DNA of 64,000 nt from Alphaproteobacteria bacterium (GTDB lineage Bacteria > Pseudomonadota > Alphaproteobacteria > RF32 > CAG-239). Within the stretch, counting starts at the first letter, position 1, and every line of letters starts with the position of its first letter. Positions 1-64,000 of this stretch are shown here, one piece after another. Both the position numbers and the translations under genes were made by a program. The notes below the pieces were generated by a model. That model was not told where the DNA came from. It saw nothing but the letters and a program-made list of their open reading frames with translations, and searched no databases. The stretch is taken from NCBI GenBank assembly GCA_017445475.1, contig JAFSUB010000005.1, forward strand, positions 20,124 to 84,123. The letters run 5' to 3'.

Positions 1-872
1 GGTCAACAAAAAAAATCACAACGGCGATGAAACTTGTGGCGGCTTCGCGTTTAAGAAAAGCGCAAACGGCACTCGAAAAAAACAAAACTTATCAAAAGCT
101 TGTCGCAGATGCCGTGAAACGCATTTTGATTTCATATAAAAAAGAAGAAATCGAAAAGAAAACAAAACATATTCTGCCCAAAACTTTGGTGGAAAAGCAA
201 AACCCGAACACCTATCTGCTTGTTGTGTTTTCTTCCGAAAGAGGGTTGTGCGGCAGCTACAACCAAAATGTGGCCAAAGTGGCCGCAAATCGGTTTGATG
301 AACTGACAAAACAGGGCAAAAACGTGAAACTTATCTGCTATGGCAAAAAAGCCTATAATGCTTTGAAAAAAAACTTTGGCGCACACATTTTGGAACATGA
401 GCCTTCTTTTGCAAGCGGTGGCATTTTTTATCAGGAGGCGGTTGATATGCTTGAAAAAATGATGCATTATTATCAAGAGCAAAATTTTGATGTTTGCGAA
501 ATTGTGCACAGTCGGTTTCAATCGGCCTTGTCGCGGCAAATTGTTTCTCAGCGGCTTTACCCGATTGATGTGGCCTTAAATGAACATTCAGATGACATGC
601 TTGACCATGTGGGTGATGCTTATTTCGACTATAAACCTTCGCGCGAAGAATTGCTTGAAAAAGCCGCCTCGAAACTTTTGCTCGGACGTGTTTTTGAAGC
701 AATGCTCAACGCAGAAGCTTCCGAGCAGGGCGCGCGTATGACCGCTATGGATAACGCCACACAAAATGCTCAAGATATGATTTCGGATTTAACCTTAAAA
801 TACAACACACTTCGCCAATCGGCCATCACAACCGAGCTGAGCGAAATTATTTCGGGCGCCGAAGCGCTTTAA
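1..872 (+). CDS. atpG: F0F1 ATP synthase subunit gamma (5' end outside window; in-frame upstream codons STKKITTAMKLVAASRLRKAQ)
   Basis: ORF 27..872 is open in frame back to the window edge. N-terminal KLVAASRLRKAQ and C-terminal LTLKYNTLRQSAITTELSEIISGAEAL are typical of gamma. Followed by atpD. Confidence 0.9.
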   Translation, partial: STKKITTAMKLVAASRLRKAQTALEKNKTYQKLVADAVKRILISYKKEEIEKKTKHILPKTLVEKQNPNTYLLVVFSSERGLCGSYNQNVAKVAANRFDELTKQGKNVKLICYGKKAYNALKKNFGAHILEHEPSFASGGIFYQEAVDMLEKMMHYYQEQNFDVCEIVHSRFQSALSRQIVSQRLYPIDVALNEHSDDMLDHVGDAYFDYKPSREELLEKAASKLLLGRVFEAMLNAEASEQGARMTAMDNATQNAQDMISDLTLKYNTLRQSAITTELSEIISGAEAL

Positions 873-884
873 CAAAAAGGATGA

Positions 885-2369
<1,485 letters not shown>

Positions 2370-2375
2370 AGGAAA

Positions 2376-2639
2376 ATGACGATTAAGCTTGAAATATCTT
2401 TGCCTGACCGTGTTTACGCCACAGCAAGTGCCGACAAGGTTGTTTTACCCGTTAAAGAGGGAAATTTGACGGTTATTTTGGGGCGTGCACCACGTTCGCA
2501 GCTTTTAACCGAGGGCATTATTGCGCTTTTAGATGTGCAAAACAAAACTCTTCAAAGCTGGCGCATTGGCGGCGGCATTGCCGAAATTGCAAACGATGTA
2601 TGTAAGGTTGCCGTCGAACAAATTGAGCAAATTTTGTAA
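2376..2639 (+). CDS. atpC: ATP synthase epsilon subunit, short form (N-terminal beta-sandwich only, 87 aa)
   Basis: Immediately follows atpD. Sequence IKLEISLPDRVYATASADKVVLPVKEGNLTVILGRAP resembles the epsilon N-domain. The C-terminal two-helix domain is absent. Confidence 0.7.
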   Translation: MTIKLEISLPDRVYATASADKVVLPVKEGNLTVILGRAPRSQLLTEGIIALLDVQNKTLQSWRIGGGIAEIANDVCKVAVEQIEQIL

Positions 2640-2644
2640 AACAT

Positions 2645-2680
2645 ATCGCCCCAACAAAAACATTGGGGCGATGCGTTTTA
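2645..2680. terminator. Rho-independent terminator shared by convergent atpC and carD
   Basis: Inverted repeat ATCGCCCCA..TGGGGCGAT (2645-2653 / 2664-2672) followed by GCGTTTTA. Confidence 0.5.
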
Positions 2681-2692
2681 ATGAAGTTTATT

Positions 2693-3199
2693 TTACTTTG
2701 CAAGCATACTTAAAAGTTTTTTACCGGCTTCTTCAACAGATGTGTTGTCAAAAATTGCCACTTCGGAAGCCAAACGCTCAAAGGCTTGATCATATATCTG
2801 ACGCTCACTGTATGACTGTTCGGCCAAATTTTCACTGCGATACAAATCGCGCACAACTTCCGCAACAGCCACCGGATTTCCCGAATTGATTTTGTTTTCA
2901 TATTCTTGCGCACGCCTTGACCACATAATTTTTTTGACCTTCGCCTTGCCTTTTAAGGTTTCGAGCGCTTGATTGATGGTTGCGCTTTCGGAAATTTTGC
3001 GCAAACCGACCTGCTCAATCTTGGCAACCGGTATGCGAAGCGTCATTTTATCTTTGTCAAAATTAACAACCAACAATTCCAGCTCAGAACCGGCAATTGT
3101 TTGCTTTGAAATGTCCGAAATTTTGCCGACACCATGCGTCGGATAAACAACATATTCGCCGGAATTAAAAGAAACGGTTGGTAATTTTTTTGTGCTCAT
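2693..3199 (-). CDS. CarD/CdnL family transcriptional regulator (probable start at internal Met MSTKKLPT)
   Basis: YVVYPTHGVGKI N-terminal RNAP-interacting motif. Size and architecture of CarD_CdnL_TRCF proteins. Confidence 0.8.
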   Translation of the reverse strand: MSTKKLPTVSFNSGEYVVYPTHGVGKISDISKQTIAGSELELLVVNFDKDKMTLRIPVAKIEQVGLRKISESATINQALETLKGKAKVKKIMWSRRAQEYENKINSGNPVAVAEVVRDLYRSENLAEQSYSERQIYDQAFERLASEVAIFDNTSVEEAGKKLLSMLAK

Positions 3200-3288
3200 T
3201 TTCTTCACCTTTTGTTCTATTTTTCTACCAAAACAAATGGAGTGTATCACATTTTTTGGTTAAAATCTAGTCGAAAAATGAAAAAAAA

Positions 3289-3759
3289 TTAAATTTTTGG
3301 AAAAAGCCCCGTTTGCCGTAGGGCTTCACCCACAACCATAACCGCCGAAACCGCAACATTGATTGAGCGTGCTTTTTTTGTCATAGGAATTAAAAGGCGT
3401 GCATCGGCTGTTTGATGGACAATTTCAGGCACGCCGGCACTTTCTCTGCCCATTAAAATGATGTCGTTTTTTTCAAACTTAAAATCGGTATACGGCATTA
3501 AAGCGTGAGTCGTCAGCAAAACGATTCTGCCGTATTCTTCTTTGTTTTCCGCGCGGTATGCCAAAAAATCGTTCCACGAAGCGTGTCTTTTGTATGTTGC
3601 CATATCAAGATAGTCCATCCCCGCACGGCGCACCGATTTGTCAGCAAAGTTGAAACCGCAAGGTTCAATAATGTCAACAGGCAAATCAAGGCACGCCCCC
3701 AAACGAAGAAGCGTGCCTGTATTTTGTGCAATATCCGGCTGAAAAAGCGCCAATCGCAT
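3289..3759 (-). CDS. trmL: tRNA (cytidine/uridine-2'-O)-methyltransferase, SpoU/TrmL family
   Basis: 156 aa. SPOUT signature: LLTTHALMPYTDF, IILMGRESAGVP, LLIPM. Confidence 0.75.
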   Translation of the reverse strand: MRLALFQPDIAQNTGTLLRLGACLDLPVDIIEPCGFNFADKSVRRAGMDYLDMATYKRHASWNDFLAYRAENKEEYGRIVLLTTHALMPYTDFKFEKNDIILMGRESAGVPEIVHQTADARLLIPMTKKARSINVAVSAVMVVGEALRQTGLFPKI

Positions 3760-3761
3760 TG

Positions 3762-4262
3762 TCAGTTTTTGCCCTTTGCGGCAAGGCGCGCCGCATAAAC
3801 AGCCGAAAAATCAATCGGGTTTAGCATCACGGGCGGCAGACCGCCTTCCATTAAGCACTGTGCAATGATGTTTCTGGCAAACGGAAACAAAAGTGTCGGA
3901 ATATCAATGTTTAATATTGAATCAACGTGTTCCTCAGGTGCCTCCAAATCAAGAATTGCGGCATACGTCAGCTCTAAAATAAAAAGTTTTTGACCGTCAA
4001 CATCGCTGTTTAAGGCAAGCGTTAAGGCAACATCGTGCGTTAAATCGCCCAATTTTTCAGCCACAACATTTACATCAACCGTTAAGTGCGGTTGCGATGA
4101 AATGTTTTGAAAAAGTGTCGGCGCCGTCGGAATTTCAAATGATAAATCCTTAATATATTGGCTGCGAATCGCAAGCGACGGACTCTTGCTTTCTGTTGCG
4201 GCGGCTTGTTTTTGTGCTTTTTTTTGCTCTTGTTTCATTTTTGTTTCCCCTGTTGTAATCAT
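3762..4262 (-). CDS. secB: protein-export chaperone SecB
   Basis: SLAIRSQYIKDLSFEIPTAP and later tetramer-interface region are typical SecB. Conserved neighbourhood with tim44-like and mltA. Confidence 0.85.
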   Translation of the reverse strand: MITTGETKMKQEQKKAQKQAAATESKSPSLAIRSQYIKDLSFEIPTAPTLFQNISSQPHLTVDVNVVAEKLGDLTHDVALTLALNSDVDGQKLFILELTYAAILDLEAPEEHVDSILNIDIPTLLFPFARNIIAQCLMEGGLPPVMLNPIDFSAVYAARLAAKGKN

Positions 4263-4382
4263 ATAAACGATGACATCTATTTAGCGCAAATATTTTTCCG
4301 CGTCAAACAAAATATAACTGTTGATAAAATCAACAAAATACGTTATATATGTTTTAAGGTAAAAAAACTTGTAGGGAAAAGA

Positions 4383-5024
4383 ATGTCTGCGTATCTTGAT
4401 TTGATTTTTTTGGCACTGCTCGTGGTGATTGTTTTGCTTCGCTTAAACGGTGTGTTGGGCACAAGGCCCGAAAAAACACAGATTAAAATTGTGAGCAAAA
4501 AAGAATTTGAAAAAATTTATAATATGATTCAAAACGGCTTGGAAGAGGCTCAAACACGTGAAAAAGCGCATGTTCTCACGTCGCCTGTCGATCATATTTT
4601 GATTCAAATTCCGAATTTTAACAAAGCCTCGTTTATTAGGCGCGCCGCTCAAGTTTTTGAAATGCTGCTCACCGCATTTGCCAATCGCGACAAAGAAACG
4701 CTTAAAATGCTGACAGCCCCAAAGCTTTATGAAAAATTTGCGCAAATTATTGATGAACGCGAACAATTGAATATCACGGCCGAAACGGATTTGATTAAAA
4801 TTGAAGAGGCAACAATTGAAGACGCAAAAATCACCGGAAAGGGGCTTGCAAAAATTTGCGTTAAGTTTATCTCCGATCAAATCAATTTGCTTAAAAACGA
4901 CAAAGGCGAAGTGATTGAGGGCGACGAAAACTTTGTGCAGAAAATTACCGATGTGTGGACTTTTGAAAAACAACTTGGCAACCCCTCGCCCGTTTGGCTT
5001 TTAACATCGACAAAGAAAAAATAA
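4383..5024 (+). CDS. Tim44-like domain protein (N-terminal TM anchor)
   Basis: The ORF track start at 4158 overlaps secB and is low-complexity. ATG 4383 gives MSAYLDLIFLALLVVIVLL TM helix plus a Tim44-like C-domain. This gene is adjacent to secB in alphaproteobacteria. Confidence 0.7.
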   Translation: MSAYLDLIFLALLVVIVLLRLNGVLGTRPEKTQIKIVSKKEFEKIYNMIQNGLEEAQTREKAHVLTSPVDHILIQIPNFNKASFIRRAAQVFEMLLTAFANRDKETLKMLTAPKLYEKFAQIIDEREQLNITAETDLIKIEEATIEDAKITGKGLAKICVKFISDQINLLKNDKGEVIEGDENFVQKITDVWTFEKQLGNPSPVWLLTSTKKK

Positions 5025-6158
5025 ATGAACAGACTTTTGCCTTTTTTACTCGTTTTTTTTGTGTTTGCCTGCAAGATGGAAGAAAAGCCGAGGCAACCTG
5101 ATGTTTCTCTCGTTTTGCAGAAAAAATCTTTTGCAGACATAGAAAATTTTGAAAAAGACCGTTTTTTCGAAATCGGCGGTGCTTTTGAAAAAAGCTGCAA
5201 AGCCATCAGGCAAAAGCCGGCTTTGTTTTCTTCTTCTCAAATTAAGGTTGATGCAAAAAAAATGAGCGCGATTTGTGCAAAATTTGAAACTTTAAGCAAA
5301 AAAGACAACAAGAGTGTTCGAAAATTTATTGTTCAAAATTTTGAACCGTATTTAATTTATGCAAACGGTTCGACCTTTGGAAAATTTACGGCTTATTACG
5401 AAGCAGAGCTTAAGGCCTCGAAAACCAAACACGGAAAATATCAATATCCGATTTACGGCAAACCGAACGATTTGGTTGAAATCAACCTGAAAGATTTTGA
5501 TGAAAGCCTGCCAAACAAGCGGATTTTGGGCAGGGTTGAAAACAACAGGCTCATTCCCTATTTCACCCGAAGCGAAATTGAAAACGCGGGCATTGATGCA
5601 CCCGTGATTTTGTGGGGTGATGACAAGGTTGATATTTTTTTGATGCAAATTCAAGGTTCGGCCGTTGCGCTTTTGGACGACGGGACAACCGTGCGTGTCA
5701 GCTATGCCGACAACAACGGACACCGGTTTGTCGGAATCGGAAGCATTTTGCTTCAAAAGGGACTTTTGCAAAAAGGCGAGGCCTCGATGGATAAAATCAG
5801 AGATTGGCTCAAACAAAACCCGCAAATTGCCGATGTGAATATGAAAGAAAACCCGCGCTTTATTTTTCATAAAATATCCGGACAATCAGGTCCTGTCGGC
5901 GCGCTCGGTGTTCCCCTAACGGAAGGTCGGAGTTTGGCTGTTGATACAGACTATATTCCGCTTGGATCGCTTCTTTTCTTAAATACGACATCGCCAAACG
6001 GAAAGCCTTTGCAAAAGCTTGTTGCGGCGCAAGATATCGGCGCGGCGATTAAAGGGCCGATTCGCGGCGACTATTTTTGGGGCCATGGTGAAACAGCCCT
6101 TCTTCAAGCCGGAAAGATGAACGCTCAAGGCGAGCTCTACATTTTACTTCCGAGATAA
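5025..6158 (+). CDS. mltA: membrane-bound lytic murein transglycosylase A
   Basis: 377 aa. Signal/lipobox-like N-terminus. MltA and 3D-domain motifs (GQSGPVGALGVPLTEGRSLAVDTDYIPLGS). Confidence 0.8.
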   Translation: MNRLLPFLLVFFVFACKMEEKPRQPDVSLVLQKKSFADIENFEKDRFFEIGGAFEKSCKAIRQKPALFSSSQIKVDAKKMSAICAKFETLSKKDNKSVRKFIVQNFEPYLIYANGSTFGKFTAYYEAELKASKTKHGKYQYPIYGKPNDLVEINLKDFDESLPNKRILGRVENNRLIPYFTRSEIENAGIDAPVILWGDDKVDIFLMQIQGSAVALLDDGTTVRVSYADNNGHRFVGIGSILLQKGLLQKGEASMDKIRDWLKQNPQIADVNMKENPRFIFHKISGQSGPVGALGVPLTEGRSLAVDTDYIPLGSLLFLNTTSPNGKPLQKLVAAQDIGAAIKGPIRGDYFWGHGETALLQAGKMNAQGELYILLPR

Positions 6159-6162
6159 AACG

Positions 6163-6687
6163 ATGCTTGAAAAAGATGATGAAAAAGTTTGGAAAGAGGC
6201 GCTCGAAGGCGTGCAAAAATTAAGCCAACCTGATATTGTCCAAAGTCCAAAAAAGAAAGCCTTAAAAACAAGGCAAACGCAAAAAACCTTGCCCGCCGAT
6301 GTGCAACATTTTGACCGCAAACTTGAACTTGGCACATCATCTGATATTGACAAGCAAACGCTTCGCCGCTTTAAAAAAGAAGAAATGGGTGTTGAAGCAA
6401 CGCTTGATTTGCACGGCATGACTTTGGATCTTGCTTTTGAGGCTGTTTGCGGGTTTATCCTTAATGCATATCATCAGGGCAAAAGGGCGATTTTAATTAT
6501 CACCGGAAAGGGGCTTAATCCCGACAGCGCCGATATTTTTGAAACCAAAGGCGTTTTGCACAAAAGCGTGCCGCTTTGGCTTGAAAGCGAAAATTTGCGG
6601 GGGCTGATTTTAACCTATATCCATCCTTCTTCAAAGCTTGGCGGCGAAGGCGCTCTTTATCTTCTTATCAGGAAAAAACGCTCTTAA
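6163..6687 (+). CDS. Smr domain-containing protein
   Basis: C-terminal DLHGMTLDLAFEAV...ILIITGKG Smr signature. Follows mltA as in other alphaproteobacteria. Confidence 0.7.
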   Translation: MLEKDDEKVWKEALEGVQKLSQPDIVQSPKKKALKTRQTQKTLPADVQHFDRKLELGTSSDIDKQTLRRFKKEEMGVEATLDLHGMTLDLAFEAVCGFILNAYHQGKRAILIITGKGLNPDSADIFETKGVLHKSVPLWLESENLRGLILTYIHPSSKLGGEGALYLLIRKKRS

Positions 6688-7442
6688 ACCTTGTGCGGCA
6701 GGTGCGCATATATAAAATTGCTGATACAGTTGGGCAACACCGAAAGAAGATATGCCCCAAAGCGCATCAGCAAAGGAAAAGCAATCAGTCCCGTGTTTTT
6801 TTCAATGCCTCTTGCGATGATGGCGGCCGCTTTATCCGCTTCCATTAAAAACGGCATCGGACACGTGTTTTTATCGGTGATGCGCGAACGCACAAAACCG
6901 GGGCAAATCACATTGATCTGTATGCCTTCTTTTTGAAATGATGCCCGAAGAGCCTCGCCGTATGCTTTAACGCAGGCTTTGGTTGCGCTGTATGACGGAC
7001 ATGCCGCAAGCCCGTGATAGCCGGCAATTGAGGCTGTTATGGCAATTATTCTTTTATACCTATCTCTTCTGTATCGAAATATCTCAAGTGCCGGCATGAC
7101 GGTGTTCAAAACACCGAAAATATTTGTTTCAAATGTTGCATAGATGTTTTCGGGTGTTTCAAAGCCCGTTGATACGCCGGCATTTGCAAAAACAAGTTCA
7201 AGCGGCGCTGTTTGATCTGCCTTTTCAATCCAATTTTCCATTGCCTGTCGATCGGTTACATCTAAAACTTTTTCTTCAACCTTTGAGCCCAATGCGCGGC
7301 ATTTTTTCGCCACATTTTTCAAACGGTCCTGATTTCGGCCACACAAAAAAAGATTTTTTGCCCCGCTTTTGGCATAATAAATTGCCAAAGCTTCGCCGAT
7401 TCCCGATGATGCGCCGGTAATTAAGATGTTTCGTATCTTCAT
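6684..7442 (-). CDS. SDR family NAD(P)-dependent oxidoreductase
   Basis: TGASSGIG Rossmann motif, NAG, catalytic YxxxK (YSATKAC). Confidence 0.8.
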   Translation of the reverse strand: MKIRNILITGASSGIGEALAIYYAKSGAKNLFLCGRNQDRLKNVAKKCRALGSKVEEKVLDVTDRQAMENWIEKADQTAPLELVFANAGVSTGFETPENIYATFETNIFGVLNTVMPALEIFRYRRDRYKRIIAITASIAGYHGLAACPSYSATKACVKAYGEALRASFQKEGIQINVICPGFVRSRITDKNTCPMPFLMEADKAAAIIARGIEKNTGLIAFPLLMRFGAYLLSVLPNCISNFIYAHLPHKV

Positions 7443-7518
7443 TGCAGTTTTCCTTTAAGTAAATCTTTAACATATTTGTTTTAGGATAACACAAAAATAT
7501 CAGAAAAGGAGATTTTTT

Positions 7519-8421
7519 TTGAACATATTAAGTATGACCGGTTTTGCAAGACACACAGGCGAAATTAAAACACCGACATCATCATATGATTTTTGCTTTG
7601 AGCTCAAAAGCGTGAATGCCAAGGGGCTTGACATTAAAATCAGGCTGCCTTTAATGCTTGAAAGTTTGGAGGGCACGCTGAAATCCAAAATAAGCCAAAA
7701 ATTTTCGCGCGGCACAGTCGGCGTTTCGCTTAGCCTGCAAAACCAAAATCCATGCTCGGAAATTAAAATTGATACTGATTTTCTGGCTTTTTTGGCGCAA
7801 AATGCCAAAGAGATATATTTGAGTAATCCACAGGTTTTTGAAAAGCCCTCGCCCGCCGAACTCTTAAATGTTTCGGGCGTTATCAAACATCAGGACACAT
7901 CGTTAAACGAAGCCTCTTTTGAGGCTCTGAAAGCCGAACTTTCAAAAGCTTTTGACGAAGCGCTTGAAAAACTTTATCAAGACCGATTAAGCGAGGGCGA
8001 AAAGATGTGTGCCGCACTACTCAAAACGCTTGATGACATCGAGCTCAAAATTTTAAGTGCCGAACAAATTGCCTTGAATACAGCCGAAACGATTCGGCAA
8101 AAAGTTTTGGCTGAGGTTGAAGAATATCTTACAAACACTGCCGTTTCGCCCGAGCGCTTGGAACAGGAAATTTTGTTTTATGTTTTGCGTGCCGACGTTA
8201 AAGAAGAAACAGATCGCCTGAAAGCCCACGTTTTAAGCGCCCGCGAAATTTTCAAAAACGGCGGTGCTGTCGGCAGAAGACTCGACTTTTTGTGCCAAGA
8301 ACTCAATCGCGAGGCAAACACCTTGTGTTCAAAATCAATGGATTTAGATTTAACAAAGGCCGGTATGGACTTAAAAGCCTTAATTGAACAATTTAGGGAA
8401 CAAGTGCAAAATATGGAGTAA
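7519..8421 (+). CDS. YicC family stress-induced protein
   Basis: MTGFAR N-terminus and C-terminal DUF1732-like region. Upstream of gmk, as is usual. Confidence 0.8.
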   Translation: MNILSMTGFARHTGEIKTPTSSYDFCFELKSVNAKGLDIKIRLPLMLESLEGTLKSKISQKFSRGTVGVSLSLQNQNPCSEIKIDTDFLAFLAQNAKEIYLSNPQVFEKPSPAELLNVSGVIKHQDTSLNEASFEALKAELSKAFDEALEKLYQDRLSEGEKMCAALLKTLDDIELKILSAEQIALNTAETIRQKVLAEVEEYLTNTAVSPERLEQEILFYVLRADVKEETDRLKAHVLSAREIFKNGGAVGRRLDFLCQELNREANTLCSKSMDLDLTKAGMDLKALIEQFREQVQNME

Positions 8422-8429
8422 AAAACGCA

Positions 8430-9098
8430 ATGGCAGATATTATCGATTTTTTAAATAGAACGCGACAAGGCGTGATGTTTGTGATTGAGGCCCCGTCGGG
8501 CACAGGCAAAACAACCATTATCAAAGAACTTTTAAGGCAAGATAAAAATCTGAAATTTTCGGTTTCGGTTACAACCCGCAAAAAAAGAGAAGGCGAACTT
8601 GAGGGCGTGGATTATTATTACATCTCCGATGATGAGTATGACAAGCTCTTAAAACAAGACGCCTTTTACGAATATGTCGATTCGCAATACGGCAACCGTT
8701 ACGGCACCTTAAAATCGGAAGTTGACGGTTTTATCAACACCGGACAAGACGTTATCTTTGATATGGACTGGATTGGCATGCACCAAATTAAAAGCAAAGC
8801 CAAGAGCAAGGTTGTGTCAATCTATCTGTTGCCGCCGTCAATCAAAGAAGTAAAAAAACGGCTTGAACACAGAGGCACCGACAGCGTTGATGTGATTGCG
8901 CAGCGCATGTCCGTTATCGGCGAAAAAATCAAACACTGGAACGAATTTGACTATGTGCTTGTTAATGCTGATTTGAAAGAAACAATCGAAAATATTCAAA
9001 ACATTATTTCGGCGGAAAGATTGAAGCGCAGACGCCAAAGGGGCTTAAAGACTTTTGTGGGGCAGCTCATCAAAGAAGCTCAAAGCGAACAATTTTAA
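8430..9098 (+). CDS. gmk: guanylate kinase
   Basis: APSGTGKTT P-loop. YYYISDDEYDKLLKQDAFYEY GMP-binding region. Confidence 0.9.
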   Translation: MADIIDFLNRTRQGVMFVIEAPSGTGKTTIIKELLRQDKNLKFSVSVTTRKKREGELEGVDYYYISDDEYDKLLKQDAFYEYVDSQYGNRYGTLKSEVDGFINTGQDVIFDMDWIGMHQIKSKAKSKVVSIYLLPPSIKEVKKRLEHRGTDSVDVIAQRMSVIGEKIKHWNEFDYVLVNADLKETIENIQNIISAERLKRRRQRGLKTFVGQLIKEAQSEQF

Positions 9099-9112
9099 CA
9101 AAGGCGGAAAAC

Positions 9113-10048
9113 ATGGCAAAAATTTATCAATCCGTTGAAGAACTTGTCGGCGACACACCTCTTTTAAGGCTCAAAACTGTTGAAAAAGCGTGTCGGCTTA
9201 AGGCAAAACTGTTTGGAAAATGCGAGTGTTTTAATCCGGCTTTTTCAATTAAAGACCGAATCGCTAAAAATATGCTTGAAAAAGTGCCTTTTACAAAAAT
9301 CGGAAAAGACACGGTTTTTGTTGAGGCAACATCGGGAAATACAGGTATCGGGCTGGCCGCGATGTGTGCGGCAAAAGGTTATAAGCTTGTGATTATTATG
9401 CCCGAAAATATGAGCATTGAGCGTGTTAAGCTCATTCGCCATTTTGGCGCCGAGGTTATTTTAACGCCCAAAGAAGACGGTATGAAAGGTGCGATTCAAA
9501 AAGCGCAGATTTTGGCCGATAAAAACAAAAACGTGATTATCTTAAATCAATTTGAAAACGAGGCAAACCCCGAAGCGCACAGCTTGGGCACGGCGTCTGA
9601 AATTTTAGAGGCAACACAAGGCAACATTGACGTTTTGGTTGCGGGAATCGGAACGGCCGGAACAATTACCGGTATCAGCCGCGTTTTGAAAACGTATAAT
9701 CCTGACTTATATGTGATTGGGGTTGAACCGCTTTCAAGCCCCGTTTTAAGCGGCGGACAGGCCGGTGCACACAAAATTGCCGGCATAGGCGCAAATTTTG
9801 TGCCGCCGTTTTATGATAAAAATCTTGTCGATGAAATTATTGCCGTTTCAGATTCGGACGCATTTGAAAACGCAAAAAAATGTGCCTCAAGTGTTGGGCT
9901 TGCCATCGGCATATCATCCGGTGCCGCATTAAAAGCCGCAATTTCGTATGCAAAGCGCGATGAGGCAAAAAATAAAAATATTGTGGTTATCTTTCCCGAC
10001 TCGATTGAGAGATATCTTTCATTGAGTTATTTTAAGGACAACACATAA
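9113..10048 (+). CDS. cysK: cysteine synthase A (PLP-dependent)
   Basis: SIKDR PLP lysine motif. TSGNTGIGLA, GIGTAGTITG. Confidence 0.85.
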   Translation: MAKIYQSVEELVGDTPLLRLKTVEKACRLKAKLFGKCECFNPAFSIKDRIAKNMLEKVPFTKIGKDTVFVEATSGNTGIGLAAMCAAKGYKLVIIMPENMSIERVKLIRHFGAEVILTPKEDGMKGAIQKAQILADKNKNVIILNQFENEANPEAHSLGTASEILEATQGNIDVLVAGIGTAGTITGISRVLKTYNPDLYVIGVEPLSSPVLSGGQAGAHKIAGIGANFVPPFYDKNLVDEIIAVSDSDAFENAKKCASSVGLAIGISSGAALKAAISYAKRDEAKNKNIVVIFPDSIERYLSLSYFKDNT

Positions 10049-10065
10049 CGGACACAAAAAGGAAT

Positions 10066-11178
10066 TTGATGAAGTTTAACTCAATACTCGGGCGCTATTT
10101 ATCCAAACAAATCGTCGTTACGTTTTTGATGGTTCTGGCCGCCATTGCGGGCGTGATTATGATGTTTGACGCCATTGAGGCCTTGCGCCGCATTTCCGGA
10201 CGCGATGATACGGGTATGAATTATGTGATTAAATACGCCATCACAAAATTGCCCGAAACCATTGATAAGGTTTTGCCGTTTGTGATGATGGTTGCCGCAA
10301 TGATTTGCTTTTGGCGGGCAAGCAAACACAACGAATATGTCATTATCAGAGCATCGGGCGTGTCGATATGGGGTTTTTTATATCCCGTTTTGGCCGCCGT
10401 GTTTGTTCTCGGGGCATTAAACATTGCGCTTATCAACCCGATATCTTCAAAAATGTATGAAATGCACGCCACATTAAAATATCGGTTTATCACACGCGAT
10501 CCAAGCGCCATGCTTTTTTCAAGCAAGGGTTTGTGGATTAGGGAAGCCCTAAATAAAGATCAAGTGCTTGTTGTTAAGGCAAAATCCTTAAAACAAGAAA
10601 AAGATGAAACGCTTTCCATGCAAGACATCAGCATTATCGAAATGGACAGAAACTCTCAAATTACGCAACGCATTGAAGGTTTGGTCGGCGCACTTAAAAA
10701 CAAAACCTTTAAGTTGCGCGGGGTGCAGATTTTTAAAAGCGGCCAAAAAACTTTAACCTTGCCGACGTATGAGTATAAAACAACCATTACACCTCAACGC
10801 ATTAAAGAAAATTTTGTTGATCCGGACGCCATTTCGTTTTGGGAATTGCCCGACACAATCAAGTTTTACGAATCGTCGGGTTTTTCGGCGGCAAGGCACC
10901 AAATGCGCTATCTCTCGCTTTGGGCGTCGCCGTTTTTGCTGGTGGCTATGGTTTTGGTTTCCGCGCTGTTTTCACTGATGCCGAGTGTGCGTCAGGGCGG
11001 CGTTGTTGTTATGATTACAACCGGTATTGTCGTCGGTTTTGTTGTTTATTTCAGCTCGCAGCTTATTTATGCCTTCGGGCTTAATGGCTATATTCCGATT
11101 TGGCTGGCGGTTTGGTCTCCGACAATTATTGTTTTGCTTTTATCCGTTACGGCCATGCTCATTAAGGAAGAGGGCTAA
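10066..11178 (+). CDS. LptF/LptG family LPS export permease (YjgP/YjgQ)
   Basis: 370 aa, six predicted TM segments with a large periplasmic loop. YjgP/YjgQ architecture. Confidence 0.75.
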   Translation: MMKFNSILGRYLSKQIVVTFLMVLAAIAGVIMMFDAIEALRRISGRDDTGMNYVIKYAITKLPETIDKVLPFVMMVAAMICFWRASKHNEYVIIRASGVSIWGFLYPVLAAVFVLGALNIALINPISSKMYEMHATLKYRFITRDPSAMLFSSKGLWIREALNKDQVLVVKAKSLKQEKDETLSMQDISIIEMDRNSQITQRIEGLVGALKNKTFKLRGVQIFKSGQKTLTLPTYEYKTTITPQRIKENFVDPDAISFWELPDTIKFYESSGFSAARHQMRYLSLWASPFLLVAMVLVSALFSLMPSVRQGGVVVMITTGIVVGFVVYFSSQLIYAFGLNGYIPIWLAVWSPTIIVLLLSVTAMLIKEEG

Positions 11179-11273
11179 AAAGCACTTTTTATGTGAACAT
11201 ATTTAAAAACCGTTGAAATGTCGACAAATAAGCTTAAAATAGGTTTCATGTATTGATATAAAGGTTTAAGAAC

Positions 11274-13349
11274 ATGACTGACAACGAACGCTCAATTCCC
11301 GCCTTTTTGGAAGACGCACCGACGCCATCGCCGCTTGAGGCGGATATTTCAAGGCCCCGCCCTTTGCAAAAAACTTTTTTTGCCTTGTCCTTTTTTTGGC
11401 TTGTTTGTGTTTTGGTTTATTTGCACTTTTTTTACGGTTGGGAGAGCTTATCTGTTTTGATGCCGTCTGAATTTGTTTTGTTTTTAGCCGGTTTTTTTGT
11501 CTGTCCTTTGCTCATTTTTTTGCTCATCGCGTATGTTAAAAAAACCTATTCAATACTTGAACAAAACGAGGTTGTCGCACAAACCTTAAATAAGTTTTTG
11601 CAAACAAACGATGAAAATCTGCTTTCGAAAATTATCAACAAGGCCTTGCAAAACCAAATTGCGGAACTTAACGGCACATTGCAGTTTTTATCGGCACAAA
11701 CGGATATTTTAAAAAAAGAACTCGACACAAAAGCCTCTGATTTTGCAGACATATCCGAAACTTTACAGACAACCGTTAAAAACAACCTTTCAAATTTAGA
11801 TGAAAACAAAAATGAATATGTCGAGCTTTGCAGAAGCTTTTCAAGCGAGGCTGTGTCGCTTGCCGATGCTTTAAGGCAAAACACGCAAAATCTGCAGGAA
11901 AGCGCTGATGCACTGCACGAAAAGCTTAATCCGTTGATTGATGAAACAATGGTTACCGCAAACCACTTAAAAACAACGGTTGATGAGGCTCAAACACAGA
12001 TGGCGCAAACAAAGTCAGACCTTGATGCTTTCACACGCAGCGGCAAAAAAAGTATGGGAGATGTTGCCGAAATGTTGCACGTTCAAACCGCAAAGTTTGA
12101 AAAAGCGATGTTGCAAACCGCTGACAGCTGTGAAGCCATTTACGGCAAAATCGACAGCGGTATCTCGCACATTGAAAACAGCTTAAAAACGCACAAAGAT
12201 TTGGCTTCCGAACAGGCGGCGCTGATTGACAAGAACGCAAACTTTTTGGACGCCAAGCTCGGGCAATACGGCAAGCTTATCAGCATGGAAGTTTCCGCAA
12301 TGGTCGAACGCGCCTCTTCTTTCGATTTGAACTTAAAAGAGCAGATTGAAAAACTTAAAACTGCGAGCAAGAAAATTGATGAGATTCTAGGCGGTGCAAA
12401 CAACAGTTTAACCTTAAAATCGGAACAGGCCGTCAAAAACATTAACGGCGTTCTTTTAAGTCTTTCAAAAGAAATTCAAAAGCTTTCAAGCTTCATTGAA
12501 AACACCGAAAAGCAAAACCAGCAGGTGCAAACCGCCGCCGAGAAAATCTCCAAGCGTATTGCCGGCGTTTCTTCCGATTTGGGGCTTAAGGTTGACGACT
12601 TAAAACTGCGCTCGGTTGAGGCGATTGACCGTTTTAACGAGGTGAGCGCCGTGATGGAAAAAAACACCGTTATGCTTTCTGAAAACGCCAACACCCTTAT
12701 CAGCAAAGGCAAAGAGGGCGCCGATGTTATCGGAAGCCATCAGGCCATTATTTCGAAAACCGGCGAAAGTATCAGGCAAGCCAAAGAGCAAATTCGGGCT
12801 TTATCTGAAAACTTGGAATTGGCGCAGAAAAAATCGGTGCAGATTTTTGATGATTTTAAGGTTCAAATCGAAAATTATCGGCAGGCTTTCGATGCGCAGT
12901 TTAATCATATGGAAGAGCTTAAAGAAAAGGCCGATGAACATTTTGAAAAAACAAAGGCAAAATATCAGCAGCTCAGTCTTTCCGATTTTATGAATCAGAT
13001 TGCGTTTATGATTGAAAATTTGGAAAATCTTTCGATAGACATCAACCGCTTTTTTGACAAGGACAGTGAAGATGCTTTGTGGAAAAAGTTTTATAACGGC
13101 GATCATGGCGCTTTTGCAAACCATATGGTTAAAAAACTGGGACGGAAAGAAGTTCTTAAAATCAGGGAGTTGTATGAAACCAATGCTGATTTCCGCGAAA
13201 TTACGGACAGATATTTGCGCGAATTCGGAGCATTGCTTGAAGCCGCCGAACAATCACAAAACCCGCAAACCGTTCTTGCGATGCTTTCAAGCTCGCAGGT
13301 TGGTAAGATATATTATGTTATGGCGCGCGCTTTGGAAAAATTGGATTAA
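11274..13349 (+). CDS. hypothetical membrane-anchored long coiled-coil protein (691 aa)
   Basis: Two N-terminal TM helices, then about 550 aa of heptad-rich Q/E/K/L sequence. No recognisable catalytic motif. Confidence 0.5.
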   Translation: MTDNERSIPAFLEDAPTPSPLEADISRPRPLQKTFFALSFFWLVCVLVYLHFFYGWESLSVLMPSEFVLFLAGFFVCPLLIFLLIAYVKKTYSILEQNEVVAQTLNKFLQTNDENLLSKIINKALQNQIAELNGTLQFLSAQTDILKKELDTKASDFADISETLQTTVKNNLSNLDENKNEYVELCRSFSSEAVSLADALRQNTQNLQESADALHEKLNPLIDETMVTANHLKTTVDEAQTQMAQTKSDLDAFTRSGKKSMGDVAEMLHVQTAKFEKAMLQTADSCEAIYGKIDSGISHIENSLKTHKDLASEQAALIDKNANFLDAKLGQYGKLISMEVSAMVERASSFDLNLKEQIEKLKTASKKIDEILGGANNSLTLKSEQAVKNINGVLLSLSKEIQKLSSFIENTEKQNQQVQTAAEKISKRIAGVSSDLGLKVDDLKLRSVEAIDRFNEVSAVMEKNTVMLSENANTLISKGKEGADVIGSHQAIISKTGESIRQAKEQIRALSENLELAQKKSVQIFDDFKVQIENYRQAFDAQFNHMEELKEKADEHFEKTKAKYQQLSLSDFMNQIAFMIENLENLSIDINRFFDKDSEDALWKKFYNGDHGAFANHMVKKLGRKEVLKIRELYETNADFREITDRYLREFGALLEAAEQSQNPQTVLAMLSSSQVGKIYYVMARALEKLD

Positions 13350-13354
13350 GGACA

Positions 13355-14326
13355 ATGGTTTTAACAGGCCGCAAAGTTTTTTTGGCTCCGATGGCCGGCA
13401 TTACTGACGCACCGATGCGTCGGATTGTGTTTGAAGAAACAGGCGGCAAAGTCGGTTTTTTTTCGGAAATGGTGGCCGTTAATGCCCTGTCTTATAAAAA
13501 CGCTAAAACCTACAAAATTGCAGATGTTCGCAACGAGCCCTACCCTGTTACGGTTCAGTTGATGGGCGGTGAGCCTGCTCTTTTTGAAGATGCGGCCAAG
13601 CTTGTGGCTGATTTTGGGGCCGTCGGCATTGACATCAATATGGGCTGTCCTGTTCGAAAAATTATTGCAAGCCGTGCCGGCGCCGATTTGATGAGAGATA
13701 TCAAAAGAGCCGCCGAGATTATTCAAACAACCGTTCGTGCAACAAAGCTTCCCGTGAGTGTGAAATTTCGCAAAGGTTGGGACAGTGAACACGCAAATGC
13801 GACCCAATTCGCAAAAATGTGCGAAGAAAGCGGCGCTTCATTTATTACCGTTCACGGGCGCACAAAAGTGCAAGGTTACGGCGGAACGGCCGATTGGGAT
13901 GTTATCAGGCGCGTTAAAAGCGCGGTGAAAATTCCCGTTATCGGCAACGGCGATGTGGCAAGCAAAGAAGCCGCATTGAAATTGCTTAAAACAACGGGTG
14001 TTGATGCTGTGATGATTGGACGGGCCGCGCTCGGAAATCCTTGGCTTTTGCGCGATGCGGCCGATTTTTTGGCGCAAAATGATGTTTTTCCCGTGTCAAG
14101 CCAAACGTTATATCAAACGCTTTTAAGGCATATGGCATATCTTCGCGATTATTACGGCGACAAAACAGCCTTGGGCTTGTCGCGCAAATACATTTGCTGG
14201 TATTCGAAAAACTTTTTTGAGGCCAAAAAATTCAGGGAATTTTATATGAAAATCAACGATTTTGAAACGGCGACAGATACCATTAAAACTTTTTTTGAAA
14301 GGGCACTGAAAGGAGAAGTGTTATGA
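13355..14326 (+). CDS. dusB: tRNA dihydrouridine synthase
   Basis: FLAPMAGITDAPMR, NMGCP catalytic Cys, TIM-barrel Dus family. Confidence 0.8.
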   Translation: MVLTGRKVFLAPMAGITDAPMRRIVFEETGGKVGFFSEMVAVNALSYKNAKTYKIADVRNEPYPVTVQLMGGEPALFEDAAKLVADFGAVGIDINMGCPVRKIIASRAGADLMRDIKRAAEIIQTTVRATKLPVSVKFRKGWDSEHANATQFAKMCEESGASFITVHGRTKVQGYGGTADWDVIRRVKSAVKIPVIGNGDVASKEAALKLLKTTGVDAVMIGRAALGNPWLLRDAADFLAQNDVFPVSSQTLYQTLLRHMAYLRDYYGDKTALGLSRKYICWYSKNFFEAKKFREFYMKINDFETATDTIKTFFERALKGEVL

Positions 14327-15684
14327 AGATTATTGTCGGCGGTGCCGGAAATGTCGGGCGGAGCATCACGTCATATTTAAGCCGCGCAAACAATGACATT
14401 ATTGTTGTTGACATCAATCAGGAAAGGCTTGATGAAATTGCCAAAGAATTTGATGTTCAAACGGTTTTGGGCTCTGTTTCACACCCTGATGTTCAGGAAA
14501 AAATCGGCGCTAATACGGCTGATATTTTGATTTCGGCAACCGACAATGATGAGGTCAATTTGGTTGCTTGTCAAGTTGCCTACACCCTGTTTAACGTGCC
14601 CAAAAAAATTGCGCGTGTCGACAGCGAATATTTTTTAAGCCCCTTATGGAACACGCTTTATAACGAAAAGAGCCTGCCTGTTGATTTGGTGATTTCGCCC
14701 GCTCAGGAAATTGCCGAAAACATATTAAAAATCATTTCAACACCGGGGGCAAAGGAAGTTTATGATTTTGCGTCAAATATGCTTGAACTCATTTGTCTGC
14801 AATGCGGGAAGGATTGTCTTTTGTGTCAATTTCAGCTTTCAGAGCTTTATGAAAACTTTAAAGACCTTAAATTTACCCTCATTCAGATTGTGCGTGATGG
14901 TGTCAACTTTTATCCGAAGCCAAACGAACACATCAAAGCCGGCGATGAAATTTATATTTTAAGTGCAACGGAAGATGTTTCAAAAGTTTTGCACGCCTTT
15001 AATGCGGCGCAAAAAAACACGGAAAATGTCGTTATTTTCGGCGCAAACGCAATTTCTTATGACATTGCGCGCCACTTGGAAGAAAACGACAACATCGCAA
15101 GCATTAAAATTATTACAAACAACATTGACGAGGCGCATAGATTGTCGGAAAATTTGAACAGATCGGTTGTGATATACGGCGAAATGATGAGCGATGTGAT
15201 TTTAGGTGATGCCGATTTTAAAAGAACAGACACTGTGATTGCCATCACAAGCCAAGACAAAGACAATCTCTTGATTTCGCTTTTGGCACAAAACAATGGC
15301 GTTTTGAACACCATTTCGCTTGTGAACTCGCGTATGTATGATTATTTAACAAGTCAAATCAGCGGAAACATCATTGTTGATCGTTCAACGGTTACCATTT
15401 CAAAAATTTTGCAAGACATACGTTATGCCAACATTTCAAACGCTTATTCTTTGGGACGCGGTTTTGCGGAAGTGTGGGAATTAAGGCTTAAGCCGGACAC
15501 CTTGCTTGAGGGCAAAAAAATTGCCGACATAACGCTGCCCGAAAAATGTAAGGTTTTGGCGCTTGTGCGCGGCAGGCAGGCAATTTTCAACTTAAACGAG
15601 GCCACACTTTGTCCCGATGATGTTTTGATTATGGTTGTTTCGCCGAACGGCATTAAAAAAGTGGAATCAATTTTCAGCATTTAA
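14323..15684 (+). CDS. trkA: Trk system potassium uptake protein TrkA
   Basis: Two NAD-binding GxGxxG regions (IVGGAGNVG; VIFGANAIS) each followed by an RCK_C region. Confidence 0.85.
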   Translation: MKIIVGGAGNVGRSITSYLSRANNDIIVVDINQERLDEIAKEFDVQTVLGSVSHPDVQEKIGANTADILISATDNDEVNLVACQVAYTLFNVPKKIARVDSEYFLSPLWNTLYNEKSLPVDLVISPAQEIAENILKIISTPGAKEVYDFASNMLELICLQCGKDCLLCQFQLSELYENFKDLKFTLIQIVRDGVNFYPKPNEHIKAGDEIYILSATEDVSKVLHAFNAAQKNTENVVIFGANAISYDIARHLEENDNIASIKIITNNIDEAHRLSENLNRSVVIYGEMMSDVILGDADFKRTDTVIAITSQDKDNLLISLLAQNNGVLNTISLVNSRMYDYLTSQISGNIIVDRSTVTISKILQDIRYANISNAYSLGRGFAEVWELRLKPDTLLEGKKIADITLPEKCKVLALVRGRQAIFNLNEATLCPDDVLIMVVSPNGIKKVESIFSI

Positions 15685-15754
15685 AATTTTGTTGTTTTTA
15701 AGATTATTTGCTGTATAATCGCTCCGGAAAAAGAATAAAGAAAGGGGCTTAAAA

Positions 15755-16543
15755 ATGTTTTTGAAAACCGTTGTGTGTTCCGGCGTGAATGAAAAAAACA
15801 AAATTGATGAGGCTGTCGATTTTTTGAAAAAATATCCGAATGTTGAATTTGGCGTTCAATGTTCGCCCAAAAAAGCCGGATTCGGCACAGAGCGTTTTGA
15901 TTGGCTTGAGGCGCTCACAACGGCACTTGACGAGGCACAAATACACGGGCGTGTTGCCCTGCACTTAAACGAGGGGTTTGCTGTTTCGTTTGCAGACGGA
16001 ATTGTCCCCGATGAGGTTTCCTCTATTTTAAGCAAAACTTCTGCCATCGGACGCTTGCAACTCAATTTTAAGCTTGGGCGTGAAGTTTTTGAAAACGGCC
16101 GGATTGCTCCAAATCTTTCAAAACTTCAATCGGCAATAGAGCAAGTTGACGGCCATAAGCTGATTATGTCGGCAAGCAAAGCAAACCTGCCGCTTATTGC
16201 CAAAATGCACCACCGGAAAATGAAGTTTGATGCCTTATTTGACGACTCGTTTGGCGAAGGTTTGTTGCCCAAGTTGCGTCAAGAACCCCTTTTTGATGAT
16301 GTGTTTCAAGGTTATGCCGGCGGCATATCTCCCGAAAATGTGGCATGTGAGCTTGAAAAAATTGCAAAAGTTGCAACAGGCGCCGTTTTTATTGACGCAG
16401 AGGGAAAATTAAAAGACAACGGTGTGTTTTCGATTGAAAAAGCCGAACAATATGTTCAAAATGCGCTTCTTTGGCGCGAACAAAACCCCAACCAAATTCA
16501 ACAGGCTTTCTTAAAATCTTCGCCGCATGATTTCACATCATAA
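15755..16543 (+). CDS. hypothetical TIM-barrel protein, phosphoribosylanthranilate isomerase (TrpF)-like
   Basis: C-terminal GYAGGISPENV...IDAEGKLKD resembles the TrpF phosphate-binding region. N-terminus is divergent. No other trp genes nearby. Confidence 0.35.
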   Translation: MFLKTVVCSGVNEKNKIDEAVDFLKKYPNVEFGVQCSPKKAGFGTERFDWLEALTTALDEAQIHGRVALHLNEGFAVSFADGIVPDEVSSILSKTSAIGRLQLNFKLGREVFENGRIAPNLSKLQSAIEQVDGHKLIMSASKANLPLIAKMHHRKMKFDALFDDSFGEGLLPKLRQEPLFDDVFQGYAGGISPENVACELEKIAKVATGAVFIDAEGKLKDNGVFSIEKAEQYVQNALLWREQNPNQIQQAFLKSSPHDFTS

Positions 16544-17259
16544 AAAAAGTCATACACTTTGGCAAAGACAAGGTTGAAATAAATTAAATAAACGGAATAA
16601 AAACAGACTGAAAGCCAGCCATGGCAACCAAGCCCATTATCCGCCAAAAAAATTAAAAAACACGGAACTTGAAGCAAAAACATCAGCTTGAAAAACTGAA
16701 CGTTATTGCCTCGGGTTTTTTGGAAAACCTTGCGCATTAGTCCGCTATAACCTTGCAGCGCGGAAATCCACGCCAAAAAAGGGCGACTGAAAGCAAAGGG
16801 CGAAATGCTCAAAAAAATCAGCGAAAAAATCCCTATGTTGATAAGGCCTGCTTCCGGTGCCTGCAAAAGCGCCATATACTTTTCAAAAAAGGGCAGATAT
16901 GCGTTGTCAAACCCGAGCAACAACGGCAAAAAAGGCACAAAAAGCAAAAACAATAAAAGCGCAACCGTAATAAAAATCATTTTAGACGATGGAACGGCGC
17001 TGGCCAAAATTTTGCGCCCCTCAAAGTATGGCTTTTTTTGATAATAAAACCTGAAAAAAACGCACCAAAAAATGTAGTAGAAAATACAAACAATCAAACT
17101 TAAAGGATTTGAAAGCCCGTTTGAAATAACGTTGAACAAAGCACAAAATACCAAATGAACAAGCCAAAAAGGGCGCAACTTTTTTTCGTGCTTTGAAAGA
17201 TATGCGTATGCCTGTTGCAAAATGCTTAAAATCGGCAATGTTTTTGTTGTTTCAATCAT
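16498..17259 (-). CDS. hypothetical polytopic membrane protein (253 aa)
   Basis: Six or more hydrophobic segments. Lies immediately downstream of the TraG-like gene on the same strand. Confidence 0.4.
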   Translation of the reverse strand: MIETTKTLPILSILQQAYAYLSKHEKKLRPFWLVHLVFCALFNVISNGLSNPLSLIVCIFYYIFWCVFFRFYYQKKPYFEGRKILASAVPSSKMIFITVALLLFLLFVPFLPLLLGFDNAYLPFFEKYMALLQAPEAGLINIGIFSLIFLSISPFAFSRPFLAWISALQGYSGLMRKVFQKTRGNNVQFFKLMFLLQVPCFLIFLADNGLGCHGWLSVCFYSVYLIYFNLVFAKVYDFFYDVKSCGEDFKKAC

Positions 17260-17261
17260 TG

Positions 17262-19478
17262 TTATCCTTGCCGAACCACGGCCGGTTCATCTTCTTCAAA
17301 CGTGTCCGTTTCTGCCGTTTCGTCATAATCTATGCCGAGTTTTGAAAGCATATCATCATTGACATCTTCGCGCTGTGCCACAATCCAATCCGGAACATTC
17401 GGCGCCGGCTTTAAGGCCGCTAATTTCCGCATTTTCGCATCTAAATACCATCTGGGCGAATCTGCCATAATCGGCCTGTCGATATAGCTTTGCATCAACA
17501 CAACCTGCTTTAACATCGGCAAACTTAAAAGTTCGGTTGTCGAAATCACCGAAATACCTTGCAAATTATATGTAACATTTTTTGCAAACGGGTTGTAGTT
17601 CTTGCCCATTGAGCCTTCGTTTCTGGAAAACGAGGTTGTTTGAACCGTTTTATTGCCAATCATCTTTGAAAAACGCTGCGCCGTAACTTCGTTGTTTTGC
17701 GACAAAATCACTTTGCAAGCCGTTGTTGAAATCACCGTTTCCAAATCATCCTTGCCGTATTTGCCCGAAATTTGCCCCAAATCTTGTCCGATTAAAAGAT
17801 ATGAAACTTTTTGACCGCGTCCGACGGCCGGTCCGTCAATCACCGCTTTGAGTTTGGGCATTTGCGGAAACTCGTCCAAAACAAACAAACACGGGAACGG
17901 CCCCATTTTGCCGTCCGTTTTGTTTTCGTGTCTCGGCGGATTTGAAATCAGATATGAGCTCATCAGCTCAATAAACACCGAACTGATAACCCCGAGCGCC
18001 CGTGCGTCTGTTTGGTTAATCGACAAATAAACCGAAATCGGCTTAAATTCGCCGGTTACCGGATCTTTCATACCGCGCAAATCCTTAAAGTGCAAATCGG
18101 AAAAACTTGTTCTGGCAACAACCGCCGCGTTTTTGAAAATGTTGATTCCCGCAAATGCCGTTGAAATCACCGAACCGCGCTCTTTATCGGGCATTGCGGA
18201 CAATGCGCTGAGTTCCGTATAGCAACGCTGTGCATAGCCGTATTTGCGCGCCTCTTCAACAGCTTCGTCAAGCAAATCATGCATCGGGTCTGCCATCGCC
18301 GCCATTTGATCGCCCTCCGCCAAGCGGCGCTTGATTTCTTGCGCCTGTTTAATTTGCGCCTCGGTCAACCACTCCAAAATCATGGCAATACATGATTCGC
18401 GCCCAATCCATTTTTCGGGCAGCAAATTCCACGTGCCAATCGGCACATAATTGTCGATGGTTACCGTTCCGCTCTTCAAATCATTTAAGGCTCTGGGCAC
18501 CATTGGATCGCGCATATCCTGATAATAACTTTCCAAAACACGCTTGTCTTCTTCATCAAGTTTGCCCTCATAAATTCGGCCGATAAAATAGTCATTCGCG
18601 CGTGCGCGCTCGCACTTTGAAGTGATAAAGTGAATAAAGCCGTTCAACGCCGCACGGCCCGTTTGCGACCAGTGCGGATCAGCACCGCCTTTGGGTTCTT
18701 CAACCAAAATGTTGCAAATTGAATCAACATACATATCTCTGTCCGGCCCCATTTCGGGAAGCGCATTCGGTGACAACGGATTCCAGCTCGGGTAATATAT
18801 GCCCTCTGAAGGCTTATCTTCCGCACCCCAGTTGATGATGAACACCGGACCTTCTTTAGCACGTGCGCCGGATGTTTTGTAACAAAGCTCAGGCTTCGGA
18901 TCGTTGATAATCAAACTCATTCCTTTGGAATAAAAAATCGTCGGCATCACAACACCTGCCGTTTTACCTGTTCCCGGAGGTGCACAGCAAAGCGTTGAAA
19001 GCGTTTCTTTCATCAAAAGCATTTTACCATTAAACTTGCCAACCACCTGACAAAAGCCGTCATAACCCAAAAGCTCCATTCTTTCAACATCACGCGCAGT
19101 TGCAATGCGCGCCGAACCGTGAACGTTTGATTGGAAACGATACGGACACGAAATGCCACCCAAAATGAGCCCGAAAGGAAGAGAAATTGCCGGTAAAATC
19201 GGTATCCAGCGACTGATTGAAAATTCGTGTGAGCTTGAGAGTTTGCGAAACCAATTCGAATATTGTGAAAATAAAAACGTCGGCCGGTTGAAAACCTCGT
19301 TTAAAAACATCTTAACACTTTGGATATTTTCACGCGAAATGCCATGCTCAAGTAAAAAAGAAAACGGCAACGAAAAAATCGTGAGCAACACGGTAACGGT
19401 TAAGGTGATAATCATTGTCATCGCCATCCATCGGACGGCTTTATCATATTCTTCCCACTCAACGCCTCTTTGTTTCAT
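17262..19478 (-). CDS. type IV secretion/conjugal coupling protein, TraG/VirD4 family
   Basis: N-terminal TM helices. HGSARIATARDVERMELLG (TraG/VirD4 GSARwA motif). Walker A PPGTGKTAGVVMPT. Acidic C-terminal tail. Confidence 0.85.
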   Translation of the reverse strand: MKQRGVEWEEYDKAVRWMAMTMIITLTVTVLLTIFSLPFSFLLEHGISRENIQSVKMFLNEVFNRPTFLFSQYSNWFRKLSSSHEFSISRWIPILPAISLPFGLILGGISCPYRFQSNVHGSARIATARDVERMELLGYDGFCQVVGKFNGKMLLMKETLSTLCCAPPGTGKTAGVVMPTIFYSKGMSLIINDPKPELCYKTSGARAKEGPVFIINWGAEDKPSEGIYYPSWNPLSPNALPEMGPDRDMYVDSICNILVEEPKGGADPHWSQTGRAALNGFIHFITSKCERARANDYFIGRIYEGKLDEEDKRVLESYYQDMRDPMVPRALNDLKSGTVTIDNYVPIGTWNLLPEKWIGRESCIAMILEWLTEAQIKQAQEIKRRLAEGDQMAAMADPMHDLLDEAVEEARKYGYAQRCYTELSALSAMPDKERGSVISTAFAGINIFKNAAVVARTSFSDLHFKDLRGMKDPVTGEFKPISVYLSINQTDARALGVISSVFIELMSSYLISNPPRHENKTDGKMGPFPCLFVLDEFPQMPKLKAVIDGPAVGRGQKVSYLLIGQDLGQISGKYGKDDLETVISTTACKVILSQNNEVTAQRFSKMIGNKTVQTTSFSRNEGSMGKNYNPFAKNVTYNLQGISVISTTELLSLPMLKQVVLMQSYIDRPIMADSPRWYLDAKMRKLAALKPAPNVPDWIVAQREDVNDDMLSKLGIDYDETAETDTFEEDEPAVVRQG

Positions 19479-19489
19479 TTTATCACCTT

Positions 19490-20923
19490 TTATGCTAACC
19501 TTTTCAACATCTTTTTAAGCTCGGAGACATCGTTTCTTGGAAGGCGACCGTCTGCCTTACCGATGGCTTTCGACAGCGGCCTTAAGTCTGCCGGACCGCC
19601 TTTGGCAAAACGAACAACCTCAATGTCCATATCGTCCCAAACATCAAGCATATCTTCGGCATTGATGATGTTTGCTTTTGTAACTATCAGATAGGGCTTA
19701 ACGCTCAAATCAAAGTCAGAATCGTCAAGCGCGTCTTCAAGCTTTTGCCGCGCCAAATCAAGCTTTCGAACAGGCGAAACGCGGTGCGAATTTTCAGAAA
19801 ACCACAACGGCTCTTCATCGTTGAAACGCTCTTCATCGGCAAGCCAATCGCCGCTTTGATTGTCAATAAGGCAAAGCACAACCTGCCCCTCGTCAATTGC
19901 CGCATAGTTAATCGCTGTTTTTTGAATTTGAACATCTTTAAGAACCAAATAGCCCTTATCTTCCAAAATTTCTTCAATCGGAGATGAAGGCGTATCAAAA
20001 TCATCATCTCGCAAAGAGGCTCGGCGGGAGGTTCTCTCAACACGATCCTCGCTTTCAAAACGCCTTTGCTTGTCTGCTTTTTCTCTTTTAGATGAGCGCC
20101 TCGATGGACTGCGGCTGTCATCGGCATACACTTCGCGCCGTTTTTCAACCCTTGCTGATTTTACAGACCTTCTCGGCGTTGGCTCATAAGCCTCTAAATC
20201 ATCATCATCTTCATCGTCCAAATCAAAACTTTCCGTTTTTGAGGGCTTTCGACGCACCCTTTCCGACGCATAACCTTCATCCGCGTTTTGTTTGTTTTTT
20301 GGCGCGGTGTCTATTTTAAAAATGTCGGCTTTATCAAACGAATCGATATCCAAATCAAAATCATCATCTTCATCATCTAAGTTGAAAATGTTGTGATTAA
20401 GTGTTTCGCGCGCCGTAACAGCTTTTTGCTTCACCGGATTTGGATTTTCGGACGCAACGGTTAAGGCATTTTGCGTTGGCACGGGTGCGTTTTGCGGCAC
20501 GCTGTAATCATAAATCGGCGTGCGCTTGCCCACCGGCCGAACCTCCTTATACGACTTCTTTTTAACCACAACCGGTGTTTGCGGCACAACCATTTTAAGA
20601 GGCGCTGTCGACTTTTTCAAAATTTTGAAAGGAAGGCTTATGATGCGCCAGACGATGCTCTCCCACGGAACTAAGCTCAACGCAATCCACCCCGTGAGCC
20701 ACAAAGGAATAAACGCAAGCAAAATCAAAATGAAGGCCCATTCTTTCGGCGTGTCGATAATCCAGCCGGATTGCCACAAATTCCACGCATACACCCAGTG
20801 CGGCGGCCAAAAAATGTCAAAACGCCAGTTTTCAAGCACAATAACGCGAATGCCCTCAATGAAGACGATGCTCCACAGGCCGCCGACAAATGTTATCCTT
20901 GCAAGAACGAGTAAGGGTTTCAA
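19490..20923 (-). CDS. hypothetical membrane protein with extreme charged low-complexity linker (477 aa)
   Basis: Two N-terminal TM helices, proline-rich stretch, D/E-runs (DDEDDDFDLDIDSFD; DDEDDDDLE) alternating with R/K/S-rich stretches, and a folded C-terminal domain. Directly upstream of the TraG-like gene. Confidence 0.5.
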   Translation of the reverse strand: MKPLLVLARITFVGGLWSIVFIEGIRVIVLENWRFDIFWPPHWVYAWNLWQSGWIIDTPKEWAFILILLAFIPLWLTGWIALSLVPWESIVWRIISLPFKILKKSTAPLKMVVPQTPVVVKKKSYKEVRPVGKRTPIYDYSVPQNAPVPTQNALTVASENPNPVKQKAVTARETLNHNIFNLDDEDDDFDLDIDSFDKADIFKIDTAPKNKQNADEGYASERVRRKPSKTESFDLDDEDDDDLEAYEPTPRRSVKSARVEKRREVYADDSRSPSRRSSKREKADKQRRFESEDRVERTSRRASLRDDDFDTPSSPIEEILEDKGYLVLKDVQIQKTAINYAAIDEGQVVLCLIDNQSGDWLADEERFNDEEPLWFSENSHRVSPVRKLDLARQKLEDALDDSDFDLSVKPYLIVTKANIINAEDMLDVWDDMDIEVVRFAKGGPADLRPLSKAIGKADGRLPRNDVSELKKMLKRLA

Positions 20924-20979
20924 CGCTTTCTCCTATTTTCCTGATAGGATATTATATTTTAAATTCATTAACAAGTGTT

Positions 20980-21516
20980 TTATTTTCCTTTTCGCTCAAT
21001 TATTTTTTGCGACAGCGTCTGCCTCAAGTTGTCGGCCTCTTTGAGGCTTTGCGCAGCATTTTCTTCTTTGATTTTTTCATCAATGACTTCATCTAACGTC
21101 TTTTTTTCACCAACAACCAAATTTTTAATCACCACGTGTTTGCTCTCGTTTTCATACTTTTCAATTTGTTTTTTGGAAAAATATTCAAACGGTGTCAGAA
21201 AAAATTTGGCATAATCGGCTTGATAAAGGCGCTTTAACCCCTTATACCACAAAAGCACAATCAAAAAAAGCGTTAAAAACAGCATATAGTCCGAAAAACT
21301 TTGAATTGTGCCGTTTTTTCGCCAAAACTCACCGACAAACTGCCATTGACCTTTTGAAACATAGTCAAAGTTCCAAACAGCAAGCACAATCTGACGCGTC
21401 AATGTCAGCCAGAAGGCAGACCAAAGCGTGCAGATTAAAATAAATTTTATCAGTTTTCCAATCCGTTGAAACATAAACTTAACGTCCCTTGTTGTTTTTT
21501 CCAAAAACCGACGCAT
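20980..21516 (-). CDS. hypothetical small membrane protein (178 aa)
   Basis: Two or three TM helices followed by a K/E-rich tail. Overlaps the upstream gene end by 38 nt. Confidence 0.4.
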   Translation of the reverse strand: MRRFLEKTTRDVKFMFQRIGKLIKFILICTLWSAFWLTLTRQIVLAVWNFDYVSKGQWQFVGEFWRKNGTIQSFSDYMLFLTLFLIVLLWYKGLKRLYQADYAKFFLTPFEYFSKKQIEKYENESKHVVIKNLVVGEKKTLDEVIDEKIKEENAAQSLKEADNLRQTLSQKIIERKGK

Positions 21517-23701
21517 ACAAAGGCGAATATTCGGAGCTGTTTTGAGCGTTGCGCTTTGCTATTCTTTCCTTAATTTGTTGCAAAAAGGTTTTCCGCTCGG
21601 AAGCTTTTGCCTTTCTGGCCGCAACATTTCCGAGATGCAAATCGACAATATCCGCAGCTTTTTGCATAACAAGCGGTGCGTTGACCTCAAGCGCTGCATC
21701 CAAAAGGCCTTTTTGAGCCTCAACATTCTCCGATACGGCGTTTTTGGTTATGTTTTTCACGCTTGTATCTGCACCGGCAATCATACTGCGGACATCTTTA
21801 TTCGACTTTTTACCGATGACATCAAAACGGTTTGCCTTAATTTTTTCTTCCTGCTTTGTTTGAATATTGCGAGCACGGCTGATCATATCCTGCAGATGAA
21901 GATTTGCTTCAAGCGCCGCATATGTTTGATACACAAGCTCTGCCTGCGCTTCGGGCTTGTTTTGATATTTGCCGTAATAGCTTGTTTCAAACGCCTTTTT
22001 CTTTTCTTTAAGCTGTTTGGCCTTGGCTTCATCCATATGCGGATTGGCAAGCAATGCGTCAAAAGAAGCCATAATTTGCTTTTCGATAAAACGCTCTTTT
22101 TGCTTTGCGTCGCCTATTACAAAATATGCCTCAGATGTGACGCGCGCGTCATCAATAACAGCGGCAAGCGAATCATTAATTTCTTTTTGGCGTTTTAAGG
22201 CTCTGTCTTGAAGCTCTCTTTGCAAATCGGAATTCGATTTATATTCGCCGTCCCTTTTCCACGCGTCTTTGTTTTGCATCATCTCATCAATCATTTCCGC
22301 ACTTGTCAGCAATATGGCAACATTTCCCGTTTGTGCAAGCGCGCTCAAAGAAAGATTAATCTCTTTTTGCGAAAGTCTTAAAAAGCCTTGTTTATCTTCG
22401 GCTTGGTCAAGTCGGCGCATAAAGTCTTTACCACAGCGTCTTTCAAACTCTTTACGCTTTTCGGGATTGGCATAATTTGCCTCTAAGTCGGCATATAACG
22501 CGCCATATTTTTGAAGCTCGTTATCGGCTGATTTTCCAAGTTTTTGTGCAACCGCAGCCACACCTTCTCTGAAAGCATCAAGCTTTTTGCGTGCGGCTTT
22601 AAGATCGGCGTCTTTGATTTTTGCCGTTTCGGCAGCCGCCGCCGTGCTGAACTCTTTATATGATGTCCAGCCCGAATTGAGCGCTGCTGCCGCAAGCCCT
22701 TCCGCTTTGTCAAAGCCCCAAGACATTAAAGCCAAAAACCATTCTTCATACATATATTGAACAATATCTTGTTCTTTAAACTTTTCACCTTTTTCCGTTT
22801 TGTCGGGAAGCTTTGATTTGTCGCCGTCAAATTTTTCAACCGCACCTTCTTTCTTTTTCTTATTGTAAAGCTCGTGTTGCGCAGCCGTCAATGTTCCGCG
22901 ATAAGCACCTTCTTTGAGCTGCTCATCTGTTAGTTCCTGATTTTCGGAAATTTCCAGCGTTTTCCCGTCAAACATACCCACAATGCGCTCATCGCGCGTA
23001 TTTTCAACATTTTCAGGCGTCGCCATGCTCATCAAAGTCGAATCTTTTAAAGTTTCAATCGTTTCAGGTGCTTTTCCGAACCGCCCCTCATGACCAGCGT
23101 TATAAAGCGCCATCAACTCACCAACTTTTTGTCCGGAAGCGTTTCGGCGTGCACCGTTTGCGCAATATCCGTCCGGCTTTTCATACAGCTCTTTATAAAA
23201 ACTGCCCATCTGATTTAAATGCGCACTCAAAGCGTTTCTTGCCGCCTCATTTTTGCCCTCATCAATATAAAACTGATGCGCTTTGTCTTTTTTGGCCGTG
23301 CCTAAAAAGTGTATGTTTTTGACAAGCTGTGTGCCGACAAGCTCGCCGTTTTCAAGCAAAGCTTCATCCAAAAACAGAGCCGCCGCCGTTTTTTCTTTGC
23401 CACCTTTTATTTTGATTTTGACTTCTTTTAAGTTGTCTAAAATCTGCCGCAAATCTTGCTGTGCTTTGGCGCTTTTGAAAACCAAATCATTGATATCGCC
23501 GCCGTTTTTGTATGCCGTGTTTAAATCAAACATATTCAAACCCGCGACAAAATCTTTTTGCAAAATGAGTTCCGGCTTTTCTTCAAGCATTGTTTTAAGC
23601 TCGTTTTTATTTTCTTCTGAAAGCTCTTTTTGCTTTAAGAGCGCAAGCAGTTTTTCGCAATTTTGCTTGACCTGTTCATCTTCTCTTAATTCTTCTGCCA
23701 T
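21479..23701 (-). CDS. hypothetical large K/E-rich coiled-coil protein (740 aa)
   Basis: No TM segment. Pervasive lysine/glutamate heptads. No enzymatic motif recognised. Confidence 0.5.
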   Translation of the reverse strand: MAEELREDEQVKQNCEKLLALLKQKELSEENKNELKTMLEEKPELILQKDFVAGLNMFDLNTAYKNGGDINDLVFKSAKAQQDLRQILDNLKEVKIKIKGGKEKTAAALFLDEALLENGELVGTQLVKNIHFLGTAKKDKAHQFYIDEGKNEAARNALSAHLNQMGSFYKELYEKPDGYCANGARRNASGQKVGELMALYNAGHEGRFGKAPETIETLKDSTLMSMATPENVENTRDERIVGMFDGKTLEISENQELTDEQLKEGAYRGTLTAAQHELYNKKKKEGAVEKFDGDKSKLPDKTEKGEKFKEQDIVQYMYEEWFLALMSWGFDKAEGLAAAALNSGWTSYKEFSTAAAAETAKIKDADLKAARKKLDAFREGVAAVAQKLGKSADNELQKYGALYADLEANYANPEKRKEFERRCGKDFMRRLDQAEDKQGFLRLSQKEINLSLSALAQTGNVAILLTSAEMIDEMMQNKDAWKRDGEYKSNSDLQRELQDRALKRQKEINDSLAAVIDDARVTSEAYFVIGDAKQKERFIEKQIMASFDALLANPHMDEAKAKQLKEKKKAFETSYYGKYQNKPEAQAELVYQTYAALEANLHLQDMISRARNIQTKQEEKIKANRFDVIGKKSNKDVRSMIAGADTSVKNITKNAVSENVEAQKGLLDAALEVNAPLVMQKAADIVDLHLGNVAARKAKASERKTFLQQIKERIAKRNAQNSSEYSPLYASVFGKNNKGR

Positions 23702-23784
23702 TTCTTTTCTCCAAAATGCTTGAAAATTTAATTTATACTACCACCTTTTTTTGTTTTTGTCTATTACTTTTTTATGACATTTTT

Positions 23785-24747
23785 TTAAGCTTTCACCTTT
23801 TTCAAAAACGAACCTATTTTATGATTTTCTCTGATCCCGTCTTGCGGCGTAACCTTGACAAGGCCGAAAAACCTCGGCTTGATTTTGTCATTCTCAATCG
23901 GCGCATACATTGCCGGATTGGTTGTTAAAACCTCAAAAGCCGCGGGTGCGTCTTTTGAAGCCGTTTTGAAATAGTTGTTGATTAAACGCTCACTGTCAAT
24001 CGGAAAATTCTTGGCTTGAAGCACCTCAATAAAACGACGCTTGCGCTCCTGGCGGCGCATATATTCTTCATACAAAGCCCGCTCAACGCGTTTGCGCTGC
24101 GATTTTAAACGGCGCTCTTCATACGAAATTTCACAATTTTCAATATCAATTAAAATTTCAACATACGAAATCACCGCAAGCTGCAAATTTTGATCGGCCA
24201 ACCCTTCGGCGAAATTCAACAGCTGTTCATCACTTGCATTCGGATTGAGCGTTGAAAGCGTGTCAGGAAAAGCGGCAAGCATAATGTCCCAGCAGGCAAG
24301 CGTATCGCTCACGATTTTTTTACCCAAACTCGGCTTATAATTCGGAACCAAGCTTTCGGGCACAAACGAAAGCTTCGGAAACTCAATTTGACGCATTGCC
24401 GCAATGGCCGTTACCGCATCAATAAAGTTCGTGTATGCCTGCGCAAGCTCGCCTTCATCATTGCCGTAAACAATTTTCGGCTCCTTTTCAAGCTGCTTTT
24501 CAGACTGTTCCACGATTTGTTGTTTTTCTTCGTTTGTGTCGCTGTTTTCGGCGGCAATAAAGGTATTTAAGAGTTTTTCAAACTCATCATCTTTTTCGTC
24601 TTCTTCAATTTCCACGCTTGTTGCATCGGGGATGTTCTCAAGCCGGCCCATAATGTTTGCATTAATGTCTAAAAACGGATTTTCCTCATCTTTTGCCATA
24701 TCACCCTCCACAATAAAACTAACGCTTGCTTTTTGAAACATCTTCAT
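23785..24747 (-). CDS. hypothetical acidic protein (320 aa)
   Basis: Acidic N-terminal third (EEDEKDDEFEK). No recognisable domain. First gene of the minus-strand block ending at 16498. Confidence 0.45.
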   Translation of the reverse strand: MKMFQKASVSFIVEGDMAKDEENPFLDINANIMGRLENIPDATSVEIEEDEKDDEFEKLLNTFIAAENSDTNEEKQQIVEQSEKQLEKEPKIVYGNDEGELAQAYTNFIDAVTAIAAMRQIEFPKLSFVPESLVPNYKPSLGKKIVSDTLACWDIMLAAFPDTLSTLNPNASDEQLLNFAEGLADQNLQLAVISYVEILIDIENCEISYEERRLKSQRKRVERALYEEYMRRQERKRRFIEVLQAKNFPIDSERLINNYFKTASKDAPAAFEVLTTNPAMYAPIENDKIKPRFFGLVKVTPQDGIRENHKIGSFLKKVKA

Positions 24748-24796
24748 GTATTTTCCAAAAAGACGTTCATAAACTTATCTTTTGATTTTACTTTGA

Positions 24797-25771
24797 ATGG
24801 AAAAAGAAAACAACATTTTTTTATCGGTTTTGGAAAGTTTATCGGAAGGCTTGCGGCTTGATAAATTTTTAAGCTCAAATCTTGATTTGTCGCGCACTCA
24901 AATTCAGCGCCTTATTAAAAATGGGTATGTTACCTCAGATGAGCGAGAAATTGTTGATTGCGCTTATAAAACAAAGCTCGGCGATGTTTTTGAAATTCAA
25001 ATTCCGGAGCCTTGTGAAGCAGAGCCGAAGCCGCAAAACATTGCGCTTGATATTGTTTATGAAGATGATGATTTGATGGTAGTCAATAAACCATCAGGTA
25101 TGGTTGTTCATCCGGGTGCGGGTGTTTATGACAATACACTTGTTAACGCCGTTTTGTTTCATGCCAAAGGGCAGCTTTCAGGCATAGGCGGGGTTAAAAG
25201 GCCGGGAATTGTGCACCGAATTGACAAAGAGACATCAGGCCTTATTGTGGTTGCAAAAAACGATTGTGCTCATCAGGGGCTTTCCGAGCAATTTGAAAAG
25301 CACAGCATCAACCGCACGTATTACGCCCTTGTTTACGGTGTTCCCTCTCCGTTAAACGGCACCATTGAGGGCAACATCGGCCGTTCAAAATTTGACCGAA
25401 AAAAAATGGCGCTTGTTTCTTCCGGCGGCAAACACGCCATCACACATTATCAAACACTGGAAGTGTTTTCAAATGCACTTTCACTTATCAAATGCAACCT
25501 TGAGACAGGCCGAACACACCAAATCAGGGTTCACCTTTCAAGCATCGGTTGTCATTTAGTCGGCGACAAGCTTTATGTTGCCCCCAAAAAAACAGCGCTT
25601 AATCTTGACGCCGATTTAAAAAAAGCCGTGAACAACTTTGACCGTCAGGCGCTCCACGCCGCAACACTCGGTTTTGTTCACCCGAAAACAGGCGCGCATC
25701 TGTTTTTTGAAGCCCCCTTGCCGCAAGATTTGGCCGACTTAATTCAAAAACTACATAACCTTCTGTATTAA
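24797..25771 (+). CDS. rluD: 23S rRNA pseudouridine synthase, RluA family (RluD-like)
   Basis: N-terminal S4 domain. HRIDKETSGLIVVAKN catalytic Asp motif. Confidence 0.85.
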   Translation: MEKENNIFLSVLESLSEGLRLDKFLSSNLDLSRTQIQRLIKNGYVTSDEREIVDCAYKTKLGDVFEIQIPEPCEAEPKPQNIALDIVYEDDDLMVVNKPSGMVVHPGAGVYDNTLVNAVLFHAKGQLSGIGGVKRPGIVHRIDKETSGLIVVAKNDCAHQGLSEQFEKHSINRTYYALVYGVPSPLNGTIEGNIGRSKFDRKKMALVSSGGKHAITHYQTLEVFSNALSLIKCNLETGRTHQIRVHLSSIGCHLVGDKLYVAPKKTALNLDADLKKAVNNFDRQALHAATLGFVHPKTGAHLFFEAPLPQDLADLIQKLHNLLY

Positions 25772-25801
25772 ACTTTTCTTATATTAGAACTTTTTGTTAT
25801 A

Positions 25802-25829
25802 TTGCGAAAACGATTTTTTTGCATATCAT
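25802..25829 (+). promoter_or_regulatory. sigma-70-like promoter for rpoH (TTGCGA-16 nt-TATCAT)
   Basis: -35 TTGCGA at 25802-25807 and -10 TATCAT at 25824-25829 with 16-nt spacing. AGGAG RBS at 25849-25853 precedes ATG 25861. Confidence 0.4.
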
Positions 25830-25860
25830 AGACTCGGTCAGTTGGCAAAGGAGAGCAGTG

Positions 25861-26736
25861 ATGAATCATGTTAACGAACTTCTTGAACTTGACTTTTCCC
25901 CCGAACACAATCTGTCGCGCTATTTGCAAGAAATTCGCAAATTTCCGATTTTGGAGCCCGATGAAGAATATCGCCTCGCCCTTGAATATCAAAAAACGCA
26001 CGATGAGGCTGTTGCATATAAACTGATTACATCGCACTTGCGGCTTGTCGTTAAAGTTGTTTCAAAATACAGAGGCTACGGGCTTTCAGTTTCGGAAATG
26101 ATTTCGGAAGGAAGTTTGGGGCTTTTATCGGCAATTGAAAAATTTGAACCTGAAAAAGGTTTTCGATTTTCAACATATGCCTTGTGGTGGATTAAAGCGT
26201 CGGTGCAAAAATATATTTTAAATTCGTGGTCGCTTGTCAAGCTCGGCACAACCGCCGCACAGAAAAAATTGTTTTTTAACCTGCGTAAAATCAAAAACAA
26301 GCTCAATTTAACAGATGACCGCGAAATGTCCGAAGATGTTTTAAAACATATTGCAGACCTTTTAGACGTTAATGTTTGTGAAGTTACCGATATGAACACG
26401 CGCCTTAAAGCACACGACGGCTCGCTCAATATCACACTTGATGACAGCACGGACGGCGGCGCCGAATGGCTTGATTTTATTTCCGACACAAAACCCAATC
26501 AGGAAGAAAGTTTTGCGCACCTCGAAACGCTTAAATATCGCAAAAAATTATTCAACGAAGCTCTTGTCGTTTTAAATTCGCGCGAAAAAGACATTTTGTT
26601 TAAGCGCAGACTTTTAGAGCGCGCTGCAACGCTTGACGATTTAAGCAAAACTTACAACATCTCGAAAGAACGCGTGCGTCAAATCGAGCTCAATTCAATT
26701 AAAAAAATCACCAAAGCCGTCGGTATGTTGCAATAA
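25861..26736 (+). CDS. rpoH: RNA polymerase sigma-32 factor
   Basis: Regions 2 and 4 of the sigma-70 family. RpoH box-like QKKLFFNLRKIK. The start at 25861 is preferred over the 25819 ORF-track start, which lies inside the promoter. Confidence 0.85.
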   Translation: MNHVNELLELDFSPEHNLSRYLQEIRKFPILEPDEEYRLALEYQKTHDEAVAYKLITSHLRLVVKVVSKYRGYGLSVSEMISEGSLGLLSAIEKFEPEKGFRFSTYALWWIKASVQKYILNSWSLVKLGTTAAQKKLFFNLRKIKNKLNLTDDREMSEDVLKHIADLLDVNVCEVTDMNTRLKAHDGSLNITLDDSTDGGAEWLDFISDTKPNQEESFAHLETLKYRKKLFNEALVVLNSREKDILFKRRLLERAATLDDLSKTYNISKERVRQIELNSIKKITKAVGMLQ

Positions 26737-26821
26737 AATTTTTTCATTTCTCTTTTTTTAAGAGCATTGACTCTTGAGCAAAATCAGTTTAAGCTGATAG
26801 GTCTGAACTGAAAGACTTGAC

Positions 26822-27532
26822 TTGATGGATACAGAGAAACAAGAAAAGAAAGACTATGAAGGACATCGCCGGCGTTTAAAAGAACGTTTTTTGAAAGATT
26901 TGGGCGCTTCGATGCCGGAATATGAGCTTTTGGAGCTTTTGCTGACCTACTGTTTGCCGCGGTGTGATGTAAAACCTCGTGCAAAAAAGTTAATCGGCAC
27001 TTTCGGTTCCATCAGCCAGCTCTTGTCCGCTTCCGACGAACGTTTGAAACAAGCCGGAATCACGGACAATATGCGCGCTTTTTTGAGACTTGTTTCTCTG
27101 ATATCCTCAATGTCAAACTGGCGTCGACTAAACGGGCAAGACAAGCCCGTGCTTTCAAATCAGGATTATGTGATTGATTATTGCCGAAGCAGGATTCCCG
27201 TTTCAGATGTTGAGGAATTTCATGTTATTTTTCTAAATGCCGGCCTGACACCCATTGAAGACAAGTTGATGCAAAAAGGCACGGTTGACGCCGTTTTTGT
27301 GCATCCGCGCGAAATTTTGAAACAAGCCTTAAACAATGGGGCAACTTCGGTTATTTTATATCATAATCATCCCGCCGGAAGATGTCGGCCTTCAAAAGAA
27401 GACATCATCACAACCTCCGAGATTGTCAAATGCTTGAGCGCTGCACAGATTAAGGTTTGGGATCACATCGTTTTGGCCGATGGCAACCATTTCAGCTTTC
27501 GCGAAAACGGTTTAATTGATACAAAAAAATGA
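26822..27532 (+). CDS. RadC-like JAB domain protein
   Basis: N-terminal HhH/UPF0758 region. C-terminal JAB/MPN motif HNHPAG. Confidence 0.8.
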   Translation: MMDTEKQEKKDYEGHRRRLKERFLKDLGASMPEYELLELLLTYCLPRCDVKPRAKKLIGTFGSISQLLSASDERLKQAGITDNMRAFLRLVSLISSMSNWRRLNGQDKPVLSNQDYVIDYCRSRIPVSDVEEFHVIFLNAGLTPIEDKLMQKGTVDAVFVHPREILKQALNNGATSVILYHNHPAGRCRPSKEDIITTSEIVKCLSAAQIKVWDHIVLADGNHFSFRENGLIDTKK

Positions 27533-27563
27533 GCTGTAAAGCTTAAACGACACACTTTTTAGT

Positions 27564-28286
27564 TTAATAAAAGTTTTTACCGTCTTCAATTTTGAGCGTT
27601 GTTTTTTGCTCTGTCAAAGCACCGTCTTTGAGCAAAAGCTCTCGATCCATTTTGCCGGCCAAATCCATATTATGCGTGGCAATCAAGGCAGACAACCCCG
27701 TTTCTTTAACAATATTTAACAGCTCTAAAAACACATTGTCCGACGTGTTCGGGTCTAAATTTCCGGTCGGCTCGTCGGCAAGCAGAATTTTCGGTGTGTT
27801 GGCAAGAGCTCTTGCAATTGCCACTCTTTGCTGTTCACCGCCGGAAAGTTCTGCCGGTCTGTGTTGCAAGCGTTCTTTCAAACCGAGCCTTTCTAAAAGC
27901 CACCCTCCTTTTTCTAAAGCCTCTTTTTTGGATTTGCCCGCAATCAATTGAGGCAACATCACATTTTCAAGCGCGTTGAAATCAGAAAGCAGATTGTGAT
28001 ATTGATACACAAAGCCCAAATAATCGCGCCTGAGCGTTGTTCGAAGAGCGTCCGAGGAGGCGCCGCAATCTGTTCCGTCTAAAAAAACCTGACCGCTTGA
28101 GGGCTGTTCAAGCAATCCGGCAATCTGAAGCAACGTTGATTTGCCCGAACCGGACGGTCCGACAAGCGCCACAATTTCTTTGGGCTTGATTTCCAAATTG
28201 AGTTTTTTTAAAACATCAAGCCTTTGACCGCCCTGATAAAAGTGCTTTGAAATGTCCGAAAGTTTTAATGTTGGTGTTTTATTCAT
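27564..28286 (-). CDS. lolD: lipoprotein-releasing ABC transporter ATP-binding protein
   Basis: Walker A GPSGSGKST, signature LSGGEQQRVAIARAL, Walker B ILLADEPTGNLD. Adjacent to the lolC/E permease. Confidence 0.8.
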   Translation of the reverse strand: MNKTPTLKLSDISKHFYQGGQRLDVLKKLNLEIKPKEIVALVGPSGSGKSTLLQIAGLLEQPSSGQVFLDGTDCGASSDALRTTLRRDYLGFVYQYHNLLSDFNALENVMLPQLIAGKSKKEALEKGGWLLERLGLKERLQHRPAELSGGEQQRVAIARALANTPKILLADEPTGNLDPNTSDNVFLELLNIVKETGLSALIATHNMDLAGKMDRELLLKDGALTEQKTTLKIEDGKNFY

Positions 28287-29529
28287 ATCTTAAGGCCTCC
28301 ACCGGATCATATTTTGCCGCACGGTATGCCGGATAAATCGTTGCAAGAAGTGATAAGCCGAGAGCAACCAAAACCACCACGGCAACTTCAACAAAATCAA
28401 GCTCGGCCGGCAACTTTGACAAGAAATATATTTCCGCTGAAAATAAATCGCGCCCAGACAATTTTTCAAGAAATTGCCTGATATGCTCAATGTTTTCGCA
28501 AAAAACAATTCCGAGAACCGAACCGATGAGTGTGCCGATAATGCCTATGTAGGCACCGTCCATCATAAAGATTTTCATAATCATTGCCTTTGTCGCACCC
28601 ATCGTGCGCAAAACGGCAATGTCCCTTCCCTTGTCTTTAACGAGCATAATCAGCCCCGTGATAATGTTGAACGCCGCAACCAAAATAATCAGCGTTAAAA
28701 TCAAAAACATCACGTTTCGTTCAACATCAATGGCATTAAAAAACGCGGCGTTGCTTTGTTTGAAATCATAAACATAAGCGTCTAAACCCACACTGTTTTC
28801 AATTTCTTGACGCACCGATGCTAAGTCGTCGTCGCTTTGAAGTGTTACGTCAATCTGCGAGGCCGCACCGTGCAGCGAAAAAAACTTTTGCGCCGCACTC
28901 AACGGCATAAAGATGAAATTCGAATCATATTCATACATACCAACGTTAAATGTTCCCAAAACGGTATATGACTTCATACGCGGAACGGTGCCGAATGCCG
29001 TTACTTTGCCGTTTGGAAAAATCAGCGTTACTTCATCGCCGACCACAACGCCGAGTTTGTCGGCAAGCCTTTCGCCCAAAATGACATGATCTTCTTCAAA
29101 AGCCTTGATGTTGACATTGCTCATGGCTGTGCGTAAAACATCTTTTTTGATAATGTCTTCCTTGCTCAATCCCCGAACAATCACCCCTTCGGCAGCCGCA
29201 CCGGTTGAAACAAGAAGTTGCTTTTCAATCATCGGTGTGGCAATTTCAACACCTTTCATGTTTTCCAAGCTTTGAACCGCGTTTTGATAGTCTGTAAACG
29301 GATATCCCGGCGTTGAAGCAATGAGAATATGCCCGTTCAAACCCAAGATGCGCGACATCAATTCGTTTTTAAACCCGTTCATCACACTCATCACAATAAT
29401 CAGTGTGGCAACACCCAGTGCGATTCCGGTGAAAGCAAAACCGGTGATAACCGAAATAAAGCCTTCTTTTCTTTTGGCGCGCAAATAGCGAGAGGCTACC
29501 ATACGTTCAAATTTCGAAAACATCATCAA
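28279..29529 (-). CDS. lipoprotein-releasing system permease LolC/LolE
   Basis: 416 aa. MacB/FtsX-like permease with N- and C-terminal TM bundles and a large periplasmic domain. Overlaps lolD by 8 nt. Confidence 0.8.
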   Translation of the reverse strand: MMMFSKFERMVASRYLRAKRKEGFISVITGFAFTGIALGVATLIIVMSVMNGFKNELMSRILGLNGHILIASTPGYPFTDYQNAVQSLENMKGVEIATPMIEKQLLVSTGAAAEGVIVRGLSKEDIIKKDVLRTAMSNVNIKAFEEDHVILGERLADKLGVVVGDEVTLIFPNGKVTAFGTVPRMKSYTVLGTFNVGMYEYDSNFIFMPLSAAQKFFSLHGAASQIDVTLQSDDDLASVRQEIENSVGLDAYVYDFKQSNAAFFNAIDVERNVMFLILTLIILVAAFNIITGLIMLVKDKGRDIAVLRTMGATKAMIMKIFMMDGAYIGIIGTLIGSVLGIVFCENIEHIRQFLEKLSGRDLFSAEIYFLSKLPAELDFVEVAVVVLVALGLSLLATIYPAYRAAKYDPVEALRYE

Positions 29530-29540
29530 CCCCCTTTGTT

Positions 29541-30671
29541 TTAAGAAAACAAGTCCTTTATCTTGTCAAAAAAACTTTTTGTTTCCGGCTGGCAACCGTC
29601 ATCTTTGCTTAAAAGCCGGAATTCTTCCAAAAGCTCTTTTTGTTTTTTGTTCAAACGCGTGGGCGTTTCAACCTTAACCATCACAAATAAATCTCCTCTT
29701 TTTTGCTTGTCGCCCGCGGGCATTCCTTCACCTTTGATGCGAATTTGAGCACCCGTTTGTGTGCCCTCTTTAATTTCGACAGCAATTCTTTTGCCGTCTA
29801 TGCCCGGAATTTCAATTTTACCGCCGAGTGTTGCACACACCATCGAAACGGGAACCGCCGTATATAAATTGGCCTCGCTGCGCTCATAAAGCTTATGCTC
29901 TTTGATGAAAACATAAATATATAAATCACCGTTTGCACCGCCTCTTAAACCTGCCTGACCTTCGCCGGCAACACGCATGCGCACATTGTTTTCAATGCCC
30001 GCCGGAATTTTAACTTTAATTGTTTTTTGAACTTTTACCACGCCTTCACCATGGCACTTAAAACATTTGTCTTTGGCAACTTTGCCCTGCCCATGACACG
30101 TTGGGCAAACCGTTTCAAAAACAAAAAAACCACCCTGTTGACGCCTGATTTTGCCCCTGCCCTGACATGTCTCGCAAATCGGAGCTTCTTTACCGTTTGC
30201 CGTGCCGTGTCCGTGGCACACATCGCACAACTCGGTTGTTTTGATTGTGATTTCTTTTTGCGCACCTTCGTAAGCTTCTTCCAAAGTGATGCTCAAATTA
30301 TAGCTCAAATCGGCGCCGCGTATGTTTTCATATCTGTTCTGGCGTTGCGTTCCGCCCCCCATAAAGTCGGAAAAAATGTTTGAAAAAACATCGGACAAGT
30401 CTTCGGCATTGAACCCAAAGCCGAAGGGATTGCCGCCCATACCGTTTTGAAAAGCGGCCTTGCCGTATCTGTCATAGGCGGCACGCTTTTGATCATCTTT
30501 TAAGACTTCATAAGCCTCGTTGATGTCTTTAAATTTTTGTTCCGCAACTTTATCGCCCGGATTTCGGTCGGGGTGATATTGCATGGCCTGCCGGCGAAAC
30601 GCATGCTTAATTTCATCTGCACTTGCCGATTTACTTACACCCAAAACGTCGTAATAATCTTGATCTGACAT
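29541..30671 (-). CDS. dnaJ: molecular chaperone DnaJ
   Basis: J-domain with HPD. G/F region. Four CxxCxGxG zinc-finger repeats. Confidence 0.95.
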
Positions 30672-30679
30672 CTTTTTCC

Positions 30680-31570
30680 CTATTTGTTTTGTGTTAAAAG
30701 TTTCGGGCTAACCCACATTGTTCCTTTTTGCAAAAATTCGGGCAATTCCTTTAAGGCCGAAGCACCGGCGGCCTTCGCGTGTCCGCCGCCGCCGAATTTT
30801 GCTGCCAATTTTGACACGTCAACGTCATCTTTTGCCGTGTAAAACGACAAATTCCAACAGTTCTTTTTATTCATAAAAAAGTTTATCATCACGTCGTATT
30901 CTTTGATGTCGTCTAAACTGTCGTAAAATTCCGAATAGCCTTGCGCAATGTTTGCACAAATGCAGCGCAGTCCGTCAAGTTCGGTAACAAAAGCCTGCGC
31001 GCGTGAAAGCCTGTAATTGCGGTTGTGAATGTATGATAAAATCGCCCGTCCTTTTTCAACCATCGGATTGATTTCAACCTCATCGGCAATCAGCTGTGCC
31101 CAAATGGACTCACCGGGCTTGTTCACACCAAGCGACTGCATGGCATATTCAAATGGGCGAACGCGTTTGTCTTCTAAATCAAACACATCATTTAGGCCCA
31201 AAAGCTTGATGCCGAGCGGCAAGTTCTTTTTGGGATAAAAATAGTTCCACGTCAAGATGATGGCCGCTGTTCCGACTTTTCTTATGCCCTTAATCGGTGC
31301 TTCACCTTCTTTGATTTTCTGCTCATATTCCTCTATCACGGAAACGTGATGGTCTATCCATATCAAATCTTTCGTCGCGTTTAACTCAAACATATACTCA
31401 AGCGGCAATGCAATGTCGCAAATAACGATTTTATCGTGTTTTTCTATCTCTTTATAATTGATTTCGCTGTCGTGGTTTAACGGCATAAATTCAACTTCGG
31501 GATAAACGCTTTTGACAATGGCTGCCGAACCTTTTCCGTCATGGTCTGCAAGATGATAGATACATAGCAT
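30680..31570 (-). CDS. DHH/DHHA1 family phosphoesterase (NrnA-like)
   Basis: [15 protein letters not shown] motif. C-terminal [15 protein letters not shown]1 motif. Confidence 0.7.
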
Positions 31571-31588
31571 TTTTTCTTTTTCCTTTAC

Positions 31589-32383
31589 TTAAAATTCAAC
31601 GACCATATTGTCATAGGCAGACAGAACATTTTCGGGCGTTAGAGCATTAAGCGCGTCATAATCACACTCCACCGCCATATGATTGATAATCGTTTTTTCG
31701 GGCTTGATCAGATTAACATATTCTAAAACTTTATCAAGCCCCATGTGCGAACACATTGCATAATCCGAGTTAATGGTTGTCAAAGGCAATATCATCAGTT
31801 TCGGACGGCGTTTGATTTTAGAAATCGCACAATCGCAAATCAATCGGCAATCGGCAATGTAAACAAGTTCGCCGTCGTTGAACAGATAGCCGTTTGAGGG
31901 AACCATGTGTCCGTCAAGTTCCAAGAGATTGACTTTAACACCCTTGAAATAAAAGTCTTCATCAAAAGAAAGTGTGTGCGCGTTTAAGCTTGCTCTAAAA
32001 ATTCCGCCGTCCGGACATTTACCGTTGCAAATTAAATATGAAAAACGCTTTGTGATTTGCTCCATCGTTTGGGCAGAACCATATATGTCAAGCGGTTTTC
32101 CCGTTAAACGGTTGAACTCTCGTAAATCGTCAATACCGTCCAAATGGTCGGCATGTGCGTGCGTATAGAACACGGCATCAATGTGTTTGATGTTGTTTTC
32201 CAAAAGCTGCATTCTTAAATCGGGCGATGTGTCAATCAAAATTTTCATCTCACCGATTTCAAGATATGTGCCGATACGTTTGCGCCTGTTTTTCATATTG
32301 TTCGGATTGCAATTTCCCCAGCCTTTGGAAATTGACGGCACACCGGGCGCCGCGCCCGAACCCGTTATGACAATTTTACTCAT
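31589..32383 (-). CDS. MBL-fold metallo-hydrolase (PhnP-like)
   Basis: HAHADHLDG metal-binding motif. Overall beta-lactamase fold size. Confidence 0.75.
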   Translation of the reverse strand: MSKIVITGSGAAPGVPSISKGWGNCNPNNMKNRRKRIGTYLEIGEMKILIDTSPDLRMQLLENNIKHIDAVFYTHAHADHLDGIDDLREFNRLTGKPLDIYGSAQTMEQITKRFSYLICNGKCPDGGIFRASLNAHTLSFDEDFYFKGVKVNLLELDGHMVPSNGYLFNDGELVYIADCRLICDCAISKIKRRPKLMILPLTTINSDYAMCSHMGLDKVLEYVNLIKPEKTIINHMAVECDYDALNALTPENVLSAYDNMVVEF

Positions 32384-33157
32384 CTATTTTGCCTTATCAA
32401 ACAAATCAAAAAAGTTTTTTGTTGTTATAGCCGAAATTTGATTTAAATCAAGTCCCTTAATGTCGGCAAGCACCTGTGCCGTATAAAACACATTTGCCGG
32501 CTCGTTTGTTTTTCCCCTCACCGGCACGGGCGCCAAATACGGCGTGTCAGTTTCAACGAGAAGTCTGTCCAATGGTATTTTTTTGAATATATCCCTTAAA
32601 GCTTGTGCATTTTTGAAGGTTATCATGCCCGATGCCGATATATAAAAACCGATATCGAGCGCCTCAAAAGCCAAGCGTTCGGAAGAACTGAAACAATGAA
32701 TAACGCCCTTAAAGGCCTTTTGTTTATAGGCTTCTTGAAGCATTGATATTGTATCATCATCGGCATCTCTTGTGTGCACGACAAGCGGCAAAGCGCTTAT
32801 TTGCGCTGCCTCAATCATTTTTAAAAAAACGCTTTTTTGAACATCTTTCGGCGCAAAATCATAAAAATAATCAAGACCGCACTCGCCTATGCCGACAACT
32901 TTTGCATTTTTTGTTTGGCTCACCACATCTTGCGTGCTGACATTTTGATAAGAAAGCGCATCATGCGGATGAACACCTGCAAGTGTCCACACGTTTTTAT
33001 ACCGCTCTGAAATGGCAAGCTGAACGTCAAGCTCGTCAAATTTTGAACCCGCGTTCAAAAAGGCCGACACACCGTTTTGTTTGGCACGTGCAAAAACGTT
33101 TTCCAAATCGTCATACACCGGTTCGCTTGAAAGGTGGCAATGGCTGTCAACAAGCAT
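32384..33157 (-). CDS. TatD family hydrolase (probable start at MLVDSHCHL)
   Basis: DSHCHL motif. TatD-size TIM barrel. The upstream part of the ORF-track ORF overlaps holB and looks non-coding. Confidence 0.8.
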   Translation of the reverse strand: MLVDSHCHLSSEPVYDDLENVFARAKQNGVSAFLNAGSKFDELDVQLAISERYKNVWTLAGVHPHDALSYQNVSTQDVVSQTKNAKVVGIGECGLDYFYDFAPKDVQKSVFLKMIEAAQISALPLVVHTRDADDDTISMLQEAYKQKAFKGVIHCFSSSERLAFEALDIGFYISASGMITFKNAQALRDIFKKIPLDRLLVETDTPYLAPVPVRGKTNEPANVFYTAQVLADIKGLDLNQISAITTKNFFDLFDKAK

Positions 33158-34199
33158 TTGAAACCTCTTTTGAAATGAGATAAAGCGTGTTGAGCAAAGC
33201 TTGCTTCTTGTCCATATTGAGCGCAACGACTTCATTTTTGAGCCGCAGGATATACGTATATATCTCGGCAAATTTTGATTTTTCTTGGCCATCAAGCGCC
33301 ATCTGAAAAACAAATTGCGACATCAGCGATATCATCAGCTCAAAAACTTCATCGTCTGCCGCGCCGGTATTTGCCAAATCAAGCGCCGTTTTTAAATTAA
33401 AACGCGTGCCGGCACCAAACACGGATTGCATTTTTTCATATAAAGCCAAACCGTTGTTTTGCGCATAGTTGAGCGCATCGCCGATGCTCCCCCCGCTGAT
33501 TTTTGCAAGCCCTGAAACCTCTCTTTCGGAAAGCTCGGGCGCATAGCGGCGAAGAAGCGTTGCAACGTTTTCTTCAGACAACGGCTCTAAATTCAAACGC
33601 AGACAACGTGATTTAATGGTTGCAAGCAAAGTGTTCGGATTGTTGCACACAAGCAATATCATACTTTTGGCCGGCGGCTCTTCCAAAACTTTCAAAATGG
33701 CGTTCGCGCTTGCCGGATTTAAATCATCTGCACTGTCAATCAAAACCACGCGCCACGAACCGTCAAATGATTTCTTGCTGAAAAACGAGCGTATCTCCCG
33801 AACATCATCAATTTTAATGACCGATGATTTTTTTAAATTTTGCAGTGATGCCTCATCTAACGGTTCGCCGTCTTTGATGGCTTTGATGATTTTTTTCTTA
33901 TCTGTTTCAATATAATCTTTTTCTATGGCCTTAAAATTGGGATGTGCACCGTTTGAAATTTGCAAAAAAGCCGAGCTTGTCGGCGAAACGTCAAGCGTTT
34001 GCCGATTTTCCGCGCCGGTTCTTTCTTCAAGCAAAAAACGCGCAATTTTATAAGCAAATGTTGCTTTTCCGATTCCTAAGCGGCCCTCAATTAAAAAGGC
34101 GTGATGCAGTGTGCCGGCGCGATATGCCTCTAAAAAAAGCTTTTCTGCTTTTTCGTGGCCGATTAAATACGGGTTGTCTTTGGGCAAAATACGCATCAT
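33147..34199 (-). CDS. holB: DNA polymerase III subunit delta'
   Basis: HAFLIEGRLGIGKATFA P-loop-like motif. Size and organisation holB-tmk as in many proteobacteria. Confidence 0.8.
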   Translation of the reverse strand: MMRILPKDNPYLIGHEKAEKLFLEAYRAGTLHHAFLIEGRLGIGKATFAYKIARFLLEERTGAENRQTLDVSPTSSAFLQISNGAHPNFKAIEKDYIETDKKKIIKAIKDGEPLDEASLQNLKKSSVIKIDDVREIRSFFSKKSFDGSWRVVLIDSADDLNPASANAILKVLEEPPAKSMILLVCNNPNTLLATIKSRCLRLNLEPLSEENVATLLRRYAPELSEREVSGLAKISGGSIGDALNYAQNNGLALYEKMQSVFGAGTRFNLKTALDLANTGAADDEVFELMISLMSQFVFQMALDGQEKSKFAEIYTYILRLKNEVVALNMDKKQALLNTLYLISKEVSNAC

Positions 34200-34202
34200 C
34201 GT

Positions 34203-34847
34203 TTATATTCCAAACCTTTCGCAAACAATCAGCGCAATTTCTTTTTGCAAATCTTCAACACTCTTGTTTGCATTTAACACGACACATCTTTCTTTGTTTT
34301 GCCGCGCAATTTCAAGATAGCCCTTGCGCAAATTTTCGTGAAATTCAAGTGCACGATTTTCGTTTCGGGTTTCTTTAACCGCCATCGTTTCCGCTTTTTT
34401 GAACGAACGTGCAAGACCGATTTGCGGGTTAATGTCCAAAATAAGCGTTAAATCGGGCGCAAAATGACCGACACTGAACGCGTAAAGCATTTCAATGTCT
34501 TCTTTTGAAAGCCTTTTGTTTTGCGCATAATATTGATATGCCATGGTTGAATCGGCAAAACGATCGCTTAAAACCCACTTGTTTGCGTCAAGAGCCGGCC
34601 AAACTTTGCTTGCCATATGAATGCGCCTGTCGGCAAAAAACAAGAGTGCTTCCGCTTTGGCGTCAAGCTTTTCGGCATCGCCTTCAACCAAAAGACGGCG
34701 CAAATCTTGCCCCAAAGTGGTGCCGCCGGGCTCTTTTGTGAGCAAAACATCAATGCCGCGCGTTTTTAAAAATTCACCGAGTAACTTGATTTGCGTTGAC
34801 TTTCCGCTTCCTTCTCCGCCTTCAAAAGTGATGAACTTTCCGCTCAT
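34203..34847 (-). CDS. tmk: thymidylate kinase
   Basis: FITFEGGEGSGKST P-loop, DRF motif. 214 aa. Confidence 0.9.
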   Translation of the reverse strand: MSGKFITFEGGEGSGKSTQIKLLGEFLKTRGIDVLLTKEPGGTTLGQDLRRLLVEGDAEKLDAKAEALLFFADRRIHMASKVWPALDANKWVLSDRFADSTMAYQYYAQNKRLSKEDIEMLYAFSVGHFAPDLTLILDINPQIGLARSFKKAETMAVKETRNENRALEFHENLRKGYLEIARQNKERCVVLNANKSVEDLQKEIALIVCERFGI

Positions 34848-35983
34848 TATTTTTCGCCCTTAACATAGTGTTTCAAGTTTGCAAAAAATCTTCCAACCAA
34901 ACCGACTTTTGAAACGTCTTGAGCAGCCAGCAAATCAATTTCCTTAACGTTTTGTGCCGCATCCGTAATGTGAAGCTTGCCCACAACATCACCCTGTTTA
35001 ACAGGCGCTTTCAGCGGCGTGTCATAAACCATTTTAAGCTCATATCCTTCTTGACCGTTTTTAGGCATTGTTTCGACAACATCTGTTGCAACAACCGCGT
35101 CAACAAAGGGCTGTTGACCATACCAAACCTCAATTTGCCCGACAGCCTCGCCTTTTGAAAACAGCTTAACGTTTTTAAATTCTCTAAAACCGTAATTCAT
35201 CAGATTTTCCGCTTCTTCAGAGCGCTCTTTGTTGCTCTCCAAGCCTGCAATCACCTCAATGAGGCGCCTGCCGTTTCTTGTTGCCGATGCGGTTAAGCAA
35301 AAGCCTGCTTCCGACGTGTGCCCCGTTTTAAGCCCGTCTGCGCCGGACATGGAATATAACAGCGGATTGCGATTGCCTTGCTTGATTCCGTTGTGCGTGA
35401 ACTCTTTTTGACGAAACAAATGATAATATTCTCCGTGTTCTTTGATGATGGCGCGCGCCAAAATTGCCAAATCTTCAACACTCATACGCTGATTTTCGTC
35501 GGGAAGTCCGGTTGAATTGGCAAAAACAGAATTTTTAAGCCCGATTTTTTTGGCCGTTTCATTCATCAAAACCGCAAAATCTTCCTCAAAACCCGAAATG
35601 TTTTCGGCCGCAACAATGCACGCGTCATTTCCCGATTGAATGATAATGCCTTTGAGCAAATCTTCCACATTGACTTTTTCGCCGATTTTCAAAAACATTG
35701 TGGATCCGCCACTTGCCGCGCCACCCTTGCGCCACGCATTTTCACTGACAACAAACTCATCATCAAGCGAAAGCTGTCCGCTTTTCAAGCGATTAAAAAT
35801 TATGTATATGGTCATCAACTTGCTCATCGAGGCCGGCGCCATCTGCTCTTCATGGTTTTTGGCATATAGATACGAACCCGTGTCAAAATCCATCAAAATG
35901 GCGTTTTTGGCGCTTGTTTCAAAGGCTTTTGCTTCAAAACAGAGCAAACATATCGCAAACATTAAAAAAAGCGTTTTTTTCAT
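34847..35983 (-). CDS. D-alanyl-D-alanine carboxypeptidase (PBP5/6 family)
   Basis: Signal peptide. SMSKLMT (SxxK), SGN, KTG motifs. C-terminal beta-sandwich domain. Confidence 0.85.
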   Translation of the reverse strand: MKKTLFLMFAICLLCFEAKAFETSAKNAILMDFDTGSYLYAKNHEEQMAPASMSKLMTIYIIFNRLKSGQLSLDDEFVVSENAWRKGGAASGGSTMFLKIGEKVNVEDLLKGIIIQSGNDACIVAAENISGFEEDFAVLMNETAKKIGLKNSVFANSTGLPDENQRMSVEDLAILARAIIKEHGEYYHLFRQKEFTHNGIKQGNRNPLLYSMSGADGLKTGHTSEAGFCLTASATRNGRRLIEVIAGLESNKERSEEAENLMNYGFREFKNVKLFSKGEAVGQIEVWYGQQPFVDAVVATDVVETMPKNGQEGYELKMVYDTPLKAPVKQGDVVGKLHITDAAQNVKEIDLLAAQDVSKVGLVGRFFANLKHYVKGEK

Positions 35984-35996
35984 TTTTTATTTCTCC

Positions 35997-36824
35997 TTAT
36001 TCTTTAATTATCCTCGCATCGGAAAACCCGTTTGAGCGAACTTTTAACAAAAGCTTTTGCGCCTCATCTTCATTTTGCAGAGGGCCCAAACGAACACGAT
36101 AATATTTTCTTTCATCAACATACGCCTCTTTAATCAGCGGCGCACCGAATTTTTCGAGTTTTGAAGCAAAATTTTGCGCCAAACTCTTTTGCCCGAACGA
36201 ACCGGTTTGAATATAATAGCCTTTCAAAAAGTCTGTATCAACCCCTTGTCTTTCTAATATTTCCTTTGTTTTTTCATGCACGGCACTTGTCTGTCCCAAA
36301 AGTGCCGCTTTCAAAGCTTTGCTTTCTTTAGCCATCAGCTCAACCCTGACTTTTGTAATGCCCTTTGTCTGATAGCCCAAAAGTTGTGCGCCGCGCTTTG
36401 AAATGTCGATGATTCGGTCTTTAGCATACGGCCCTCTGTCATTGACGCGAACGACAAGCGAGCGCCCATTTTCCAAATTTGTTACCTTTACAATTGAAGG
36501 AAGCGGCAACGTTCGATGAGCCGCCGTTAACGTGTTCATATCATATTTTTCGCCGTTTGCCGTTCTTTTTGCGTGAAAATCATCGCCATACCAACTTGCC
36601 ATACCGATTTCGGAATATGAATAATCTTCTTTGGGATAATACCATTTTCCGAAAATCTGATAGGGATTGCCAACCTTATACACGCCGCCGTGCTGTTTAA
36701 TCACAACAGCCTGTGCTTCGGGCGACAAACCCGCAAGTTCGGGCGTGCCGTGCGAAGCACATCCGCTTAAAAACAGCAAAAAAAGCAAAATACCGCGCTT
36801 TTGTTTGAACGTCAACATTTCCAA
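35997..36824 (-). CDS. rlpA: septal ring lytic transglycosylase RlpA with C-terminal SPOR domain
   Basis: Lipoprotein signal (LSGCAS). DPBB (RlpA-like) domain. C-terminal SPOR-like region. Confidence 0.8.
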   Translation of the reverse strand: MEMLTFKQKRGILLFLLFLSGCASHGTPELAGLSPEAQAVVIKQHGGVYKVGNPYQIFGKWYYPKEDYSYSEIGMASWYGDDFHAKRTANGEKYDMNTLTAAHRTLPLPSIVKVTNLENGRSLVVRVNDRGPYAKDRIIDISKRGAQLLGYQTKGITKVRVELMAKESKALKAALLGQTSAVHEKTKEILERQGVDTDFLKGYYIQTGSFGQKSLAQNFASKLEKFGAPLIKEAYVDERKYYRVRLGPLQNEDEAQKLLLKVRSNGFSDARIIKE

Positions 36825-36895
36825 AATTCCAACACTTTGAGCCCAAAATATCTTTTTTTTTCGCGTTCGTAAAGCATCAATTCGAGCTTATACAA

Positions 36896-38182
36896 CTATT
36901 TTTGAAGCATTTTTGATTTCTTTTTGGGCTGCACCGGCACCGAAAACCCGACTTTCGGATTGTAGTTTTCAATTTTTTGCAAAAGCTGATAGCTCGGGTA
37001 GCCGTCTTCAGGGAGTTTGGCCGCTTTTTGTATTTTGACAACGGCTTCTTTGGTTTTTGAGCCGAATTTCCCGTCTTCTTTGAGCTTTGAGCGATAAACC
37101 TTGTTGGCAAATTTTTGAATTTTTAAAATGTCTTCGCTTGTTAAAGCATAAAAATTGTTTGAAACAGCGGGCTTATACGGCGCATCCGAACCGATATAAT
37201 CGGCCAAAACACCAATTGCCAGAGCATAATTTTCGGATCTGTTCCAAATCATGATGCGCCTGAAGTTTGAAAAAACAAGATAAGCCTGACCTTTGCGCCC
37301 GTCTGTCACAATAATCGAACCGTTCAAATCGGGATTAAGCTTGAGTTTGTTGCCATGTTTGTCCCGCACGCCGGCAGATGTCCATTTTGAAACACTTTGA
37401 CGCGTTTTATAGCCTGCAAGACGATAATCAAAATTCCACGGCAATTCAACCGCCGTTCCCCACGGCTCATCTTTTTTAAAACCCAAATCATGCAGATAGT
37501 TCGCCGCCGAAGCGATTGCATCATCAAAACTGTCCCAAATGTCGGCGACACCATCGCCGTCATAATCAACAGCATACGCACTGTATGTTGAGGGCATAAA
37601 TTGAAAATGGCCCATTGCACCTGCCCATGAACCCAGCATTTTTTCATGCTTGAGCTCAAACTGATCCATAATTTTCAGAACATTGTAAAGTTCATTTTTA
37701 AAAAACGCGGATCGCCTGTTTTTATAGCTTAAGTTGGTTAGTGCATCAATGAGGTGATATTTGCCTTTGTTTTGCCCGAAATTGGTTTCGACAGCCCAAA
37801 ACGCTGTTAAATAATTTATCGGAACGCCGTATTTTTTTTCAATTTCATCATATTCTTTTTTCAGGTCTTGATAGTGCTGTCTGGCTTTTTGAACACGCTT
37901 TTCGCTGACAATTACATTTAAATAGTCTTTGGTGGTTAAAACAAACTCCGTCTGCTTTTCATCTTTGGCGACAACCTCAGGTTTCGGGTGATAATAGGTG
38001 TTTGTGCCATATGCTTTTTTGATGGTTTTTTTGGAAATTCCCTTTGCAATCATCTCTTTTTTCAAACCATCAACAAACTCGAGCCATTCTCTTGGCGGCT
38101 GAGCTTCCTGCGCAAATGCCAAATGCGCCATAAACAATGCGCAAAACAAAACACCGAAAAATTTTTTAAAAAAGTGAATCAT
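36896..38182 (-). CDS. lytic murein transglycosylase (MltB/SLT_2 family) with C-terminal peptidoglycan-binding domain
   Basis: Signal peptide. SLT_2-type catalytic region (ETNFG). C-terminal PG_binding_1 motif DGKFGSKTKEAVVKIQ. Confidence 0.75.
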   Translation of the reverse strand: MIHFFKKFFGVLFCALFMAHLAFAQEAQPPREWLEFVDGLKKEMIAKGISKKTIKKAYGTNTYYHPKPEVVAKDEKQTEFVLTTKDYLNVIVSEKRVQKARQHYQDLKKEYDEIEKKYGVPINYLTAFWAVETNFGQNKGKYHLIDALTNLSYKNRRSAFFKNELYNVLKIMDQFELKHEKMLGSWAGAMGHFQFMPSTYSAYAVDYDGDGVADIWDSFDDAIASAANYLHDLGFKKDEPWGTAVELPWNFDYRLAGYKTRQSVSKWTSAGVRDKHGNKLKLNPDLNGSIIVTDGRKGQAYLVFSNFRRIMIWNRSENYALAIGVLADYIGSDAPYKPAVSNNFYALTSEDILKIQKFANKVYRSKLKEDGKFGSKTKEAVVKIQKAAKLPEDGYPSYQLLQKIENYNPKVGFSVPVQPKKKSKMLQK

Positions 38183-38253
38183 ATCAACCCCTTCAACGAC
38201 TTTTTAGAGCTTAAAGCAATTTTTTTAATTTTGCAAGAGCGGGTTTTTGTTTT

Positions 38254-39360
38254 TCAAAAACAAAGTTTTTGCGTGATAGCGTCTAAAAGCAAAAAGCCCT
38301 TATCCGTTGCTTTAAGATTTTGGGCGGTATTGCTTAAAAAACCACAGGCAACAAGCTCTTTTAAGTTTTTTTGATTGATAAACGAATCAAAGTTTATGCC
38401 GACCTGATTTTCAAAACGTGTTTTATCAATGCCCTCTTCGAGCCTCAAACCCATCAGCAAAAGTTCTTGCGCACGCATCTGATTGCTTAATATCTCGCCT
38501 TTTTTAGGGTGAACATAGGCCATAAATTTGCCGCCGACATTTAACCTGCCGTGTGCACTCTCACCTATGCCGATGTATTCATCTCCAAGCCAATAGGCCT
38601 TGTTGTGCTTCGACTCAAAGGGTTTTGGTGCAAAATTTGAAACTTCATAGCGCGGGTAGCCGTTTTTTCTTAAAAAATCGACGGTTTCAACATACATTTG
38701 CGCGGCCTTTTCTTCGTCCAAAGCTTTGATATCTTTTTTGAAAAAAACCGTTCCATCCTCAATTGTCAGCTGATAAAGCGAAAGATGTTTTAAGCCAAAC
38801 GAGGCCGCCGTTTCAAGCTCTGAAAGCCAACTTTCAAGGGGCTGGTTCGGACGAGCATAAATTAAATCTATGGAGTTATTGTCAAACGTGTGCAATACAT
38901 CTTCAATGCTTTCAAGTGCCGCTTTTAAATTGTGTGTGCGTCCCAAAAAGCGCAAATCTTGCTCATTTAAGGCCTGGACACCGAGTGAAAGCCTGTTGAT
39001 TCCGGCATTTTTAAGGTTGTTAAACAATGTTTTGCTGTGTGTGTTCGGATTGGCCTCAAGCGTTATTTCAACGTTTTTTTCAAGTTTCCATAAATCGGAA
39101 ATTTTCCTTAAAAGCCTTTCAATATATTGCGGCTCAATCAGCGAAGGTGTGCCGCCGCCGAAAAACACCGAGCGCACCGCGCGATCTGCCGTGAGTTTAT
39201 GATAATACGACAAATCCGCTAAATATGATTCTATAATTTCTTGCTGATTAACGTTTTTTTCAACGCGCTTAAAAAAATCGCAATACGGACATTTGCTCTT
39301 GCAATACGGCCAATGGAAATATACGGCAAGCGGTTTTGTTTTTTTTAAATTGTCCGGCAT
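38254..39360 (-). CDS. hemW: radical SAM family heme chaperone HemW
   Basis: CPYCDF radical SAM cluster motif near the N-terminus. HemN_C-like C-terminal domain. Confidence 0.8.
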   Translation of the reverse strand: MPDNLKKTKPLAVYFHWPYCKSKCPYCDFFKRVEKNVNQQEIIESYLADLSYYHKLTADRAVRSVFFGGGTPSLIEPQYIERLLRKISDLWKLEKNVEITLEANPNTHSKTLFNNLKNAGINRLSLGVQALNEQDLRFLGRTHNLKAALESIEDVLHTFDNNSIDLIYARPNQPLESWLSELETAASFGLKHLSLYQLTIEDGTVFFKKDIKALDEEKAAQMYVETVDFLRKNGYPRYEVSNFAPKPFESKHNKAYWLGDEYIGIGESAHGRLNVGGKFMAYVHPKKGEILSNQMRAQELLLMGLRLEEGIDKTRFENQVGINFDSFINQKNLKELVACGFLSNTAQNLKATDKGFLLLDAITQKLCF

Positions 39361-39361
39361 A

Positions 39362-40285
39362 TCAGCTGATGGTTTTCTTTCTTCTTTTGAACTTTGTTAA
39401 TTTGTCGCTGATTTTTGCCGTATCGCGTCCGGTTTTGGAAAGCCTGTCATACATGCGCTCAATTTCCTTTTCAAGATATGCCTCTTCAATTGAGCTTAAA
39501 AGATGTTCTTTTTCTTGTTTTGTGCCATGCCGCTGTATGCGGTCTGTTTCTTCTATCAGTTCTTCAACGCGCATGCCCGTATCAAGTTGCATTTTAATGA
39601 AATAGGGCATCGAATAAGCAAGCTGGCGTGCACTTAAATATGCCTCAATGTTGTCGGCGCAGTTGTTATATTTGAGCTTTAAAAGCCTGAAGGCAATTTC
39701 AAGCTCACTGCTGTCATCAACCACAATAAACGGCATTTTCGAGGCAAACCCGTTTGAAGCCAGCTCTTTTAGAGCCTCCAAAATGTGGAAAAAAAAGCCG
39801 TTGATGTTGTATAAAATAAAGGGTTTATTTTTCAAAAAACCATCTTGCATAGCAACACAATCATATGCAAGTTCGTCTAATGTTCCGACACCGCCGGGCG
39901 CAAAAACGACAATGTCCGCCGCAAGCAACTTTTTTTTGCGGTTTTCAAGCGTGTCTTCCAATACAACTTCGCTGATTTGCTCTAAAAATTCGTCTTTTTC
40001 ATAAAGCTCATAATATTCTTTTGTTGTAACGCCCACAATCGGCGCAACATTTTCATAGTCGTCCTCTTTTCTGTCATTAAAGGCGTCCAAAACGCCTCTG
40101 GCCACAGCGCCCATCACACCCGAATTTGAAAAGCCGTAATCAAGGCAAAAGCCCATTTTCACAATAAGCTTTCCCATTTTATAACATTCTTCAATGATGA
40201 AAGGATCATTTCCCTCACGGTGGCCGCCCGAAACGCAAACGCGCAGGTTTTTCTTATTTTCGCAATTTGTCTCCATCAAACTCAT
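39362..40285 (-). CDS. LOG family (TIGR00730 Rossmann-fold) protein with C-terminal extension
   Basis: PGGVGTLDEL and GFFFHILE LOG motifs. About 100 aa extra C-terminal K/E-rich region. Confidence 0.7.
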   Translation of the reverse strand: MSLMETNCENKKNLRVCVSGGHREGNDPFIIEECYKMGKLIVKMGFCLDYGFSNSGVMGAVARGVLDAFNDRKEDDYENVAPIVGVTTKEYYELYEKDEFLEQISEVVLEDTLENRKKKLLAADIVVFAPGGVGTLDELAYDCVAMQDGFLKNKPFILYNINGFFFHILEALKELASNGFASKMPFIVVDDSSELEIAFRLLKLKYNNCADNIEAYLSARQLAYSMPYFIKMQLDTGMRVEELIEETDRIQRHGTKQEKEHLLSSIEEAYLEKEIERMYDRLSKTGRDTAKISDKLTKFKRRKKTIS

Positions 40286-40454
40286 CTCCGTTTCAAATTT
40301 TGCCTAAATTTTATGAAACATTTTTTTTTATCGCAAGCATTTTATCACATTTATCATCTTTTCATCTTTTTTAAACGCTCTCAATTGAAAGACCTGTTTT
40401 TGATGATTACTTTTTTGATTGCATATCAACTTTTTTATTTTAAGGAGAAAATAG

Positions 40455-41036
40455 ATGACACAAGGTGTTCGTTATCCAACACTCGCGTTTCACACAGGCG
40501 GCGTCGGCCAAGCAAACGACGGCATTCCGCCGCAACCGTTTGAAACTTTTTGCTATGACAGCGCGTTAATGCAGGCTAAAATCGAAAATTTTAATGTTGT
40601 GCCATACACATCCGTGCTGCCCAAAGAACTATACGGCAACATTGTGCCTGTTGACAAAGTTGCGTCCCATTTCAAACACGGTGCTGTTTTAGAGGTTATT
40701 ATGGCAGGACACGGCGCTTCACGTGATGAACACAAAGCCATTGCAACCGGCGTCGGCATTTGCTGGGGCAAAGACAAATCAGGTGCGCTTATCGGCGGTT
40801 GGGCTGCCGAATATGTGGAGTTTTTTGACACGCATATTGATGATGAAATTGCAAAAGGGCACGCACATATGTGGCTTAATCGATCTTTAAAGCATGAGCT
40901 TGAAATCAGAGGCGTTGAAAAACACAGCGATTTTCAAATGTTTCACAATTATCTCAACATCACCCAAGAGTTTGGTTACAGCTTAACGTGCTTGGGATTT
41001 TTGAACTTTGAATATGCCGAGCCCGTTCAAATTTAG
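40455..41036 (+). CDS. aaxB: pyruvoyl-dependent arginine decarboxylase (PdaD/AaxB family)
   Basis: 193 aa. Self-cleavage site Thr52-Ser53 in [11 protein letters not shown] at the position known for PdaD/AaxB. Strong RBS AAGGAGA. Confidence 0.8.
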
Positions 41037-41047
41037 CGTAAGGATTT

Positions 41048-42538
41048 TTGAAAATGTTTCATCATAAAAATCAAAAAAATGTGTCTTTGCAAACGCCGAA
41101 ATCTTCCACAGGTCTCGGCGTTTGGGCTTTGGCTGCCATTGTTATCAGCTCGATGATTGGCGGCGGCATATACAGCCTGCCGCAAAACATGGCCGCATCA
41201 GCTTCGGCAGGTGCGGTGTTGTGTGCATGGCTCATCACCGGAATCGGTGTTTATTTCATTGCTAATACATTTCGCATTTTATCCGTTGCCAAGCCCGATT
41301 TGACGGCGGGCATTTATATGTATAGCAGGCAGGGTTTCGGGCCGTTTGCAGGCTTCAGCATCGGCTGGTCGTATTGGCTGTGTCAAATTTGCGGCAATGT
41401 CGGCTATGCGGTGATTACGATGGATGCGCTAAACTACTTTTTTGCCCCTCATTTTGCAGGCGGCAACAATTTGCCCTCAATCATCGGCGGTTCGCTCATT
41501 ATCTGGGGGTTTAACTTTTTGGTTTTGCGCGGCATAAAACAGGCAACGCTTGTCAACCTCATCGGAACGGTGGCGAAAATTTTGCCTTTGCTCCTTTTTA
41601 TCATCATGATGGTTTTTGTCTTTAAAACAAGGCAATTTTCCTTTGATTTTTGGGGCGAAAATTTGAGTGTAACGCCACATTTGGGATCATTGCAAGCGCA
41701 AATTAAAAGCACAATGCTTGTAACGCTCTGGGCTTTCATCGGCATTGAAGGCGCCGTTGTCATGAGCCAGCACGCCAAAAGCCAAAAATCTGTCGGCAGA
41801 GCAACGCTTTTAGGTTTTGCCGGCTGTTTGGCAATTTATATTTTGCTCTCGATTTTGCCGTTCGGCTATATGAGCCAACAAGAAATTGCAGGCATTGCAA
41901 ACCCCTCAACAGCCGGAATTTTGGAAAAAATCGTCGGCAAATGGGGAGCGGCCGTCATGAACATCGGCTTGCTTGTTTCGGTTCTGACAAGCTGGCTTGC
42001 GTGGACAATGGTTACTGCGCAGATTCCGCAGGCGGCGGCGCAAAACGGCACATTTCCGAAGGCCTTTGCAAAAGAAAATGAACACCGTGCACCCTCTTTT
42101 TCACTTTTTATAACAAGCGCAATGATGCAGGTTTTTATGCTTCTTGTTTATTTTTCCTCAAATGCGTGGAACACAATGCTTTCAATCACAAGTGTGATGG
42201 TTTTGCCCGCTTATTTTTCGTCTTGTGCATATTTGTGGAAACTTTGCGAAGACCACGAATATCCCTCAAACATCTATATTAAGCGCTCGTCTGCCCTGAT
42301 TTCATCAACAATCGGCGCGCTTTACGCCCTTTGGCTGATATATGCCGCCGGCCTGAAATATCTTTTGCTGGCGGTTATCTTTGCGGCGCTCGGCATACCG
42401 GTTTATATTTGGGCGCGAAAAGAAAACTGCCCAAGTGAGAAAACGTTTTCAAAAAAAGAACTCTGTTTTGCCTGTTTGTTGGTTGTTTTGGCGCTTTTTG
42501 CCATATATGCCATGTGGGCGGGGATCATCAAGGTGTAA
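41048..42538 (+). CDS. aaxC: APC-superfamily amino acid permease, arginine/agmatine antiporter-like
   Basis: 496 aa with 12 or more TM helices. Immediately downstream of the arginine decarboxylase gene on the same strand. Confidence 0.65.
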
Positions 42539-42648
42539 AAAATTTGTGCGTTGATTGAAAGATTATGTTTGACAAATAAATGACAAAGTGTTACCATTGG
42601 ACGCAGAAAGGAATTTTTATCACAATAATCACTTAAAAACAAAGTTTT

Positions 42649-43149
42649 ATGAAACAATCATTAATTCAGGTCACCACTTCGGGTGATTATGTGTCGTTTG
42701 CACAACTCGTCTTTCGGGAAAATCTTAAAGGCGTCTCGAAAGAAGAATTTGAGGAGTTTTACAAAATTGCTCCTTCAAATTGGGCGATGACGGTTTTGCA
42801 ACAAGAAGCGCCTTCGGTTGAGGAACAGGTAATCATTGTCAAGAACCAAGACGCCCGCGTGATAGACTTTTGCGCGCGCCTTTACGGCATCTACGGAAAG
42901 ACCGTATCGCAGATTTTGCGCAAGGGCTCTGACGAAGAATGCCAAAAAGTCATCGCGGCGCTCAGAAGCAAGCCTTCCGCCGAGGTTGAAAAAGAGCTGA
43001 TAGAACGCGGTAATTCAGACCTTTTCGAACTCTGGATTAACAAGTTCAAGAGTTTGGAAGAAGACAACGAACGCCTCATTTGTGAGGATGAAAGTTTATC
43101 TTATTTGAAAAACGTCTACATTGATTTCATTATCAATGAAGACGAATGA
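42649..43149 (+). CDS. hypothetical protein (166 aa)
   Basis: ORF with a reasonable start. No recognisable motif. Followed by a strong terminator. Confidence 0.4.
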   Translation: MKQSLIQVTTSGDYVSFAQLVFRENLKGVSKEEFEEFYKIAPSNWAMTVLQQEAPSVEEQVIIVKNQDARVIDFCARLYGIYGKTVSQILRKGSDEECQKVIAALRSKPSAEVEKELIERGNSDLFELWINKFKSLEEDNERLICEDESLSYLKNVYIDFIINEDE

Positions 43150-43153
43150 CCTT

Positions 43154-43195
43154 ATCCCCCGTTTTGAAAAAGACGGGGGATAAATCGTTTTAAAA
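43154..43195 (+). terminator. Rho-independent terminator
   Basis: Perfect 9-bp stem ATCCCCCGT/ACGGGGGAT with a 10-nt loop. Confidence 0.55.
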
Positions 43196-43237
43196 AAATC
43201 TCCCGTGGATTGCCTTAAAAAAAGCAAAACACGGGAG
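43190..43237 (-). terminator. Rho-independent terminator for the minus-strand gene ending at 43253
   Basis: CTCCCGTG..CACGGGAG inverted repeat (43200-43207 / 43230-43237) followed on the minus strand by TTTTTTT (43193-43199). Confidence 0.4.
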
Positions 43238-43252
43238 AAATTGAGGGGGGAG

Positions 43253-43660
43253 TCAAGAATGAATCTCAACCCATCTTTGCAGCAGCGCTGCAGTTAGCTT
43301 GCAGATAATAATCTCATCATATTTTGATGCATACATCTGCTTTTCGCTGCTCAACGGAACGCGCAAATTTTCAGCGCGAACCGTTCTTGTCATGGCCTCA
43401 TACTCCAGAGGCGCTGTCGTGAGGTTCCAATTTTCGGCAACCTTAACGACTGCGTGGTAGGCAACACTGTAGGCATGAGCCTCAATGTATGCCTCCTCTT
43501 CGGCAGTGAGGTCAACGGCCAGGGCATTGAGCTCTTCGTTTGCCTGTTCAGCCTTTTGGCTGTATTCGGCAATCAGCTCTTGAGCACGCTGCATGTTTGA
43601 CGTGCAAGAAACGCACATCACGCCCGCCATAACAGCGAGCAAAAGAATAATCTTTTTCAT
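43253..43660 (-). CDS. hypothetical exported protein/lipoprotein (135 aa)
   Basis: Signal peptide MKKIILLLAVMAGVMCVSC, then a helical domain. Confidence 0.5.
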   Translation of the reverse strand: MKKIILLLAVMAGVMCVSCTSNMQRAQELIAEYSQKAEQANEELNALAVDLTAEEEAYIEAHAYSVAYHAVVKVAENWNLTTAPLEYEAMTRTVRAENLRVPLSSEKQMYASKYDEIIICKLTAALLQRWVEIHS

Positions 43661-43694
43661 ATTTTTTTAATTTTAAATTTTAATTGTTAAACAT

Positions 43695-43842
43695 TCTAGG
43701 ACTCCCACCAAGGAAATTCACTCCTGGTGCGCCTGTGATAATAGCGCCAAGCGGCGATGGAATTGACGACATATCCAACCACCATCACAACAGCGGCGAT
43801 GGCGCAAATGCCCAACAGGGCAAGGAACATGAATGCGACCAT
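43695..43842 (-). CDS. putative small hydrophobic membrane peptide (49 aa, below the ORF-track size cutoff)
   Basis: Translation MVAFMFLALLGICAIAAVVMVVGYVVNSIAAWRYYHRRTRSEFPWWES: one TM helix plus a basic/aromatic tail. Weak RBS. Flanked by 12-nt direct repeats TTAAACATTCTA. Confidence 0.3.
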
Positions 43843-43939
43843 AACAAAATATTTTTTTTAAATTAAACATTCTATGATAAGATTCCCCTCGGGGGAATAA
43901 TATACATATTTATAAACATAAATAATTTTTTAAACTTTT

Positions 43940-45241
43940 CTATCTCGTGGCGGTGTTTGCGTTTTGGCGCTCACAGCTCAAAGATTTTGCCATCGCTTTG
44001 ACAAGCTGAAATGAAACACCGTCCATTTTTTGTGTTTTCGGCTCCATGCCACGTTCAATTTGAGCTATCGCTTCATCAAGCGAAATTGCATATCCTTTTT
44101 CATGGCACAAATCAAAAAGCTTATAGCAATCGGGGCGTCTTTCTTTATCAATATAATTGCCCGTATAAACAACGCTTGGGATTCCCAAGGCCGCCGCATC
44201 CGACGTATATGAAAAACTGTCGTGCGTGTTCACCACAAATTCACACACATCTAAAACGGCCGGATATATGTTGCCGATGCTTTTCGCCTGCTCTTCAAAC
44301 TCGGCCTTATATTTACCGCTGTAATTTCTAAAATCTTGCGCTTCTTCATCATTTTGCGCGATTTTTTTGGAATTAAAAAATTCCATATGGTAAAGCTTGC
44401 ATCTTTCAAACAAATAGTCCGTCACATCGGATGGCGTGCGTGGCGAGTTTGTGAAAATCACATTATAATCTTTGGACCTGAGCTTAATTGCCGCTTTCAT
44501 CAAATTCTCGGCATCTTTTAAGTCAAAACCGATGGCGCCGTTGTCCGTTATGCCGCCAAGCGAGAACAAAACATTTTTCTTATCGCGGCTGTGGTCTATG
44601 ATGGCACCTTTGGCATAAAGCAAATTGCCGCTTAAAACACGTTTGATTTTGCCATATTTTTCTTTTAAGTGGTTTTCAAAGGTTTCATATTTGCTTTGCA
44701 GTTGATAAACATGGTTTCTAATTGTCGCCAAATTGTTGTTGCCGGCGGCGCCGAGTGTTTCCACAACTTTAGATTTAAGCTTTGGGTTTGATTTTAAGAC
44801 AGCTTCATCTAAATCAGAAAGTTGATGCTTTCCAACGTTAATGAGGTCAACATTTTGATAATCATAAAGGTTGCTTAACAAAACCATTGTCTTAACCTGA
44901 TGACCGCGCGCTTTGAAAGCCTTTTTAACAGCCAAAGAGAGCAAGTCAACATCTTTGTTTTCTTCTTTCTTTTTAGCTTGATCAAAGGGCAAAACAACAA
45001 ACTCCGGTGCTTTGTTTTCCTTTAAGTATGCATCAACACTTGCCTGAACGGCTGTTGCAAAATCGGTTAAAGAAGCAAAATTTTTGGGGTGCAAAAGCGT
45101 GCCGTCAGGCGCTTTTAATAAAGCCTCACGAGACACAGGCACTTTTTCGCCCCTTTTGCGCAATTTGGCACCGGCAACAATCACACCACGCATCTGGTTG
45201 TTTGTGCCTGTCATTTTGCTTTCAATCCCGATAACACGCAT
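43940..45241 (-). CDS. hypothetical protein (433 aa), possible GT-B-fold/ELM1-like
   Basis: C-terminal region LGIPSVVYTGNYIDKERRP resembles GT-B glycosyltransferase C-domains. The assignment is tentative. Confidence 0.35.
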   Translation of the reverse strand: MRVIGIESKMTGTNNQMRGVIVAGAKLRKRGEKVPVSREALLKAPDGTLLHPKNFASLTDFATAVQASVDAYLKENKAPEFVVLPFDQAKKKEENKDVDLLSLAVKKAFKARGHQVKTMVLLSNLYDYQNVDLINVGKHQLSDLDEAVLKSNPKLKSKVVETLGAAGNNNLATIRNHVYQLQSKYETFENHLKEKYGKIKRVLSGNLLYAKGAIIDHSRDKKNVLFSLGGITDNGAIGFDLKDAENLMKAAIKLRSKDYNVIFTNSPRTPSDVTDYLFERCKLYHMEFFNSKKIAQNDEEAQDFRNYSGKYKAEFEEQAKSIGNIYPAVLDVCEFVVNTHDSFSYTSDAAALGIPSVVYTGNYIDKERRPDCYKLFDLCHEKGYAISLDEAIAQIERGMEPKTQKMDGVSFQLVKAMAKSLSCERQNANTATR

Positions 45242-45389
45242 GGCATAAGTCCCTTTTACAAGCTATTTTCCGTAAAAATTATTATTTTCTGTCTAAAAGT
45301 GTAACAAAACCAACGTTTTATGTCAACCTTTTTTTTGCATTTTTTTAAAATTTTTTTTATCACAGAATCAATGGCTTAAAGTTTTTTCA

Positions 45390-45427
45390 ATTTTTTAAAA
45401 ACTGGTCAATTTAAACGTTCTATTAAA
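45390..45427. promoter_or_regulatory. 15-bp perfect inverted repeat (candidate operator) AACTGGTCAATTTAA-8 nt-TTAAATTGACCAGTT
   Basis: Arms at 45390-45404 and 45413-45427 are exact reverse complements. Lies about 150-190 nt upstream of the minus-strand gene starting at 45241. Confidence 0.35.
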
Positions 45428-45519
45428 TTGACCAGTTGAAATGCCAAAAAAACATCGCTGTTTCAAACAATTATACCCCTCCGTTCCTCCACCTAGGGGG
45501 GAAAGTCAAAGGGTAGAAA

Positions 45520-45798
45520 AATAAACGTCATGGCTCGTTTTCTTTAAGAAAACGTCCGGCCATCTTCGTTGTGGTGCAAAGGGCGCAATTTGGATTCTCG
45601 GGACAAGCCCGAGAATGACAGAAGAAAAGAATCGGAAAGGCCCCTTGACGCATTCGCCTGCGGCTTTGCGAGGGGTGACAATCTAATTATTGTCATGGCT
45701 CCACGCGGCACGCGTGGTCAAGCCATCTTCGGATTCTTTTACACCTAACTTGAAGATGCCTTGAATTTTTTGAGCGTGCTCAAAAAATAGGCATGACG
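45520..45798 (+). repeat. about 280-bp structured MITE-like repeat, copy 1
   Basis: About 98% identical to 46495-46779 over roughly 240 bp. Termini ACGTCATG...CATGACGT form short inverted repeats. Internal perfect palindromes ATTCTCGGGACAAGCCCGAGAAT, TGACAATCTAATTATTGTCA, CACGCGGCACGCGTG. Confidence 0.8.
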
Positions 45799-45926
45799 TT
45801 GTTTGTTTTTGGATTTTAGGGGCGAGTCGAAGACGAGTGAACCTGTCGAGCTCCACCCCTGGTATAGACGGAAAAAGAAGGCTTAGGATTACAGTAAAAG
45901 ATGGGCACCCAAGAATTGTGTCAATA

Positions 45927-46385
45927 TTACTTTGATAAAAAGTCGCCCAGCATTTTATTGAAAATTGACTGGCTCAAATTGTTTTCTTTTTCCAAATCGC
46001 TTTTGTTAAGAATATAATCTTCAAAAACTTGCGCAACAGCTTTATTTTGCCTTTCGAGACATGTGCACAAACTTTTGTATTCACCATCCGGAATGCCCTT
46101 ATTTAAATCTGCTGAATATTTTTCAAAATCACGAGAGGCTATAAAGTTCGCCGAAAATAACTTATGTTCATCGCCAAGTCGAAGGTCTATATCATAGTAT
46201 GCTCTTTGATCTGTCACCTGATACTCACCATCTTCATCCTCCACAATCCTTTGTTCTGCTTCTTGTTTCCGAGTAAGTTTGAGATTAAGGGCATCATCTC
46301 CTTTACAAATTTCCGCAGTTAAAGACTGTTCATCCGTTTGCATATTGACCAACGCACCCGCTCTTCTGTAAGTGTATTTTCCCAT
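45927..46385 (-). CDS. hypothetical protein (152 aa) bracketed by the two MITE-like repeats
   Basis: Clean ORF. No recognisable motif. Confidence 0.45.
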   Translation of the reverse strand: MGKYTYRRAGALVNMQTDEQSLTAEICKGDDALNLKLTRKQEAEQRIVEDEDGEYQVTDQRAYYDIDLRLGDEHKLFSANFIASRDFEKYSADLNKGIPDGEYKSLCTCLERQNKAVAQVFEDYILNKSDLEKENNLSQSIFNKMLGDFLSK

Positions 46386-46494
46386 TGTTTTTGCCTTTCA
46401 TTTAAGCGATGATTTCTCATCTTTTTGCCTTTATGTTGTGACTTTAACAAATAAATATTGTTTTGTCAAGATGTTTTTGCATTTTTTTTAGATT

Positions 46495-46779
46495 ATAAAC
46501 GTCATGATTCGTTTGATGCTGAAAGCAGAAAACGTCTGGCCATCTTCGTTGTGGTGCAAAGGGCGCAATTTGGATTCTCGGGACAAGCCCGAGAATGACA
46601 GAAGAAAAGAACCGGAAAGGCCCCTTGACGCATTCGCCTGCGGCTCAGCGAGGGGTGACAATCTAATTATTGTCATGGCTCCACGCGGCACGCGTGGTCA
46701 AGCCATCTTCGGATTCTTTTACACCTAACTTGAAGATGCCTTGAATTTTTTGAGCGTGCTCAAAAAAATAGGCATGACG
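46495..46779 (+). repeat. about 280-bp structured MITE-like repeat, copy 2
   Basis: See copy 1. Same orientation. Differs by three substitutions in the core. The 5' 40 nt diverge. A 37-nt insertion follows CATGACG before the shared GTTGTTTTTGGATT. Confidence 0.8.
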
Positions 46780-46889
46780 GGGTAAACAGTTGCCTATCGG
46801 CAAAAAAGGGGTAGCGGTTGTTTTTGGATTCTTCACTACGTTCAGAATGACGATAAAAAAATCAGAATGACGAGAAAAAAGCGGGAGAA

Positions 46890-47090
46890 TTAATAATGCG
46901 GGGGTGGAGTTTCTTCCGATAACGGCTTAACCGTTTCGCGCTCAATCAAGTTTTTTAAAAGCGCGTTTTCTTTTTTTATGGCATCAATTTGCTTTCCCTG
47001 AAAAATAATCACCTCACTCAAATCATCAAGCATACGCTGCTGTTCTGTGATGGCAAGTTCGATGTCTGTCAGCCTTTCTTCAATGTTCAT
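46890..47090 (-). CDS. slyX: SlyX family protein
   Basis: Coiled-coil about 66 aa from MNIEERLTDIELAI, ending in the SlyX-typical ETPPPHY. Confidence 0.75.
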   Translation of the reverse strand: MNIEERLTDIELAITEQQRMLDDLSEVIIFQGKQIDAIKKENALLKNLIERETVKPLSEETPPPHY

Positions 47091-47100
47091 CCGTTTTTCC

Positions 47101-47715
47101 CTATTTAATTTCCAAAACAGCCTCTTTGGCATCGCCTCGAAGATAAACCTCGATTCCTGCTTGAGAAATGAGCGATTTCAAACAAACAAGCGGTGCATAA
47201 AGCGCGGGATTTTCATCGGGCACGTTGCCGCTTAAAGCTCTTTGCATATTTTCAAGCTTTTGATGGGCAAGCTCAAAATCAGAACGCGCCAAGCAAACAA
47301 GCCCGTCTTCCGATTCGTCAACTTCCATTGTGCCGCCCCTGATAAAAACATCTGCAAGCGACATTAAGCTTAAGAAAACAATTTTATAAAGCGAAACATT
47401 TTGCACATTCCACTCAAGCACAATCGGGTGTTTTTGACTTCCGATTGTTTGAAGATAATCCTCTGCAATTTTTTTGGCCTCATCAACATCTTTCATCAAA
47501 GCATTTTTTAAGCCAAACGCAAGTCTGAAAAACTTGAGGCGTGATGAAAGTGTTTGAGCGCTTGTCTTCAAAAGCGGTTTTAAGTCGTCAATATCCGACG
47601 GATCATCTTCCATCAGCTCAACGGCATTACACATTGCACCGATGTTGCCGATTAAATCGTGGCTGATACGCGTGCAAACAAGCTCTGCAATTTCTAAAGG
47701 TAAAAGATTGGTCAT
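47101..47715 (-). CDS. chpT: histidine phosphotransferase ChpT (CckA-ChpT-CtrA relay)
   Basis: RISHDLIGNIGAM HisKA-like phospho-His motif. About 200 aa with a degenerate HATPase-like C-domain. An alphaproteobacteria-specific family. Confidence 0.7.
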   Translation of the reverse strand: MTNLLPLEIAELVCTRISHDLIGNIGAMCNAVELMEDDPSDIDDLKPLLKTSAQTLSSRLKFFRLAFGLKNALMKDVDEAKKIAEDYLQTIGSQKHPIVLEWNVQNVSLYKIVFLSLMSLADVFIRGGTMEVDESEDGLVCLARSDFELAHQKLENMQRALSGNVPDENPALYAPLVCLKSLISQAGIEVYLRGDAKEAVLEIK

Positions 47716-47724
47716 TTAAGTTCC

Positions 47725-48705
47725 TTAAAAATTATAAACATCCGTGTGGATATAGCGCTGATCCTCGCGCGACATACGATTGACATCAAGCTGTTGCAAC
47801 GACGGATCTTCAAGCCTTAAATAGCCTGTTGAGGCTTTCAAATAGGCTTTATTGCCGCCAAGCCCCCAAACAACATCTTCTTTATTGTCGGGTGCACCGT
47901 ATTTTTGGCTGATTTGTTTCCAAAAGTCATAAACCTTCAGGTTTCGCAAATATATTGCTTTCATACTGTTTCCCTTAAAACTTGAGGCTTCGGTTTTGTA
48001 TATCACTCGATAAACCTTGTTGTTTGTAAAGGTGCTTGAAAGAAAGATGTCAACTGTTTCTTTGGTGTCAAATTTTGAAAATGAGGCCTGTGAAATATAC
48101 TGCGTGTTGCCGGCTTTGGCAAGTTTAACCACGCACCCTTCCAAACGCTCATAGCCCACAACACCCTGATTGCGGCATTTTTCTTCATTGCGCCAGCGAA
48201 TAAAGTTTGGAATATCCATTTTTTGACTGATTTTGCGATAGCCCCTTTTTAAGAGCTGTTCTTCCGCTTGAGGATAGCTCATTTTGAGCATCACACCCGC
48301 CACATTAAACACAGCCGCATTCGAACGCCGGGGCTTGTTTTGGCTTTCTTCCATCAGTTTTTTAACAGAATCGGATTTGTCTTTGCCCTTAAAAAGAGAA
48401 CCTACCCAGCTTTGTGAAGAACTTTTGCTTTCCGATGATTTTTGCTCTTCTTTGTTCGACTTGGCCGCATTTTTTTTCAAATTCTGCGACAGCGACTTTG
48501 ATGTGTCGATTTCAGGCTTTGACGTTTCCGGCTCTAAAGTGTTGCCGAAGGCGTCTTCCGTTAAATCAAAATCTAAATCTTCATCATCCATAACGGGCGT
48601 TTGCGCGGACAAATCGGGCGAAACCAAAACTTCCATATCCGCGGCATATCCGTTTTGCGCAAAAATCAGCGCAAGCGCGACAAATATCAATTTGTTCATT
48701 TTCAA
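47725..48705 (-). CDS. hypothetical secreted protein (326 aa)
   Basis: Signal peptide MKMNKLIFVALALIFAQNGYA. Acidic/Ser-rich linker. C-terminal globular domain. Confidence 0.5.
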   Translation of the reverse strand: MKMNKLIFVALALIFAQNGYAADMEVLVSPDLSAQTPVMDDEDLDFDLTEDAFGNTLEPETSKPEIDTSKSLSQNLKKNAAKSNKEEQKSSESKSSSQSWVGSLFKGKDKSDSVKKLMEESQNKPRRSNAAVFNVAGVMLKMSYPQAEEQLLKRGYRKISQKMDIPNFIRWRNEEKCRNQGVVGYERLEGCVVKLAKAGNTQYISQASFSKFDTKETVDIFLSSTFTNNKVYRVIYKTEASSFKGNSMKAIYLRNLKVYDFWKQISQKYGAPDNKEDVVWGLGGNKAYLKASTGYLRLEDPSLQQLDVNRMSREDQRYIHTDVYNF

Positions 48706-48835
48706 ACCTTATCTTTCGAATCTTTTTTGATGATAGACCTTTGAGCCTTAAAAAAGTTTTAATGTATTGTTTAATTTTTGTGGACATCAACTCAAAAAAA
48801 CGTTACAACAAAAAAACATCAAAAAAAGGAAAAAA

Positions 48836-50207
48836 GATGAGCTCTGAAATTGCAATCGTCGGCGCAGGACTCGCCGGTTCGGAAGCCGCTTGGCAGGCGG
48901 CCGTTCGCGGCGTAAAAGTTGATTTGTTCGATATGAAACCGCTTAAATTTTCGCCGGCACATAAAAACAACAATTTTGCCGAGCTTGTGTGTTCAAACTC
49001 TTTTCGCTCGGACGATTATATGCACAATGCGGTTGGGTTGCTTCACGAAGAAATGCGACGCGCCGACTCGCTTGTGATGTCTGTGGCCGATGAAACAAAA
49101 GTTCCCGCCGGCGGGGCTTTGGCGGTTGACCGCGAATTGTTTGCACAAAAGATAACCGAAAAATTGGCCGCACACAAAAATATCAACATCATCTCAAAAG
49201 AAATTCAAACTTTGGGTGAGCTTGACTATCCGCTCATCATCATTGCAACCGGTCCGTTAACGGCGCAAAATCTGGCGCTTGACATCCAAAAAAGCACAAG
49301 CCACAGCGCTTTGGCGTTTTATGATGCCATCGCACCGGTTGTTTATAAGGAAAGCATTGATTTTTCAAAAGCGTGGTATCAATCGCGTTATGACAAGGGT
49401 GAGATGAAAGACTATATCAACTGCCCCTTGAGCAAAGAAGAATACGAGGCTTTTATAAAGGCGCTTTTAGATGCCGAGAAAGCCGAGTTTCACGACTTTG
49501 AAAACGACGCATATTTTGACGGTTGTCTGCCCATAGAAGTGATGGCAGAGCGCGGCATTGAAACTTTGCGTTTCGGTCCGATGAAACCGGTCGGTCTGAC
49601 AAACCCGCACTCAAACGAAAAACCTTATGCCGTTGTGCAACTGCGCCAAGACAATCTTCAAGACACGTTAAGAAACATTGTCGGTTTTCAAACAAAGCTT
49701 AAATACAGTGCACAAAAACGTGTTTTTTCTTTAATTCCCGGCCTGCAAAATGCCGAGTTTGCGCGCTTTGGCGGCATTCATAAAAACACTTTTATCAAAA
49801 GCCCGATTTTGCTCGACAATTTTTTGCGCCTCAAATCAAACCCGAAATTGATGTTTGCCGGACAAATTACGGGCTGTGAAGGCTATGTTGAAAGTGCGGC
49901 CGTCGGCTTTTTGGCGGGCGTTTTTTCGGGATTTTTTGCTTCAAACAAAACCCCTGTTTTGCCTCCGCGCGCAACTGCTTTCGCTTCGATGTTGGCACAC
50001 CTTAGCAACACTCAAAACATTGACAGCTACCAACCGATGAACATCAATTTCGGTTTGTTTCAACCTTTAGAGCCAATCATCACGGCACAAGGCAAACAAA
50101 AACACCTAAAAGGCCTGCAAAAAAAAGAAGCTTATGCAAAACGCGCACTTTTAAGCCTTGAGGGGTGGCTTAAAGATTTGCACAACGCTTTTTCAACGAA
50201 CGGTTGA
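48836..50207 (+). CDS. trmFO: methylenetetrahydrofolate--tRNA-(uracil-5-)-methyltransferase TrmFO
   Basis: Start at MSSEIAIVGAGLAGSEAAW (FAD-binding GxGxxG). GidA-related fold. The ORF-track N-terminal extension lacks homology. Confidence 0.85.
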
Positions 50208-50261
50208 CAAAAAGAAAAACATAGGATAGTTTTTTTAAAAAGAGTAACGGGAACGGCGAAA

Positions 50262-51098
50262 ATGAACACAATCGGCCAAGTAATCGGAAAACATCGGATA
50301 ACGCTTTTTTGGTGTTTAAGAGGGCTCAAAAAAGCGCAACGCGAGGCTGTTTATACGCTTTTTTCCTTTTGCAGACACATTGATACCATCATTAAAAGCC
50401 AGATGAGCACGGCCTCAAAGCTTGATTTGCTGAACGCGTGGAAGTTGGAGCTTGACAACATATATGAAAAAAAAGTTCCCGCAACCAAAATCGGACGCAA
50501 GATTTATAAAAACTGTATGCGTTTTAAAATTCAAAAAGAAGACTTTTCGCGCATTTTAGAAGCGGCCTTGCTTGATTTTCCAAAGCCTATTCAGGCGCCT
50601 TCAAACGAGGTTTTTGAGGCTTATTGTGAGGGTTTTGCCATCGTGCCGATATACATCACCTTGCTTATCCTCGGCATTATGAACGAGCCCAAAATGCGTT
50701 TGCTTGCCAAAAACTTCGGCAAAGCTTTGATATTGACGGACATTTTGCGCAACATCAAAGAAGACGCACTCAGAGGGCATCTCTACATTCAAAAAGAAGT
50801 TTTACAAAAAGCGGAGATCAACACCACCGATCCAATGGCTGCCATTACCGACGCCAACATCATTCACGCCAGAGAAATCCTCGCAAAACAGGCCGCAATT
50901 TGTTTTCAAAAAACATATAAACTTCTGTTTATGAAAAATGGAAAGGTTTTGCGTCCGCTTCGATTTGTATTCCACACTTATAAAAAATATTTCGACATGA
51001 TGCAAAGCAGAGGCTGGGAAATTATGTCGCCCAAGCCCGAAATCAAAAAAATTGATAAAATCGCCATCGCCTTAAACACAATCTTTGATAAATATTAA
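50262..51098 (+). CDS. squalene/phytoene synthase family protein
   Basis: YTLFSFCRHIDTI (first Asp-rich region analogue) and ILTDILRNIKEDALRGHLYI (second motif) are typical of trans-isoprenyl diphosphate synthases, head-to-head. Confidence 0.65.
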   Translation: MNTIGQVIGKHRITLFWCLRGLKKAQREAVYTLFSFCRHIDTIIKSQMSTASKLDLLNAWKLELDNIYEKKVPATKIGRKIYKNCMRFKIQKEDFSRILEAALLDFPKPIQAPSNEVFEAYCEGFAIVPIYITLLILGIMNEPKMRLLAKNFGKALILTDILRNIKEDALRGHLYIQKEVLQKAEINTTDPMAAITDANIIHAREILAKQAAICFQKTYKLLFMKNGKVLRPLRFVFHTYKKYFDMMQSRGWEIMSPKPEIKKIDKIAIALNTIFDKY

Positions 51099-51186
51099 CC
51101 TTTTCATGCAACACTGACAAAAAGATATAGAATGATATGTGTTTTCTATGTTTTGTGTTCACTCGTTTTTTTAAGGATTTTATGAT

Positions 51187-52059
51187 ATGTTAAAGTTTTA
51201 CAAAGCTCTTTTGGTTTCGGCTTTTGTTTGGCCGTTTTTGCCCGGCGCGGCGCACGCTTTTGATGACGGTGCGAGCAGTTTAACGGCAAACTTAAAGCGT
51301 ATTGCCGTTCAATATAATCAAAACAGCGTTTCAAACAGAGGCGAAGACGCCGAATATCCGGGGACATTCACTTCGGACGAACAAGAGCTTGTTTCTTTTG
51401 TGTTTGACGGCAATTTGGAATATAATATGCAAAAAGCCGTTTGGCTGAACAGCCTGTTTATGGAATATGGCAAAAGCAAATCAACCGAAAACGGCGTCAC
51501 GACAAAAAGCGAAACCGCAGATAAAATTTTGCTGACAACCGATTATACCCTCAAAATGTGGGAGCTCGATCAAGGCTTTGTCGGACCGTTTGCCAACCTC
51601 GGCTATCAAACCGAATTTACCACCTTTGAAGATGAGGACGGCAAAAAGTATCGCACCAAAATTTTGCGTGGCAAAACCGGTTTGAAGCTTTATGAAGGCG
51701 AGCTTTTCAAAGAATTATACATCGCCGCCGTTGAAGAAGCCGACTTTACATACAGCGGCACAAATATGAAAACGGCCGGCGAGCTGGGATATCAGTTTGA
51801 ATATGGCCTCCGTGAGGGCGTCAAATTCGTTTCAAACGGCTATCTTCGCAAGTTTTTTGTGTATGATAAATACCGAAACACCGATTTCAAATATGAGGCG
51901 GAAACAAACAATCGTTTAGATGTTGCCATTATCGGCGGCTTGTCTTTTGCGCCGTTTATCAACTACAAAATCGCCAAAACACGCGGCGCAAGCAAATTCA
52001 GAAGCAACAAAATCATCGGCTTGTCGCTTGGTTATGAAACAGACTATAAATTCTGGTAA
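51187..52059 (+). CDS. hypothetical outer-membrane beta-barrel protein
   Basis: Signal peptide ending AHA-FD. Alternating amphipathic beta-strands. C-terminal aromatic YKFW. Confidence 0.5.
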   Translation: MLKFYKALLVSAFVWPFLPGAAHAFDDGASSLTANLKRIAVQYNQNSVSNRGEDAEYPGTFTSDEQELVSFVFDGNLEYNMQKAVWLNSLFMEYGKSKSTENGVTTKSETADKILLTTDYTLKMWELDQGFVGPFANLGYQTEFTTFEDEDGKKYRTKILRGKTGLKLYEGELFKELYIAAVEEADFTYSGTNMKTAGELGYQFEYGLREGVKFVSNGYLRKFFVYDKYRNTDFKYEAETNNRLDVAIIGGLSFAPFINYKIAKTRGASKFRSNKIIGLSLGYETDYKFW

Positions 52060-52078
52060 AACAAACATTTGCCTAAAA

Positions 52079-52119
52079 AAAACGCCTCAACTTTCAGTCG
52101 GGGCGTTTTCTTTTTTTTA
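52079..52119. terminator. bidirectional Rho-independent terminator
   Basis: AAAACGCC / GGCGTTTT stem (52079-52086, 52102-52109) followed by TCTTTTTTTT. A-run upstream serves the minus-strand gene. Confidence 0.55.
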
Positions 52120-52497
52120 CACAAATTCCGAAATGTCCGGAATTTTATCAAGACCTGTCGGCTCTAAACTGCCGGCCTTGAGATTGCAAAGAAGGCATTG
52201 TAGCGCATCTTTGTTTTCCTCGGCAAGCTCCGGATATTTTTTGAGCATTGCAAAGAACTCCGGAAAGGTGAACTGATCGGAATGGAAGGCATCTGCCCTC
52301 GTTTTGGGAAAATGCTCTTTAAACCACTGCTTGAGCAAATTTCGCGCCTCGACCATTTCTTTGAGGGCTTCAAGCCTTTGAGCCCGAAATGTGTCTTCGC
52401 CTGCTATGGTGATGCACCAATACGGAATTGTGATTAACGCCTGATGGGCCTTAATCAGAGCGGCATATGCCTGCTCGAATCTCTTAAAATTTTTCAT
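52117..52497 (-). CDS. hypothetical protein (126 aa)
   Basis: ORF only. Confidence 0.4.
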   Translation of the reverse strand: MKNFKRFEQAYAALIKAHQALITIPYWCITIAGEDTFRAQRLEALKEMVEARNLLKQWFKEHFPKTRADAFHSDQFTFPEFFAMLKKYPELAEENKDALQCLLCNLKAGSLEPTGLDKIPDISEFV

Positions 52498-52699
52498 CTT
52501 TATTAAAATTATTGGGTTAAAAATTATTCATCGACTCGAATTATACAAAAACAAAACCGTTTGTCAAGACGATTTATCACAAAATGCAAACATCAAAAAA
52601 TGCTGCGGTATAAAATGATTTTAAACATATTCTTTTTGCCCTTTTGCTTTATTATATATGAAAGGACAATCGGTAAAATTTCAAAACGAAAGGAAAAAA

Positions 52700-53260
52700 A
52701 TGACCATTTTATACATCAATGCCTGCGTGCGTGAAAATTCAAGAACCGAAATTTTGGCGCAACATCTTATCAAAAAACTTCAAAAACCCGTTCAACAAAT
52801 CAATCTGGGACAAATTGCTTTGCTGCCTTTTAATCTTGAACTTTTGCAAAAAAGGAACGCTTTAATCAAAGCGGGCGCGCTTGATGATCCGATGTTTTCT
52901 TATGCGCATCAATTTGCCAACGCCTCTGAAATTGTTATTGCCGCGCCGATGTGGGATTTGTCTTTTCCCGCGCTCTTAAAAACATTTATTGAGCACATCA
53001 ATGTCGGCGGCATCGTGTTCAAATATTCAGGTGAAGGAAAAATTGTGCCGCTTTGCAAGGCCAAAACGCTTTATTACGTTACGACGATGGGCGGACATCA
53101 TCAAACCGATTTCGGATTCGGCTACATCAAAGCTTTGTGCCACACACTTTACGGCATCAAAGATGTTCGGCTCATCAAAGCGGAAGGCCTCAACATTATC
53201 GGCAACGATGTTCCGGCCATCTTAGAAGAAGCCAAAGCACAAATTAACACCATGTTTTAA
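52700..53260 (+). CDS. flavodoxin-like fold NAD(P)H-dependent oxidoreductase
   Basis: MTILYINACVRENSRTEIL N-terminus is typical of FMN-dependent NAD(P)H reductases (Flavodoxin_2 family). Confidence 0.6.
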   Translation: MTILYINACVRENSRTEILAQHLIKKLQKPVQQINLGQIALLPFNLELLQKRNALIKAGALDDPMFSYAHQFANASEIVIAAPMWDLSFPALLKTFIEHINVGGIVFKYSGEGKIVPLCKAKTLYYVTTMGGHHQTDFGFGYIKALCHTLYGIKDVRLIKAEGLNIIGNDVPAILEEAKAQINTMF

Positions 53261-54789
53261 CGCCCAATATCTTTGTGCTTGCCGCTTATGCAGTTTTGCC
53301 TTTTGATTTGCTCCCTGTCAACATAAATCACTTTGCCGCAACATGGGTTAAAATCGTCATTATCGTAAATCAGCCAGATGACATTGAGATTTTTCAAATC
53401 TTGACGCGGCATATCACCATATCCGTCCGTCAAAACAATTTTGTTAACTTTTTTATCTTTTGAAAACGCGCGCACAGCCTTGTCAATATCCGTTCCACCG
53501 CCACCTCGAATACGAAATTCATCAATATCTTTATTGGTCTTAATCTCAACAAAATCAAACACGCGGTGGTCAAACATACCGACTTTGAGCTCTGTTTCTT
53601 TTAATAAGGGTTTTAATTGGCGCAAAAAGTCCTTAAGCATATTGTTATCAACCGAACCGGAAACATCAAGCATCACCTCGGTTGTCGATTTATCCTCTGT
53701 TTCAACATCTTCAATGCGCGCACTGTAATCATTTGCACGCGATGCCCTGCGGTATGACCAGCGCTCTTCCTCTTCTTCAACCGATTTTTTCAAGGCTCGT
53801 TTCCAGTTGACAACTGCCTTAGCCTCGCCGACATCGCCAAACGAATCTCCTTCGTTATCAACCCGTTCTTTTGAAAGTTGTTCTTTGGCACGCTCCAAAG
53901 ATTCGATAATTTTTTTGGCAAGTTCTTCTTTTTCTTTTTTATTTTCTTCTAAAAAGCTCTTTTCTTCAGCATTATAATCAACATCTTCCTCTGGCGTTTC
54001 TTCCTCTTTACCATGAATGCGCCTCATAATTTTATCTAAAAGCGAAGGATTTTCACGGCGCTCTTTTTCTTTTTCAGCCTCTTCAACGGCCTCTTTCCAA
54101 ATCTCATGCGACGAATAGCCTGTTTGAGATTGTGCTCCTTGTTGTTGTCCTTCTTGGCTTTGATCTTGCTCTTGCTGCCCCTCTTGGCCGCCTTGCTGAC
54201 CGTTTTGGCCTTGCTCTTGATTCTGTTCCTGCTGCCCCTCTTGGCCACCTTGCTGACCATCCTGTTGTTGGTTTTGGCCGTCTTGGTTTTGCTGTTGTCC
54301 ATCACCTTGCTGACCGTTTTGGCCTTGCTCTTGATTCTGCTCTTGCTGCCCCTCTTGCTCTTTTTGCTTTTCCTCGCGTTCTTTTAAGAGTTTCTCATAC
54401 ATTTCTTCGGCAGATTTGCCCAAAGCTTCCGGCATATCAACACCGCCTTCAATCATCGGCAGATTTTCCGATTTCAAGATTTGATTAATCACCGAATCTG
54501 TTGCAATGTTCCAAAGCCCTGGCTCTTTATCTTTTGAGCGCATAATATGGTCAAATGCCACATGACAAATCTCGTGCGCAAATAAAAACGTCTGCCTACC
54601 GTCGTCTAAGGTGTGCAAAAATGAAGGCGAATAAATCACTTTTTTGCCGTTTGTGGCAGCCGTACCGATATTGTCATTGGCTTCAAAATCAAGACCGCGC
54701 ACAACAGAGCCCAAACGCGGAAATTTTCGCAAAACCGCATTTTTAATCTCCTGCACTTCTTTTTTTTGTTCCAATGTCAAGGCTGCCAT
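53257..54789 (-). CDS. VWA domain protein with N-terminal putative metallopeptidase (DUF2201-like) region and central Q/E/G-rich repeat
   Basis: HEICHVAFDH (HExxH). DVSGSVDNN MIDAS motif in the C-terminal VWA domain. About 100-aa QEQNQEQGQNGQQGG low-complexity tandem repeat. Confidence 0.7.
   Translation of the reverse strand: MAALTLEQKKEVQEIKNAVLRKFPRLGSVVRGLDFEANDNIGTAATNGKKVIYSPSFLHTLDDGRQTFLFAHEICHVAFDHIMRSKDKEPGLWNIATDSVINQILKSENLPMIEGGVDMPEALGKSAEEMYEKLLKEREEKQKEQEGQQEQNQEQGQNGQQGDGQQQNQDGQNQQQDGQQGGQEGQQEQNQEQGQNGQQGGQEGQQEQDQSQEGQQQGAQSQTGYSSHEIWKEAVEEAEKEKERRENPSLLDKIMRRIHGKEEETPEEDVDYNAEEKSFLEENKKEKEELAKKIIESLERAKEQLSKERVDNEGDSFGDVGEAKAVVNWKRALKKSVEEEEERWSYRRASRANDYSARIEDVETEDKSTTEVMLDVSGSVDNNMLKDFLRQLKPLLKETELKVGMFDHRVFDFVEIKTNKDIDEFRIRGGGGTDIDKAVRAFSKDKKVNKIVLTDGYGDMPRQDLKNLNVIWLIYDNDDFNPCCGKVIYVDREQIKRQNCISGKHKDIGR
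54126..54360. repeat. imperfect tandem DNA repeats encoding the Q/E/G-rich linker of the VWA protein
   Basis: Units such as CCTTGCTGACCGTTTTGGCCTTGCTCTTGATTCTG(T/C)TC(C/T)TGCTGCCCCTCTTG recur at 54196-54247 and 54312-54358, with shorter GNCCNTGCT periodicity throughout. Confidence 0.6.
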
Positions 54790-54798
54790 TTTTGCCTC

Positions 54799-55167
54799 CT
54801 ACAACTTCACACTTAAGCACCACTCTTTGAGCTTCGGATTCAGTTTTTTTACACTTAAAACCGGCACGACAATCTGCACCGTATCCGGCAAATAAGCACC
54901 GCCAAGCCCTCTGTTTTTGAGCAAATTTTCAAATTTGAGTTGTTCGGCCAAATCCAAAGCATCTATTCCATCTAAAACAAGATATTTTTTGCCTTTCAAA
55001 AATTTCAGCCACACATCTTTGGTATAAAGCATACGTTCCTCAACACTGCCTGACATCACATACGCGTCTTCAAAATCCCCGGCTTCGGCACCTTCAATAA
55101 TTAAAGGCCACTTGGCATTGTTTTTTAAAACCTCATCCAGTTTTTCTTTTTGCTTTGAACTAATCAT
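54799..55167 (-). CDS. hypothetical protein (122 aa) between the AAA+ ATPase and VWA genes
   Basis: ORF. Overlaps the ATPase gene stop by 8 nt. Likely co-transcribed. Confidence 0.4.
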   Translation of the reverse strand: MISSKQKEKLDEVLKNNAKWPLIIEGAEAGDFEDAYVMSGSVEERMLYTKDVWLKFLKGKKYLVLDGIDALDLAEQLKFENLLKNRGLGGAYLPDTVQIVVPVLSVKKLNPKLKEWCLSVKL

Positions 55168-56692
55168 TATAACCTCCCTCTCTGGCTTTTAATTGGCTGA
55201 TTTGTATCGCGCGCTCGGCATTACCTTGAACCCATTTAGAATCGAACACTGCAAGATTTTCTTTTCCGAGCTCCGAACCGATAAAATCTCGCACTTTTGA
55301 AACATCTTTTTCACTGACTTGGAGTAAACTTAATGACAGGGCTAATCTTGCATCTGCTTCATACGGAATATCATCTCTGTCGTATGTCCCTTCCAACAAA
55401 TCTTCCAAGCCCATCGGCGGATTGAGAGCAAAATCACTCAAATCCATAGCTAGTTCAGCACCTATTTTATTTGCTATCAGCTCTTGCCTTAAAACGCCGT
55501 CGTTGGCATAAATAACATCGGAGATCATTTCCCACCCGCGCGGCGTTAAAGGCAACTTTTCGGGGTTATTTTCATCAAACGGTTGATGAAAAACTTCCAT
55601 GCCTCTTGAGGCTACATAGGCTGAAATCAACGGATGAACATTCAAACGCTCCGGATTATCCTTGCTTTTTTCGGCGCCCCATTCAAGCCATTCGGCAATA
55701 TTCGGCTCTAAATGTATATGCCCGACCATACGATCAATTAAGGGCGCCGGCATATCATAAGCGGCTGTTGAATCGCTGACCTCATTGCCAGCCAACGCAA
55801 TCACCACATTGTCCGGCAACTTTCCTTTATTCTCGGCAATGGAATGCTCCAGCACAATATGATAAATCAGGCTCTGCACGGTCGGTTTGGCATTTGTAAC
55901 TTCATCGATAAACAACACATGGTTTTTATCGGGCTCTTCTTCACATTTTTTCTTTAAGGAAAGGTACCAATCCGGCGCTTCCCAAACGGCGCCGCCGTCG
56001 TCTTTATAACGCGTCTTACCAACCACATCTTCAGGGAGCATTCCGTTGCATAACGTAATCGGTGTCAAATCAGGATCGATTTGTTTAATACGTGCCGATT
56101 TACCGACACCCGCCGGCCCGTGCAACATAAAGCTTTGCTTGGCTTTAACATAAAACGCTATCTGATCTTTAACGCTCATCTCTTTTTCTTCAACCTTAAC
56201 GCCAAACTTTGCGCGTCGGCGTGCCATTTTTTCTTCCCGTGTCATTTTTGGCGCATCATTTTTTGAAACAACCTCCTCGGGTGCCCTTTGTTCCTGTCTT
56301 TGATATTCGCGGCTCGGCATCATCTGCGCTTCAAGCTCTTGCAGCCGCTGATACATATCCGTTTTTTCGAAATCTCCGTCATAGATTGACTTTCTGTCAA
56401 ATTGCACGCCTGCCAAAATCGCCTGCTTGGAAACCCATGTTCCGCTCCTGTCTTTAAGCCATTCGACAGGCTCAACCTTAACCCAATAGGCTTTGCCTTC
56501 CTCAGGTCTTTCGCCGTTTGATAAAATCGAACCTTCATTGGCCACTTTGGCCTCTATTCTGATATATTTTTCGCCGCCGTATGTGTATTCGGCGCTTGAC
56601 CTTTTTTGATATGGTGTGTCATAATCATTTAATTTTGCCGAATCGAAAGTGTAATTCTTTCCCGTTTTTTTAAGCTGTCCCTGCCGATACAA
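55160..56692 (-). CDS. MoxR-like AAA+ ATPase (AAA_5 family); annotated TTG start. The reading frame stays open upstream into the DGR variable repeat.
   Basis: Walker A GPAGVGKS, Walker B VLFIDEV, sensor ALAGNE, about 190-aa N-terminal region of unknown fold. There is no stop codon in this frame between 56692 and the VR. Confidence 0.75.
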   Translation of the reverse strand: MYRQGQLKKTGKNYTFDSAKLNDYDTPYQKRSSAEYTYGGEKYIRIEAKVANEGSILSNGERPEEGKAYWVKVEPVEWLKDRSGTWVSKQAILAGVQFDRKSIYDGDFEKTDMYQRLQELEAQMMPSREYQRQEQRAPEEVVSKNDAPKMTREEKMARRRAKFGVKVEEKEMSVKDQIAFYVKAKQSFMLHGPAGVGKSARIKQIDPDLTPITLCNGMLPEDVVGKTRYKDDGGAVWEAPDWYLSLKKKCEEEPDKNHVLFIDEVTNAKPTVQSLIYHIVLEHSIAENKGKLPDNVVIALAGNEVSDSTAAYDMPAPLIDRMVGHIHLEPNIAEWLEWGAEKSKDNPERLNVHPLISAYVASRGMEVFHQPFDENNPEKLPLTPRGWEMISDVIYANDGVLRQELIANKIGAELAMDLSDFALNPPMGLEDLLEGTYDRDDIPYEADARLALSLSLLQVSEKDVSKVRDFIGSELGKENLAVFDSKWVQGNAERAIQISQLKAREGGYND

Positions 56693-56820
56693 AGACTCAA
56701 GCGCCTTGCCGTTTGAGGCGATTGTTTGCGGAAACTCGCCCCATAAAACGGTTGGAACACCGTTTACGGGCCGCCCTGCCCTCGCTTCGCTCGGGCTGAT
56801 TTGTGATGTGAAAGATGATG

Positions 56821-57096
56821 TTAAAGCAGGGCGAACCGCCGGCAGCCGGGTGCTGGGACCATGGCGTCCTTGCAGCCGTCGCAGCTAACGGTTCGAACAT
56901 CCCCGTCGCCAGACGCCGAAGCCGACCAAAGATAGCCTGCAGGCTTGCCGTCAGAGGCTTGATAATCTTGATCTTGCCAACCACCCAAAAGAACGGCTAA
57001 ATCTGAAAGCGAAGCTGCGCGCATAGCATCATCTCGCATAATCTCTAAAGCCTTACTGCCCCAAAGTTCTTCTGCTTTTAACAGTGTCATTGCCAT
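56821..57096 (-). CDS. DGR variable (target) protein as currently framed: 91 aa with the VR forming its last 36 codons. Likely the frameshifted 5' part of a larger target gene.
   Basis: GAAGGAGAC RBS 6 nt before ATG 57096. The 3' 109 nt are the VR. The stop TAA abuts the end of TR/VR homology. Confidence 0.7.
   Translation of the reverse strand: MAMTLLKAEELWGSKALEIMRDDAMRAASLSDLAVLLGGWQDQDYQASDGKPAGYLWSASASGDGDVRTVSCDGCKDAMVPAPGCRRFALL
56823..56931 (-). repeat. DGR variable repeat (VR)
   Basis: 109 nt homologous to 58401-58510. All roughly 23 substitutions occur where the TR coding strand has A. One base is missing relative to the TR, also at a TR-A position. The GC-rich 3' end GCCGGCGGTTCGCCCTG is conserved in both (IMH-like). 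Confidence 0.85.
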
Positions 57097-57168
57097 GTCA
57101 AGTCTCCTTCTTTGTTTCCTTATATCCCCAGTTTATCCGCCCTTCTCACTTTTGTCAAGAACTTTTTT

Positions 57169-58365
57169 TCATTTTTTTATTTTTTTCATCTTCCGAAAAG
57201 CCTTTTTCACATACCGCATTTCTTTTGTCCCTTTCAAATGCGCTTCAAAAGCATTTTGCCGAACCCGAAGATATTCATCACCGATAAAACCCTGTTTATA
57301 ATTTTTTTCAATCGCTTTAATGTAATGCCGCTCACGCCTTTTGGCCGAACCCCTGAGATTTTTGATAATTTTACCGCTTGCGCTCATTTTGTGGTTAAAA
57401 CCCAAAAAATCCAATCCGTTTTTTATTTTGCCAATCTGCGTTTTTTGGTTAAGTTCCAGCTTTAAATTTTCAGTGCAAACTTTTCTTATCATCTGAAGAC
57501 AATATTGCAAATAAGCTTTATTCTCGCCGAGCAAAATAAAGTCATCCATATAACGCACGTAATATTTCACTTTGAAACGCTCTTTAACCAACCTGTCAAT
57601 TTCATCTAAATATAAAAGCGCAAACCATTGGCTCGTCTGGTTTCCGAGCGGCAAACCGATATTGCCGTGCGATTTAATCAGCATTTTCATAAAAAGCATA
57701 TCATCTTCATCAAAGCCGCATTTTTTGAGTTTTTGAAGCAATATATCGTGATTGATGTTTTGAAAATATTTTTTGATGTCGCACTTTAAAAAATAAAATT
57801 CATTGCTCCCTATCTTGATGAAAAGCCGCCGCATAAATGTATGCAGCCTTTTTATGGCAAAATCTGTTCCCTTGCCTTTTCTGGAAGCCGCATTGTCATA
57901 AATTAAACGATTCTCTAACTTTGGTTCCAAAACATTTTTGCAAAAACTCATCAACACGACTCGGTCTTTATAAGGCAATGCTTCAATCAGGCGAACTTTA
58001 GGGTCATGAATGTAAAACGAGCGGTATTTGCTCACGCAATATTTGGCAGATTCTAAGGATTGATTGAGTTTAACCAAATTTTGCCCAAGCTCAATTTCAA
58101 ACGAAATTGTTGCGCGTTTATGCTGTTTGCTTTTTCGGCAAAGTTTGTGCGCCTTGTGCAGGCTTTGAAATGTCAAAAAGTCCTCTGTCATCGAAAATAA
58201 AAAAAGAAACATCCGATAATACATCAAAACAAAAGCTTGTGTCAATGTATGTGATGTTTCAAAAACACCGAAGCATTTTTTGTTCTTCCTCGCCTTAAAA
58301 AAAACGAGGAAAAGAAAAAGTTTCCTTTGCTTTCGGCTCGGGCGAATTTTACTTAAAACCCGCAA
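57169..58365 (-). CDS. DGR reverse transcriptase (probable true start near MTEDFL, about 58191)
   Basis: RT motifs including LGNQTSQ (the DGR-specific I/LGxxxSQ) and YMDD. N-terminal alignment to Bordetella phage Brt begins at MTEDFLTFQSLHKAHK. The upstream 58 codons are low-complexity. Confidence 0.9.
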   Translation of the reverse strand: MRVLSKIRPSRKQRKLFLFLVFFKARKNKKCFGVFETSHTLTQAFVLMYYRMFLFLFSMTEDFLTFQSLHKAHKLCRKSKQHKRATISFEIELGQNLVKLNQSLESAKYCVSKYRSFYIHDPKVRLIEALPYKDRVVLMSFCKNVLEPKLENRLIYDNAASRKGKGTDFAIKRLHTFMRRLFIKIGSNEFYFLKCDIKKYFQNINHDILLQKLKKCGFDEDDMLFMKMLIKSHGNIGLPLGNQTSQWFALLYLDEIDRLVKERFKVKYYVRYMDDFILLGENKAYLQYCLQMIRKVCTENLKLELNQKTQIGKIKNGLDFLGFNHKMSASGKIIKNLRGSAKRRERHYIKAIEKNYKQGFIGDEYLRVRQNAFEAHLKGTKEMRYVKKAFRKMKKIKK

Positions 58366-58400
58366 TATCTGGCCTTTGACGCATGGTTGCGCTTAAAAGC

Positions 58401-58510
58401 AAATCAGGGCGAACCGCCGGCTTTCGGTTGTTGGGATTATTGTCGTTCTTGTTGCCGTTTTAGTTAACGGTTTGAACATTTCCGTTGTCATTCGCCGAAG
58501 CCGACCAAAG
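58401..58510 (-). repeat. DGR template repeat (TR)
   Basis: 110 nt. On the minus strand it reads in one frame with 11 AAY codons (AAT/AAC) and is adenine-rich at every position where the VR differs. Located between avd and the RT. Confidence 0.85.
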
Positions 58511-58532
58511 TTCTCTCTTATCAAACTTTTTC

Positions 58533-58976
58533 TCAAACCCGTTGTTTGTTTTCTTTTTGAGCCCACCTTTCATCATCGCTTTTTTTCCACGCCGCAGTCA
58601 GGCCGATGACCTCTGAAACCTGAAGCGCAATTTGTTTATATTGCCTTTCCGTAATACATCCGGCGCCCTGCGCCGTCATTGAAACATAAGAAAGCAACTT
58701 TAACTTAATGAGGGCATTGTGTTGATGATTTTCACGCAAAACTTTATTTTCCGGTGTATCCAGTTTGATAAAATTTGCCCTAAGCAAACTTTCAACCACA
58801 TCCAAACAAAAATTTTGCATGCGATTAACAAAGACACCCCTGAATTTTGCCGGCGATTTCAAAGTTATTGTCATCACGTATTCGCCAAGTTTTTTAGCCT
58901 GCGTGATAACAAACAAATCACTGCCGCCGGCGAAAGATTGCATCTCAAAAACACCGGACTTTTCTGACATACTCAT
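58533..58976 (-). CDS. avd: DGR accessory variability determinant (Avd), four-helix-bundle protein
   Basis: 147 aa. C-terminal ITERQYKQIALQVSEVIGLTAAWKK aligns with the bAvd/TIGR02436 family. Positioned immediately 5' of the TR. Confidence 0.7.
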   Translation of the reverse strand: MSMSEKSGVFEMQSFAGGSDLFVITQAKKLGEYVMTITLKSPAKFRGVFVNRMQNFCLDVVESLLRANFIKLDTPENKVLRENHQHNALIKLKLLSYVSMTAQGAGCITERQYKQIALQVSEVIGLTAAWKKSDDERWAQKENKQRV

Positions 58977-60061
58977 TTGCTTTTGACTCTCAGAGCCGTT
59001 TCCATCACTTTTTGCGCAAGATTGCGGTTATTTGTCATCTTCAAATCGGCTTTTTGCATTGCGGTTTCGTAAATTTTTCGATTGTCAAAAACCTTGTCAA
59101 TCACCCTTAAAAACTGCGCCGAATCGGTTAAATCCTCGTCTTTGATGATTTCGCAAAAACCCTTGGCGGCAAAAGATTTTGCATTCAAACCCTGCTCACC
59201 TCGGCTTGAACTTGACGGCAGAGGCACCAAAACCATCGGTTTTTTGAGACTCAACAACTCAAAAATGGCGTTTGATCCCGCACGCGACACCACAACATCG
59301 GCCGCTTCCATTAAATCTTTAAATTCCGTATCGACATAGTCAAACTGCTTATATCCTTTTGCCTTAACGCTTTCGTCGGTTTGACCGCGCCCGCAGATGT
59401 GTATCAGCTGATATTTTTTTGTAAGTGCCTCTAAATTTGAACGCACTGCCTCGTTTAAGGTTTTTGCGCCAAGCGAACCGCCGACAAACATCAATACCGG
59501 CTTGTTTTCATCAAAGCCGCACAAACCGCAGCCCCTCTTTTTGTCGCCGCCCTCGAATCTGTCCGACAGAACGGGGCCGATATAATCTACTTTTTTCTTG
59601 TTTTTCACATATTTAATCGTGTCGTCAAAGGTTGTGAAAAACCGGCTCACAAACGGCAACGACATCTTATTTGCAAGGCCGGGGGTAACGTCCGATTCGT
59701 GCATAACCGACTTAACGCCGCAAACAAAGCCCGCCAACACCACCGGAAACGACACAAACCCGCCTTTTGAAAAAATGATGTCCGGCTTTTCTTTGAGCAC
59801 AATACAAACCGCCTGCACAACACCAACCGGAATTTTGAGCATATCCAAAAAATTCTGCCACGAAAAATAGCGCCTGAGCTTGCCGGTTTGAATGGCGTGA
59901 TATTGAACCTTGTCGAACTTTTTGATTAAATCGCGTTCAATGCCCGTTTTTGAACCGACATACGAAACCTTCCAGCCTTTTTGCAAAAAAAACGGAATAA
60001 GCGCCAAATTGAGCGTTACGTGCCCTGCACTGCCACCGCCCGTAAAGATAATTTTATTCAT
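58973..60061 (-). CDS. murG: MurG-family GT28 glycosyltransferase (UDP-GlcNAc transferase)
   Basis: FTGGGSAGHV, VGGSLGAKTLN, ADVVVSRAGSNAIFELL...VLVPLP align to MurG motifs. Not in a dcw cluster. Confidence 0.6.
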   Translation of the reverse strand: MNKIIFTGGGSAGHVTLNLALIPFFLQKGWKVSYVGSKTGIERDLIKKFDKVQYHAIQTGKLRRYFSWQNFLDMLKIPVGVVQAVCIVLKEKPDIIFSKGGFVSFPVVLAGFVCGVKSVMHESDVTPGLANKMSLPFVSRFFTTFDDTIKYVKNKKKVDYIGPVLSDRFEGGDKKRGCGLCGFDENKPVLMFVGGSLGAKTLNEAVRSNLEALTKKYQLIHICGRGQTDESVKAKGYKQFDYVDTEFKDLMEAADVVVSRAGSNAIFELLSLKKPMVLVPLPSSSSRGEQGLNAKSFAAKGFCEIIKDEDLTDSAQFLRVIDKVFDNRKIYETAMQKADLKMTNNRNLAQKVMETALRVKSK

Positions 60062-61424
60062 TTGAAACCCTTTCTTCATATTCGATTAAAACATTATTAT
60101 CTGTTTTTAAGTCTATGTTTTTACTTGTTTTTGCACCTTTGTCTTTAAGCTGATGCGCAAACGAAATTGCCCCGCCTCTGCCCGAAAGTTTTGTCATTGC
60201 GTTTTCATAGTGTTTGTGTGTTGTTTGAAGCGATTTATCAATCTGTTCCATATCTTTCACAAATCCCGCAAGCTTATCATATATCTTGCCGCCGATTTCG
60301 GCCAATTCGGCCGCGCTTTTGTTGCGCTTTTCTATTTGCCAAAGGTTTTCTACCGTGCGCAAAAGCGGCAACAGCGACGAGGGCGTCGTAATGGCAATGT
60401 TTTTCTTAACTGCATAATCATACAGGCTTAAATCTGACCGAACCGCCTCGACATAAGCGCTTTCAATGGGGATAAACATCATCACATAGTCAAGTGTTTG
60501 ATCTTTCAAAAGCTTCTGATATTCCTTACCGGAAAGCTCGTCGATGTGCTTTTTTATCGCATTGATATGCCGCTTTAAAGCCTCGCTACGCGCCGTTTCA
60601 TCTTCGGCATTCACATAAGCCACATAATCATTAAGCGAAACTTTGCTGTCAACAATAACCTGACGCTCATCAGGCAGACGGATAACCACATCGGGACGCA
60701 ACATTTCATTGTTTGCACCGCGAAAAGTTTCCTGCTCGAAATAGTTGATTCCTTTTTCAAGCCCCGAAATTTCAAGAATGCGCTCAAGCTGAAACTCGCC
60801 CCAGTTTCCTTGAATTTTTTTGTTTCCTTTCAATGCGTTGCTTAAATTAGTTGCTTCTTTACTTAAACTTTGATTCAAATCAAAAAGGCTTTTAATCTGC
60901 GCATCAAACTTGATTCTGTCATCATGGTTTTCTTCCATTTTCTTTTTAAGTTCGGCAAGCTTTCCTTCAAATGGTTTGAGAATCAAATCAAGCGCCGTCT
61001 TTTGATTTTCACCGAAAGCATTGTTCTGCGCCTTGATAATTTCGTTTGAAATGTCCTTAAACTTCAGGCTCATTTCCTCTTTGCTTTTTTCAATAAACGA
61101 AAGTTTTTCGGCCATATATTTTTCACGCAGCAGACAATCTGCCTTGAGGCGCTCGTTTTCTTTGACAAGCTCTCTGTTTTCGCAGGCAAGCTCGGCAAAC
61201 GCCTCCCTTTGAGCCGAAAGCTCATCTTCTTTAAGCCTGCGCCAAGCCTCATGTTCAACATCTTTTATTTGCAACATTTTGAGGCGGCGGTTTTGTTTGA
61301 CGTTCATACACAAAAACATCACCCAAAAGATGAAAAATAAAGCGCAACATATTGTAATTAAGACAAAAACATTTTCGTTTTTAGAGGCAAAAAATTCAAG
61401 CATATCTTTCTCCGTTGCGCTCAT
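60054..61424 (-). CDS. rmuC: DNA recombination protein RmuC (start at MSATEKDML preferred)
   Basis: N-terminal TM helix, long coiled coil. C-terminal RmuC nuclease-like region GNWGEFQLERILE...DVVIRLPDERQVIVDSK. Confidence 0.8.
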   Translation of the reverse strand: MSATEKDMLEFFASKNENVFVLITICCALFFIFWVMFLCMNVKQNRRLKMLQIKDVEHEAWRRLKEDELSAQREAFAELACENRELVKENERLKADCLLREKYMAEKLSFIEKSKEEMSLKFKDISNEIIKAQNNAFGENQKTALDLILKPFEGKLAELKKKMEENHDDRIKFDAQIKSLFDLNQSLSKEATNLSNALKGNKKIQGNWGEFQLERILEISGLEKGINYFEQETFRGANNEMLRPDVVIRLPDERQVIVDSKVSLNDYVAYVNAEDETARSEALKRHINAIKKHIDELSGKEYQKLLKDQTLDYVMMFIPIESAYVEAVRSDLSLYDYAVKKNIAITTPSSLLPLLRTVENLWQIEKRNKSAAELAEIGGKIYDKLAGFVKDMEQIDKSLQTTHKHYENAMTKLSGRGGAISFAHQLKDKGAKTSKNIDLKTDNNVLIEYEERVSNE

Positions 61425-61518
61425 TGTGGCACAGCCTTCATTGATTTTCAAGCAAATTAAAAATTTCTGAACATAAAAAATCCCCCTTTTAATTTGTTTC
61501 AAAAGAGGGCGTTGCGTA

Positions 61519-62736
61519 TTATTTTAATTTGTAGAAAGTTCCTTTCCCGACTTGAATAACCGAATCCGCCGTCAATTTTGGAACAGCCTGCAAATCAACA
61601 ATTCTCTCGCCGTCGATTTTAATCGCGCCTTGCATCAGCAATCTGCGAATTTCAGATTTTGACTTATATTTGCCGCTGTCCATTAAGGTGTTGACCAAAA
61701 TCTGCCCGTTATCTATACCTTCCGTTTTATCTATTGACAAGACAAGCGCATCATCGGGCGCTTTTTGCTGTTGATACGCCTTTTTAAAGTAATCCTCTGC
61801 TTTTAATGTTTCATCTTCCGAATGGTATAGTCTTGTAATTTCCGTCGCCAATTCCATTTTAATGTCCCTCGGGTTTTCACCCGAAAGCAAGCGCGCCTTG
61901 ATTTTTTCGACATCGTCCGGGTGAACGTCCGTTGCAAGCTCATAATATTTTATAATCATATTATCCGGAATTTTCATAACCTTTTCATACATCACATTGG
62001 CAGGTTCGTTAATGCCTATGTAGTTTCCAAGGCTTTTGCTCATTTTTTCAACGCCGTCGATTCCCTCAAGCAACGGCATAAACAAGGTTATTTGAGGATC
62101 TTGTCCGAAATCTTTTTGAATGTTACGCCCCATTAAAACATTAAATGTCTGGTCGGTTCCGCCCAGTTCAACATCTGCTCTCAAAGCCACCGAATCGTAT
62201 GCCTGCATCAAAGGATAAAAAAATTCGTGAACGGAAATGGGCTGATTGTTCGTGTATCTTTTATTGAAATCATCTCTTTCAAGCATTCTGGCAACCGTAA
62301 TTTTTGCAGCCAGCTCAATGACATCTTTAAAACCAAGCGAACTCAACCATTCACTATTAAAGCGCACAATCGTTTTATCGGGATTTAAAATTTTAAATAT
62401 CTGATTTTGATATGTTTGTGCATTTTCTTTAACTTGCTCAGGCGTTAATTGCTTTCTGGTTTTGCTTTTGCCCGTCGGATCGCCTATCATACCCGTAAAA
62501 TCACCGATAACGATTATGGCTTGATGTCCCAAGTCTTGCAATTGCTTAATTTTTCGCAAAACAACGGCGTGCCCCAAATGAATGTCCGGCGCAGAAGGAT
62601 CTAACCCGAGTTTTATTCTTAAAGGACGATTCTCCGTTTGCGCTTTTTGCAACTTTTGCATAATTTCAGACGTTTGTGTGTGATCGGCCACACCTTTAAG
62701 CATAATTTTCAATGTATCGGCAACATTTATTTGCAT
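61519..62736 (-). CDS. tyrS: tyrosine--tRNA ligase
   Basis: HIGH-like HLGH, KMSKS, C-terminal S4 domain. Terminator-like hairpin plus T-run on the minus strand at about 61470-61512. Confidence 0.95.
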   Translation of the reverse strand: MQINVADTLKIMLKGVADHTQTSEIMQKLQKAQTENRPLRIKLGLDPSAPDIHLGHAVVLRKIKQLQDLGHQAIIVIGDFTGMIGDPTGKSKTRKQLTPEQVKENAQTYQNQIFKILNPDKTIVRFNSEWLSSLGFKDVIELAAKITVARMLERDDFNKRYTNNQPISVHEFFYPLMQAYDSVALRADVELGGTDQTFNVLMGRNIQKDFGQDPQITLFMPLLEGIDGVEKMSKSLGNYIGINEPANVMYEKVMKIPDNMIIKYYELATDVHPDDVEKIKARLLSGENPRDIKMELATEITRLYHSEDETLKAEDYFKKAYQQQKAPDDALVLSIDKTEGIDNGQILVNTLMDSGKYKSKSEIRRLLMQGAIKIDGERIVDLQAVPKLTADSVIQVGKGTFYKLK

Positions 62737-62926
62737 TGATAAATTCCCTTCAAATGTTCACATAATTGCGAGAGCTTAACATATTTAAAACCATAGGACA
62801 AGCTTTTTGAAAAACAAATCAAAAACCTGAGCAAAAAAAATTTATGGAAAATGAACTTTTTTTGCGTTATCTTCGTTTATATTTTTGTTGCGCATATTTT
62901 ACAAAGGCTAAAAAGATGAAAAAATA

Positions 62927-64000
62927 TATGAAATGGTTTGTTGCCGCACTCGTTTTTGCTGCTCTTGTTTTTTATTTTTTTCAAGGAAATGAAAACAAGG
63001 CAGAGCTTGTAACATCCGAGGCTCGGCTCGGAAAAATCAGGCAAACGGTTACGGCATCGGGTGTGATTAACCCGCTTTCGACGGTTACAATCGGCACACA
63101 GGTTTCGGGCACCGTTAAAGAGATTTATGTTGACTATAACAGCCAAGTTCATGAAGGCCAGCTTTTGGCTTTAATTGATCCGGACGTTTTTGAGGCAACA
63201 GTTGCCCAGCGCGAAGCCGCCTTGGAAATTGCCAAAGCACAGGTTGATGTTCAGGAAAACGACATCATCTATTATGAAAAAGCCTTAAACCGTATTAAAA
63301 AGCTTAAAGATTCGAAATATTCAACCGACAAGGAGCTTGAGGCCGCCCAGCGCAACTTCGACAACGCCGTGGCGCAGCTCAAACTTCAAAAAGCGCAGGT
63401 CAAACAGGCAGAAGCTGCCCTAAAATCGGCCCAAACGGAACTCAAATATACAAAAATCACATCGCCTGTTGACGGAATTGTCATTTCAAAATCGGTTGAG
63501 GTCGGGCAAACCGTTGCGGCAAGCTTTTCAACCCCGGAGCTTTTTTCGGTTGCGGAAGATTTGAGCCAAATGGAAATTGAAGCCTCCGTTGTTGAGGCCG
63601 ACATTGCCAAAGTTGCCGTCGGGCAGCCTGTTCATTTCAGCGTTGACAGTTTCCCAAACGACACATTTTTGGGAACGGTTAAACAAGTTCGAAACAAGGC
63701 GCTGACAACATCAAACGTTGTTACATACAGTGTGATTATCGCCATCGACAACTCTGATTTGAAACTTAAACCCGGAATGACGGCCAATGTTGAAATTATT
63801 ACGGCTCAAAAAGAAAACGCACTTCTTGTGCCAAACGCCGCGCTTCGCTTCTATATGGACGACAACAAACGCTATCAGGAAAAAGGTATTTGGGTGCTCA
63901 AGAAAGGAAAGCCGCAAAGAATAGCCATTAAAGAGGGCATTTCGGACGATGAAAACACCGAGATTATGTCAGATGAAATATCAACGGGCGACAAAGTGAT
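62927..64000 (+). CDS. efflux transporter periplasmic adaptor subunit (HlyD/MacA-like), 3' end outside window
   Basis: N-terminal TM anchor. Coiled-coil hairpin. Lipoyl/beta-barrel motifs (ITSPVDGIV). Open to the window end. Confidence 0.75.

Follow-up and report, generated by a model that had tools for sequence, protein, structure and literature searches.

A conserved aaxB-aaxC gene pair, probably encoding an arginine/agmatine exchange cassette, in gut and rumen Alphaproteobacteria

The window, that is, the whole 64-kb stretch of alphaproteobacterial DNA that was analyzed, was read for open reading frames, and two neighbouring ORFs were found on the plus strand. The first (40455-41036) starts with ATG and encodes 193 aa, and the second (41048-42538), read from a TTG start, encodes 496 aa. 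These genes were named aaxB and aaxC. The features of the locus, with the evidence for each gene assignment in brackets, are as follows.

39362-40285, minus strand: LOG-family gene, divergent from and upstream of aaxB
40286-40454, plus strand: upstream AT-rich intergenic region, presumed promoter; ribosome-binding site AAGGAG at 40442-40447, 7 nt ahead of the aaxB ATG
40455-41036, plus strand: aaxB, pyruvoyl-dependent arginine decarboxylase proenzyme (PF01862, identity to C. felis AaxB, AlphaFold2/Foldseek, crown clade)
40608-40613, plus strand: codons of Thr52 (40608-40610) and Ser53 (40611-40613), predicted serinolysis site, with Ser53 as the predicted pyruvoyl cofactor
41048-42538, plus strand: aaxC, APA-family arginine/agmatine antiporter (TIGR00905, identity to C. 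felis AaxC, AdiC site residues, synteny)

A ribosome-binding site precedes each of the two genes. In the case of aaxC, an AAGGA motif lies merely 3 nt from the TTG at 41048 and 9 nt upstream of an ATG at 41054, the latter being the more plausible start and giving a protein of 494 aa. The spacer of 11 nt given in a preliminary description of this locus, which had been made from the sequence alone, is thus correct when counted from the TTG, but becomes 17 nt when counted from the ATG. Scanning of region 40286-40454 with the sigma-70 consensus yielded no convincing promoter, and since the matches did not exceed the shuffled expectation, the promoter assigned to aaxB is only a presumed one. Likewise, promoter and terminator scans around the two genes gave nothing above the shuffled expectation, and no RNA family was detected in an Rfam search of the 64-kb window. 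A 166-aa ORF downstream of the pair, which has its own promoter-like site, was considered and set aside: 22 of 80 related loci have it, with 24-39% identity, and it matches no family. The divergent LOG-family gene had been correctly described, and a functional link to aaxB-aaxC was also considered; a LOG gene is found upstream in only one of those 80 loci, and its presence here was judged incidental.

The product of aaxB matched Pfam family PF01862 over residues 8-146 with a score of 88.3 bits (gathering score, 22.7). This match, as well as that of AaxC reported below, is far above chance. The protein is 74% identical over its full length to C. felis AaxB. It had been described as a pyruvoyl arginine decarboxylase of 193 aa with a self-cleavage site at Thr52-Ser53, and both the ORF and the codons of the site, located within an 11-residue cleavage-site motif encoded at 40593-40625, bear this out. 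Cleavage at this point would generate a beta subunit of residues 1-52 and an alpha subunit of residues 53-193 carrying an N-terminal pyruvoyl group. In an alignment of 32 diverse AaxB homologues, Ser53, Asn47 and Glu119 were invariant and Asp35 nearly so, and a profile alignment with the Methanocaldococcus jannaschii enzyme (PDB 1N2M) mapped these residues onto Ser53, Asn47, Glu109 and Asp35, respectively. A Gly is found in the protein at the position where an Arg blocks self-cleavage of C. trachomatis D AaxB (PMC2720952). According to work cited in PMC2720952, AaxB of C. pneumoniae has been demonstrated by experiment to be cleaved at Ser53; for the chlamydial enzyme, the same paper gives a pH optimum near 3.4 and a KM of about 5 mM.

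A PDB search with the single AaxB sequence returned no match, a profile being required to reach the structures. An AlphaFold2 model (pLDDT 96.5, pTM 0.90) had 2QQD and 1N2M as its top Foldseek matches in the PDB (E 5e-13; target-normalised TM-score 0.77-0.83). These are pyruvoyl-dependent arginine decarboxylases (PvlArgDC); the match to a pyruvoyl histidine decarboxylase (1PYA) was far weaker (E 2e-3), so that the possibility of a better fit to another pyruvoyl family did not hold. The protein scored below the cut-offs of the archaeal PdaD equivalog models (34.9 versus 106.95 bits for TIGR00286; 33.6 versus 207 bits for NF009064). In the phylogeny it fell in a crown clade with 100% bootstrap, set off from the remaining sequences by a gap in identity (at least 70% inside and at most 53% outside), and it has the features of the AaxB subfamily, namely the Thr52-Ser53 site and a length of about 195 aa. 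Sequence comparison thus points to a member of a separate AaxB subfamily rather than to a PdaD equivalog.

AaxC matched TIGR00905 over residues 18-496 with 565 bits (cut-off, 409.05). Its identity is 61-63% with C. felis AaxC (61% over 471 aa), compared with 42% for YdgI of E. coli and 29% for AdiC, and the only PDB relatives found at E<=1e-10 were AdiC arginine/agmatine antiporters. Residues Tyr93, Asn101, Trp202, Ile205, Glu208, Trp293 and Tyr365 of AdiC are conserved. At each of the 17 substrate or gate positions derived from AdiC that were examined, the window protein and C. felis AaxC carry the same residue, and at four of them this residue is unlike that of YdgI. The permease had been described as having 12 transmembrane helices; 12 core helices do align with those of AdiC, but an extra hydrophobic segment at the C-terminus (residues 472-490) makes a total of 13 likely. 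Regarding equivalog models, AaxC scored below the cut-offs for ArcD (TIGR03810; 523 versus 591 bits) and AdiC (NF007929; 159 versus 574 bits). Because the archaeal PvlArgDC, ArcD and AdiC equivalogs all fall below their cut-offs, the NCBIfam models do not license automatic transfer of function to either protein. Chlamydial AaxC promoted arginine uptake when expressed in E. coli, and has been described as an arginine:agmatine antiporter of the cytoplasmic membrane (PMC2720952).

In agreement with the preliminary description, no porin gene adjoins the pair. Pfam scans of 58 ORFs detected no OprB or other porin in the 64-kb window, and tblastn with two chlamydial-type AaxA proteins found no AaxA homologue in it. 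Related Alphaproteobacteria do carry an AaxA-like OprB porin, which is 36-40% identical to chlamydial AaxA. Its gene lies beside aaxB in divergent orientation in five loci (L047, L048, L056, L068 and L092) and is unlinked to aaxB in two (L093 and L094), and a full co-directional aaxABC operon occurs in another lineage. The window thus has no aaxA directly upstream and co-transcribed with aaxB, and for lack of an AaxA-type porin in its 64 kb the system departs from the canonical three-gene operon. From the arrangement in L094, a porin gene would be expected a few kb to the left of the window, past atpHA-priA-rnhB.

A close homologue of aaxB was found in at least 486 GTDB species-level genomes. 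The best 80 of these were inspected, and all 80 were metagenome-assembled genomes of uncultured gut or rumen Alphaproteobacteria; the pair is therefore not unusual in an alphaproteobacterial genome, contrary to what had been supposed. In every one of the 80 loci fetched aaxB adjoins aaxC, with variable flanks. Across them AaxB is 82-93% identical, and identity of the neighbouring ORF falls to 24-39%. The chlamydial loci L082 and L083, and likewise L087, have the same gene order on one strand, and L088 contains an AaxB-type decarboxylase alone. L087 and L088 represent AaxB groups of 198-205 aa, and the genes that flank them resemble those of the window only distantly (VirD4, 28% identical).

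Trees of both genes placed the alphaproteobacterial and chlamydial sequences in separate clades within a single crown clade of 100% support, neither being nested in the other. The alphaproteobacterial clade was monophyletic in both (83% support for AaxB and 92% for AaxC), and the window genes branched deep inside it, beside locus L002, with no chlamydial sequences as nearest neighbours. GC content and codon usage of the pair are within the spread of the window, and Pfam scans showed that it is embedded among ordinary alphaproteobacterial housekeeping genes. Phylogeny, as a test for horizontal acquisition, and composition had been proposed as checks, and neither gave any sign of a recent transfer. 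The aaxB-aaxC pair is long established and conserved within a large clade of uncultured Alphaproteobacteria from gut and rumen. A literature search for the AAX system in gut Alphaproteobacteria found no reports. Since the pair is such a long-standing, clade-wide trait, the system described here is of a known kind, its host group being new.

Combined, these observations very probably reflect a functional aaxB-aaxC cassette, likely co-transcribed, that serves arginine/agmatine exchange, is vertically inherited and shares an ancestor with chlamydial aaxABC. The 193-aa proenzyme would cleave itself between Thr52 and Ser53, converting Ser53 into the pyruvoyl cofactor, and the mature enzyme would turn L-arginine into agmatine and CO2 at the expense of one cytoplasmic proton per turnover. 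AaxC, a predicted inner-membrane antiporter of the basic amino acid/polyamine family, would bring in arginine (+1) and release agmatine (+2). With this exchange coupled to decarboxylation, each cycle would take up a cytoplasmic proton and export a net positive charge, which would protect against acid and could generate a proton-motive force. The most likely function is thus a cycle in which arginine is taken up, decarboxylated with consumption of a proton and exported as agmatine, giving acid resistance and/or proton-motive force. The same logic underlies the C. pneumoniae AAX system and, by analogy, AdiA/AdiC of E. coli. The cassette, strongly conserved in a large gut and rumen clade, and the chlamydial genes would both descend from a common ancestor that was spread horizontally.

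The resemblance to the chlamydial module noted in the preliminary description is thus substantiated by identity, by clades with 100% bootstrap, by catalytic and site residues and by fold. An AaxB-type enzyme alone, however, does not dictate a role in exchange, given its polyamine-synthesis context in Cetobacterium. In MAGs of this genus, a gene of this type, whose product shares 78% identity with the window protein, has no antiporter gene beside it, and the genes directly after it encode agmatine deiminase and N-carbamoylputrescine amidohydrolase. Agmatine made by the window enzyme could likewise be the first step to putrescine, being kept in the cell while the permease imports arginine, and the partnerless decarboxylase of lineage L088 would fit such a use. 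Nevertheless, we consider polyamine biosynthesis unlikely for this locus: no homologue of agmatine deiminase or of the CN-hydrolase was found in the window, nor within about 6 kb around the cassette in any of the 80 alphaproteobacterial loci, the decarboxylase is paired with an antiporter in all of these, and the antiporter has the same site residues as the arginine/agmatine exchanger AaxC.

Arginine/agmatine exchange also depends on the substrates of the permease, whose next-best NCBIfam matches were the arginine-ornithine antiporter (the ArcD score given above) and the histidine-histamine antiporter (463 bits against a cut-off of 725), both below cut-off. In several other gut phyla, pyruvoyl histidine decarboxylases have antiporters annotated as aaxC beside them (PMC8465708), and the wider transporter family is therefore not specific for arginine. 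The permease could then be an arginine/ornithine or a histidine/histamine antiporter, and its adjacency to aaxB would say nothing about arginine/agmatine exchange. This is very unlikely in view of its much higher identity to C. felis AaxC than to the ArcD-like YdgI, its placement with chlamydial AaxC in a clade of 100% support, and its siding with AaxC against YdgI at the four site positions mentioned. Moreover, the partner enzyme has the fold of PvlArgDC, not that of a histidine decarboxylase, and Pfam scans of the window revealed no gene for a histidine decarboxylase. The concern that the permease might cluster with non-arginine APC transporters was therefore unfounded, since it groups with AaxC and not with YdgI or AdiC.

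Finally, a recent transfer from Chlamydia, a chimeric contig or contamination with chlamydial DNA might be suspected from an identity to chlamydial proteins unusually high for genes of two different phyla and from the similar chlamydial G+C (about 40%), which makes composition a weak discriminator, yet all of these can practically be dismissed, because the pair sits amid alphaproteobacterial housekeeping genes with GC and codon usage typical of the window, and belongs, deep inside and next to L002, to an alphaproteobacterial clade of its own that spans hundreds of species.

The exchange cassette proposed here reveals no new mechanism. AAX has been regarded as peculiar to chlamydiae, the ancestor of the Chlamydiaceae having gained it through horizontal transfer from an unknown donor (PMC2720952). 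Both core genes are now seen to have very close relatives conserved in hundreds of species of uncultured gut and rumen Alphaproteobacteria, together with the porin in some lineages, which offers a concrete set of sequences against which the origin of the chlamydial genes can be examined, and organisms that are not pathogens as sources of AaxB and AaxC for biochemical work. Conversion of arginine to agmatine, a bioactive polyamine precursor, is also predicted for a poorly understood gut clade. More speculatively, and with considerable doubt on our part, these Alphaproteobacteria and the lineage with the co-directional aaxABC operon might be the long-sought reservoir of the Chlamydiaceae genes, with the cycle as a core energy-conserving and acid-protective pathway that would make its hosts significant producers of agmatine in the guts of animals.

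Among known systems, the closest is AaxABC of C. pneumoniae, whose arginine:agmatine exchange was reportedly described by Giles and Graham in 2007 and by Smith and Graham in 2008. Both window proteins are orthologues of their counterparts in that system (Giles et al. 2009, PMC2720952), each within a clade of 100% bootstrap. The two systems also agree in gene order, strand and short spacer, in the Thr52-Ser53 site and in the residues of the transporter site. By contrast, the window has no adjacent aaxA, and the porin of related Alphaproteobacteria is divergent or unlinked; Trp128 of chlamydial AaxB is replaced by His; and the host is a gut or rumen alphaproteobacterium, probably free-living, whereas Chlamydia is an obligate intracellular pathogen.

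Archaeal PdaD (M. jannaschii MJ0316; PDB 1MT1, 1N13, 1N2M and 2QQD) has the same fold (E 5e-13, TM-score about 0.8), the same pyruvoyl-forming Ser53 and equivalents of Asn47, Glu109 and Asp35. The window protein is only about 18-19% identical to it and about 30 residues longer, and has a Thr-Ser site where PdaD has Ser-Ser. PdaD acts in polyamine synthesis and not in an antiport cycle.

The AdiA/AdiC system of E. coli (AR3) follows the same logic of arginine entry, decarboxylation and agmatine exit. Its decarboxylase, a large PLP-dependent enzyme, is unrelated to AaxB, and aaxB-aaxC is not accompanied by an AdiY-type regulator. AaxC and AdiC are distantly homologous (29% identity, E 2e-35); AaxC keeps the key gate and substrate residues and belongs to the ArcD-like branch (42% identity to YdgI) rather than to the AdiC branch. 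As regards HdcA and HdcP of lactic acid and gut bacteria, HdcA acts on another substrate and gives the weaker fold match, but this system also joins a self-cleaving pyruvoyl decarboxylase to a precursor/product antiporter of the same superfamily (PMC8465708).

Two adjacent genes encoding a putative AaxB-type pyruvoyl arginine decarboxylase and an AaxC-type permease (together, the cassette) were found where the preliminary description had placed them, as were the Thr52-Ser53 site and the divergent LOG-family gene upstream:

40455-41036, plus strand: aaxB, ORF with ATG start, 193 aa
40593-40625, plus strand: 11-residue motif of AaxB, whose span places the Thr52-Ser53 codons at 40608-40613
41048-42538, plus strand: aaxC, ORF with TTG start, 496 aa; alternative ATG at 41054, 494 aa
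39362-40285, minus strand: LOG-family gene

AAGGAG can be read 7 nt upstream of the aaxB ATG. Given the junction sequence, TAG-cgtAAGGAttt-TTG-AAA-ATG, the ATG at 41054 is the more plausible start of aaxC; the 11-nt distance first described holds for the TTG-start ORF and would become 17 nt, with a protein of 494 aa. Since consensus scans around the cassette revealed no convincing promoter or terminator above shuffled expectation, co-transcription of aaxB and aaxC is inferred from their spacing.

AaxB scored 88 bits against Pfam PvlArgDC (cut-off 22.7) and far under the cut-offs of archaeal-type equivalog models, which makes it a divergent branch of this family; NCBI already names the proteins from these metagenome-assembled genomes (MAGs) "pyruvoyl-dependent arginine decarboxylase". 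Using an approximate C. pneumoniae AaxB sequence as bait only, chlamydial database proteins were retrieved, including C. felis CF0286 (P0297), to which window AaxB aligns along its entire length with 74% identity and a single 1-residue gap. In an alignment of 32 sequences (26-84% identity) Asn47, Ser53 and Glu119 were invariant and Asp35 nearly so. The sole PDB match of the derived profile was M. jannaschii PvlArgDC, in which these residues correspond to Asn47, Ser53 (Ala in the S53A structure), Glu109 and Asp35. Window AaxB carries Gly at the position where Arg in place of Gly115 stops self-cleavage of C. trachomatis D AaxB (PMC2720952). Its AlphaFold2 model (pLDDT 96.5) matched PvlArgDC structures with E 5e-13 and a target-normalised TM-score of ~0.8, pyruvoyl histidine decarboxylase being a distant second (E 2e-3), and the AaxB assignment stands against that other pyruvoyl family.

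The permease cleared the cut-off of TIGR00905, the basic amino acid/polyamine antiporter subfamily, and fell under the equivalog cut-offs for ArcD, AdiC, histidine/histamine, CadB and PotE. It is 61% identical across 471 residues to AaxC of C. felis, where the locus runs OprB porin, PvlArgDC, permease; the only solved structures related to it at E<=1e-10 were AdiC arginine/agmatine antiporters. When aligned with E. coli AdiC and the ArcD-like YdgI, it retained AdiC residues Tyr93, Asn101, Trp202, Ile205, Glu208, Trp293 and Tyr365. In the window protein, and in essentially every one of 77 orthologues from Alphaproteobacteria, all 17 site positions examined carried the C. felis AaxC residue; YdgI differed at 4 of the 17. 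Hydropathy supported the 12 core helices described, together with a 13th segment at the C-terminus.

Such a pair had been considered unusual for an alphaproteobacterium. A GTDB scan with one genome per species, however, found close relatives of window AaxB in 486 stretches, the best 80 of which (82-93% identity) came essentially all from MAGs of uncultured Alphaproteobacteria of gut, faeces or rumen, a group that we take to be GTDB RF32/CAG-239. In these 80 loci aaxC always directly followed aaxB (80/80), while the gene upstream was highly variable, the commonest shared type occurring in 14 of 74 and the LOG gene in only 1 of 80. Both genes lay inside the normal spread of the window in GC, GC3 and codon usage (z about +1.1 and +1.4 for GC, +0.57 and -1.65 for codon usage), so that the proposed compositional check gave no sign of horizontal acquisition. 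Pairing, number of carriers and composition together indicate that the cassette is old and conserved in this clade and not a recent import. A few of the best 80 bore implausible labels. Five records from one 'cleanbin' project (L032, L034, L052, L060 and L063) have Eubacteriales, Bacteroidaceae, [Ruminococcus] gnavus or Lachnospiraceae in their titles; since they carry an alphaproteobacterial-type cassette that branches within the alphaproteobacterial clade, wrong labelling or binning is probable.

The window consists of ordinary chromosomal DNA and shows alphaproteobacterial hallmarks, among them SecB adjoining a Tim44-like gene, ATP synthase, LptF/G and DnaJ. Other features observed in it were:

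42649-43149, plus, and 43253-43660, minus: small ORFs just 3' of aaxC without family match, the most atypical of the window in codon usage (z -2.4 and -3.9); the former kept downstream of aaxC in 22/80 loci, at 24-39% identity only
56821-58976, minus: apparent diversity-generating retroelement
57169-58365, minus: its reverse transcriptase (Pfam RVT_1)
58441-58510 and 56862-56931, minus: flanking repeat pair; on the reverse transcriptase strand, at 15/15 core mismatches the upstream copy has A where the downstream one has G, C or T; similarity extends about 45 nt past the core
56821-57132, minus: small ORF, 103 aa, with the variable repeat copy at its 3' end
58533-58976, minus: 147-aa ORF that could be an accessory gene of the retroelement
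17262-19478, minus: VirD4/TraG-like type IV secretion coupling protein, within 16498-24747
19490-20923, 21479-23701 and 23785-24747, minus: large ORFs beside it without Pfam match, which may be secretion substrates or a mobile-element remnant
54134-54383: repeat in four tandem copies, 57-nt spacing, within a DUF2201/VWA-like metallopeptidase gene (53257-54789, minus)

When 1.84 billion cluster representatives were searched exhaustively with HMMER, only 157 proteins matched at E<=0.001, with a clear identity gap between a tight AaxB-type group (>=70%) and all others (<=53%). The group comprised gut Alphaproteobacteria, Chlamydiaceae, a Cetobacterium MAG and unlabelled 198-205-aa groups. Trees were built by neighbour-joining (100 bootstraps; 193 columns for AaxB, 415 for AaxC).

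Bootstrap support in the AaxB and AaxC trees
Crown clade: AaxB 100%; AaxC 100%
Alphaproteobacteria clade: AaxB 83%; AaxC 92%
Chlamydial branch: AaxB about 50%; AaxC 82%
Deepest branching order: AaxB unresolved; AaxC unresolved (chlamydial branch + L087 lineage, 55%)

The crown clades bear out the Chlamydia-like nature of the module; that of AaxC, which unites the window permease with chlamydial AaxC, leaves YdgI outside and E. coli AdiC as root. Neither the alphaproteobacterial nor the chlamydial group was nested within the other, and the phylogenetic check, like composition, spoke against recent acquisition from Chlamydia. According to Giles et al. (2009, PMC2720952), aaxABC reached the ancestor of Chlamydiaceae by horizontal transfer once it had split from Parachlamydiaceae. 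Our data locate the nearest relatives of the chlamydial genes without fixing the direction of transfer; both trees are distance trees with few outgroups. A MAG labelled Victivallaceae (L083/L084, protein P0316) has aaxABC in the exact chlamydial neighbourhood (aro genes, aaxA, aaxB, aaxC, DAO, then ldh and pgi) and clusters with Chlamydia when placed in the AaxC tree, and is therefore probably a mislabelled chlamydial genome.

The absence of an adjacent porin extended to the whole 64-kb window, which held no OprB/AaxA homologue. A full-length AaxA-like porin with signal peptide lay divergently upstream of aaxB in 4 of the 80 loci, which form one subclade (98-100% bootstrap). Its identity to chlamydial AaxA is 36-40%, with E values of about 1e-70 or lower. 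The porin family counts hundreds of members, which show 61-79% identity and, wherever named, are labelled Alphaproteobacteria. On three long contigs the porin was divergent and adjoining aaxB-aaxC (L092) or unlinked (L093, L094), followed each time by RimB-like, 7TM-transglutaminase and ATP-grasp genes. With the ATP-grasp gene (ATPgrasp_ST) and a peptidyl-prolyl isomerase gene these form a conserved neighbourhood (7001-12500 in L093 and L094, 7001-13233 in L092). In L094 the porin is just past rnhB-priA-atpHAGD; as atpG is the gene in which the window begins, there could be a porin a few kb further left. In the low-GC L087 lineage, whose locus has an ankyrin-repeat neighbour, OprB, aaxB and aaxC form a co-directional operon arranged as in Chlamydia. 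That three lineages link the porin to aaxBC suggests an ancestral cassette of all three genes.

The best-supported reading from these sequence comparisons is an arginine:agmatine exchange cycle, which would use up protons of the cytoplasm and move net positive charge outwards, and thereby confer acid resistance and/or proton-motive force. Such a cycle was shown for the C. pneumoniae proteins, whose pH optimum is near 3.4 and whose AaxC takes up arginine when expressed in E. coli (PMC2720952). Alternatively, AaxB could serve polyamine synthesis, as it does in Cetobacterium, where agmatine deiminase and N-carbamoylputrescine amidohydrolase genes follow the AaxB-type gene; neither gene, however, was present near the cassette in any of the 80 alphaproteobacterial loci or in the window. 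The Cetobacterium MAGs (L085/L086, 6001-11940) also carry a DDAH-like gene and a pyruvoyl histidine decarboxylase (PF02329) a few kb downstream. In other phyla histidine decarboxylases have antiporters annotated aaxC as partners (PMC8465708), but exchange of a different substrate pair is unlikely here because of the AaxC orthology and site residues.

None of the papers searched described the system in gut Alphaproteobacteria. The main value of the finding lies in the leads it offers: where the chlamydial aax genes came from, and whether an uncultured gut clade produces agmatine. The proposed cycle would parallel AdiA/AdiC of E. coli, and the cassette is a known system in a new host group, in a two-gene or porin-unlinked arrangement.

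Follow-up and report, generated by a model that had tools for sequence, protein, structure and literature searches.

The locus described here lies in a window of 64 kb (the whole stretch of DNA that was analysed) and consists of two copies of a structured repeat, termed E1 and E2, which bracket one orphan gene next to the core gene slyX. Its features are, by position in the window:

43248..45408, minus strand: strain-specific 2.2-kb insert by E1, coding for a 433-aa ELM1-like protein, a small membrane ORF and a 135-aa lipoprotein
45298..45326, minus strand: second sigma-70-like promoter (TTGACA-17-TACACT), facing the 433-aa gene
45400..45437, no strand assigned: inverted repeat, perfect over 15 bp around a spacer of 8 nt, with TTTTT following it on the minus strand
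45520..45798, no strand assigned: E1, element copy 1, a mosaic of five tagged palindromic modules
45927..46385, minus strand: orphan ORF of 152 aa between the E copies
46441..46469, minus strand: sigma-70-like promoter (TTGACA-17-TAAAGT, TG-extended), 26 nt past the M1 end of E2 and facing the orphan ORF
46495..46779, no strand assigned: E2, element copy 2, with the same five modules as E1
46842..46880, minus strand: two 20-nt tandem half-units, each TCGTCATTCTGA plus an A/T run, corresponding to a REP tag and 5' arm
46890..47090, minus strand: slyX, core gene, with E2 at its 3' side

The original prediction of a single small gene between the copies holds, as there is no other ORF of the size of the 152-aa one in this interval (45927-46385, minus strand). 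Searches of Pfam, NCBIfam, PADLOC and PHROGs gave no family for it, and the neighbouring proteins had no useful match in NCBIfam, PADLOC or PHROGs. The sole homologue of the orphan ORF is the allele of sister strains (97% identical), and its alleles show 5 non-synonymous vs 1-2 synonymous changes. An AlphaFold2 model calculated without alignment reached a pLDDT of 57, which is too poor for a fold search. Both sigma-70-like promoters are preceded by the same motif, AAAAAAATGCAAAAA. The inverted repeat at 45400..45437, missed by the terminator scan, looks like a putative terminator of a transcript comprising the orphan gene and E1. Each E copy follows a stop codon, that of slyX or that of the orphan gene, and a sigma-70-like promoter is located shortly beyond it. 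The suggestion that the copies are UTR elements of a cassette is borne out in part, since they are hairpin-rich non-coding repeats in UTR-like positions around a cassette-like gene.

Two direct repeats of about 280 bp and about 98% identity had been proposed, and this was confirmed. E1 (45547-45787) and E2 (46527-46767) share 98% identity over 241 nt without gaps (3 mismatches); the gapped alignment of the entire copies (45520/1-45798 and 46495-46779) shows 94.4% identity across 285 nt. Folding of each copy gave z-scores of -6.4 for the plus and -6.9 for the minus strand, and none of 200 shuffled sequences was equally stable. Both the direct repeat and the fold are far beyond chance. The short terminal inverted repeats ascribed to the element are present in copy 1 (9 bp, AACGTCATG/CATGACGTT), but in copy 2 they are reduced to 7 bp (CGTCATG/CATGACG). 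Furthermore, the homology between the copies goes on to the right of them, with GTTGTTTTTGGATT at 45803-45816 and 46818-46831, an indel of about 35 nt separating E2 from its right-hand GTTGTTTTTGGATT. The first hairpin differs between the copies, too: CGTTTTC-TTTAA-GAAAACG stands against a version with an extra nested hairpin, TGCTGAAAGCA. Internally, GCCATCTTCG occurs twice in E1 (45560, 45723), with equivalents in E2.

Both copies can be parsed into five tagged modules in the order M1, M2, M5, M3, M4 and in alternating orientation (+ - - + -):

45526..45566, plus strand: M1 of E1, CGTC-ATGGC..[CGTTTTC-TTTAA-GAAAACG]..GCCAT-CTT; its tag lies at the outer left end
46500-46546: M1 of E2, outer stem degenerate, extra nested hairpin
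45591..45620, minus strand: M2 of E1, a canonical CGTC-type REP, TGTC-ATTCTCGGG-CTTGT-CCCGAGAAT-CCA; E2 equivalent 46571-46600
45637..45680, minus strand: M5 of E1, TGTC-ACCCCT-[CGCAAAGCCGCAGGCGAATGCG]-TCA-AGGGG-CCTT; E2 equivalent 46617-46660
45691..45729, plus strand: M3 of E1, TGTC-ATGGCT-[CCACGCG-GCA-CGCGTGG]-TCA-AGCCAT-CTT; E2 equivalent 46671-46709
45753..45798, minus strand: M4 of E1, CGTC-ATGCCT-[A-TTTTTTGAGC-ACGC-GCTCAAAAAA-T]-TCA-AGGCAT-CTT; its tag lies at the outer right end
46733-46779: M4 of E2, the equivalent of M4 of E1

M1, M3, M4 and M5 have one frame in common, C/TGTC-AYNNCT-[variable inner hairpin]-TCA-AGNNRT-CTT, in which an outer stem of 5-6 bp encloses an inner hairpin that varies and a TCA bulge that does not, and CTT forms the tail. 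The tag reads TGTC in M2, M3 and M5 and CGTC in M1 and M4, the tail CCA in M2, CTT in M1, M3 and M4 and CCTT in M5. Paralogous outer stems differ in sequence yet still pair (ATGGCT/AGCCAT, ATGCCT/AGGCAT, ATTCCT/AGGAAT, ATCACT/AGTGAT, ACCCCT/AGGGG). The head-to-head junction of M5 and M3 creates the palindrome TGACAATCTAATTATTGTCA. Eight perfect-stem tagged hairpins were counted in the window vs 1.6 expected, six of them within the two E copies. The approximately 68 kb of genome read contain ten units only, all at the E locus.

The parse accounts for each of the features that had first been listed for the element. The three palindromes and the internal direct repeat of GCCATCTTCG were all found in the sequence, and the mini-repeats reported downstream of copy 2 are present as TCAGAATGACGA twice at 46842-46880; these GAATGAC mini-repeats, the palindromes, the internal repeat and the terminal inverted repeats are all explained by the five modules. 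In the terms of a class described earlier (PMC3733652), the terminal inverted repeats and palindromes represent tags and stems of CGTC-type REP units. E is thus built as a BIME-like REP mosaic rather than as a single transposon: its REP units are closely spaced and alternate in orientation, and their composition varies between copies.

CGTC-tagged REPs are a described repeat class of Alphaproteobacteria (Di Nocera, De Gregorio and Rocco 2013, BMC Genomics 14:522; PMC3733652). As defined in that paper, they carry an unpaired CGTC tag at one end (variants TGTC and CCTC allowed), a stem of 8-9 bp with A-T at positions 1 and 2, a loop of 4-5 nt and an unpaired 3-nt tail (consensus CCA), and they have no associated transposase gene. 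According to the same paper there are tens to thousands of them per host genome, and clusters are rare. M2 combines the TGTC tag variant with a 9-bp stem starting with AT, 5 nt of loop and CCA as its tail, and thus has each feature given there for CGTC-tagged REPs (families CGTC-3/4). Its translation, LDSRDKPEND, is of the same kind as the intragenic CGTC peptides DARVKPAHD and LDSRFRGND quoted in the paper (PMC3733652). Measured against the published definition, all five modules possess the tag and the 3-nt tail; the five units resemble the class also in the head-to-head M5/M3 pair and in having no associated transposase. Stem and loop fit in M2 alone, whereas M1, M3, M4 and M5 have outer stems of 5-6 bp and structured loops of 17-28 nt, so that in four of five modules the loop is itself a hairpin accompanied by the TCA bulge. 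A further difference is that five units are packed into 280 nt, with no dispersed copies in the genome sample. Because these four modules miss the stem and loop measures and clusters are rare in the published description, most of E is a variant rather than a textbook member of the class.

The M2 20-mer TCTCGGGACAAGCCCGAGAA occurs exactly in at least 120 loci across Alphaproteobacteria, vs about 1 expected by chance. Hosts among the matches listed are Bosea, Brucella, Mesorhizobium, Phyllobacterium, Brevundimonas, Hyphomonadaceae, Caedibacter and gut MAGs. Among the 148 TCTCGGGACAAGCCCGAGAA hairpins in these listed matches, 95 have a CGTC and 21 a TGTC tag, 138 have a 9-bp stem starting with AT, and the tails are CTA, CTC, CTG and CCA. 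The listed family members are found in convergent, tandem and divergent spacers in the ratio 32:56:10 without orientation bias (29:27). This spacer distribution is that expected for REPs at 3' ends.

Compared with known systems, E resembles the BIMEs of E. coli in being a mosaic in which REP units of alternating orientation are joined by short conserved linkers. BIMEs lie in 3' UTRs or between the genes of an operon, as E probably does. It differs from them in that BIMEs, present in hundreds of copies, are built from GTAG-type Y/Z REPs and have a RAYT partner, whereas E is made of CGTC-type units without a known transposase and was seen at a single locus. RPE-4 and RPE-6, two of the Rickettsia palindromic elements, count as CGTC elements (PMC3733652). 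They are alphaproteobacterial CGTC-tagged palindromic repeats of 100-150 bp and, like E, exceed the size of a simple REP; RPEs are scattered and frequently sit in frame inside genes, whereas E is intergenic, larger and local. Classical MITEs (Correia/NEMIS, ERIC, RUP) share with E the size range, the strong fold and, for E as predictions only, co-transcription with neighbours and possible effects on mRNA stability. They have IS-matching terminal inverted repeats, target-site duplications and many dispersed copies, none of which was found for E.

Every related strain examined had E2 at the corresponding site on the downstream side of slyX, and E2 is a resident feature of this intergenic region in the species cluster. 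The remainder of the locus exists in three states. L131 contains one E and no orphan gene. L122, L123, L125, L126 and L129 contain E2, the gene and a hybrid E1, in the left half of which two other modules of the same frame take the place of M2 and M1. The window, with its two full E copies, and L001 share a complete E1 and the 2.2-kb two-gene insert, which is missing from L122, L123, L125, L126, L129 and L131. The number of tandem half-units is 0, 2 or 3, depending on the strain. Breakpoints are at module borders, and the 3' border of M5 (45638/45639, equal to 46618/46619) was used twice. In L131 the promoter is kept and the gene is absent, which is explained neither by a simple insertion nor by a simple deletion between two E copies. 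Core-gene identity between L122 and L123 is 89-93% and identity in E2 is 91%, but it rises to 97-99.8% in the stretch that starts in mid-E2 and ends with the stop codon of a 166-aa gene. This block of about 1.4 kb, made up of the left part of E2, the promoter, the orphan ORF, E1 and downstream sequence, was, judged from these identities, recently exchanged between diverged lineages and behaves as an exchangeable unit among strains. Signs of gene conversion were detected as well: one haplotype of three substitutions is found in both E2 of L122 and E1 of L123, and E2 of L001 bears E1 alleles. E2 diverges by 3.5% from its counterparts in L123 and L131, the adjoining slyX by about 11% and the promoter side in L131 by about 14%. 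This strong conservation suggests a more specific function, or a more repeated homogenisation, than a passive REP cluster needs.

Taken together, we regard it as reasonably likely that E is a BIME-like cluster of CGTC REPs that was duplicated and exchanged by recombination. The direct-repeat layout would have originated by homologous recombination via the common M4-M3-M5 segment, as a Campbell-type insertion or by unequal crossing-over, and not by transposition; gene conversion would then keep the two copies alike. By analogy to REPs and BIMEs of E. coli, E probably functions as a 3'-UTR hairpin cluster and as a recombination substrate. REP and BIME sequences reportedly protect mRNA 3' ends and attenuate transcription. 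As in E. coli, E may be part of minus-strand transcripts of slyX and of the orphan gene, as their 3' UTR or an intercistronic stretch; its stacked hairpins would there stop 3' exonucleases and reduce read-through to the promoter that follows. As DNA, E would supply portable homology and thereby make the intergenic region a hotspot of gene gain and loss.

Alternatively, E might be a functionless by-product, a neutral local duplication with degenerate REP debris that is maintained by gene conversion alone. Just two copies at one locus, 98% alike and with signs of conversion, are what such a history would leave, and an orphan ORF without purifying selection and the missing covariation are in line with it. 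Nevertheless, E2 is retained at one and the same position in every strain. L131, with a single copy at this locus, has no local conversion partner, and there E2 is more conserved than both flanks. Moreover, the five well-formed tagged modules with their compensated outer stems are unlike decaying debris. We therefore consider this explanation unlikely.

The same conservation (in two independent comparisons, the flanking coding sequence has diverged about three times as much as E2) and the very stable fold (z about -6.5) could also mean that E is or encodes a particular structured RNA some 280 nt long. This would be an sRNA or a cis-regulatory 3'/5' UTR element merely containing REP-like hairpins, and each neighbour gene would have obtained a copy of it. 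A structured ncRNA family had been among the first suggestions, and the covariance-model search proposed as a check found no match on the element in Rfam 15, at gathering thresholds or at E<=10. In RNAalifold, nine orthologous and paralogous copies (diversity 2-9%) had a compensatory double change in 0 of 60 pairs and an unfavourable covariation term of +1.86; neither result lends positive backing to this suggestion. The outer stems do covary between module types, but DNA palindromes would show the same. Substitutions were not depleted in stems (14 of 128 paired vs 22 of 159 unpaired positions vary), and the GAGC/GCTC hairpin is broken in most strains. Several stem changes are transitions that keep G-U pairing, which would suit an RNA, but these are split between the two strands. 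A consensus scan detected no promoter-like site on the plus strand upstream of either copy, and homologues are limited to one species cluster. A dedicated RNA of this kind is accordingly quite improbable in our opinion.

The reading as a genuine MITE, a non-autonomous transposon of 280 bp with CGTCATG terminal inverted repeats that moved as a unit and whose two insertions bracket the orphan gene by chance, is not supported. Short terminal inverted repeats, a length of about 280 bp, the strong fold on both strands and the intergenic location all agree with it, and Di Nocera et al. consider that REPs themselves are possibly miniature mobile elements (PMC3733652). However, there are no target-site duplications at either copy (flanks GTAGAAAAAT and GTTTGTTTTT for E1, TTAGATTAT and GGGTAAACAG for E2). 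The inverted repeats, only 7 bp long in copy 2, belong to M1 and M4 as their tags and stems, and past the right end the copies remain homologous. Variant copies differ by whole inner modules, and the polymorphism breakpoints do not coincide with the ends of E; they fall at module borders within it or lie outside. Precomputed Pfam tables for approximately 39-67 kb of the locus contain no transposase, integrase or Y1 HUH domain, and ORFs inside the element had no Pfam match. The further copies that a MITE would be expected to have were missing, too. No other full-length E was found in the 64-kb window and about 4 kb beyond, the latter sequence, past one window end, containing no E unit. Searches with nhmmer and blastn in the window, 120 REP-containing loci, L131-L133 and L136 retrieved nothing beyond the E locus, and an element-specific 23-mer matched two contigs in the JGI metagenomes, both of them the same E locus. 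Two element-specific words had 0 matches in viral contigs, and blastn against plasmids and phages likewise had 0. A 74-aa ORF running through E2, used as bait among 5.8 billion predicted proteins, yielded no candidate, and a text search found no literal match to the E hairpin sequence in papers. The full 280-nt E was found at one locus only, in one alphaproteobacterial species cluster of the ruminant gut. Transposition as a unit is, on these grounds, very unlikely.

Two other repeats were inspected during these searches. The second repeat pair of the window (56.8 / 58.4 kb), considered as a further E-like copy, is the VR/TR pair of a diversity-generating retroelement. Repeats of 420-660 nt around the same REP in a Hadza gut MAG, considered as a MITE analogue, are the 5' regions of paralogous prepilin-like genes.

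Finally, attC-like or att sites of an integron-like or integrase-driven cassette system, which one small gene bracketed by structured direct repeats and the accumulation of different genes by strain might bring to mind, are hardly conceivable here, as the ends of E (ATAAACG...CGTTGTTTG) do not fit R''/R' cores (RYYYAAC...GTTRRRY), its length is 280 nt vs 57-141 nt for attC, the Pfam tables of the neighbourhood contain no integrase, the orphan gene has its own predicted promoter, and the breakpoints vary.

Beyond the recombined BIME-like REP cluster that we favour, a bolder and, in our view, unlikely extension is that E clusters represent an elaborated, undescribed subclass of CGTC REPs with hairpins repeatedly inserted in the loop of the frame. 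Such clusters would act as portable recombination modules, moving blocks of E, promoter and gene that are stacked in tandem downstream of slyX, an integron-like array without integrase, by homologous or hairpin-directed recombination. If this is true, the conservation of E2 (3.5% vs 11-14% in the flanks) would reflect selection on that role or on a specific 3'-UTR RNA function. For genome annotation, MITE-like repeats of 200-300 bp in Alphaproteobacteria may turn out to be REP mosaics; in other respects E is an ordinary member among bacterial palindromic repeats. CGTC REPs have no associated transposase that would explain how they arise and spread. The three-state locus in close gut relatives amounts to a small natural experiment with module swaps, nested hairpins, varying half-unit number and a moving gene block, and it could help to show whether CGTC REPs grow by hairpin-templated events and promote gene turnover.

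The repeat E is present in two direct copies of about 280 nt each, E1 at 45520-45798 and E2, on the slyX side, at 46495-46779 of the window. The copies are 98% identical over a core without gaps (45547-45787 versus 46527-46767, 241 nt) and 94.4% identical across 285 nt if gaps are allowed. As stated in the original prediction, E contains three palindromes and two copies of an internal direct repeat (GCCATCTTCG), a single 152-aa ORF (45927-46385, minus strand; the orphan gene) lies between E1 and E2, and two mini-repeats (TCAGAATGACGA) are found at 46842-46880. The terminal inverted repeats described there exist in E1 with 9 bp, but comprise just 7 bp in E2, and the copies remain alike past the right end, where both carry GTTGTTTTTGGATT (45803-45816 and 46818-46831). 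The first hairpin is unlike in the two copies. Folding of E yields -116 kcal/mol for the plus strand (z = -6.4) and -108 kcal/mol for the minus strand (z = -6.9), values equalled by 0 of 200 shuffles in either case.

E1 is made up of five tagged palindromic modules, and E2 contains the same five:

45526-45566, plus strand, M1: CGTC-ATGGC..[CGTTTTC/GAAAACG]..GCCAT-CTT
45591-45620, minus strand, M2: canonical REP
45637-45680, minus strand, M5: TGTC-ACCCCT-[CGCAAAGCCGCAGGCGAATGCG]-TCA-AGGGG-CCTT
45691-45729, plus strand, M3: TGTC-ATGGCT-[CCACGCGGCACGCGTGG]-TCA-AGCCAT-CTT
45753-45798, minus strand, M4: CGTC-ATGCCT-[A-TTTTTTGAGCACGCTCAAAAAA-T]-TCA-AGGCAT-CTT

The M1 loop of E2 holds one more small hairpin. 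M1 and M4 form the terminal inverted repeats through their tags and outer stems; the TGACAATCTAATTATTGTCA palindrome arises where the tags of M5 and M3 meet head-to-head, and the CACGCGGCACGCGTG palindrome corresponds to the inner hairpin of M3. GCCATCTTCG represents the 3' arm and tail of M1 and M3, both in the same sense, and the mini-repeats downstream of E2 are half-units consisting of tag and 5' arm (TCGTCATTCTGA on the minus strand). Eight tagged hairpins with a perfect stem were detected in the 64-kb window compared to 1.6 in shuffles, six of them within E1 and E2.

The 20-mer TCTCGGGACAAGCCCGAGAA, the heart of the first palindrome, was scanned in one genome per species, where about one match is expected by chance. 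It occurred at at least 120 loci, nearly all of those listed belonging to Alphaproteobacteria of several orders; hosts among the matches listed were Bosea, Brucella, Mesorhizobium, Phyllobacterium, Agrobacterium, Brevundimonas, Hyphomonadaceae, Caedibacter and uncultured gut lineages. The same short context surrounds the hairpin in all 148 listed occurrences, reading C/TGTC-ATTCTCGGG-CTTGT-CCCGAGAAT-Cnn on the other strand. Among these 148, the tag is CGTC in 95 and TGTC in 21, and 138 have a 9-bp stem with AT first; the tails of the listed hairpins are CTA, CTC, CTG or CCA. In the survey by Di Nocera et al. (2013, PMC3733652), CGTC-tagged REPs are described with the tag CGTC, frequently TGTC, 8-9-bp stems starting with A-T, 4-5-nt loops and a 3-nt tail with the consensus CCA. 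They are given there as occurring chiefly in Alphaproteobacteria, in all orders, with head-to-head dimers predominating and clusters being rare, as lacking an associated transposase, and as including RPE-4 and RPE-6 of Rickettsia. The listed hairpins agree with this definition. M2 (tag TGTC, tail CCA) is a member of the class, and its translation LDSRDKPEND is similar to peptides of intragenic units given in that survey.

Only two canonical REP units with up to one mismatch are present in the window, both of them M2. M1, M3, M4 and M5 lie outside the published CGTC stem and loop sizes and have a common frame, in which an outer stem of 5-6 bp encloses a variable inner hairpin and a constant TCA bulge and is followed by the tail CTT. 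Their outer stems vary by module type yet stay complementary (ATGGCT/AGCCAT, ATGCCT/AGGCAT, ACCCCT/AGGGG), as do those of modules in sister strains (ATTCCT/AGGAAT, ATCACT/AGTGAT). Since these tagged modules share one frame and have nested loops, we read E as a BIME-like cluster of CGTC-type REPs, mostly in an elaborated nested form. E is organised like a BIME and would probably also work like one, but differs in being made of CGTC-type units, in being seen at one locus only and in that four of its five units are nested, a form that the 2013 survey (PMC3733652) does not describe.

The REP was also observed in other settings (L numbers denote loci or contigs from related strains or other genomes). 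Caedibacter sp. 38-128 (L060 5850-5892) and Ca. Caedibacter acanthamoebae (L078 3593-3635) carry the same CGTC REP at an orthologous intergenic site; the flanking genes are 81-85% identical and the 43 nt around the hairpin 91%. One Hadza gut MAG contains a REP-bearing repeat of 420-660 nt on three contigs with 86-92% identity (L012 4475-5137, L020 4153-4808, L097 ~3920-4932), also found in another species (L103). This repeat covers the N-terminus of paralogous prepilin-like genes (MIEMLGVLAIIAVL...) together with the region upstream of it, which places the REP in a 5' leader in this case. At Rhizobiales loci (e.g. L006, L023, L046, L053, L057, L084, L095, L115, L116) the REP frequently forms inverted pairs with a distance of 77-81 nt, with GTAGAT or GCAGAT before each unit and about 105 bp in all, presumably similar to the 103-105-bp Bru-RS palindromic repeats of Brucella.

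No further full copy of E was detected in the window beyond this locus (blastn and nhmmer), and none in about 4 kb of genome beyond the window, in the 120 listed alphaproteobacterial REP loci (nhmmer) or in plasmids and phages (blastn). Two E-specific words had no match in viral contigs, and an element-specific 23-mer matched two contigs of the JGI metagenomes, both representing this locus. Across these sets there is no evidence for the 280-nt unit as a repeat family; old diverged copies may exist elsewhere in the genome. The suggestion of a structured ncRNA family, or of E as an ncRNA gene, found no positive support: Rfam returned no match at the gathering threshold and none at E<=10. Substitutions are no rarer in the stems (14/128 paired positions versus 22/159 elsewhere), none of 60 predicted base pairs of E has a compensatory double change among nine copies, and one hairpin is broken in most strains, which together argues against a specific RNA structure. 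The MITE reading fails, as target-site duplications are absent beside the copies in the window sequence, dispersed copies are absent from the sets searched, and the breakpoints lie away from the element ends. The integron-cassette reading fails as well.

The window is alphaproteobacterial and encodes a ChpT-like phosphotransferase, SlyX and TrmFO; its G+C content is 42.6%. Identical or closely related sequence is also present in metagenome assemblies bearing the labels XIEF21 and TONG22, as well as in an NCBI MAG named "Alphaproteobacteria bacterium"; from the assembly labels we infer a ruminant-gut origin. The orphan protein has a single homologue cluster (97% identity), no family match in four libraries and a predicted structure of low confidence; its alleles differ by 5 non-synonymous versus 1-2 synonymous changes. 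About 11 kb from E, the window harbours a clear diversity-generating retroelement (56822-58976, minus strand). Its reverse transcriptase gene (57169-58365, minus strand; RVT_1 in the Pfam table of L136) is framed by the template repeat (58401-58510) and the variable repeat, which occupies 56823-56931 in the 3' end of a 91-aa ORF (56822-57095). In the repeat cores, 26 mismatches place G, C or T in the variable repeat opposite A in the template repeat. The 147-aa ORF upstream of the template repeat (58533-58976) may be a candidate Avd-like accessory protein. Four 57-nt tandem repeats (54134-54383, 61-82% identity) lie within a 510-aa DUF2201 (VWA-like) gene (53257-54789).

Across related strains the locus occurs in three states. 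In state A (L131, whose core genes share 88-91% identity with the window), slyX is followed by one E, the promoter with part of the leader and, directly after these, the terminators of a convergent 166-aa gene; the orphan gene is missing. State B (L122, L123, L125, L126, L129) comprises slyX, E2, promoter, orphan gene and a hybrid E1, of which the M4-M3-M5 part (160 nt) is E-like, but two different modules sharing the frame make up the other half; the 433-aa and 135-aa genes of the window are missing. State C (window and L001) has a full E as E1 and then an insert of 2.2 kb that brings a similar promoter of its own. This segment (43248-45408) directly adjoins E1, encodes a 433-aa ELM1/PF06258-like protein, a ~48-aa membrane ORF and a 135-aa lipoprotein, has a promoter similar to that of the orphan gene and is missing from six related contigs. 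Distant relatives (ChpT identity <=61%) have an ATP synthase operon after chpT, with neither slyX nor E. The 20-nt tandem half-unit array (TCGTCATTCTGA and a T run) is present in 0, 2 or 3 copies depending on the strain (window 46842-46880, L122 3491-3550; missing in L123 and L131), and in other alphaproteobacterial MAGs from the gut, e.g. L019, L038 and L044, full REPs are followed by similar arrays of ...CCCGAGAATGAC... half-units.

Identity between L122 and L123 amounts to 89-93% in core genes and 91% in E2, versus 97-99.8% from mid-E2 (M5/M2 border) to where the 166-aa gene stops, a tract of 1.4 kb spanning promoter, orphan gene, spacer, hybrid E1 and downstream sequence. Given this background, the tract was evidently swapped between diverged lineages in the recent past. 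On the left it ends at the point where E1 and hybrid E1 diverge (45638/45639, equivalent to 46618/46619), so recombination breakpoints fall at module borders. E2 of L122 and E1 of L123 carry one three-substitution haplotype in M5, and in L001 the three E1 alleles sit in E2. This points to conversion between E copies; the L001 pattern could also reflect assembly collapse. From the exchanged tract, the breakpoints and the signs of conversion we infer that the direct-repeat layout arose by homologous recombination via the common M4-M3-M5 segment, not by transposition. Possible routes would be unequal crossing-over or a Campbell-type insertion of a block that brought along an E-like end. Because state A keeps the promoter, it is at odds with a simple deletion between two E copies. 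That such clusters are recombination modules stacking gene cassettes seems rather unlikely.

The minus strand is sense for all neighbouring genes. On this strand E2 begins 110 nt past the slyX stop, after which no canonical terminator was found, a good sigma-70-like promoter for the orphan gene (TTGACA-17-TAAAGT) lies 26 nt past the end of E2, and E1 begins 128 nt past the orphan stop. After E1 comes a long, AT-rich hairpin, a perfect inverted repeat of 15 bp (AACTGGTCAATTTAA N8 TTAAATTGACCAGTT, window 45437-45400) with TTTTT next on the minus strand, which could be a terminator or protein-binding site. Sister strains have an imperfect version of it, and L131 a rearranged one. A second, similar promoter lies beyond this hairpin. 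In the wider family, REP-holding spacers at the listed loci are convergent in 32, tandem in 56 and divergent in 10 cases, with no preferred REP orientation (29:27), both according to crude ORF calls.

E2 differs from its counterparts in L123 and L131 at about 10 of 287 positions (3.5%), compared to about 11% in the adjoining slyX and about 14% on the promoter side in L131. This suggests more than passive presence of E2, and the low divergence could result from selection or repeated homogenisation. In E. coli, REP/BIME elements shield upstream mRNA against 3' exonucleases and attenuate read-through, and they show the same positional pattern as E and the wider REP family. By this analogy, E would most likely shield the mRNA ahead of it against 3' exonucleases and reduce read-through, and at the DNA level it would provide portable homology.

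Follow-up and report, generated by a model that had tools for sequence, protein, structure and literature searches.

Why does a DGR lie beside genes for a MoxR-like ATPase and a VWA protein, and does the sequence that it diversifies belong to the ATPase itself? The question is raised by the window analyzed here, a whole stretch of 64,000 nt from an Alphaproteobacteria bacterium (GCA_017445475.1, contig JAFSUB010000005.1, positions 20,124-84,123 of the forward strand). The first-pass annotation had described three tightly packed minus-strand genes downstream of a VR, and the three ORFs are indeed located at 55160-56692 (510 aa, TTG start), 54799-55167 (122 aa), and 53257-54789 (510 aa), with an 8-nt overlap between the ATPase and small ORFs and a 9-nt gap between the small and VWA ORFs.

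The window carries a single DGR cassette (Avd, TR, and RT) with one target gene, all on the minus strand. The Avd-like accessory gene (58533..58976, 147 aa), the ATG of which overlaps the stop of a murG-like gene upstream, matched the Avd profiles of NCBIfam (DivGenRetAVD, E 9e-6) and Pfam (bAvd, E 1.5e-4), in both cases under the curated cut-offs, and more than 20 loci have a homologue with 50-68% identity at the same place, ahead of the RT. The RT (57169..58365; RVT_1, 72 bits) shows LGNQTSQ and YMDD in its translation. The ORF as listed opens at TTG, while the true start is probably near 58176, giving 335 aa, since a 335-aa gene is called in other assemblies. Between Avd and RT lies the template repeat (TR, 58401..58512), a direct repeat with the variable repeat (VR, 56823..56933). 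Translated in the VR frame, the TR reads LWSASANDNGNVQTVN*NGNKNDNNPNNRKPAVRPD, containing an in-frame TAA plus AAG codons. The TR/VR alignment has 24 substitutions, all at adenines of the TR (which has 37), and one 1-nt gap. The VR and TR are a genuine pair, and no TR-like copy other than the VR was found in the window. About 28 nt 3' of the VR, a conserved hairpin, GCCC-GA-GC-GAA-GC-GA-GGGC (56778..56796, minus strand), is a candidate DGR target-recognition element; it lies within coding sequence, four of its six pairs have compensatory changes (RNAalifold, 12 alphaproteobacterial loci), and it was also found in six Bacilli/Clostridia loci.

The gap in the alignment is a 1-nt deletion in the VR (56864..56865, minus strand; TR GACAAT vs. 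VR G-CCAT), at which the spacing of the direct repeats shifts (1579 vs. 1578 nt). The resulting frameshift splits one sensor-ATPase gene into a 91-aa ORF (56821..57096, minus strand), made up of codons 1-77 of the target gene and 14 out-of-frame codons past the deletion, and the 510-aa ORF (55160..56692), annotated by NCBI as 'AAA family ATPase' and 100% identical to P0001. With one VR base restored, the target gene runs from 57096 to 55160 with 645 codons, and apart from the deletion its 1.9 kb are free of stops and frameshifts. The VR corresponds to codons ~55-92 and is thus inside the gene, not upstream of it as had been proposed, and the 5' limit at 56692 was an artefact, as the reading frame stays open further upstream through the VR. 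It had been suspected that the VR segment is translationally fused to the ATPase; this was correct, and the link is even tighter than supposed, with the VR in the ATPase's own N-terminal module.

This architecture is native. Among the listed homologues (at least 120), mostly of 640-690 aa, 98-100% of the 645-codon fusion was covered, and their alignment is unbroken over the junction of the 91-aa and 510-aa ORFs, with hypervariable columns between the W.AS and RPAL motifs. In ten near-identical target proteins (92-97% identity) from different metagenomes the differences are mainly at residues 62-85; natural hypervariation is confined to the VR. As the gene is split by the VR deletion, the sensor allele of the window is null or 'off'; the same deletion allele was found in two other assemblies (L097 and L098). 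The target gene, the 122-aa protein gene, and the DUF2201 peptidase-vWA gene are packed in one operon. The coupling would have been called into question by a terminator separating the VR ORF from the ATPase ORF, and no minus-strand terminator-like site was found in 56821-56692. A promoter-like site between the RT and the target gene (TTGACA-17-TAAACT, 57130..57158, minus strand; 10/12 matches in a consensus scan) is a lead only, the count of such sites in the region not being above chance.

In the target protein, an N-terminal binding module (~aa 1-262, ~56312-57096) is joined by a disordered linker to an ATPase of the MoxR-like AAA+ type (~aa 300-645, ~55160-56200), the C-terminal part of which is helical. 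The first-pass annotation had called an AAA_5-type ATPase and a protein with HExxH and VWA MIDAS motifs, and both calls held in profile searches, the AAA_5 match being marginal (24.1 bits vs. the Pfam cut-off of 22). The Walker A (GPAGVGKS), Walker B (VLFIDE), and sensor-1 (AGN) motifs are present and invariant or nearly so in 17-55 homologues, in which the Arg finger is invariant too. The AlphaFold model of the target homologue P0003 had a pLDDT of 88.5, and the best Foldseek matches of the ATPase model were CbbQ2 (6l1q) and NorQ (9qh*), the latter from NorQ-NorD VWA complexes, with E-values of 2e-10 to 1e-8. For the N-terminal module, no significant Foldseek match was obtained, and in the window it stays below the Pfam threshold of DUF6273. 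Other members of the ATPase family carry ankyrin or BspA-type LRR N-termini in its place, a pattern expected of a swappable binding head.

The second 510-aa protein (53257..54789, minus strand) combines a zinc metallopeptidase, a low-complexity linker, and a VWA domain. DUF2201_N (83.5 bits) and the VWA-like DUF2201 (55.1 bits) of Pfam were matched, and the HEICHVAFDH and DVSGS...T...D motifs conform to an HExxHxxxxH and a DxSxS MIDAS that are invariant in 74 homologues. The linker is Q/E/G-rich as described before and is encoded by an imperfect tandem repeat (57 nt x3.5; 54160..54358, minus strand; TRF). The 122-aa protein (54799..55167, minus strand) had no match in Pfam, NCBIfam, PADLOC, or PHROG, and its homologues are present in 46 of the best 80 loci out of 436. 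By hhalign it aligned with the part of the ATPase that runs from Walker B to sensor-1 (probability 79.5%, E 1.5e-5), and individual members of its family gave weak NPHP3_N and AAA_5 matches. By sequence it is probably a degenerate remnant of an AAA+ core without Walker A.

Relatives are encoded at 436 species-level genome loci. In the best 80 of these, a DUF2201 gene was present in 70, in most directly downstream of the ATPase gene, and a DGR RT in 26, in nearly all directly upstream of the target. The RT was found in 26 of the 46 loci with this N-terminal module vs. none of the 34 without it (Fisher p = 1.3e-8). The whole cassette, in the order Avd-TR-RT-fusion gene-small protein-DUF2201 peptidase-VWA, recurs at no fewer than 20 species-level loci of gut Alphaproteobacteria, Bacilli, and Clostridia, i.e., in three phylum-level groups. 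TR/VR pairs with adenine-biased mismatches at the same N-terminal codons were seen in more than 20 loci.

What could such a cassette do? On balance, we find it somewhat likely that a DGR-diversified binding head on a MoxR-like ATPase works with the peptidase-vWA partner, probably sensing invader proteins, with a proteolytic output. By rewriting ~20 codons for a surface of the binding module that is rich in beta-hairpins, the DGR would alter ligand specificity. The ATPase would form a MoxR-like hexamer presenting six variable heads, on which the vWA protein would dock as an adaptor, as in NorQ-NorD and CbbQ-CbbO. This would bring the tethered zinc peptidase to the ligand captured by the heads, or ATP-driven remodelling would activate the peptidase, while the mini-AAA protein would modulate ring assembly or activity. 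A crude scan of the three proteins for hydrophobic stretches found none of the length that a transmembrane helix requires, so all three appear to be cytoplasmic, probably with an intracellular ligand. The DGR-linked MoxR-vWA ternary systems suggest, by analogy, that the cassette most likely recognizes proteins of invading phages or mobile elements and responds by proteolysis, and we infer a DGR-tuned recognition-remodelling-proteolysis (conflict) system. MoxR ATPases are remodellers and not proven unfoldases, and hence the coupling to proteolysis is a conjecture. The conserved architecture agrees with the earlier idea that a diversified recognition module feeds an ATPase/VWA machine; taken as a whole, the earlier interpretation is partly supported.

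The same proteins could instead constitute a housekeeping or phage-derived chaperone-processing module that serves to fold, assemble, or mature some complex of cellular or prophage origin and is not immune, the DGR-variable head retargeting the chaperone to changing clients, e.g., surface or secreted proteins. Among annotated genes, those nearest to the ATPase/peptidase-vWA pair come from phages (PHROG 1297, E 7e-43; PHROG 1314, E 2e-67; N4-like phages), a chaperone/co-chaperone role has been proposed for the jumbo-phage pairs (PMC7824862), the best structural matches, CbbQO and NorQD, are classical MoxR-VWA maturation factors, and no PADLOC defence model matched any of the three proteins. However, hypervariable recognition would be needless for a conserved client, and no linked conserved client gene was found; the exchange of ankyrin, LRR, and the window's module across relatives resembles conflict systems, as does the patchy spread of the cassette over phyla within one habitat. 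We regard a chaperone function as unlikely.

The DGR could also serve mainly as an on/off switch, its output being frequent null/functional switching of a costly or self-toxic sensor-ATPase, with the frameshifted allele of the window as a selected 'off' state. The in-frame TAA and AAA/AAG codons in TRs imply that mutagenic homing often makes stops; VR frameshifts or stop codons were found in about half of the DGR-linked loci, while stops are rare in the target gene outside the VR; in one species most of the recovered target alleles are truncated at the N-terminus; and the -1 allele was seen again in the two other assemblies. Intact alleles with diverse VRs are common too, though, and mutagenesis could produce the nulls as a cost that is not under selection, or consensus assembly, by favouring certain paths, could over-represent them. 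This explanation seems quite improbable to us. Within the conflict-system reading, the frameshifted sensor of the window and the VR lesions in about half of the DGR-linked loci suggest that the system may frequently be inactive, or may even be selected against. That DGR and target are a decaying, non-functional remnant, the ATPase, small, and VWA genes acting, if at all, without a variable head, is very doubtful, for although the VR is frameshifted, the 510-aa ORF begins inside the ~260-aa module and would truncate it, and 20 of the 46 loci that have this module contain no RT, the window retains Avd, TR, and RT in intact form, 24 of 37 TR adenines are changed in the VR and point to past homing, the 1.9-kb gene has no further lesion and could be restored in frame by one homing event, and the partner genes are intact with all motifs.

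Of the known systems, the classical MoxR-VWA pairs (CbbQ-CbbO, NorQ-NorD, RavA-ViaA, CoxD-CoxE) share the adjacent VWA partner with a MIDAS motif, and CbbQ and NorQ come nearest in their AAA+ fold. Those ATPases, however, have neither a variable binding head nor a DGR, their VWA partners lack a peptidase domain, and their clients are fixed enzymes. Pairs of MoxR and metallopeptidase-vWA proteins are known in phages (jumbo phages, Iyer et al. 2021, PMC7824862); the pair of PHROG 1297 and 1314, in jumbo and N4-like Schitoviridae phages, belongs to the same two families with genes close together and is proposed to act in virion assembly or processing. The PHROG 1297 profile (356 positions) matches only the ATPase part of the target (aa 308-596), and the phage ATPases thus appear to be without the binding module. 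The one phage neighbourhood that was inspected showed no link to a DGR, and for the mini-AAA gene PHROG gave no match. Tentaclins are receptor-binding proteins of phages whose N-terminal domain is DUF6273-like and DGR-diversified (PMC10743442). They resemble the target in that the DGR cis-elements must sit inside coding sequence, but they are tail proteins with Ig-like domains, whereas the module described here forms part of an AAA+ ATPase protein encoded on cellular chromosomes. A DGR target with a midasin-like AAA/P-loop domain, i.e., an AAA/midasin-type NTPase as here, has been described in the UVR4 class (Wu et al. 2018, PMC5758913); compared by description, that class belongs to Candidate Phyla Radiation genomes, has an unclassified VR type, and has no reported peptidase-vWA partner.

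The arrangement had been thought to be undescribed, but DGRs coupled to MoxR-vWA 'VMAP ternary' conflict systems have already been reported (Kaur, Burroughs, Iyer, Aravind 2020, PMC7159879; Dore et al. 2024, PMC10907252). In the literature searched, no account was found of the combination of a VR on the ATPase, a DUF2201 peptidase-vWA protein, a mini-AAA gene, and unicellular gut taxa. In VMAP ternary systems, the VR belongs to an FGS/C-type-lectin domain at the C-terminus, usually of the vWA protein or of a separate target, while here it is N-terminal and on the ATPase itself. Where this cassette has a 122-aa mini-AAA protein as third component, they have a VMAP bearing peptidase, cyclase, or adaptor domains, and here it is the vWA protein that carries an N-terminal zincin peptidase (DUF2201). 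Their hosts are mostly multicellular cyanobacteria, actinobacteria, or Chromatiales, in contrast to the gut Alphaproteobacteria, Bacilli, and Clostridia MAGs of this cassette. In VMAP ternary systems, as proposed here, the diversified domain would be the sensor of an NTP-dependent conflict system.

The window contains three closely packed minus-strand ORFs at exactly the positions given for them in the first-pass annotation. They comprise an ATPase ORF of 510 aa annotated from a TTG start (55160-56692), a small-protein ORF of 122 aa (54799-55167) that overlaps it by 8 nt and, after a gap of 9 nt, a peptidase-VWA ORF of 510 aa (53257-54789). The identities ascribed to them hold, with AAA_5 (marginal), DUF2201_N plus DUF2201, Walker A/B, HExxH, and MIDAS all found. 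On the same strand, the diversity-generating retroelement (DGR) consists of an Avd-like accessory gene (58533-58976), a 112-nt template repeat (TR, 58401-58512) downstream of it and directly 5′ of the reverse transcriptase (RT) gene (57169-58365; RVT_1, 72 bits by Pfam), and a variable repeat (VR, 56823-56933); no other TR-like copy is present in the window. TR and VR differ by 24 substitutions, every one of them at one of the 37 TR adenines, and in addition by one 1-nt gap. In more than 20 related loci the mismatches are likewise essentially confined to TR adenines. The RT carries the motifs LGNQTSQ and YMDD. Its ORF is listed from a TTG at 58365, a 5′ end that is probably over-extended, since other assemblies call a 335-aa RT that would begin near 58176; over the first approximately 60 residues, tblastn alignments cross stops in related loci. 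The Avd-like protein scored below threshold with both NF033474 (25.9 bits, cut-off 80) and Pfam bAvd (22.7, cut-off 40), and its gene position is syntenic and kept in more than 20 loci.

The three genes had been described as lying immediately 3′ of the VR, with a possible translational fusion, but the VR lies inside the ATPase gene. The TR-VR spacing is 1579 nt for one half of the repeat and 1578 nt for the other, and the alignment places one missing base in the VR between 56865 and 56864 (GACAAT in the TR, G-CCAT in the VR). The AAC/AAT-rich frame of the TR is unbroken across the deletion point, the VR past the gap is in the frame of the ATPase ORF, and this ATPase frame reaches from the VR to the TTG at 56692 without a stop. 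Restoring the base yields a single gene of 645 codons running from 57096 to 55160 on the minus strand. The 91-aa "VR ORF" represents the first 77 codons of this target gene followed by 14 out-of-frame codons, and the "510-aa ATPase" its 3′ portion, annotated with the earliest available start codon. The target ORF around the VR is not intact in the window, as the 1-nt deletion splits the gene. The identical −1 allele in two further assemblies, which come from different pipelines and possibly from the same or related samples, makes it less likely that the frameshift stems from an assembly artefact alone. An independent 91-aa VR protein next to a separate ATPase operon was rejected because the ATPase frame continues uninterrupted across the VR, the gap is a single base, and the homologues are continuous. 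We are close to certain of the genetic architecture, in which the DGR target is fused to the ATPase, a closer coupling of DGR and operon than originally proposed. For genome annotation this means that a split pair of "hypothetical protein" and "AAA family ATPase" beside an RT can be one DGR target.

The search with the reconstructed protein listed at least 120 relatives, most of them 640-690 aa in size with 98-100% query cover and 41-53% identity; the annotated product of the window (NCBI "MAG: AAA family ATPase [Alphaproteobacteria bacterium]") covers 79% of the reconstruction. The homologue alignment is continuous from residue 1 to the C-terminus, and a hypervariable stretch corresponding to the VR lies between two conserved motifs, W.AS and RPAL. 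Relatives were encoded at 436 loci in a scan of one genome per species, and the locus-level counts rest on the best 80 of these. Nearly all of the 80 are from gut MAGs (human, ruminant, and other animal hosts) that carry the labels Alphaproteobacteria, Clostridia, Bacilli, or "Tenericutes". A check for co-occurrence in other genomes had been proposed, and the DGR, the ATPase, and the peptidase-VWA gene do recur together across related loci. Among the best 80, a peptidase-VWA homologue was present in 70, in most of them directly downstream of the ATPase gene, a small-protein homologue was detectable in 46, and an RT was found in 26, nearly always directly upstream of the target and usually with an Avd homologue. 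The RT was present in 26 of the 46 loci with the window-type N-terminal module versus none of the 34 without it (Fisher p = 1.3 × 10−8; a few of the latter are truncated by contig ends). In more than 20 loci the TR is located between Avd and RT, with the VR partner approximately 150-300 nt into the fusion gene. Among ten near-identical proteins (92-97% identity) from different metagenomes, the variation is concentrated at residues 62-85, which contain 15 of the 18 most variable columns, and this is direct evidence that the VR site is diversified in nature. Some related cassettes (L086-L089 1-1283; L003 1-5741) adjoin resolvase or phage-/defence-like genes (Mu F, PIF1 helicase, AAA_14/DUF4143), which hints at mobility of the cassette; the neighbours in the window are the housekeeping genes trmFO, tyrS, rmuC, and a murG-like gene.

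In the confident AlphaFold model of the closest intact homologue (pLDDT 88.5), residues 1-262 form a compact N-terminal unit, residues 263-277 a disordered linker, and the remainder an AAA+ domain whose C-terminal part is helical. A separate model of the N-terminal unit reached a pLDDT of 95.8 and a pTM of 0.92. In other ATPase relatives this module is replaced by ankyrin repeats or BspA-type LRRs, which marks the N-terminus as a putative swappable binding head. The 262-aa module (56312-57096) belongs to a large, essentially unannotated family (with proteins P0149-P0294 among its members) and is also found fused to DUF4116 repeats or ankyrin repeats. It matched 2967 cluster representatives, with E ≤ 1e-30 for 853 of these. 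One stand-alone protein of 269 aa was confirmed (locus L092, 5001-5810), with no DGR within 5 kb; many other short (270-400 aa) stand-alone matches may be short-contig fragments. Pfam DUF6273 was not matched by the module of the window at E ≤ 0.1 and was matched by one of 21 N-terminal fragments, and hhalign aligned the module with the N-termini of DUF6273-matching relatives over 90 columns (probability 81.7%, E-value 1.1e-5). Structure comparison did not find a C-type-lectin fold in the N-terminal module. A PQQ/beta-propeller identity of the VR subdomain was rejected, as it was suggested only by summed sub-threshold PDB profile matches to blades and designed propellers, which we took as repeat-like noise.

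The ATPase ORF matched AAA_5 marginally (24.1 bits, cut-off 22) and remained under the cut-off for AAA_3 (22.8 against 27). It carries Walker A (GPAGVGKS) and Walker B (VLFIDE) motifs together with an arginine finger and sensor 1, and residues G327, G332, K333, D398, E399, N438, and R456 are invariant in the homologue alignment. The closest folds found by Foldseek with the homologue model were CbbQ2 (6l1q, E 2e-10, TMt 0.58) and NorQ (9qh7, E 5e-9, TMt 0.65), and therefore the ATPase part is a MoxR-type AAA+. Further matches were to NorQ-NorD VWA complexes (9qh*, E 5e-9 and weaker), followed by McrB and dynein AAA modules. An adjacent partner is provided by the DUF2201 VWA gene, located 380 nt downstream in the same operon. 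The small protein had no Pfam match at E ≤ 0.1; hhalign (79.5%, E 1.5e-5) aligned it with the stretch of the ATPase from Walker B to sensor 1, the P-loop lysine is missing from it, and individual members gave weak NACHT-like and AAA_5 matches. With this moderate support, it is probably a degenerate, inactive AAA+ core remnant that serves as a third component. The third ORF was assigned DUF2201_N (putative metallopeptidase, 83.5 bits) and DUF2201 (VWA-like, 55.1 bits), both above threshold, with a zinc site HEICHVAFDH and a MIDAS of the form DVSGS...T...D. Among 74 homologues, the H, E, H, and H of HExxHxxxxH are kept in 74, 72, 74, and 74, respectively, and the D and both S of DxSxS in all. 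The total length of the protein varies from 494 to 598 aa among homologues. The Q/E/G-rich linker noticed earlier is real and is built on an imperfect tandem repeat of 57 nt × 3.5 (54160-54358). Sequence searches of the PDB with the VWA and small proteins gave nothing significant, and a crude hydropathy scan detected no hydrophobic segment of transmembrane length in any of the three proteins.

Of the 27 DGR-linked loci whose TR/VR pair is clear, about half have a frameshift or an in-frame stop in the VR: frameshifts in the window and at L016, L019, and L087, and stops at L004, L005, L013, L031, L056, L079, L083, L086, L088, and L089. Stops are rare in the rest of the target gene. The TR of the window contains an in-frame TAA and two AAG codons, so the TRs are not stop-proof; in-frame TAA and AAA/AAG codons are also present in the TRs of L004, L005, L007, L044, L056, L083, and L086-L089. 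Faithful or partly mutated copying of such TRs therefore puts stops in the VR. In one species, for which many database entries are N-terminally truncated (549-592 aa), four independent assemblies have a VR TGA or deletion. The TAA-templated VR codon is TGA in four assemblies (L086, L088, L089, L004) and Trp (TGG) in three of four intact alleles (P0004, P0126, P0132, P0124), which suggests that Trp is selected at this codon and that TGA is a frequent near-miss or a leaky stop. The null alleles may reflect the price of mutagenesis, an off state favoured by selection, or leaky decoding of UGA, and their high natural frequency is relevant to what DGR mutagenesis costs and how it is regulated. An alternative code with TGA as Trp was rejected, as in-frame stops in the target genes occur mostly within the VR, a single VWA gene has one, and the apparent stops of the RT alignments precede the true RT start.

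The identical 3′ end of both TR and VR is GCCGGCGGTTCGCCCTG, a GC-rich, IMH-like boundary. It is accompanied by a difference fixed in all loci, the TR ending in ...RPDL (GAT) and the VR in ...RPAL (GCT). A conserved hairpin, YCCC-GA-RC-NNN-GY-GA-GGGR, is located approximately 28 nt 3′ of the VR inside the coding sequence, and shows compensatory changes in alphaproteobacterial and in Bacilli/Clostridia loci alike. By analogy with the target-recognition elements of the Bordetella phage (BPP-1) DGR, the hairpin and the RPDL/RPAL boundary look like candidate target-recognition elements, here constrained by coding. Promoter and terminator scans gave counts no higher than the shuffled expectation. 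A terminator separating the VR ORF from the ATPase gene had been named as evidence against coupling, and the scan detected no minus-strand terminator inside the target gene. At 58973-58976 the start codon of Avd shares bases with the stop codon of a murG-like glycosyltransferase gene (58973-60079) that lies upstream, and the DGR may therefore be transcribed by read-through from a housekeeping operon. A promoter-like site is present at 59100-59073.

Taken together, the DGR acts on the N-terminal module of a MoxR-type ATPase and rewrites a part of it, the target gene is co-encoded with the 122-aa AAA-like protein and the peptidase-VWA protein, and all catalytic motifs are under conservation. In the mechanism that we propose, the ATPase would form a hexamer whose six variable heads bind an intracellular ligand, and the vWA protein would dock on the ring, as in NorQ-NorD and CbbQ-CbbO. 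The tethered zinc peptidase would be the output, cutting either the captured ligand or, after ATP-driven remodelling, a downstream substrate, and the small protein could modulate the ring. Head swapping, the patchy cross-phylum spread within one habitat, the resolvase and phage-like neighbours, and the published precedent make a role in conflict, against phages or mobile elements, the most likely reading, which we hold with slightly less than even confidence. A bolder version, in which a compact, horizontally mobile cassette of unicellular gut bacteria from three phylum-level groups uses the DGR to reprogram continuously the substrate-recognition heads on a hexameric AAA+ motor, which works together with a tethered zinc peptidase, giving programmable, adaptive-immunity-like intracellular recognition and proteolysis with stop-prone TRs as an on/off switch that limits self-damage, we consider rather unlikely. 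Among cellular (non-phage) DGRs, the published MoxR-vWA-linked cases are large, multi-domain, and found in organisms that are difficult to handle. The present cassette is small, about six kilobases with Avd, TR, RT, and three genes, and has a single target, occurrence in many gut species, a variable head directly on the motor, and a peptidase as the only obvious output. The ligand of a DGR-diversified cytoplasmic sensor, and the outcome of binding, thus become testable by transplanting one cassette.

Among viral proteins, PHROG 1297 matches the ATPase (7e-43) and PHROG 1314 the peptidase-VWA protein (2e-67). By tblastn, 435 phage records have a homologue of the latter; many belong to N4-like Schitoviridae, in which its gene is located close to one for an AAA+ ATPase. 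PHROG 1314 and the RefSeq copies (NC_070861.1 and NC_048659.1 among them) are named "HNH endonuclease" and the GenBank originals "von Willebrand factor type A" or "metallopeptidase", so the former label looks like a propagated mis-annotation. A viral origin of the fusion was rejected, since the IMG/VR scan gave only one distant ATPase relative, and the PADLOC defence models had no match for the three proteins. For the jumbo-phage pair of MoxR and metallopeptidase-vWA, a role in assembly or processing has been proposed (Iyer et al. 2021, PMC7824862).

The arrangement had initially been thought undescribed. The literature searched contained no description of this architecture, but the theme itself is published, as DGRs are coupled to MoxR-vWA "VMAP ternary" systems (Kaur et al. 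2020, PMC7159879; Dore et al. 2024, PMC10907252). Those systems carry their VR in an FGS/C-type-lectin domain at the C-terminus, in most cases that of the vWA protein, and occur mostly in multicellular hosts (PMC7159879, PMC10907252); the cassette extends the coupling beyond multicellular bacteria. Only three N-terminally diversified DGRs have been recorded, and CPR targets with a midasin-like AAA domain are known (Wu et al. 2018, PMC5758913); ATPase targets are unmentioned in the main text of Roux et al. 2021. The cassette is a clear further example of a VR placed N-terminally, and its cis-elements lie within coding sequence. In the VMAP ternary systems the third component has VMAP-C, whereas the corresponding gene of the window is AAA+-like with no Pfam match, in a Pfam set that may be without VMAP models. 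Their effector and FGS domains, with the VR, are C-terminal to the vWA, while the vWA of the window is itself C-terminal, after the peptidase and linker, and the only VR is in the ATPase gene. We conclude that the cassette is a variant of the known DGR-MoxR-vWA theme that is compact, recurrent, and experimentally amenable.

Follow-up and report, generated by a model that had tools for sequence, protein, structure and literature searches.

A probable DGR-made null allele in a target gene that joins an N-terminal variable module to a MoxR-class ATPase

DGR targets usually carry the variable region (VR) at their C-terminus and the template region (TR) usually follows a stop-proof design of AAY codons, though neither trait strictly defines a DGR; a GC hairpin or cruciform downstream of the VR is not universal among DGRs either. 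The locus described here was found in a 64,000-nt stretch of DNA from an alphaproteobacterium, hereafter the window. It shares with the canonical DGRs of Bordetella phage BPP-1 (Mtd) and Treponema denticola (TvpA) the Avd-TR-RT cassette, differences between TR and VR at adenines only, a GC-rich IMH-like VR end and a VR at the C-terminal edge of a scaffold that is best explained as lectin-like. However, this scaffold lies at the N-terminus of a protein of 645 residues, so that the IMH region is coding sequence (RPAL), and the gene order is TR-RT-target. Compared to the usual “no-nonsense” design of AAY codons (PMC12875486; bioRxiv 10.1101/2023.09.22.558884), the TR has stop-prone codons in addition to an in-frame TAA.

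Tentaclins, the DUF6273 targets of gut-phage DGRs (Baykov et al. 2023, PMC10743442), also bear the VR in an N-terminal DUF6273/C-type-lectin-like domain that is followed by other domains, and also belong to gut-associated sequences; however, theirs are Ig/Fn3 domains on the phage surface, whereas the present module is joined to a MoxR-class ATPase encoded in a chromosomal operon. The DGR-associated MoxR-vWA (VMAP) ternary systems, which are predicted to be cytoplasmic and proposed to sense invaders (Kaur et al. 2020, PMC7159879; Dore et al. 2023, bioRxiv 10.1101/2023.09.22.558884), resemble the locus in combining a DGR-diversified lectin-type sensor with a MoxR protein and a VWA partner. Their VR-bearing FGE/CLec domain forms the C-terminus of the vWA protein or of a separate target, whereas in the present locus the ATPase itself bears the VR module at its N-terminus and the partner is a DUF2201_N+DUF2201 protein. 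Moreover, their third component is the VMAP protein, compared to an unrelated protein of 122 aa in the present locus, and their hosts are multicellular cyanobacteria and Chromatiales rather than gut Alphaproteobacteria and Firmicutes. We do not assign the locus to the VMAP ternary conflict family. The CLec-AAA/P-loop NTPase targets of CPR/DPANN (Wu et al. 2018 g1/UVR4, PMC5758913; cited in Dore et al.) likewise couple an AAA-type ATPase to a variable domain, but in the reverse order, with the NTPase motif upstream of a C-terminal VR. In the literature searched, an N-terminal DGR-diversified MoxR-type ATPase was not described.

All features of the locus lie on the minus strand. The VR of 109 nt (56823..56931), which encodes residues 56-92 of the repaired protein, pairs with a TR of 110 nt (58401..58510) located between avd and the reverse transcriptase (RT) gene. 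The 24 differences between the two repeats all fall at TR adenines, as 23 substitutions and one deletion, and none at a non-A position; of the 36 TR adenines, the VR keeps 12, lacks one and has another base at 23 (14 G, 6 C and 3 T). The alignment allows the gap at three alternative TR adenines in GACGACAAT, corresponding to VR positions 56865/56864 through 56862/56861, and the missing base therefore maps to 56861..56865. Since every placement hits a TR adenine, the deletion is at a TR adenine regardless of the alignment. The original prediction, that the VR is one nucleotide shorter than the TR and that the missing base is a TR adenine, thus stands for all three placements.

The VR ends in a GC-rich, IMH-like stretch, CCGGCGGTTCGCCCTGCTTT (56823..56842), in which the GC-rich CCGGCGGTTCGCCCTG precedes GCT in the VR but GAT in the TR, a difference of the IMH versus IMH* kind at the sequence level. 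This GAT/GCT difference at RP[D/A]L is fixed in every related DGR locus. The two repeat ends of 16-18 nt each occur exactly twice in the window, compared to 0.01-0.06 occurrences expected by chance, and no second VR for the TR was found elsewhere in the 64,000 nt. Folding of 56760-56850 as DNA gave a z-score of -0.57 against shuffled sequences, which lends no support to a BPP-1-like downstream hairpin or cruciform.

The 91-aa ORF (56821..57096) represents the true 5′ end of the target gene. It starts at ATG 57096 behind a GAAGGAG ribosome-binding site and ends at an out-of-frame TAA; its residues 1-78 align with the N-termini of 650-aa homologues, whereas its last 13 residues are out-of-frame sequence unlike the family. 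The rest of the gene is an open frame of 574 codons (55160..56884), which in the homologues continues from the stub. NCBI annotation covers only 55160-56692 of it, as a 510-aa AAA family ATPase with a TTG start. As had been predicted, the 91-aa ORF keeps the AAY frame of the TR up to the gap, past which that frame becomes the frame of the ATPase ORF, and no stop interrupts the latter upstream of the TTG, although it reaches 64 codons upstream rather than the 46 first given. Insertion of one base in the VR yields an uninterrupted product of 645 aa, close to the single protein of about 646 aa that had been anticipated.

Database homologues of 640-660 aa, over 60 in number, align with 98-100% of this repaired protein, dozens of them at 41-53% identity, so the fusion is the normal gene. 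The best-conserved residues of the family include, in the repaired frame after the frameshift, AVRPAL, followed by SxxSKIxPSEAR and YGEYPQT; the annotated TTG start falls within this block. Furthermore, locus L006 contains an intact orthologous cassette with TR, RT and a 658-aa target, in which a gap-free TR/VR pair of 113 nt occupies the same position. By sequence comparison, the 91-aa hypothetical protein and the 510-aa “AAA family ATPase” are two pieces of one DGR target.

The VR-bearing N-terminus is best explained as a DUF6273/C-type-lectin-like module, with the VR as its last ~37 residues. The PF19789 profile matches neither the window protein nor homologue P0043, whereas residues 13-109 of the distant full-length homologues P0085 and P0113 match its C-terminal half with scores above the cut-off. 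Structure models were those of the intact homologues P0043 and P0125, in place of the repaired window protein. A fold search of BFVD with the N-terminal module gave no significant match, and a search with the full-length model was dominated by AAA+ matches and uninformative on the module. The original prediction had contrasted the locus with DGR targets whose VR is C-terminal. This contrast is correct for the position, residues 56-92 of 645, but not for the scaffold: the VR still sits at the C-terminal edge of a module that appears lectin-like (DUF6273-type), and hence the scaffold would be conventional and only its place in the protein unusual.

The core of the ATPase (55726..56131), with the P-loop GPAGVGKS, scores 24.3 bits against Pfam AAA_5 (cut-off 22) and 23.1 bits against AAA_3, below the cut-off of 27. 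The best PDB matches of the P0043 model are NorQ, CbbQ2 and CHU_0153. Profile and model together indicate that the ATPase domain is of the MoxR/dynein-related AAA+ type.

Directly upstream of the TR lies an Avd-like accessory gene of 147 aa (58533..58976). Its profile matches are weak, with E=1.5e-4 and 22.7 bits for Pfam bAvd (curated cut-off 40) and E=9e-6 and 25.9 bits for NCBIfam DivGenRetAVD (curated cut-off 80), both below the cut-offs; its position and size are those expected for Avd in a DGR. The DGR reverse transcriptase ORF (57169..58365; Pfam RVT_1, E=7e-20) begins at TTG 58365, with a likely start at ATG 58176 that gives 335 aa. It has the YMDD and DGR-typical SQ motifs and no stops, as do the RTs of every lesion-bearing locus, and shares 50-73% identity with RTs directly upstream of homologous targets. 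Downstream of the target, a conserved small gene of 122 aa (54799..55167) belongs to no known family, and homologous loci have a gene of 116-156 aa at its position. It is followed by a 510-aa protein (53257..54789) composed of DUF2201_N, a putative metallopeptidase domain with an HEICH motif, and the VWA-like DUF2201 (Pfam E=2.6e-23 and 1.1e-14, respectively). A DUF2201 (VWA-like) gene lies two genes downstream of the ATPase here and in all homologous loci inspected. The target, encoded in this chromosomal operon, has no evident signal peptide and is probably cytoplasmic.

The family is widespread, tblastn having confirmed at least 263 matches in a species-representative genome library, and its hosts are gut-associated Alphaproteobacteria and Firmicutes. 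The gene order is conserved as RT, target (N-terminal module and MoxR-class AAA+), small gene and DUF2201 peptidase/VWA gene. Among 86 loci, 80 of which came from the genome scan, 30 are linked to an RT; about a third of related loci carry Avd-TR-RT directly upstream. In the 23 of these 30 loci where a TR/VR pair was found, the VR always lies at nt ~160-280 of the target (residues ~54-93).

Lesions of the VR recur across these relatives. Stops or frameshifts confined to the VR are present in 10 of the 30 RT-linked loci, whereas the 28 RT-less loci in which the N-terminus is covered have none (Fisher p=8e-4). Of 23 species-level loci, 3 have frameshifts and 7 more have nonsense codons; the indels in L019, L022, L171 and L174 are at or beside TR adenines or A runs. 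In one species with an invariant TR, four full-length (ON) and six different null (OFF) alleles occur across samples, one OFF allele being another -1 deletion at a TR adenine. N-terminally truncated gene calls account for 10 of the 14 cluster members listed for this species. Seven such loci were retrieved, two of which are without the N-terminal region; the remaining five are all OFF through VR lesions and, together with the species representative L007, make up the six OFF alleles. Two other accounts of the stops were rejected. Reading of TGA as Trp (genetic code 4) is contradicted by in-frame stops that, along the whole tblastn target alignment, occur only inside the VR, and by several alleles with TAA/TAG or frameshifts. 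Chimeric assembly of TR and VR does not explain the retained TR stops, as these are themselves A-mutated (TAA to TGA/TAG) and flanked by mutated codons.

Frameshifting TR/VR indels were previously found in 11 of 372 DGRs, mostly beside AAC, and attributed to RT slippage (Wu et al. 2018, PMC5758913). The present lesion is similar in being a frameshifting indel beside an adenine-rich TR codon. However, the rate here is much higher, given frameshifts in 3 of 23 loci and nonsense in 7 more, and ON and OFF alleles are documented within one species.

In the last mutagenic retrohoming, we propose, 23 adenines of the TR were substituted in the copy and one was skipped. The VR would thereby have been placed out of frame, leaving a 91-aa stub and a 5′-truncated ATPase frame, that is a null (OFF) allele, and the annotated start of the truncated ATPase would be an arbitrary internal TTG. 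The intact target would comprise an N-terminal DUF6273/C-type-lectin-like module, a β-rich continuation and a MoxR-class AAA+ ATPase, and would share an operon with the small protein and the DUF2201 metallopeptidase-like/VWA protein. It is likely, in our judgement, that the locus is a complete DGR (avd, TR and RT) with one target of ~645 aa that is nullified by a DGR-skipped adenine. We regard the allele as a real, recent and DGR-made null, and as probably reversible: the RT would have made the deletion, though RT-independent replication slippage could also have deleted the base, and further retrohoming should be able to restore the frame. Because the ATPase, the 122-aa protein and the DUF2201 protein match no known defence family in PADLOC, and nothing useful in NCBIfam, a role can be suggested by analogy: the protein may be a hypervariable intracellular sensor that drives a MoxR/VWA-peptidase module.

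Other origins of the split gene have to be weighed. The sequence comes from a metagenome-assembled genome, the VRs of DGRs often vary within a population, and the three contigs on record, which encode identical 91-aa and 510-aa products, possibly come from one sample or read set; an in-frame VR of 110 nt might thus have been lost when a heterogeneous population was collapsed to one consensus. Yet a different assembler (Logan) independently yielded the identical VR, deletion included, on an unbroken 8-kb contig, and a length change of one base is not readily produced by De Bruijn assemblers, which join real k-mers. As three assemblies agree, the site GACGCCATGG is no homopolymer, and distinct lesions of the same class recur in 9 further species representatives and 6 samples of a single species, we hold such an error to be improbable. 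The frameshift might also be the first fixed disabling mutation of a target, perhaps of a whole DGR, that is being lost. Many related loci have indeed lost the DGR and retain RT remnants only, and in L034 the VR stops are accompanied by additional stops and a frameshift in other parts of the gene. Here, however, the 1.9-kb target has no other lesion, nor do the RT, TR, avd or the two downstream genes, and the single lesion is at a TR adenine in a VR otherwise heavily mutated at A. Across the family, moreover, lesions are concentrated in the 37 VR codons and restricted to loci with an RT. With the remaining 1.7 kb lesion-free, and RT, TR and VR ends intact, we consider long-term pseudogenisation unlikely.

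That the gene normally yields two products, a small VR peptide and a separately translated ATPase, as the calling of two genes by annotation pipelines might suggest, is very hard to credit: homologues are split only where the VR carries a stop or frameshift, the stub's out-of-frame last 13 residues have no family match, and TTG 56692 lies within a conserved LExLY block with no clear Shine-Dalgarno sequence, compared to the GAAGGAG of ATG 57096. Among the options that the original prediction had left side by side (an OFF state, a pseudogene or an assembly error), the frameshifted OFF allele fits best.

The TR itself is stop-prone. Translated in the VR register it reads LWSASANDNGNVQTVN*NGNKNDNNPNNRKPAVRPD, with an in-frame TAA at 58460..58462, whose VR counterpart is TGC at 56881-56883, and two AAG codons instead of AAY only. 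For this TR, a stop is estimated to arise with a probability of 0.29 per retrohoming under a uniform substitution spectrum and 0.60 under the pooled empirical spectrum of the family. In-frame TR stops also occur in L007, L009, L010, L044, L053, L060, L085 and L141; TAA or TGA is thus in frame in 8 of the 23 TRs of the genome set and in L141 of the metagenome set, in both Alphaproteobacteria and Firmicutes. The proposal of a DGR-made OFF allele can be taken further: null alleles might be selected, with the DGR as a stochastic ON/OFF switch in addition to a diversifier. Stop-prone TR codons (in-frame TAA, AAA and AAG) and adenine-linked indels would then hold much of the population OFF, for example to limit the cost or self-toxicity of the ATPase/peptidase system. 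The recurrence of TR stops in both groups, the departure from the no-nonsense design and the preponderance of truncated and OFF members in one species speak for it, whereas nonsense at its neutral expectation (7.0 expected versus 7 observed, of 19) is sufficiently explained by weak selection and a sloppy template, and stop codons in the TR may have arisen by drift, in a template that is not translated; we consider selected switching rather doubtful. Somewhat less doubtful, yet still tentative, is that the family DGR acts as a stochastic ON/OFF switch, whose stop-prone TRs and adenine indels leave a large, reversible null fraction. As part of this tentative switch, TAA might open Trp, Tyr, Phe, Leu, Ser and Cys at the price of nonsense, and its frequent TGA outcome might give a leaky, low-expression state. 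Nothing relevant was found in the literature on DGR-driven ON/OFF switching or on DUF2201 in a DGR context. By analogy only, classical phase variation at contingency loci and pilin antigenic variation, with its non-piliated variants, similarly obtain new variants and null alleles from hypermutation; their null alleles revert through repeat slippage or gene conversion, whereas here retrohoming from a template would have to restore function.

Altogether, the annotation is corrected in that the separate 91-aa and 510-aa genes belong to a single DGR target, and a widespread gene family of gut bacteria is defined in which a MoxR-type ATPase has its N-terminus diversified by a DGR. The connection of DGRs with MoxR/VWA “conflict” systems now reaches Alphaproteobacteria and Firmicutes of animal guts. 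The family also challenges the textbook rule that DGR templates avoid nonsense, since its templates regularly give rise to stops and frameshifts, and null alleles are common in natural populations, at about the neutral rate. This raises the question of whether DGR targets of cellular hosts are under continuous selection or form a contingency reservoir that is mostly OFF.

All relevant cassette genes in the window lie on the minus strand. An Avd-like ORF (58976..58533) is followed by the 110-nt template repeat TR (58510..58401), a reverse transcriptase (RT, 58365 or 58176..57169; RVT_1 with YMDD and SQ motifs), a 91-aa ORF (57096..56821) that contains the 109-nt variable repeat VR (56931..56823), and an ORF annotated by NCBI as a 510-aa AAA family ATPase with a TTG start (56692..55160). 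Downstream come a 122-aa ORF and then a 510-aa DUF2201_N and DUF2201 (VWA-like) protein. Because each repeat end occurs exactly twice in the 64 kb, there is a single TR and a single VR. Within the DUF2201 gene, four 57-nt tandem repeats (54134-54383) code for a low-complexity linker rich in Gln, Glu and Gly (QEGQQEQNQEQGQNGQQG...), which joins the peptidase-like domain to the VWA-like one. The segment just upstream of avd (58973-61502) holds rmuC and a gene for a MurG-like glycosyltransferase of family 28; the cassette is surrounded by ordinary chromosomal genes and has no phage genes near it.

Alignment of the two repeats revealed that, among 36 TR adenines, 23 are substituted in the VR, 12 are kept and one is missing; the non-adenine positions show no difference. 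Three TR adenines could each hold the gap (VR 56865/56864 through 56862/56861), and no placement falls on another base, in agreement with the original prediction of a one-base VR deletion at a TR adenine. As also predicted, the 91-aa ORF follows the TR AAY register before the gap, and after it that register is the frame of the ATPase ORF. This frame is indeed open into the ATPase, but the proposed 46 codons were imprecise, as it is open from 56884, 64 codons upstream of the TTG. When one base is added, the reading frame encodes 645 aa and the VR spans residues 56-92, which is the single fused product that had been foreseen; both the observation and its main interpretation stand.

Conservation indicates that the fused protein is the real gene. 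The repaired protein is matched by over 60 proteins 640-660 aa long, which cover 98-100% of it with an identity of 41-53%. In a 45-sequence alignment R89 is invariant and P90 nearly so, and conservation is among the highest in the segments AVRPAL, SxxSKIxPSEAR, YGEYPQT and LExLY, all read in the repaired frame beyond the frameshift. Independent translation of the ATPase from its own ribosome-binding site, raised beforehand as an argument against fusion, was not borne out: the annotated TTG sits within the LExLY block and has no clear ribosome-binding site. A GAAGGAG motif is found upstream of the ATG at 57096. In homologous loci the target likewise shares an operon with a small gene (116-156 aa) and the DUF2201 gene. 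One such locus, L006, has a 658-aa target with an RT immediately upstream; its TR/VR pair of 113 nt has no gaps and occupies the same position.

The AlphaFold2 model of P0043, an intact homologue, has a pLDDT of ~90-97 over residues 1-260 and a confident AAA+ part, the best PDB matches of which are the MoxR-class ATPases NorQ, CbbQ2 and CHU_0153. The model of P0125, a stand-alone homologue of the N-terminal module, has a pLDDT of 92.6 and a pTM of 0.88. Pfam DUF6273 scored above cut-off at residues 13-109 of two distant full-length homologues, and had no match in the window protein. DUF6273 has been described as a C-lec-like scaffold of diversity-generating retroelements (DGRs) that can take an N-terminal position in phage 'tentaclins' (PMC10743442). 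From these models, matches and literature, the scaffold is therefore probably conventional, and the searchable papers describe no case in which it is fused N-terminally to a MoxR-type ATPase. DGR-linked ternary systems of the MoxR-vWA kind carry the VR domain on the vWA protein (PMC7159879; bioRxiv 10.1101/2023.09.22.558884), whereas here it is on the ATPase N-terminus; in CPR/DPANN targets the VR is C-terminal and follows the NTPase (PMC5758913), compared to the N-terminal VR of this family.

Some homologues (P0110, P0121-P0141; ~270-360 aa) have only the N-terminal VR module and a beta-rich module, with short basic or helical tails replacing the ATPase, and might be stand-alone versions or truncated genes. 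In P0002 (1024 aa) and loci L046, L083, L086, L074 and L077, the ATPase part is duplicated within one protein, or two paralogues stand in tandem. The same ATPase C-terminal half also occurs with other N-terminal modules (BspA-type LRR_5, ankyrin repeats; P0089-P0091, P0086), a sign that sensor domains may be swapped on a common ATPase chassis.

Among species-representative genomes, 263 matches were confirmed by tblastn; the best 80 of these were fetched, which are MAGs from gut and rumen assigned to Alphaproteobacteria, Bacilli, Clostridia and Tenericutes, making 86 loci together with those from the preceding comparisons. An RT match lies upstream of the target in 32 of the 86, or 30 unique loci after removal of L001 (a duplicate of the window) and L018 (a duplicate of L006). 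TR/VR pairs were found in 23 of the 30, with the VR always at nt ~160-280 of the target and essentially all mismatches at adenines. The RP[D/A]L motif has GCT (Ala) in all VRs versus GAT in the TR, a difference that behaves as a marker of IMH (the VR 3'-end element) and IMH* (its TR counterpart), so that the IMH-like region is coding sequence in this family. The DGR is often lost, because many Firmicutes loci keep only RT fragments beside an intact target. Such fragments, often residues ~237-337, were observed at L059, L065, L076, L084, L120-L123, L126, L127, L130, L133, L136, L138, L139, L149, L160, L162 and L167. They are evidently remnants of lost DGRs; a TR was sought at L059, L065, L076 and L084, and none was found there.

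VR lesions are present in 10 of the 30 RT-linked loci, and are the sole lesions of the gene in nine. They comprise a -1 frameshift (window), a +2 frameshift with AAG to TAG (L019), two +1 insertions at A runs (L022), and in-frame stops at L007 (TGA and TAA), L009, L016, L034, L053, L060 and L085. RT and the rest of the target are intact except at L034, which is decaying outside the VR too, with lesions elsewhere in the gene. By contrast, VR-type lesions were found in 0 of 28 RT-less loci covering the N-terminus (Fisher p=8e-4 versus RT-linked). A metagenome set added six DGR loci (five with full-length RT, and L103 with partial RT), of which L141 has a VR stop. The target at L057 (CAXHMP010000024.1) lacks residues ~70-295; the break starts inside the VR with a frame change, as a large deletion beginning there or a misassembly.

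The P0005 90% protein cluster represents the same species as L007, with an identical TR in every locus examined. Among the 15 members listed, four are full-length ON alleles, with four different VRs, ten are N-terminally truncated gene calls and one is a 214-aa fragment. Seven loci with truncated calls were fetched, of which two lacked the N-terminal region. The five inspectable loci carry TGA (L168, L169), TGA and TAA (L170), a -1 deletion at a TR adenine like that of the window (L171), and +3 and +1 insertions (L174). Gene calls at these OFF loci, namely RT, a stub of 76-102 aa and an ATPase of 549-592 aa, mirror the 91 and 510 aa of the window. All five and L007 carry different null (OFF) VRs, each the product of a separate retrohoming event and not of assembler noise.

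The literature stresses a 'no-nonsense' AAY principle for TRs (PMC12875486; bioRxiv 10.1101/2023.09.22.558884), on which the TRs of this family, judging by their codons, are not built: each has 3-6 stop-prone codons (AAA, AAG and AGA, joined in some by TAA or TGA). Read in the VR register, 8 of 23 TRs (window, L007, L009, L010, L044, L053, L060, L085) contain TAA or TGA in frame, and the L141 TR has an in-frame stop as well; such stops recur across distant lineages. In the window the TR TAA lies at 58462-58460 (minus strand), and the VR codon there is TGC (56881-56883). From TAA, mutation can reach codons for Trp, Tyr, Phe, Leu, Ser or Cys, or leave a stop. In the pooled spectrum, adenine is kept in 54% and changed to G in 23%, T in 13% and C in 10%. 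With this spectrum, taken from the same small sample in which related species share some TRs, 7.0 of 19 gap-free pairs are expected to have at least one stop, and 7 were observed; these consensus sequences therefore give no hint that purifying selection acts against null VRs. For the window TR, the stop chance per event ranges from 0.29 (uniform spectrum) to 0.60 (empirical spectrum). TAA-derived codons that are still stops are mostly TGA (seven: L007, L009, L060, L141, L168-L170) over TAA (two) and TAG (one; together L085, L171, L174), whereas the pooled spectrum predicts TAA as commonest. The same codon is TGG in 3 of 4 ON alleles of the L007 species. This pattern could reflect a bias towards A-to-G changes in this context, or selection for Trp.

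The best-supported reading, and a probable one, is that RT-Avd copying of the TR made the deletion and left a null allele. The RT-Avd complex would copy the TR, mis-incorporate at 23 adenines and skip one, and the cDNA would replace the VR. Since avd, TR, RT, 5' homology and IMH-like end are intact, we infer that further retrohoming could restore the frame. Single-base deletions of this kind are already known as by-products of DGRs: Wu et al. 2018 found frameshifting TR/VR indels beside AAC in 11 of 372 DGRs and proposed slippage (PMC5758913). An assembly artefact is improbable, given that the VR is identical on one unbroken 8-kb contig of the independent Logan assembly, the three recorded contigs agree in their 91-aa and 510-aa products, and the site is not a homopolymer. 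The comparison with the lesions of related loci speaks more strongly still for a real deletion.

A dead-end pseudogene, to which the decay of L034 would conform, is comparably improbable, given that VR lesions occur only in RT-linked loci and spare the RT and the rest of the gene elsewhere. Still smaller is the chance that the two ORFs give separate functional products. A stronger form of the retrohoming reading, in which selection maintains the ON and OFF states as phase variation because the sensor/effector system is costly, is possible but rather unlikely; the neutral fit does not demand it.

PADLOC gave no match for the ATPase, 122-aa or DUF2201 proteins. By analogy with MoxR-vWA conflict systems (PMC7159879; bioRxiv 10.1101/2023.09.22.558884), a hypervariable cytoplasmic sensor may drive a MoxR ring acting on the VWA/metallopeptidase partner. 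What sets the context of the deletion apart is a MoxR-class ATPase that carries the VR module at its N-terminus and is encoded in a three-gene operon conserved among gut bacteria, together with stop-prone templates and VR-confined null alleles at high natural frequency.
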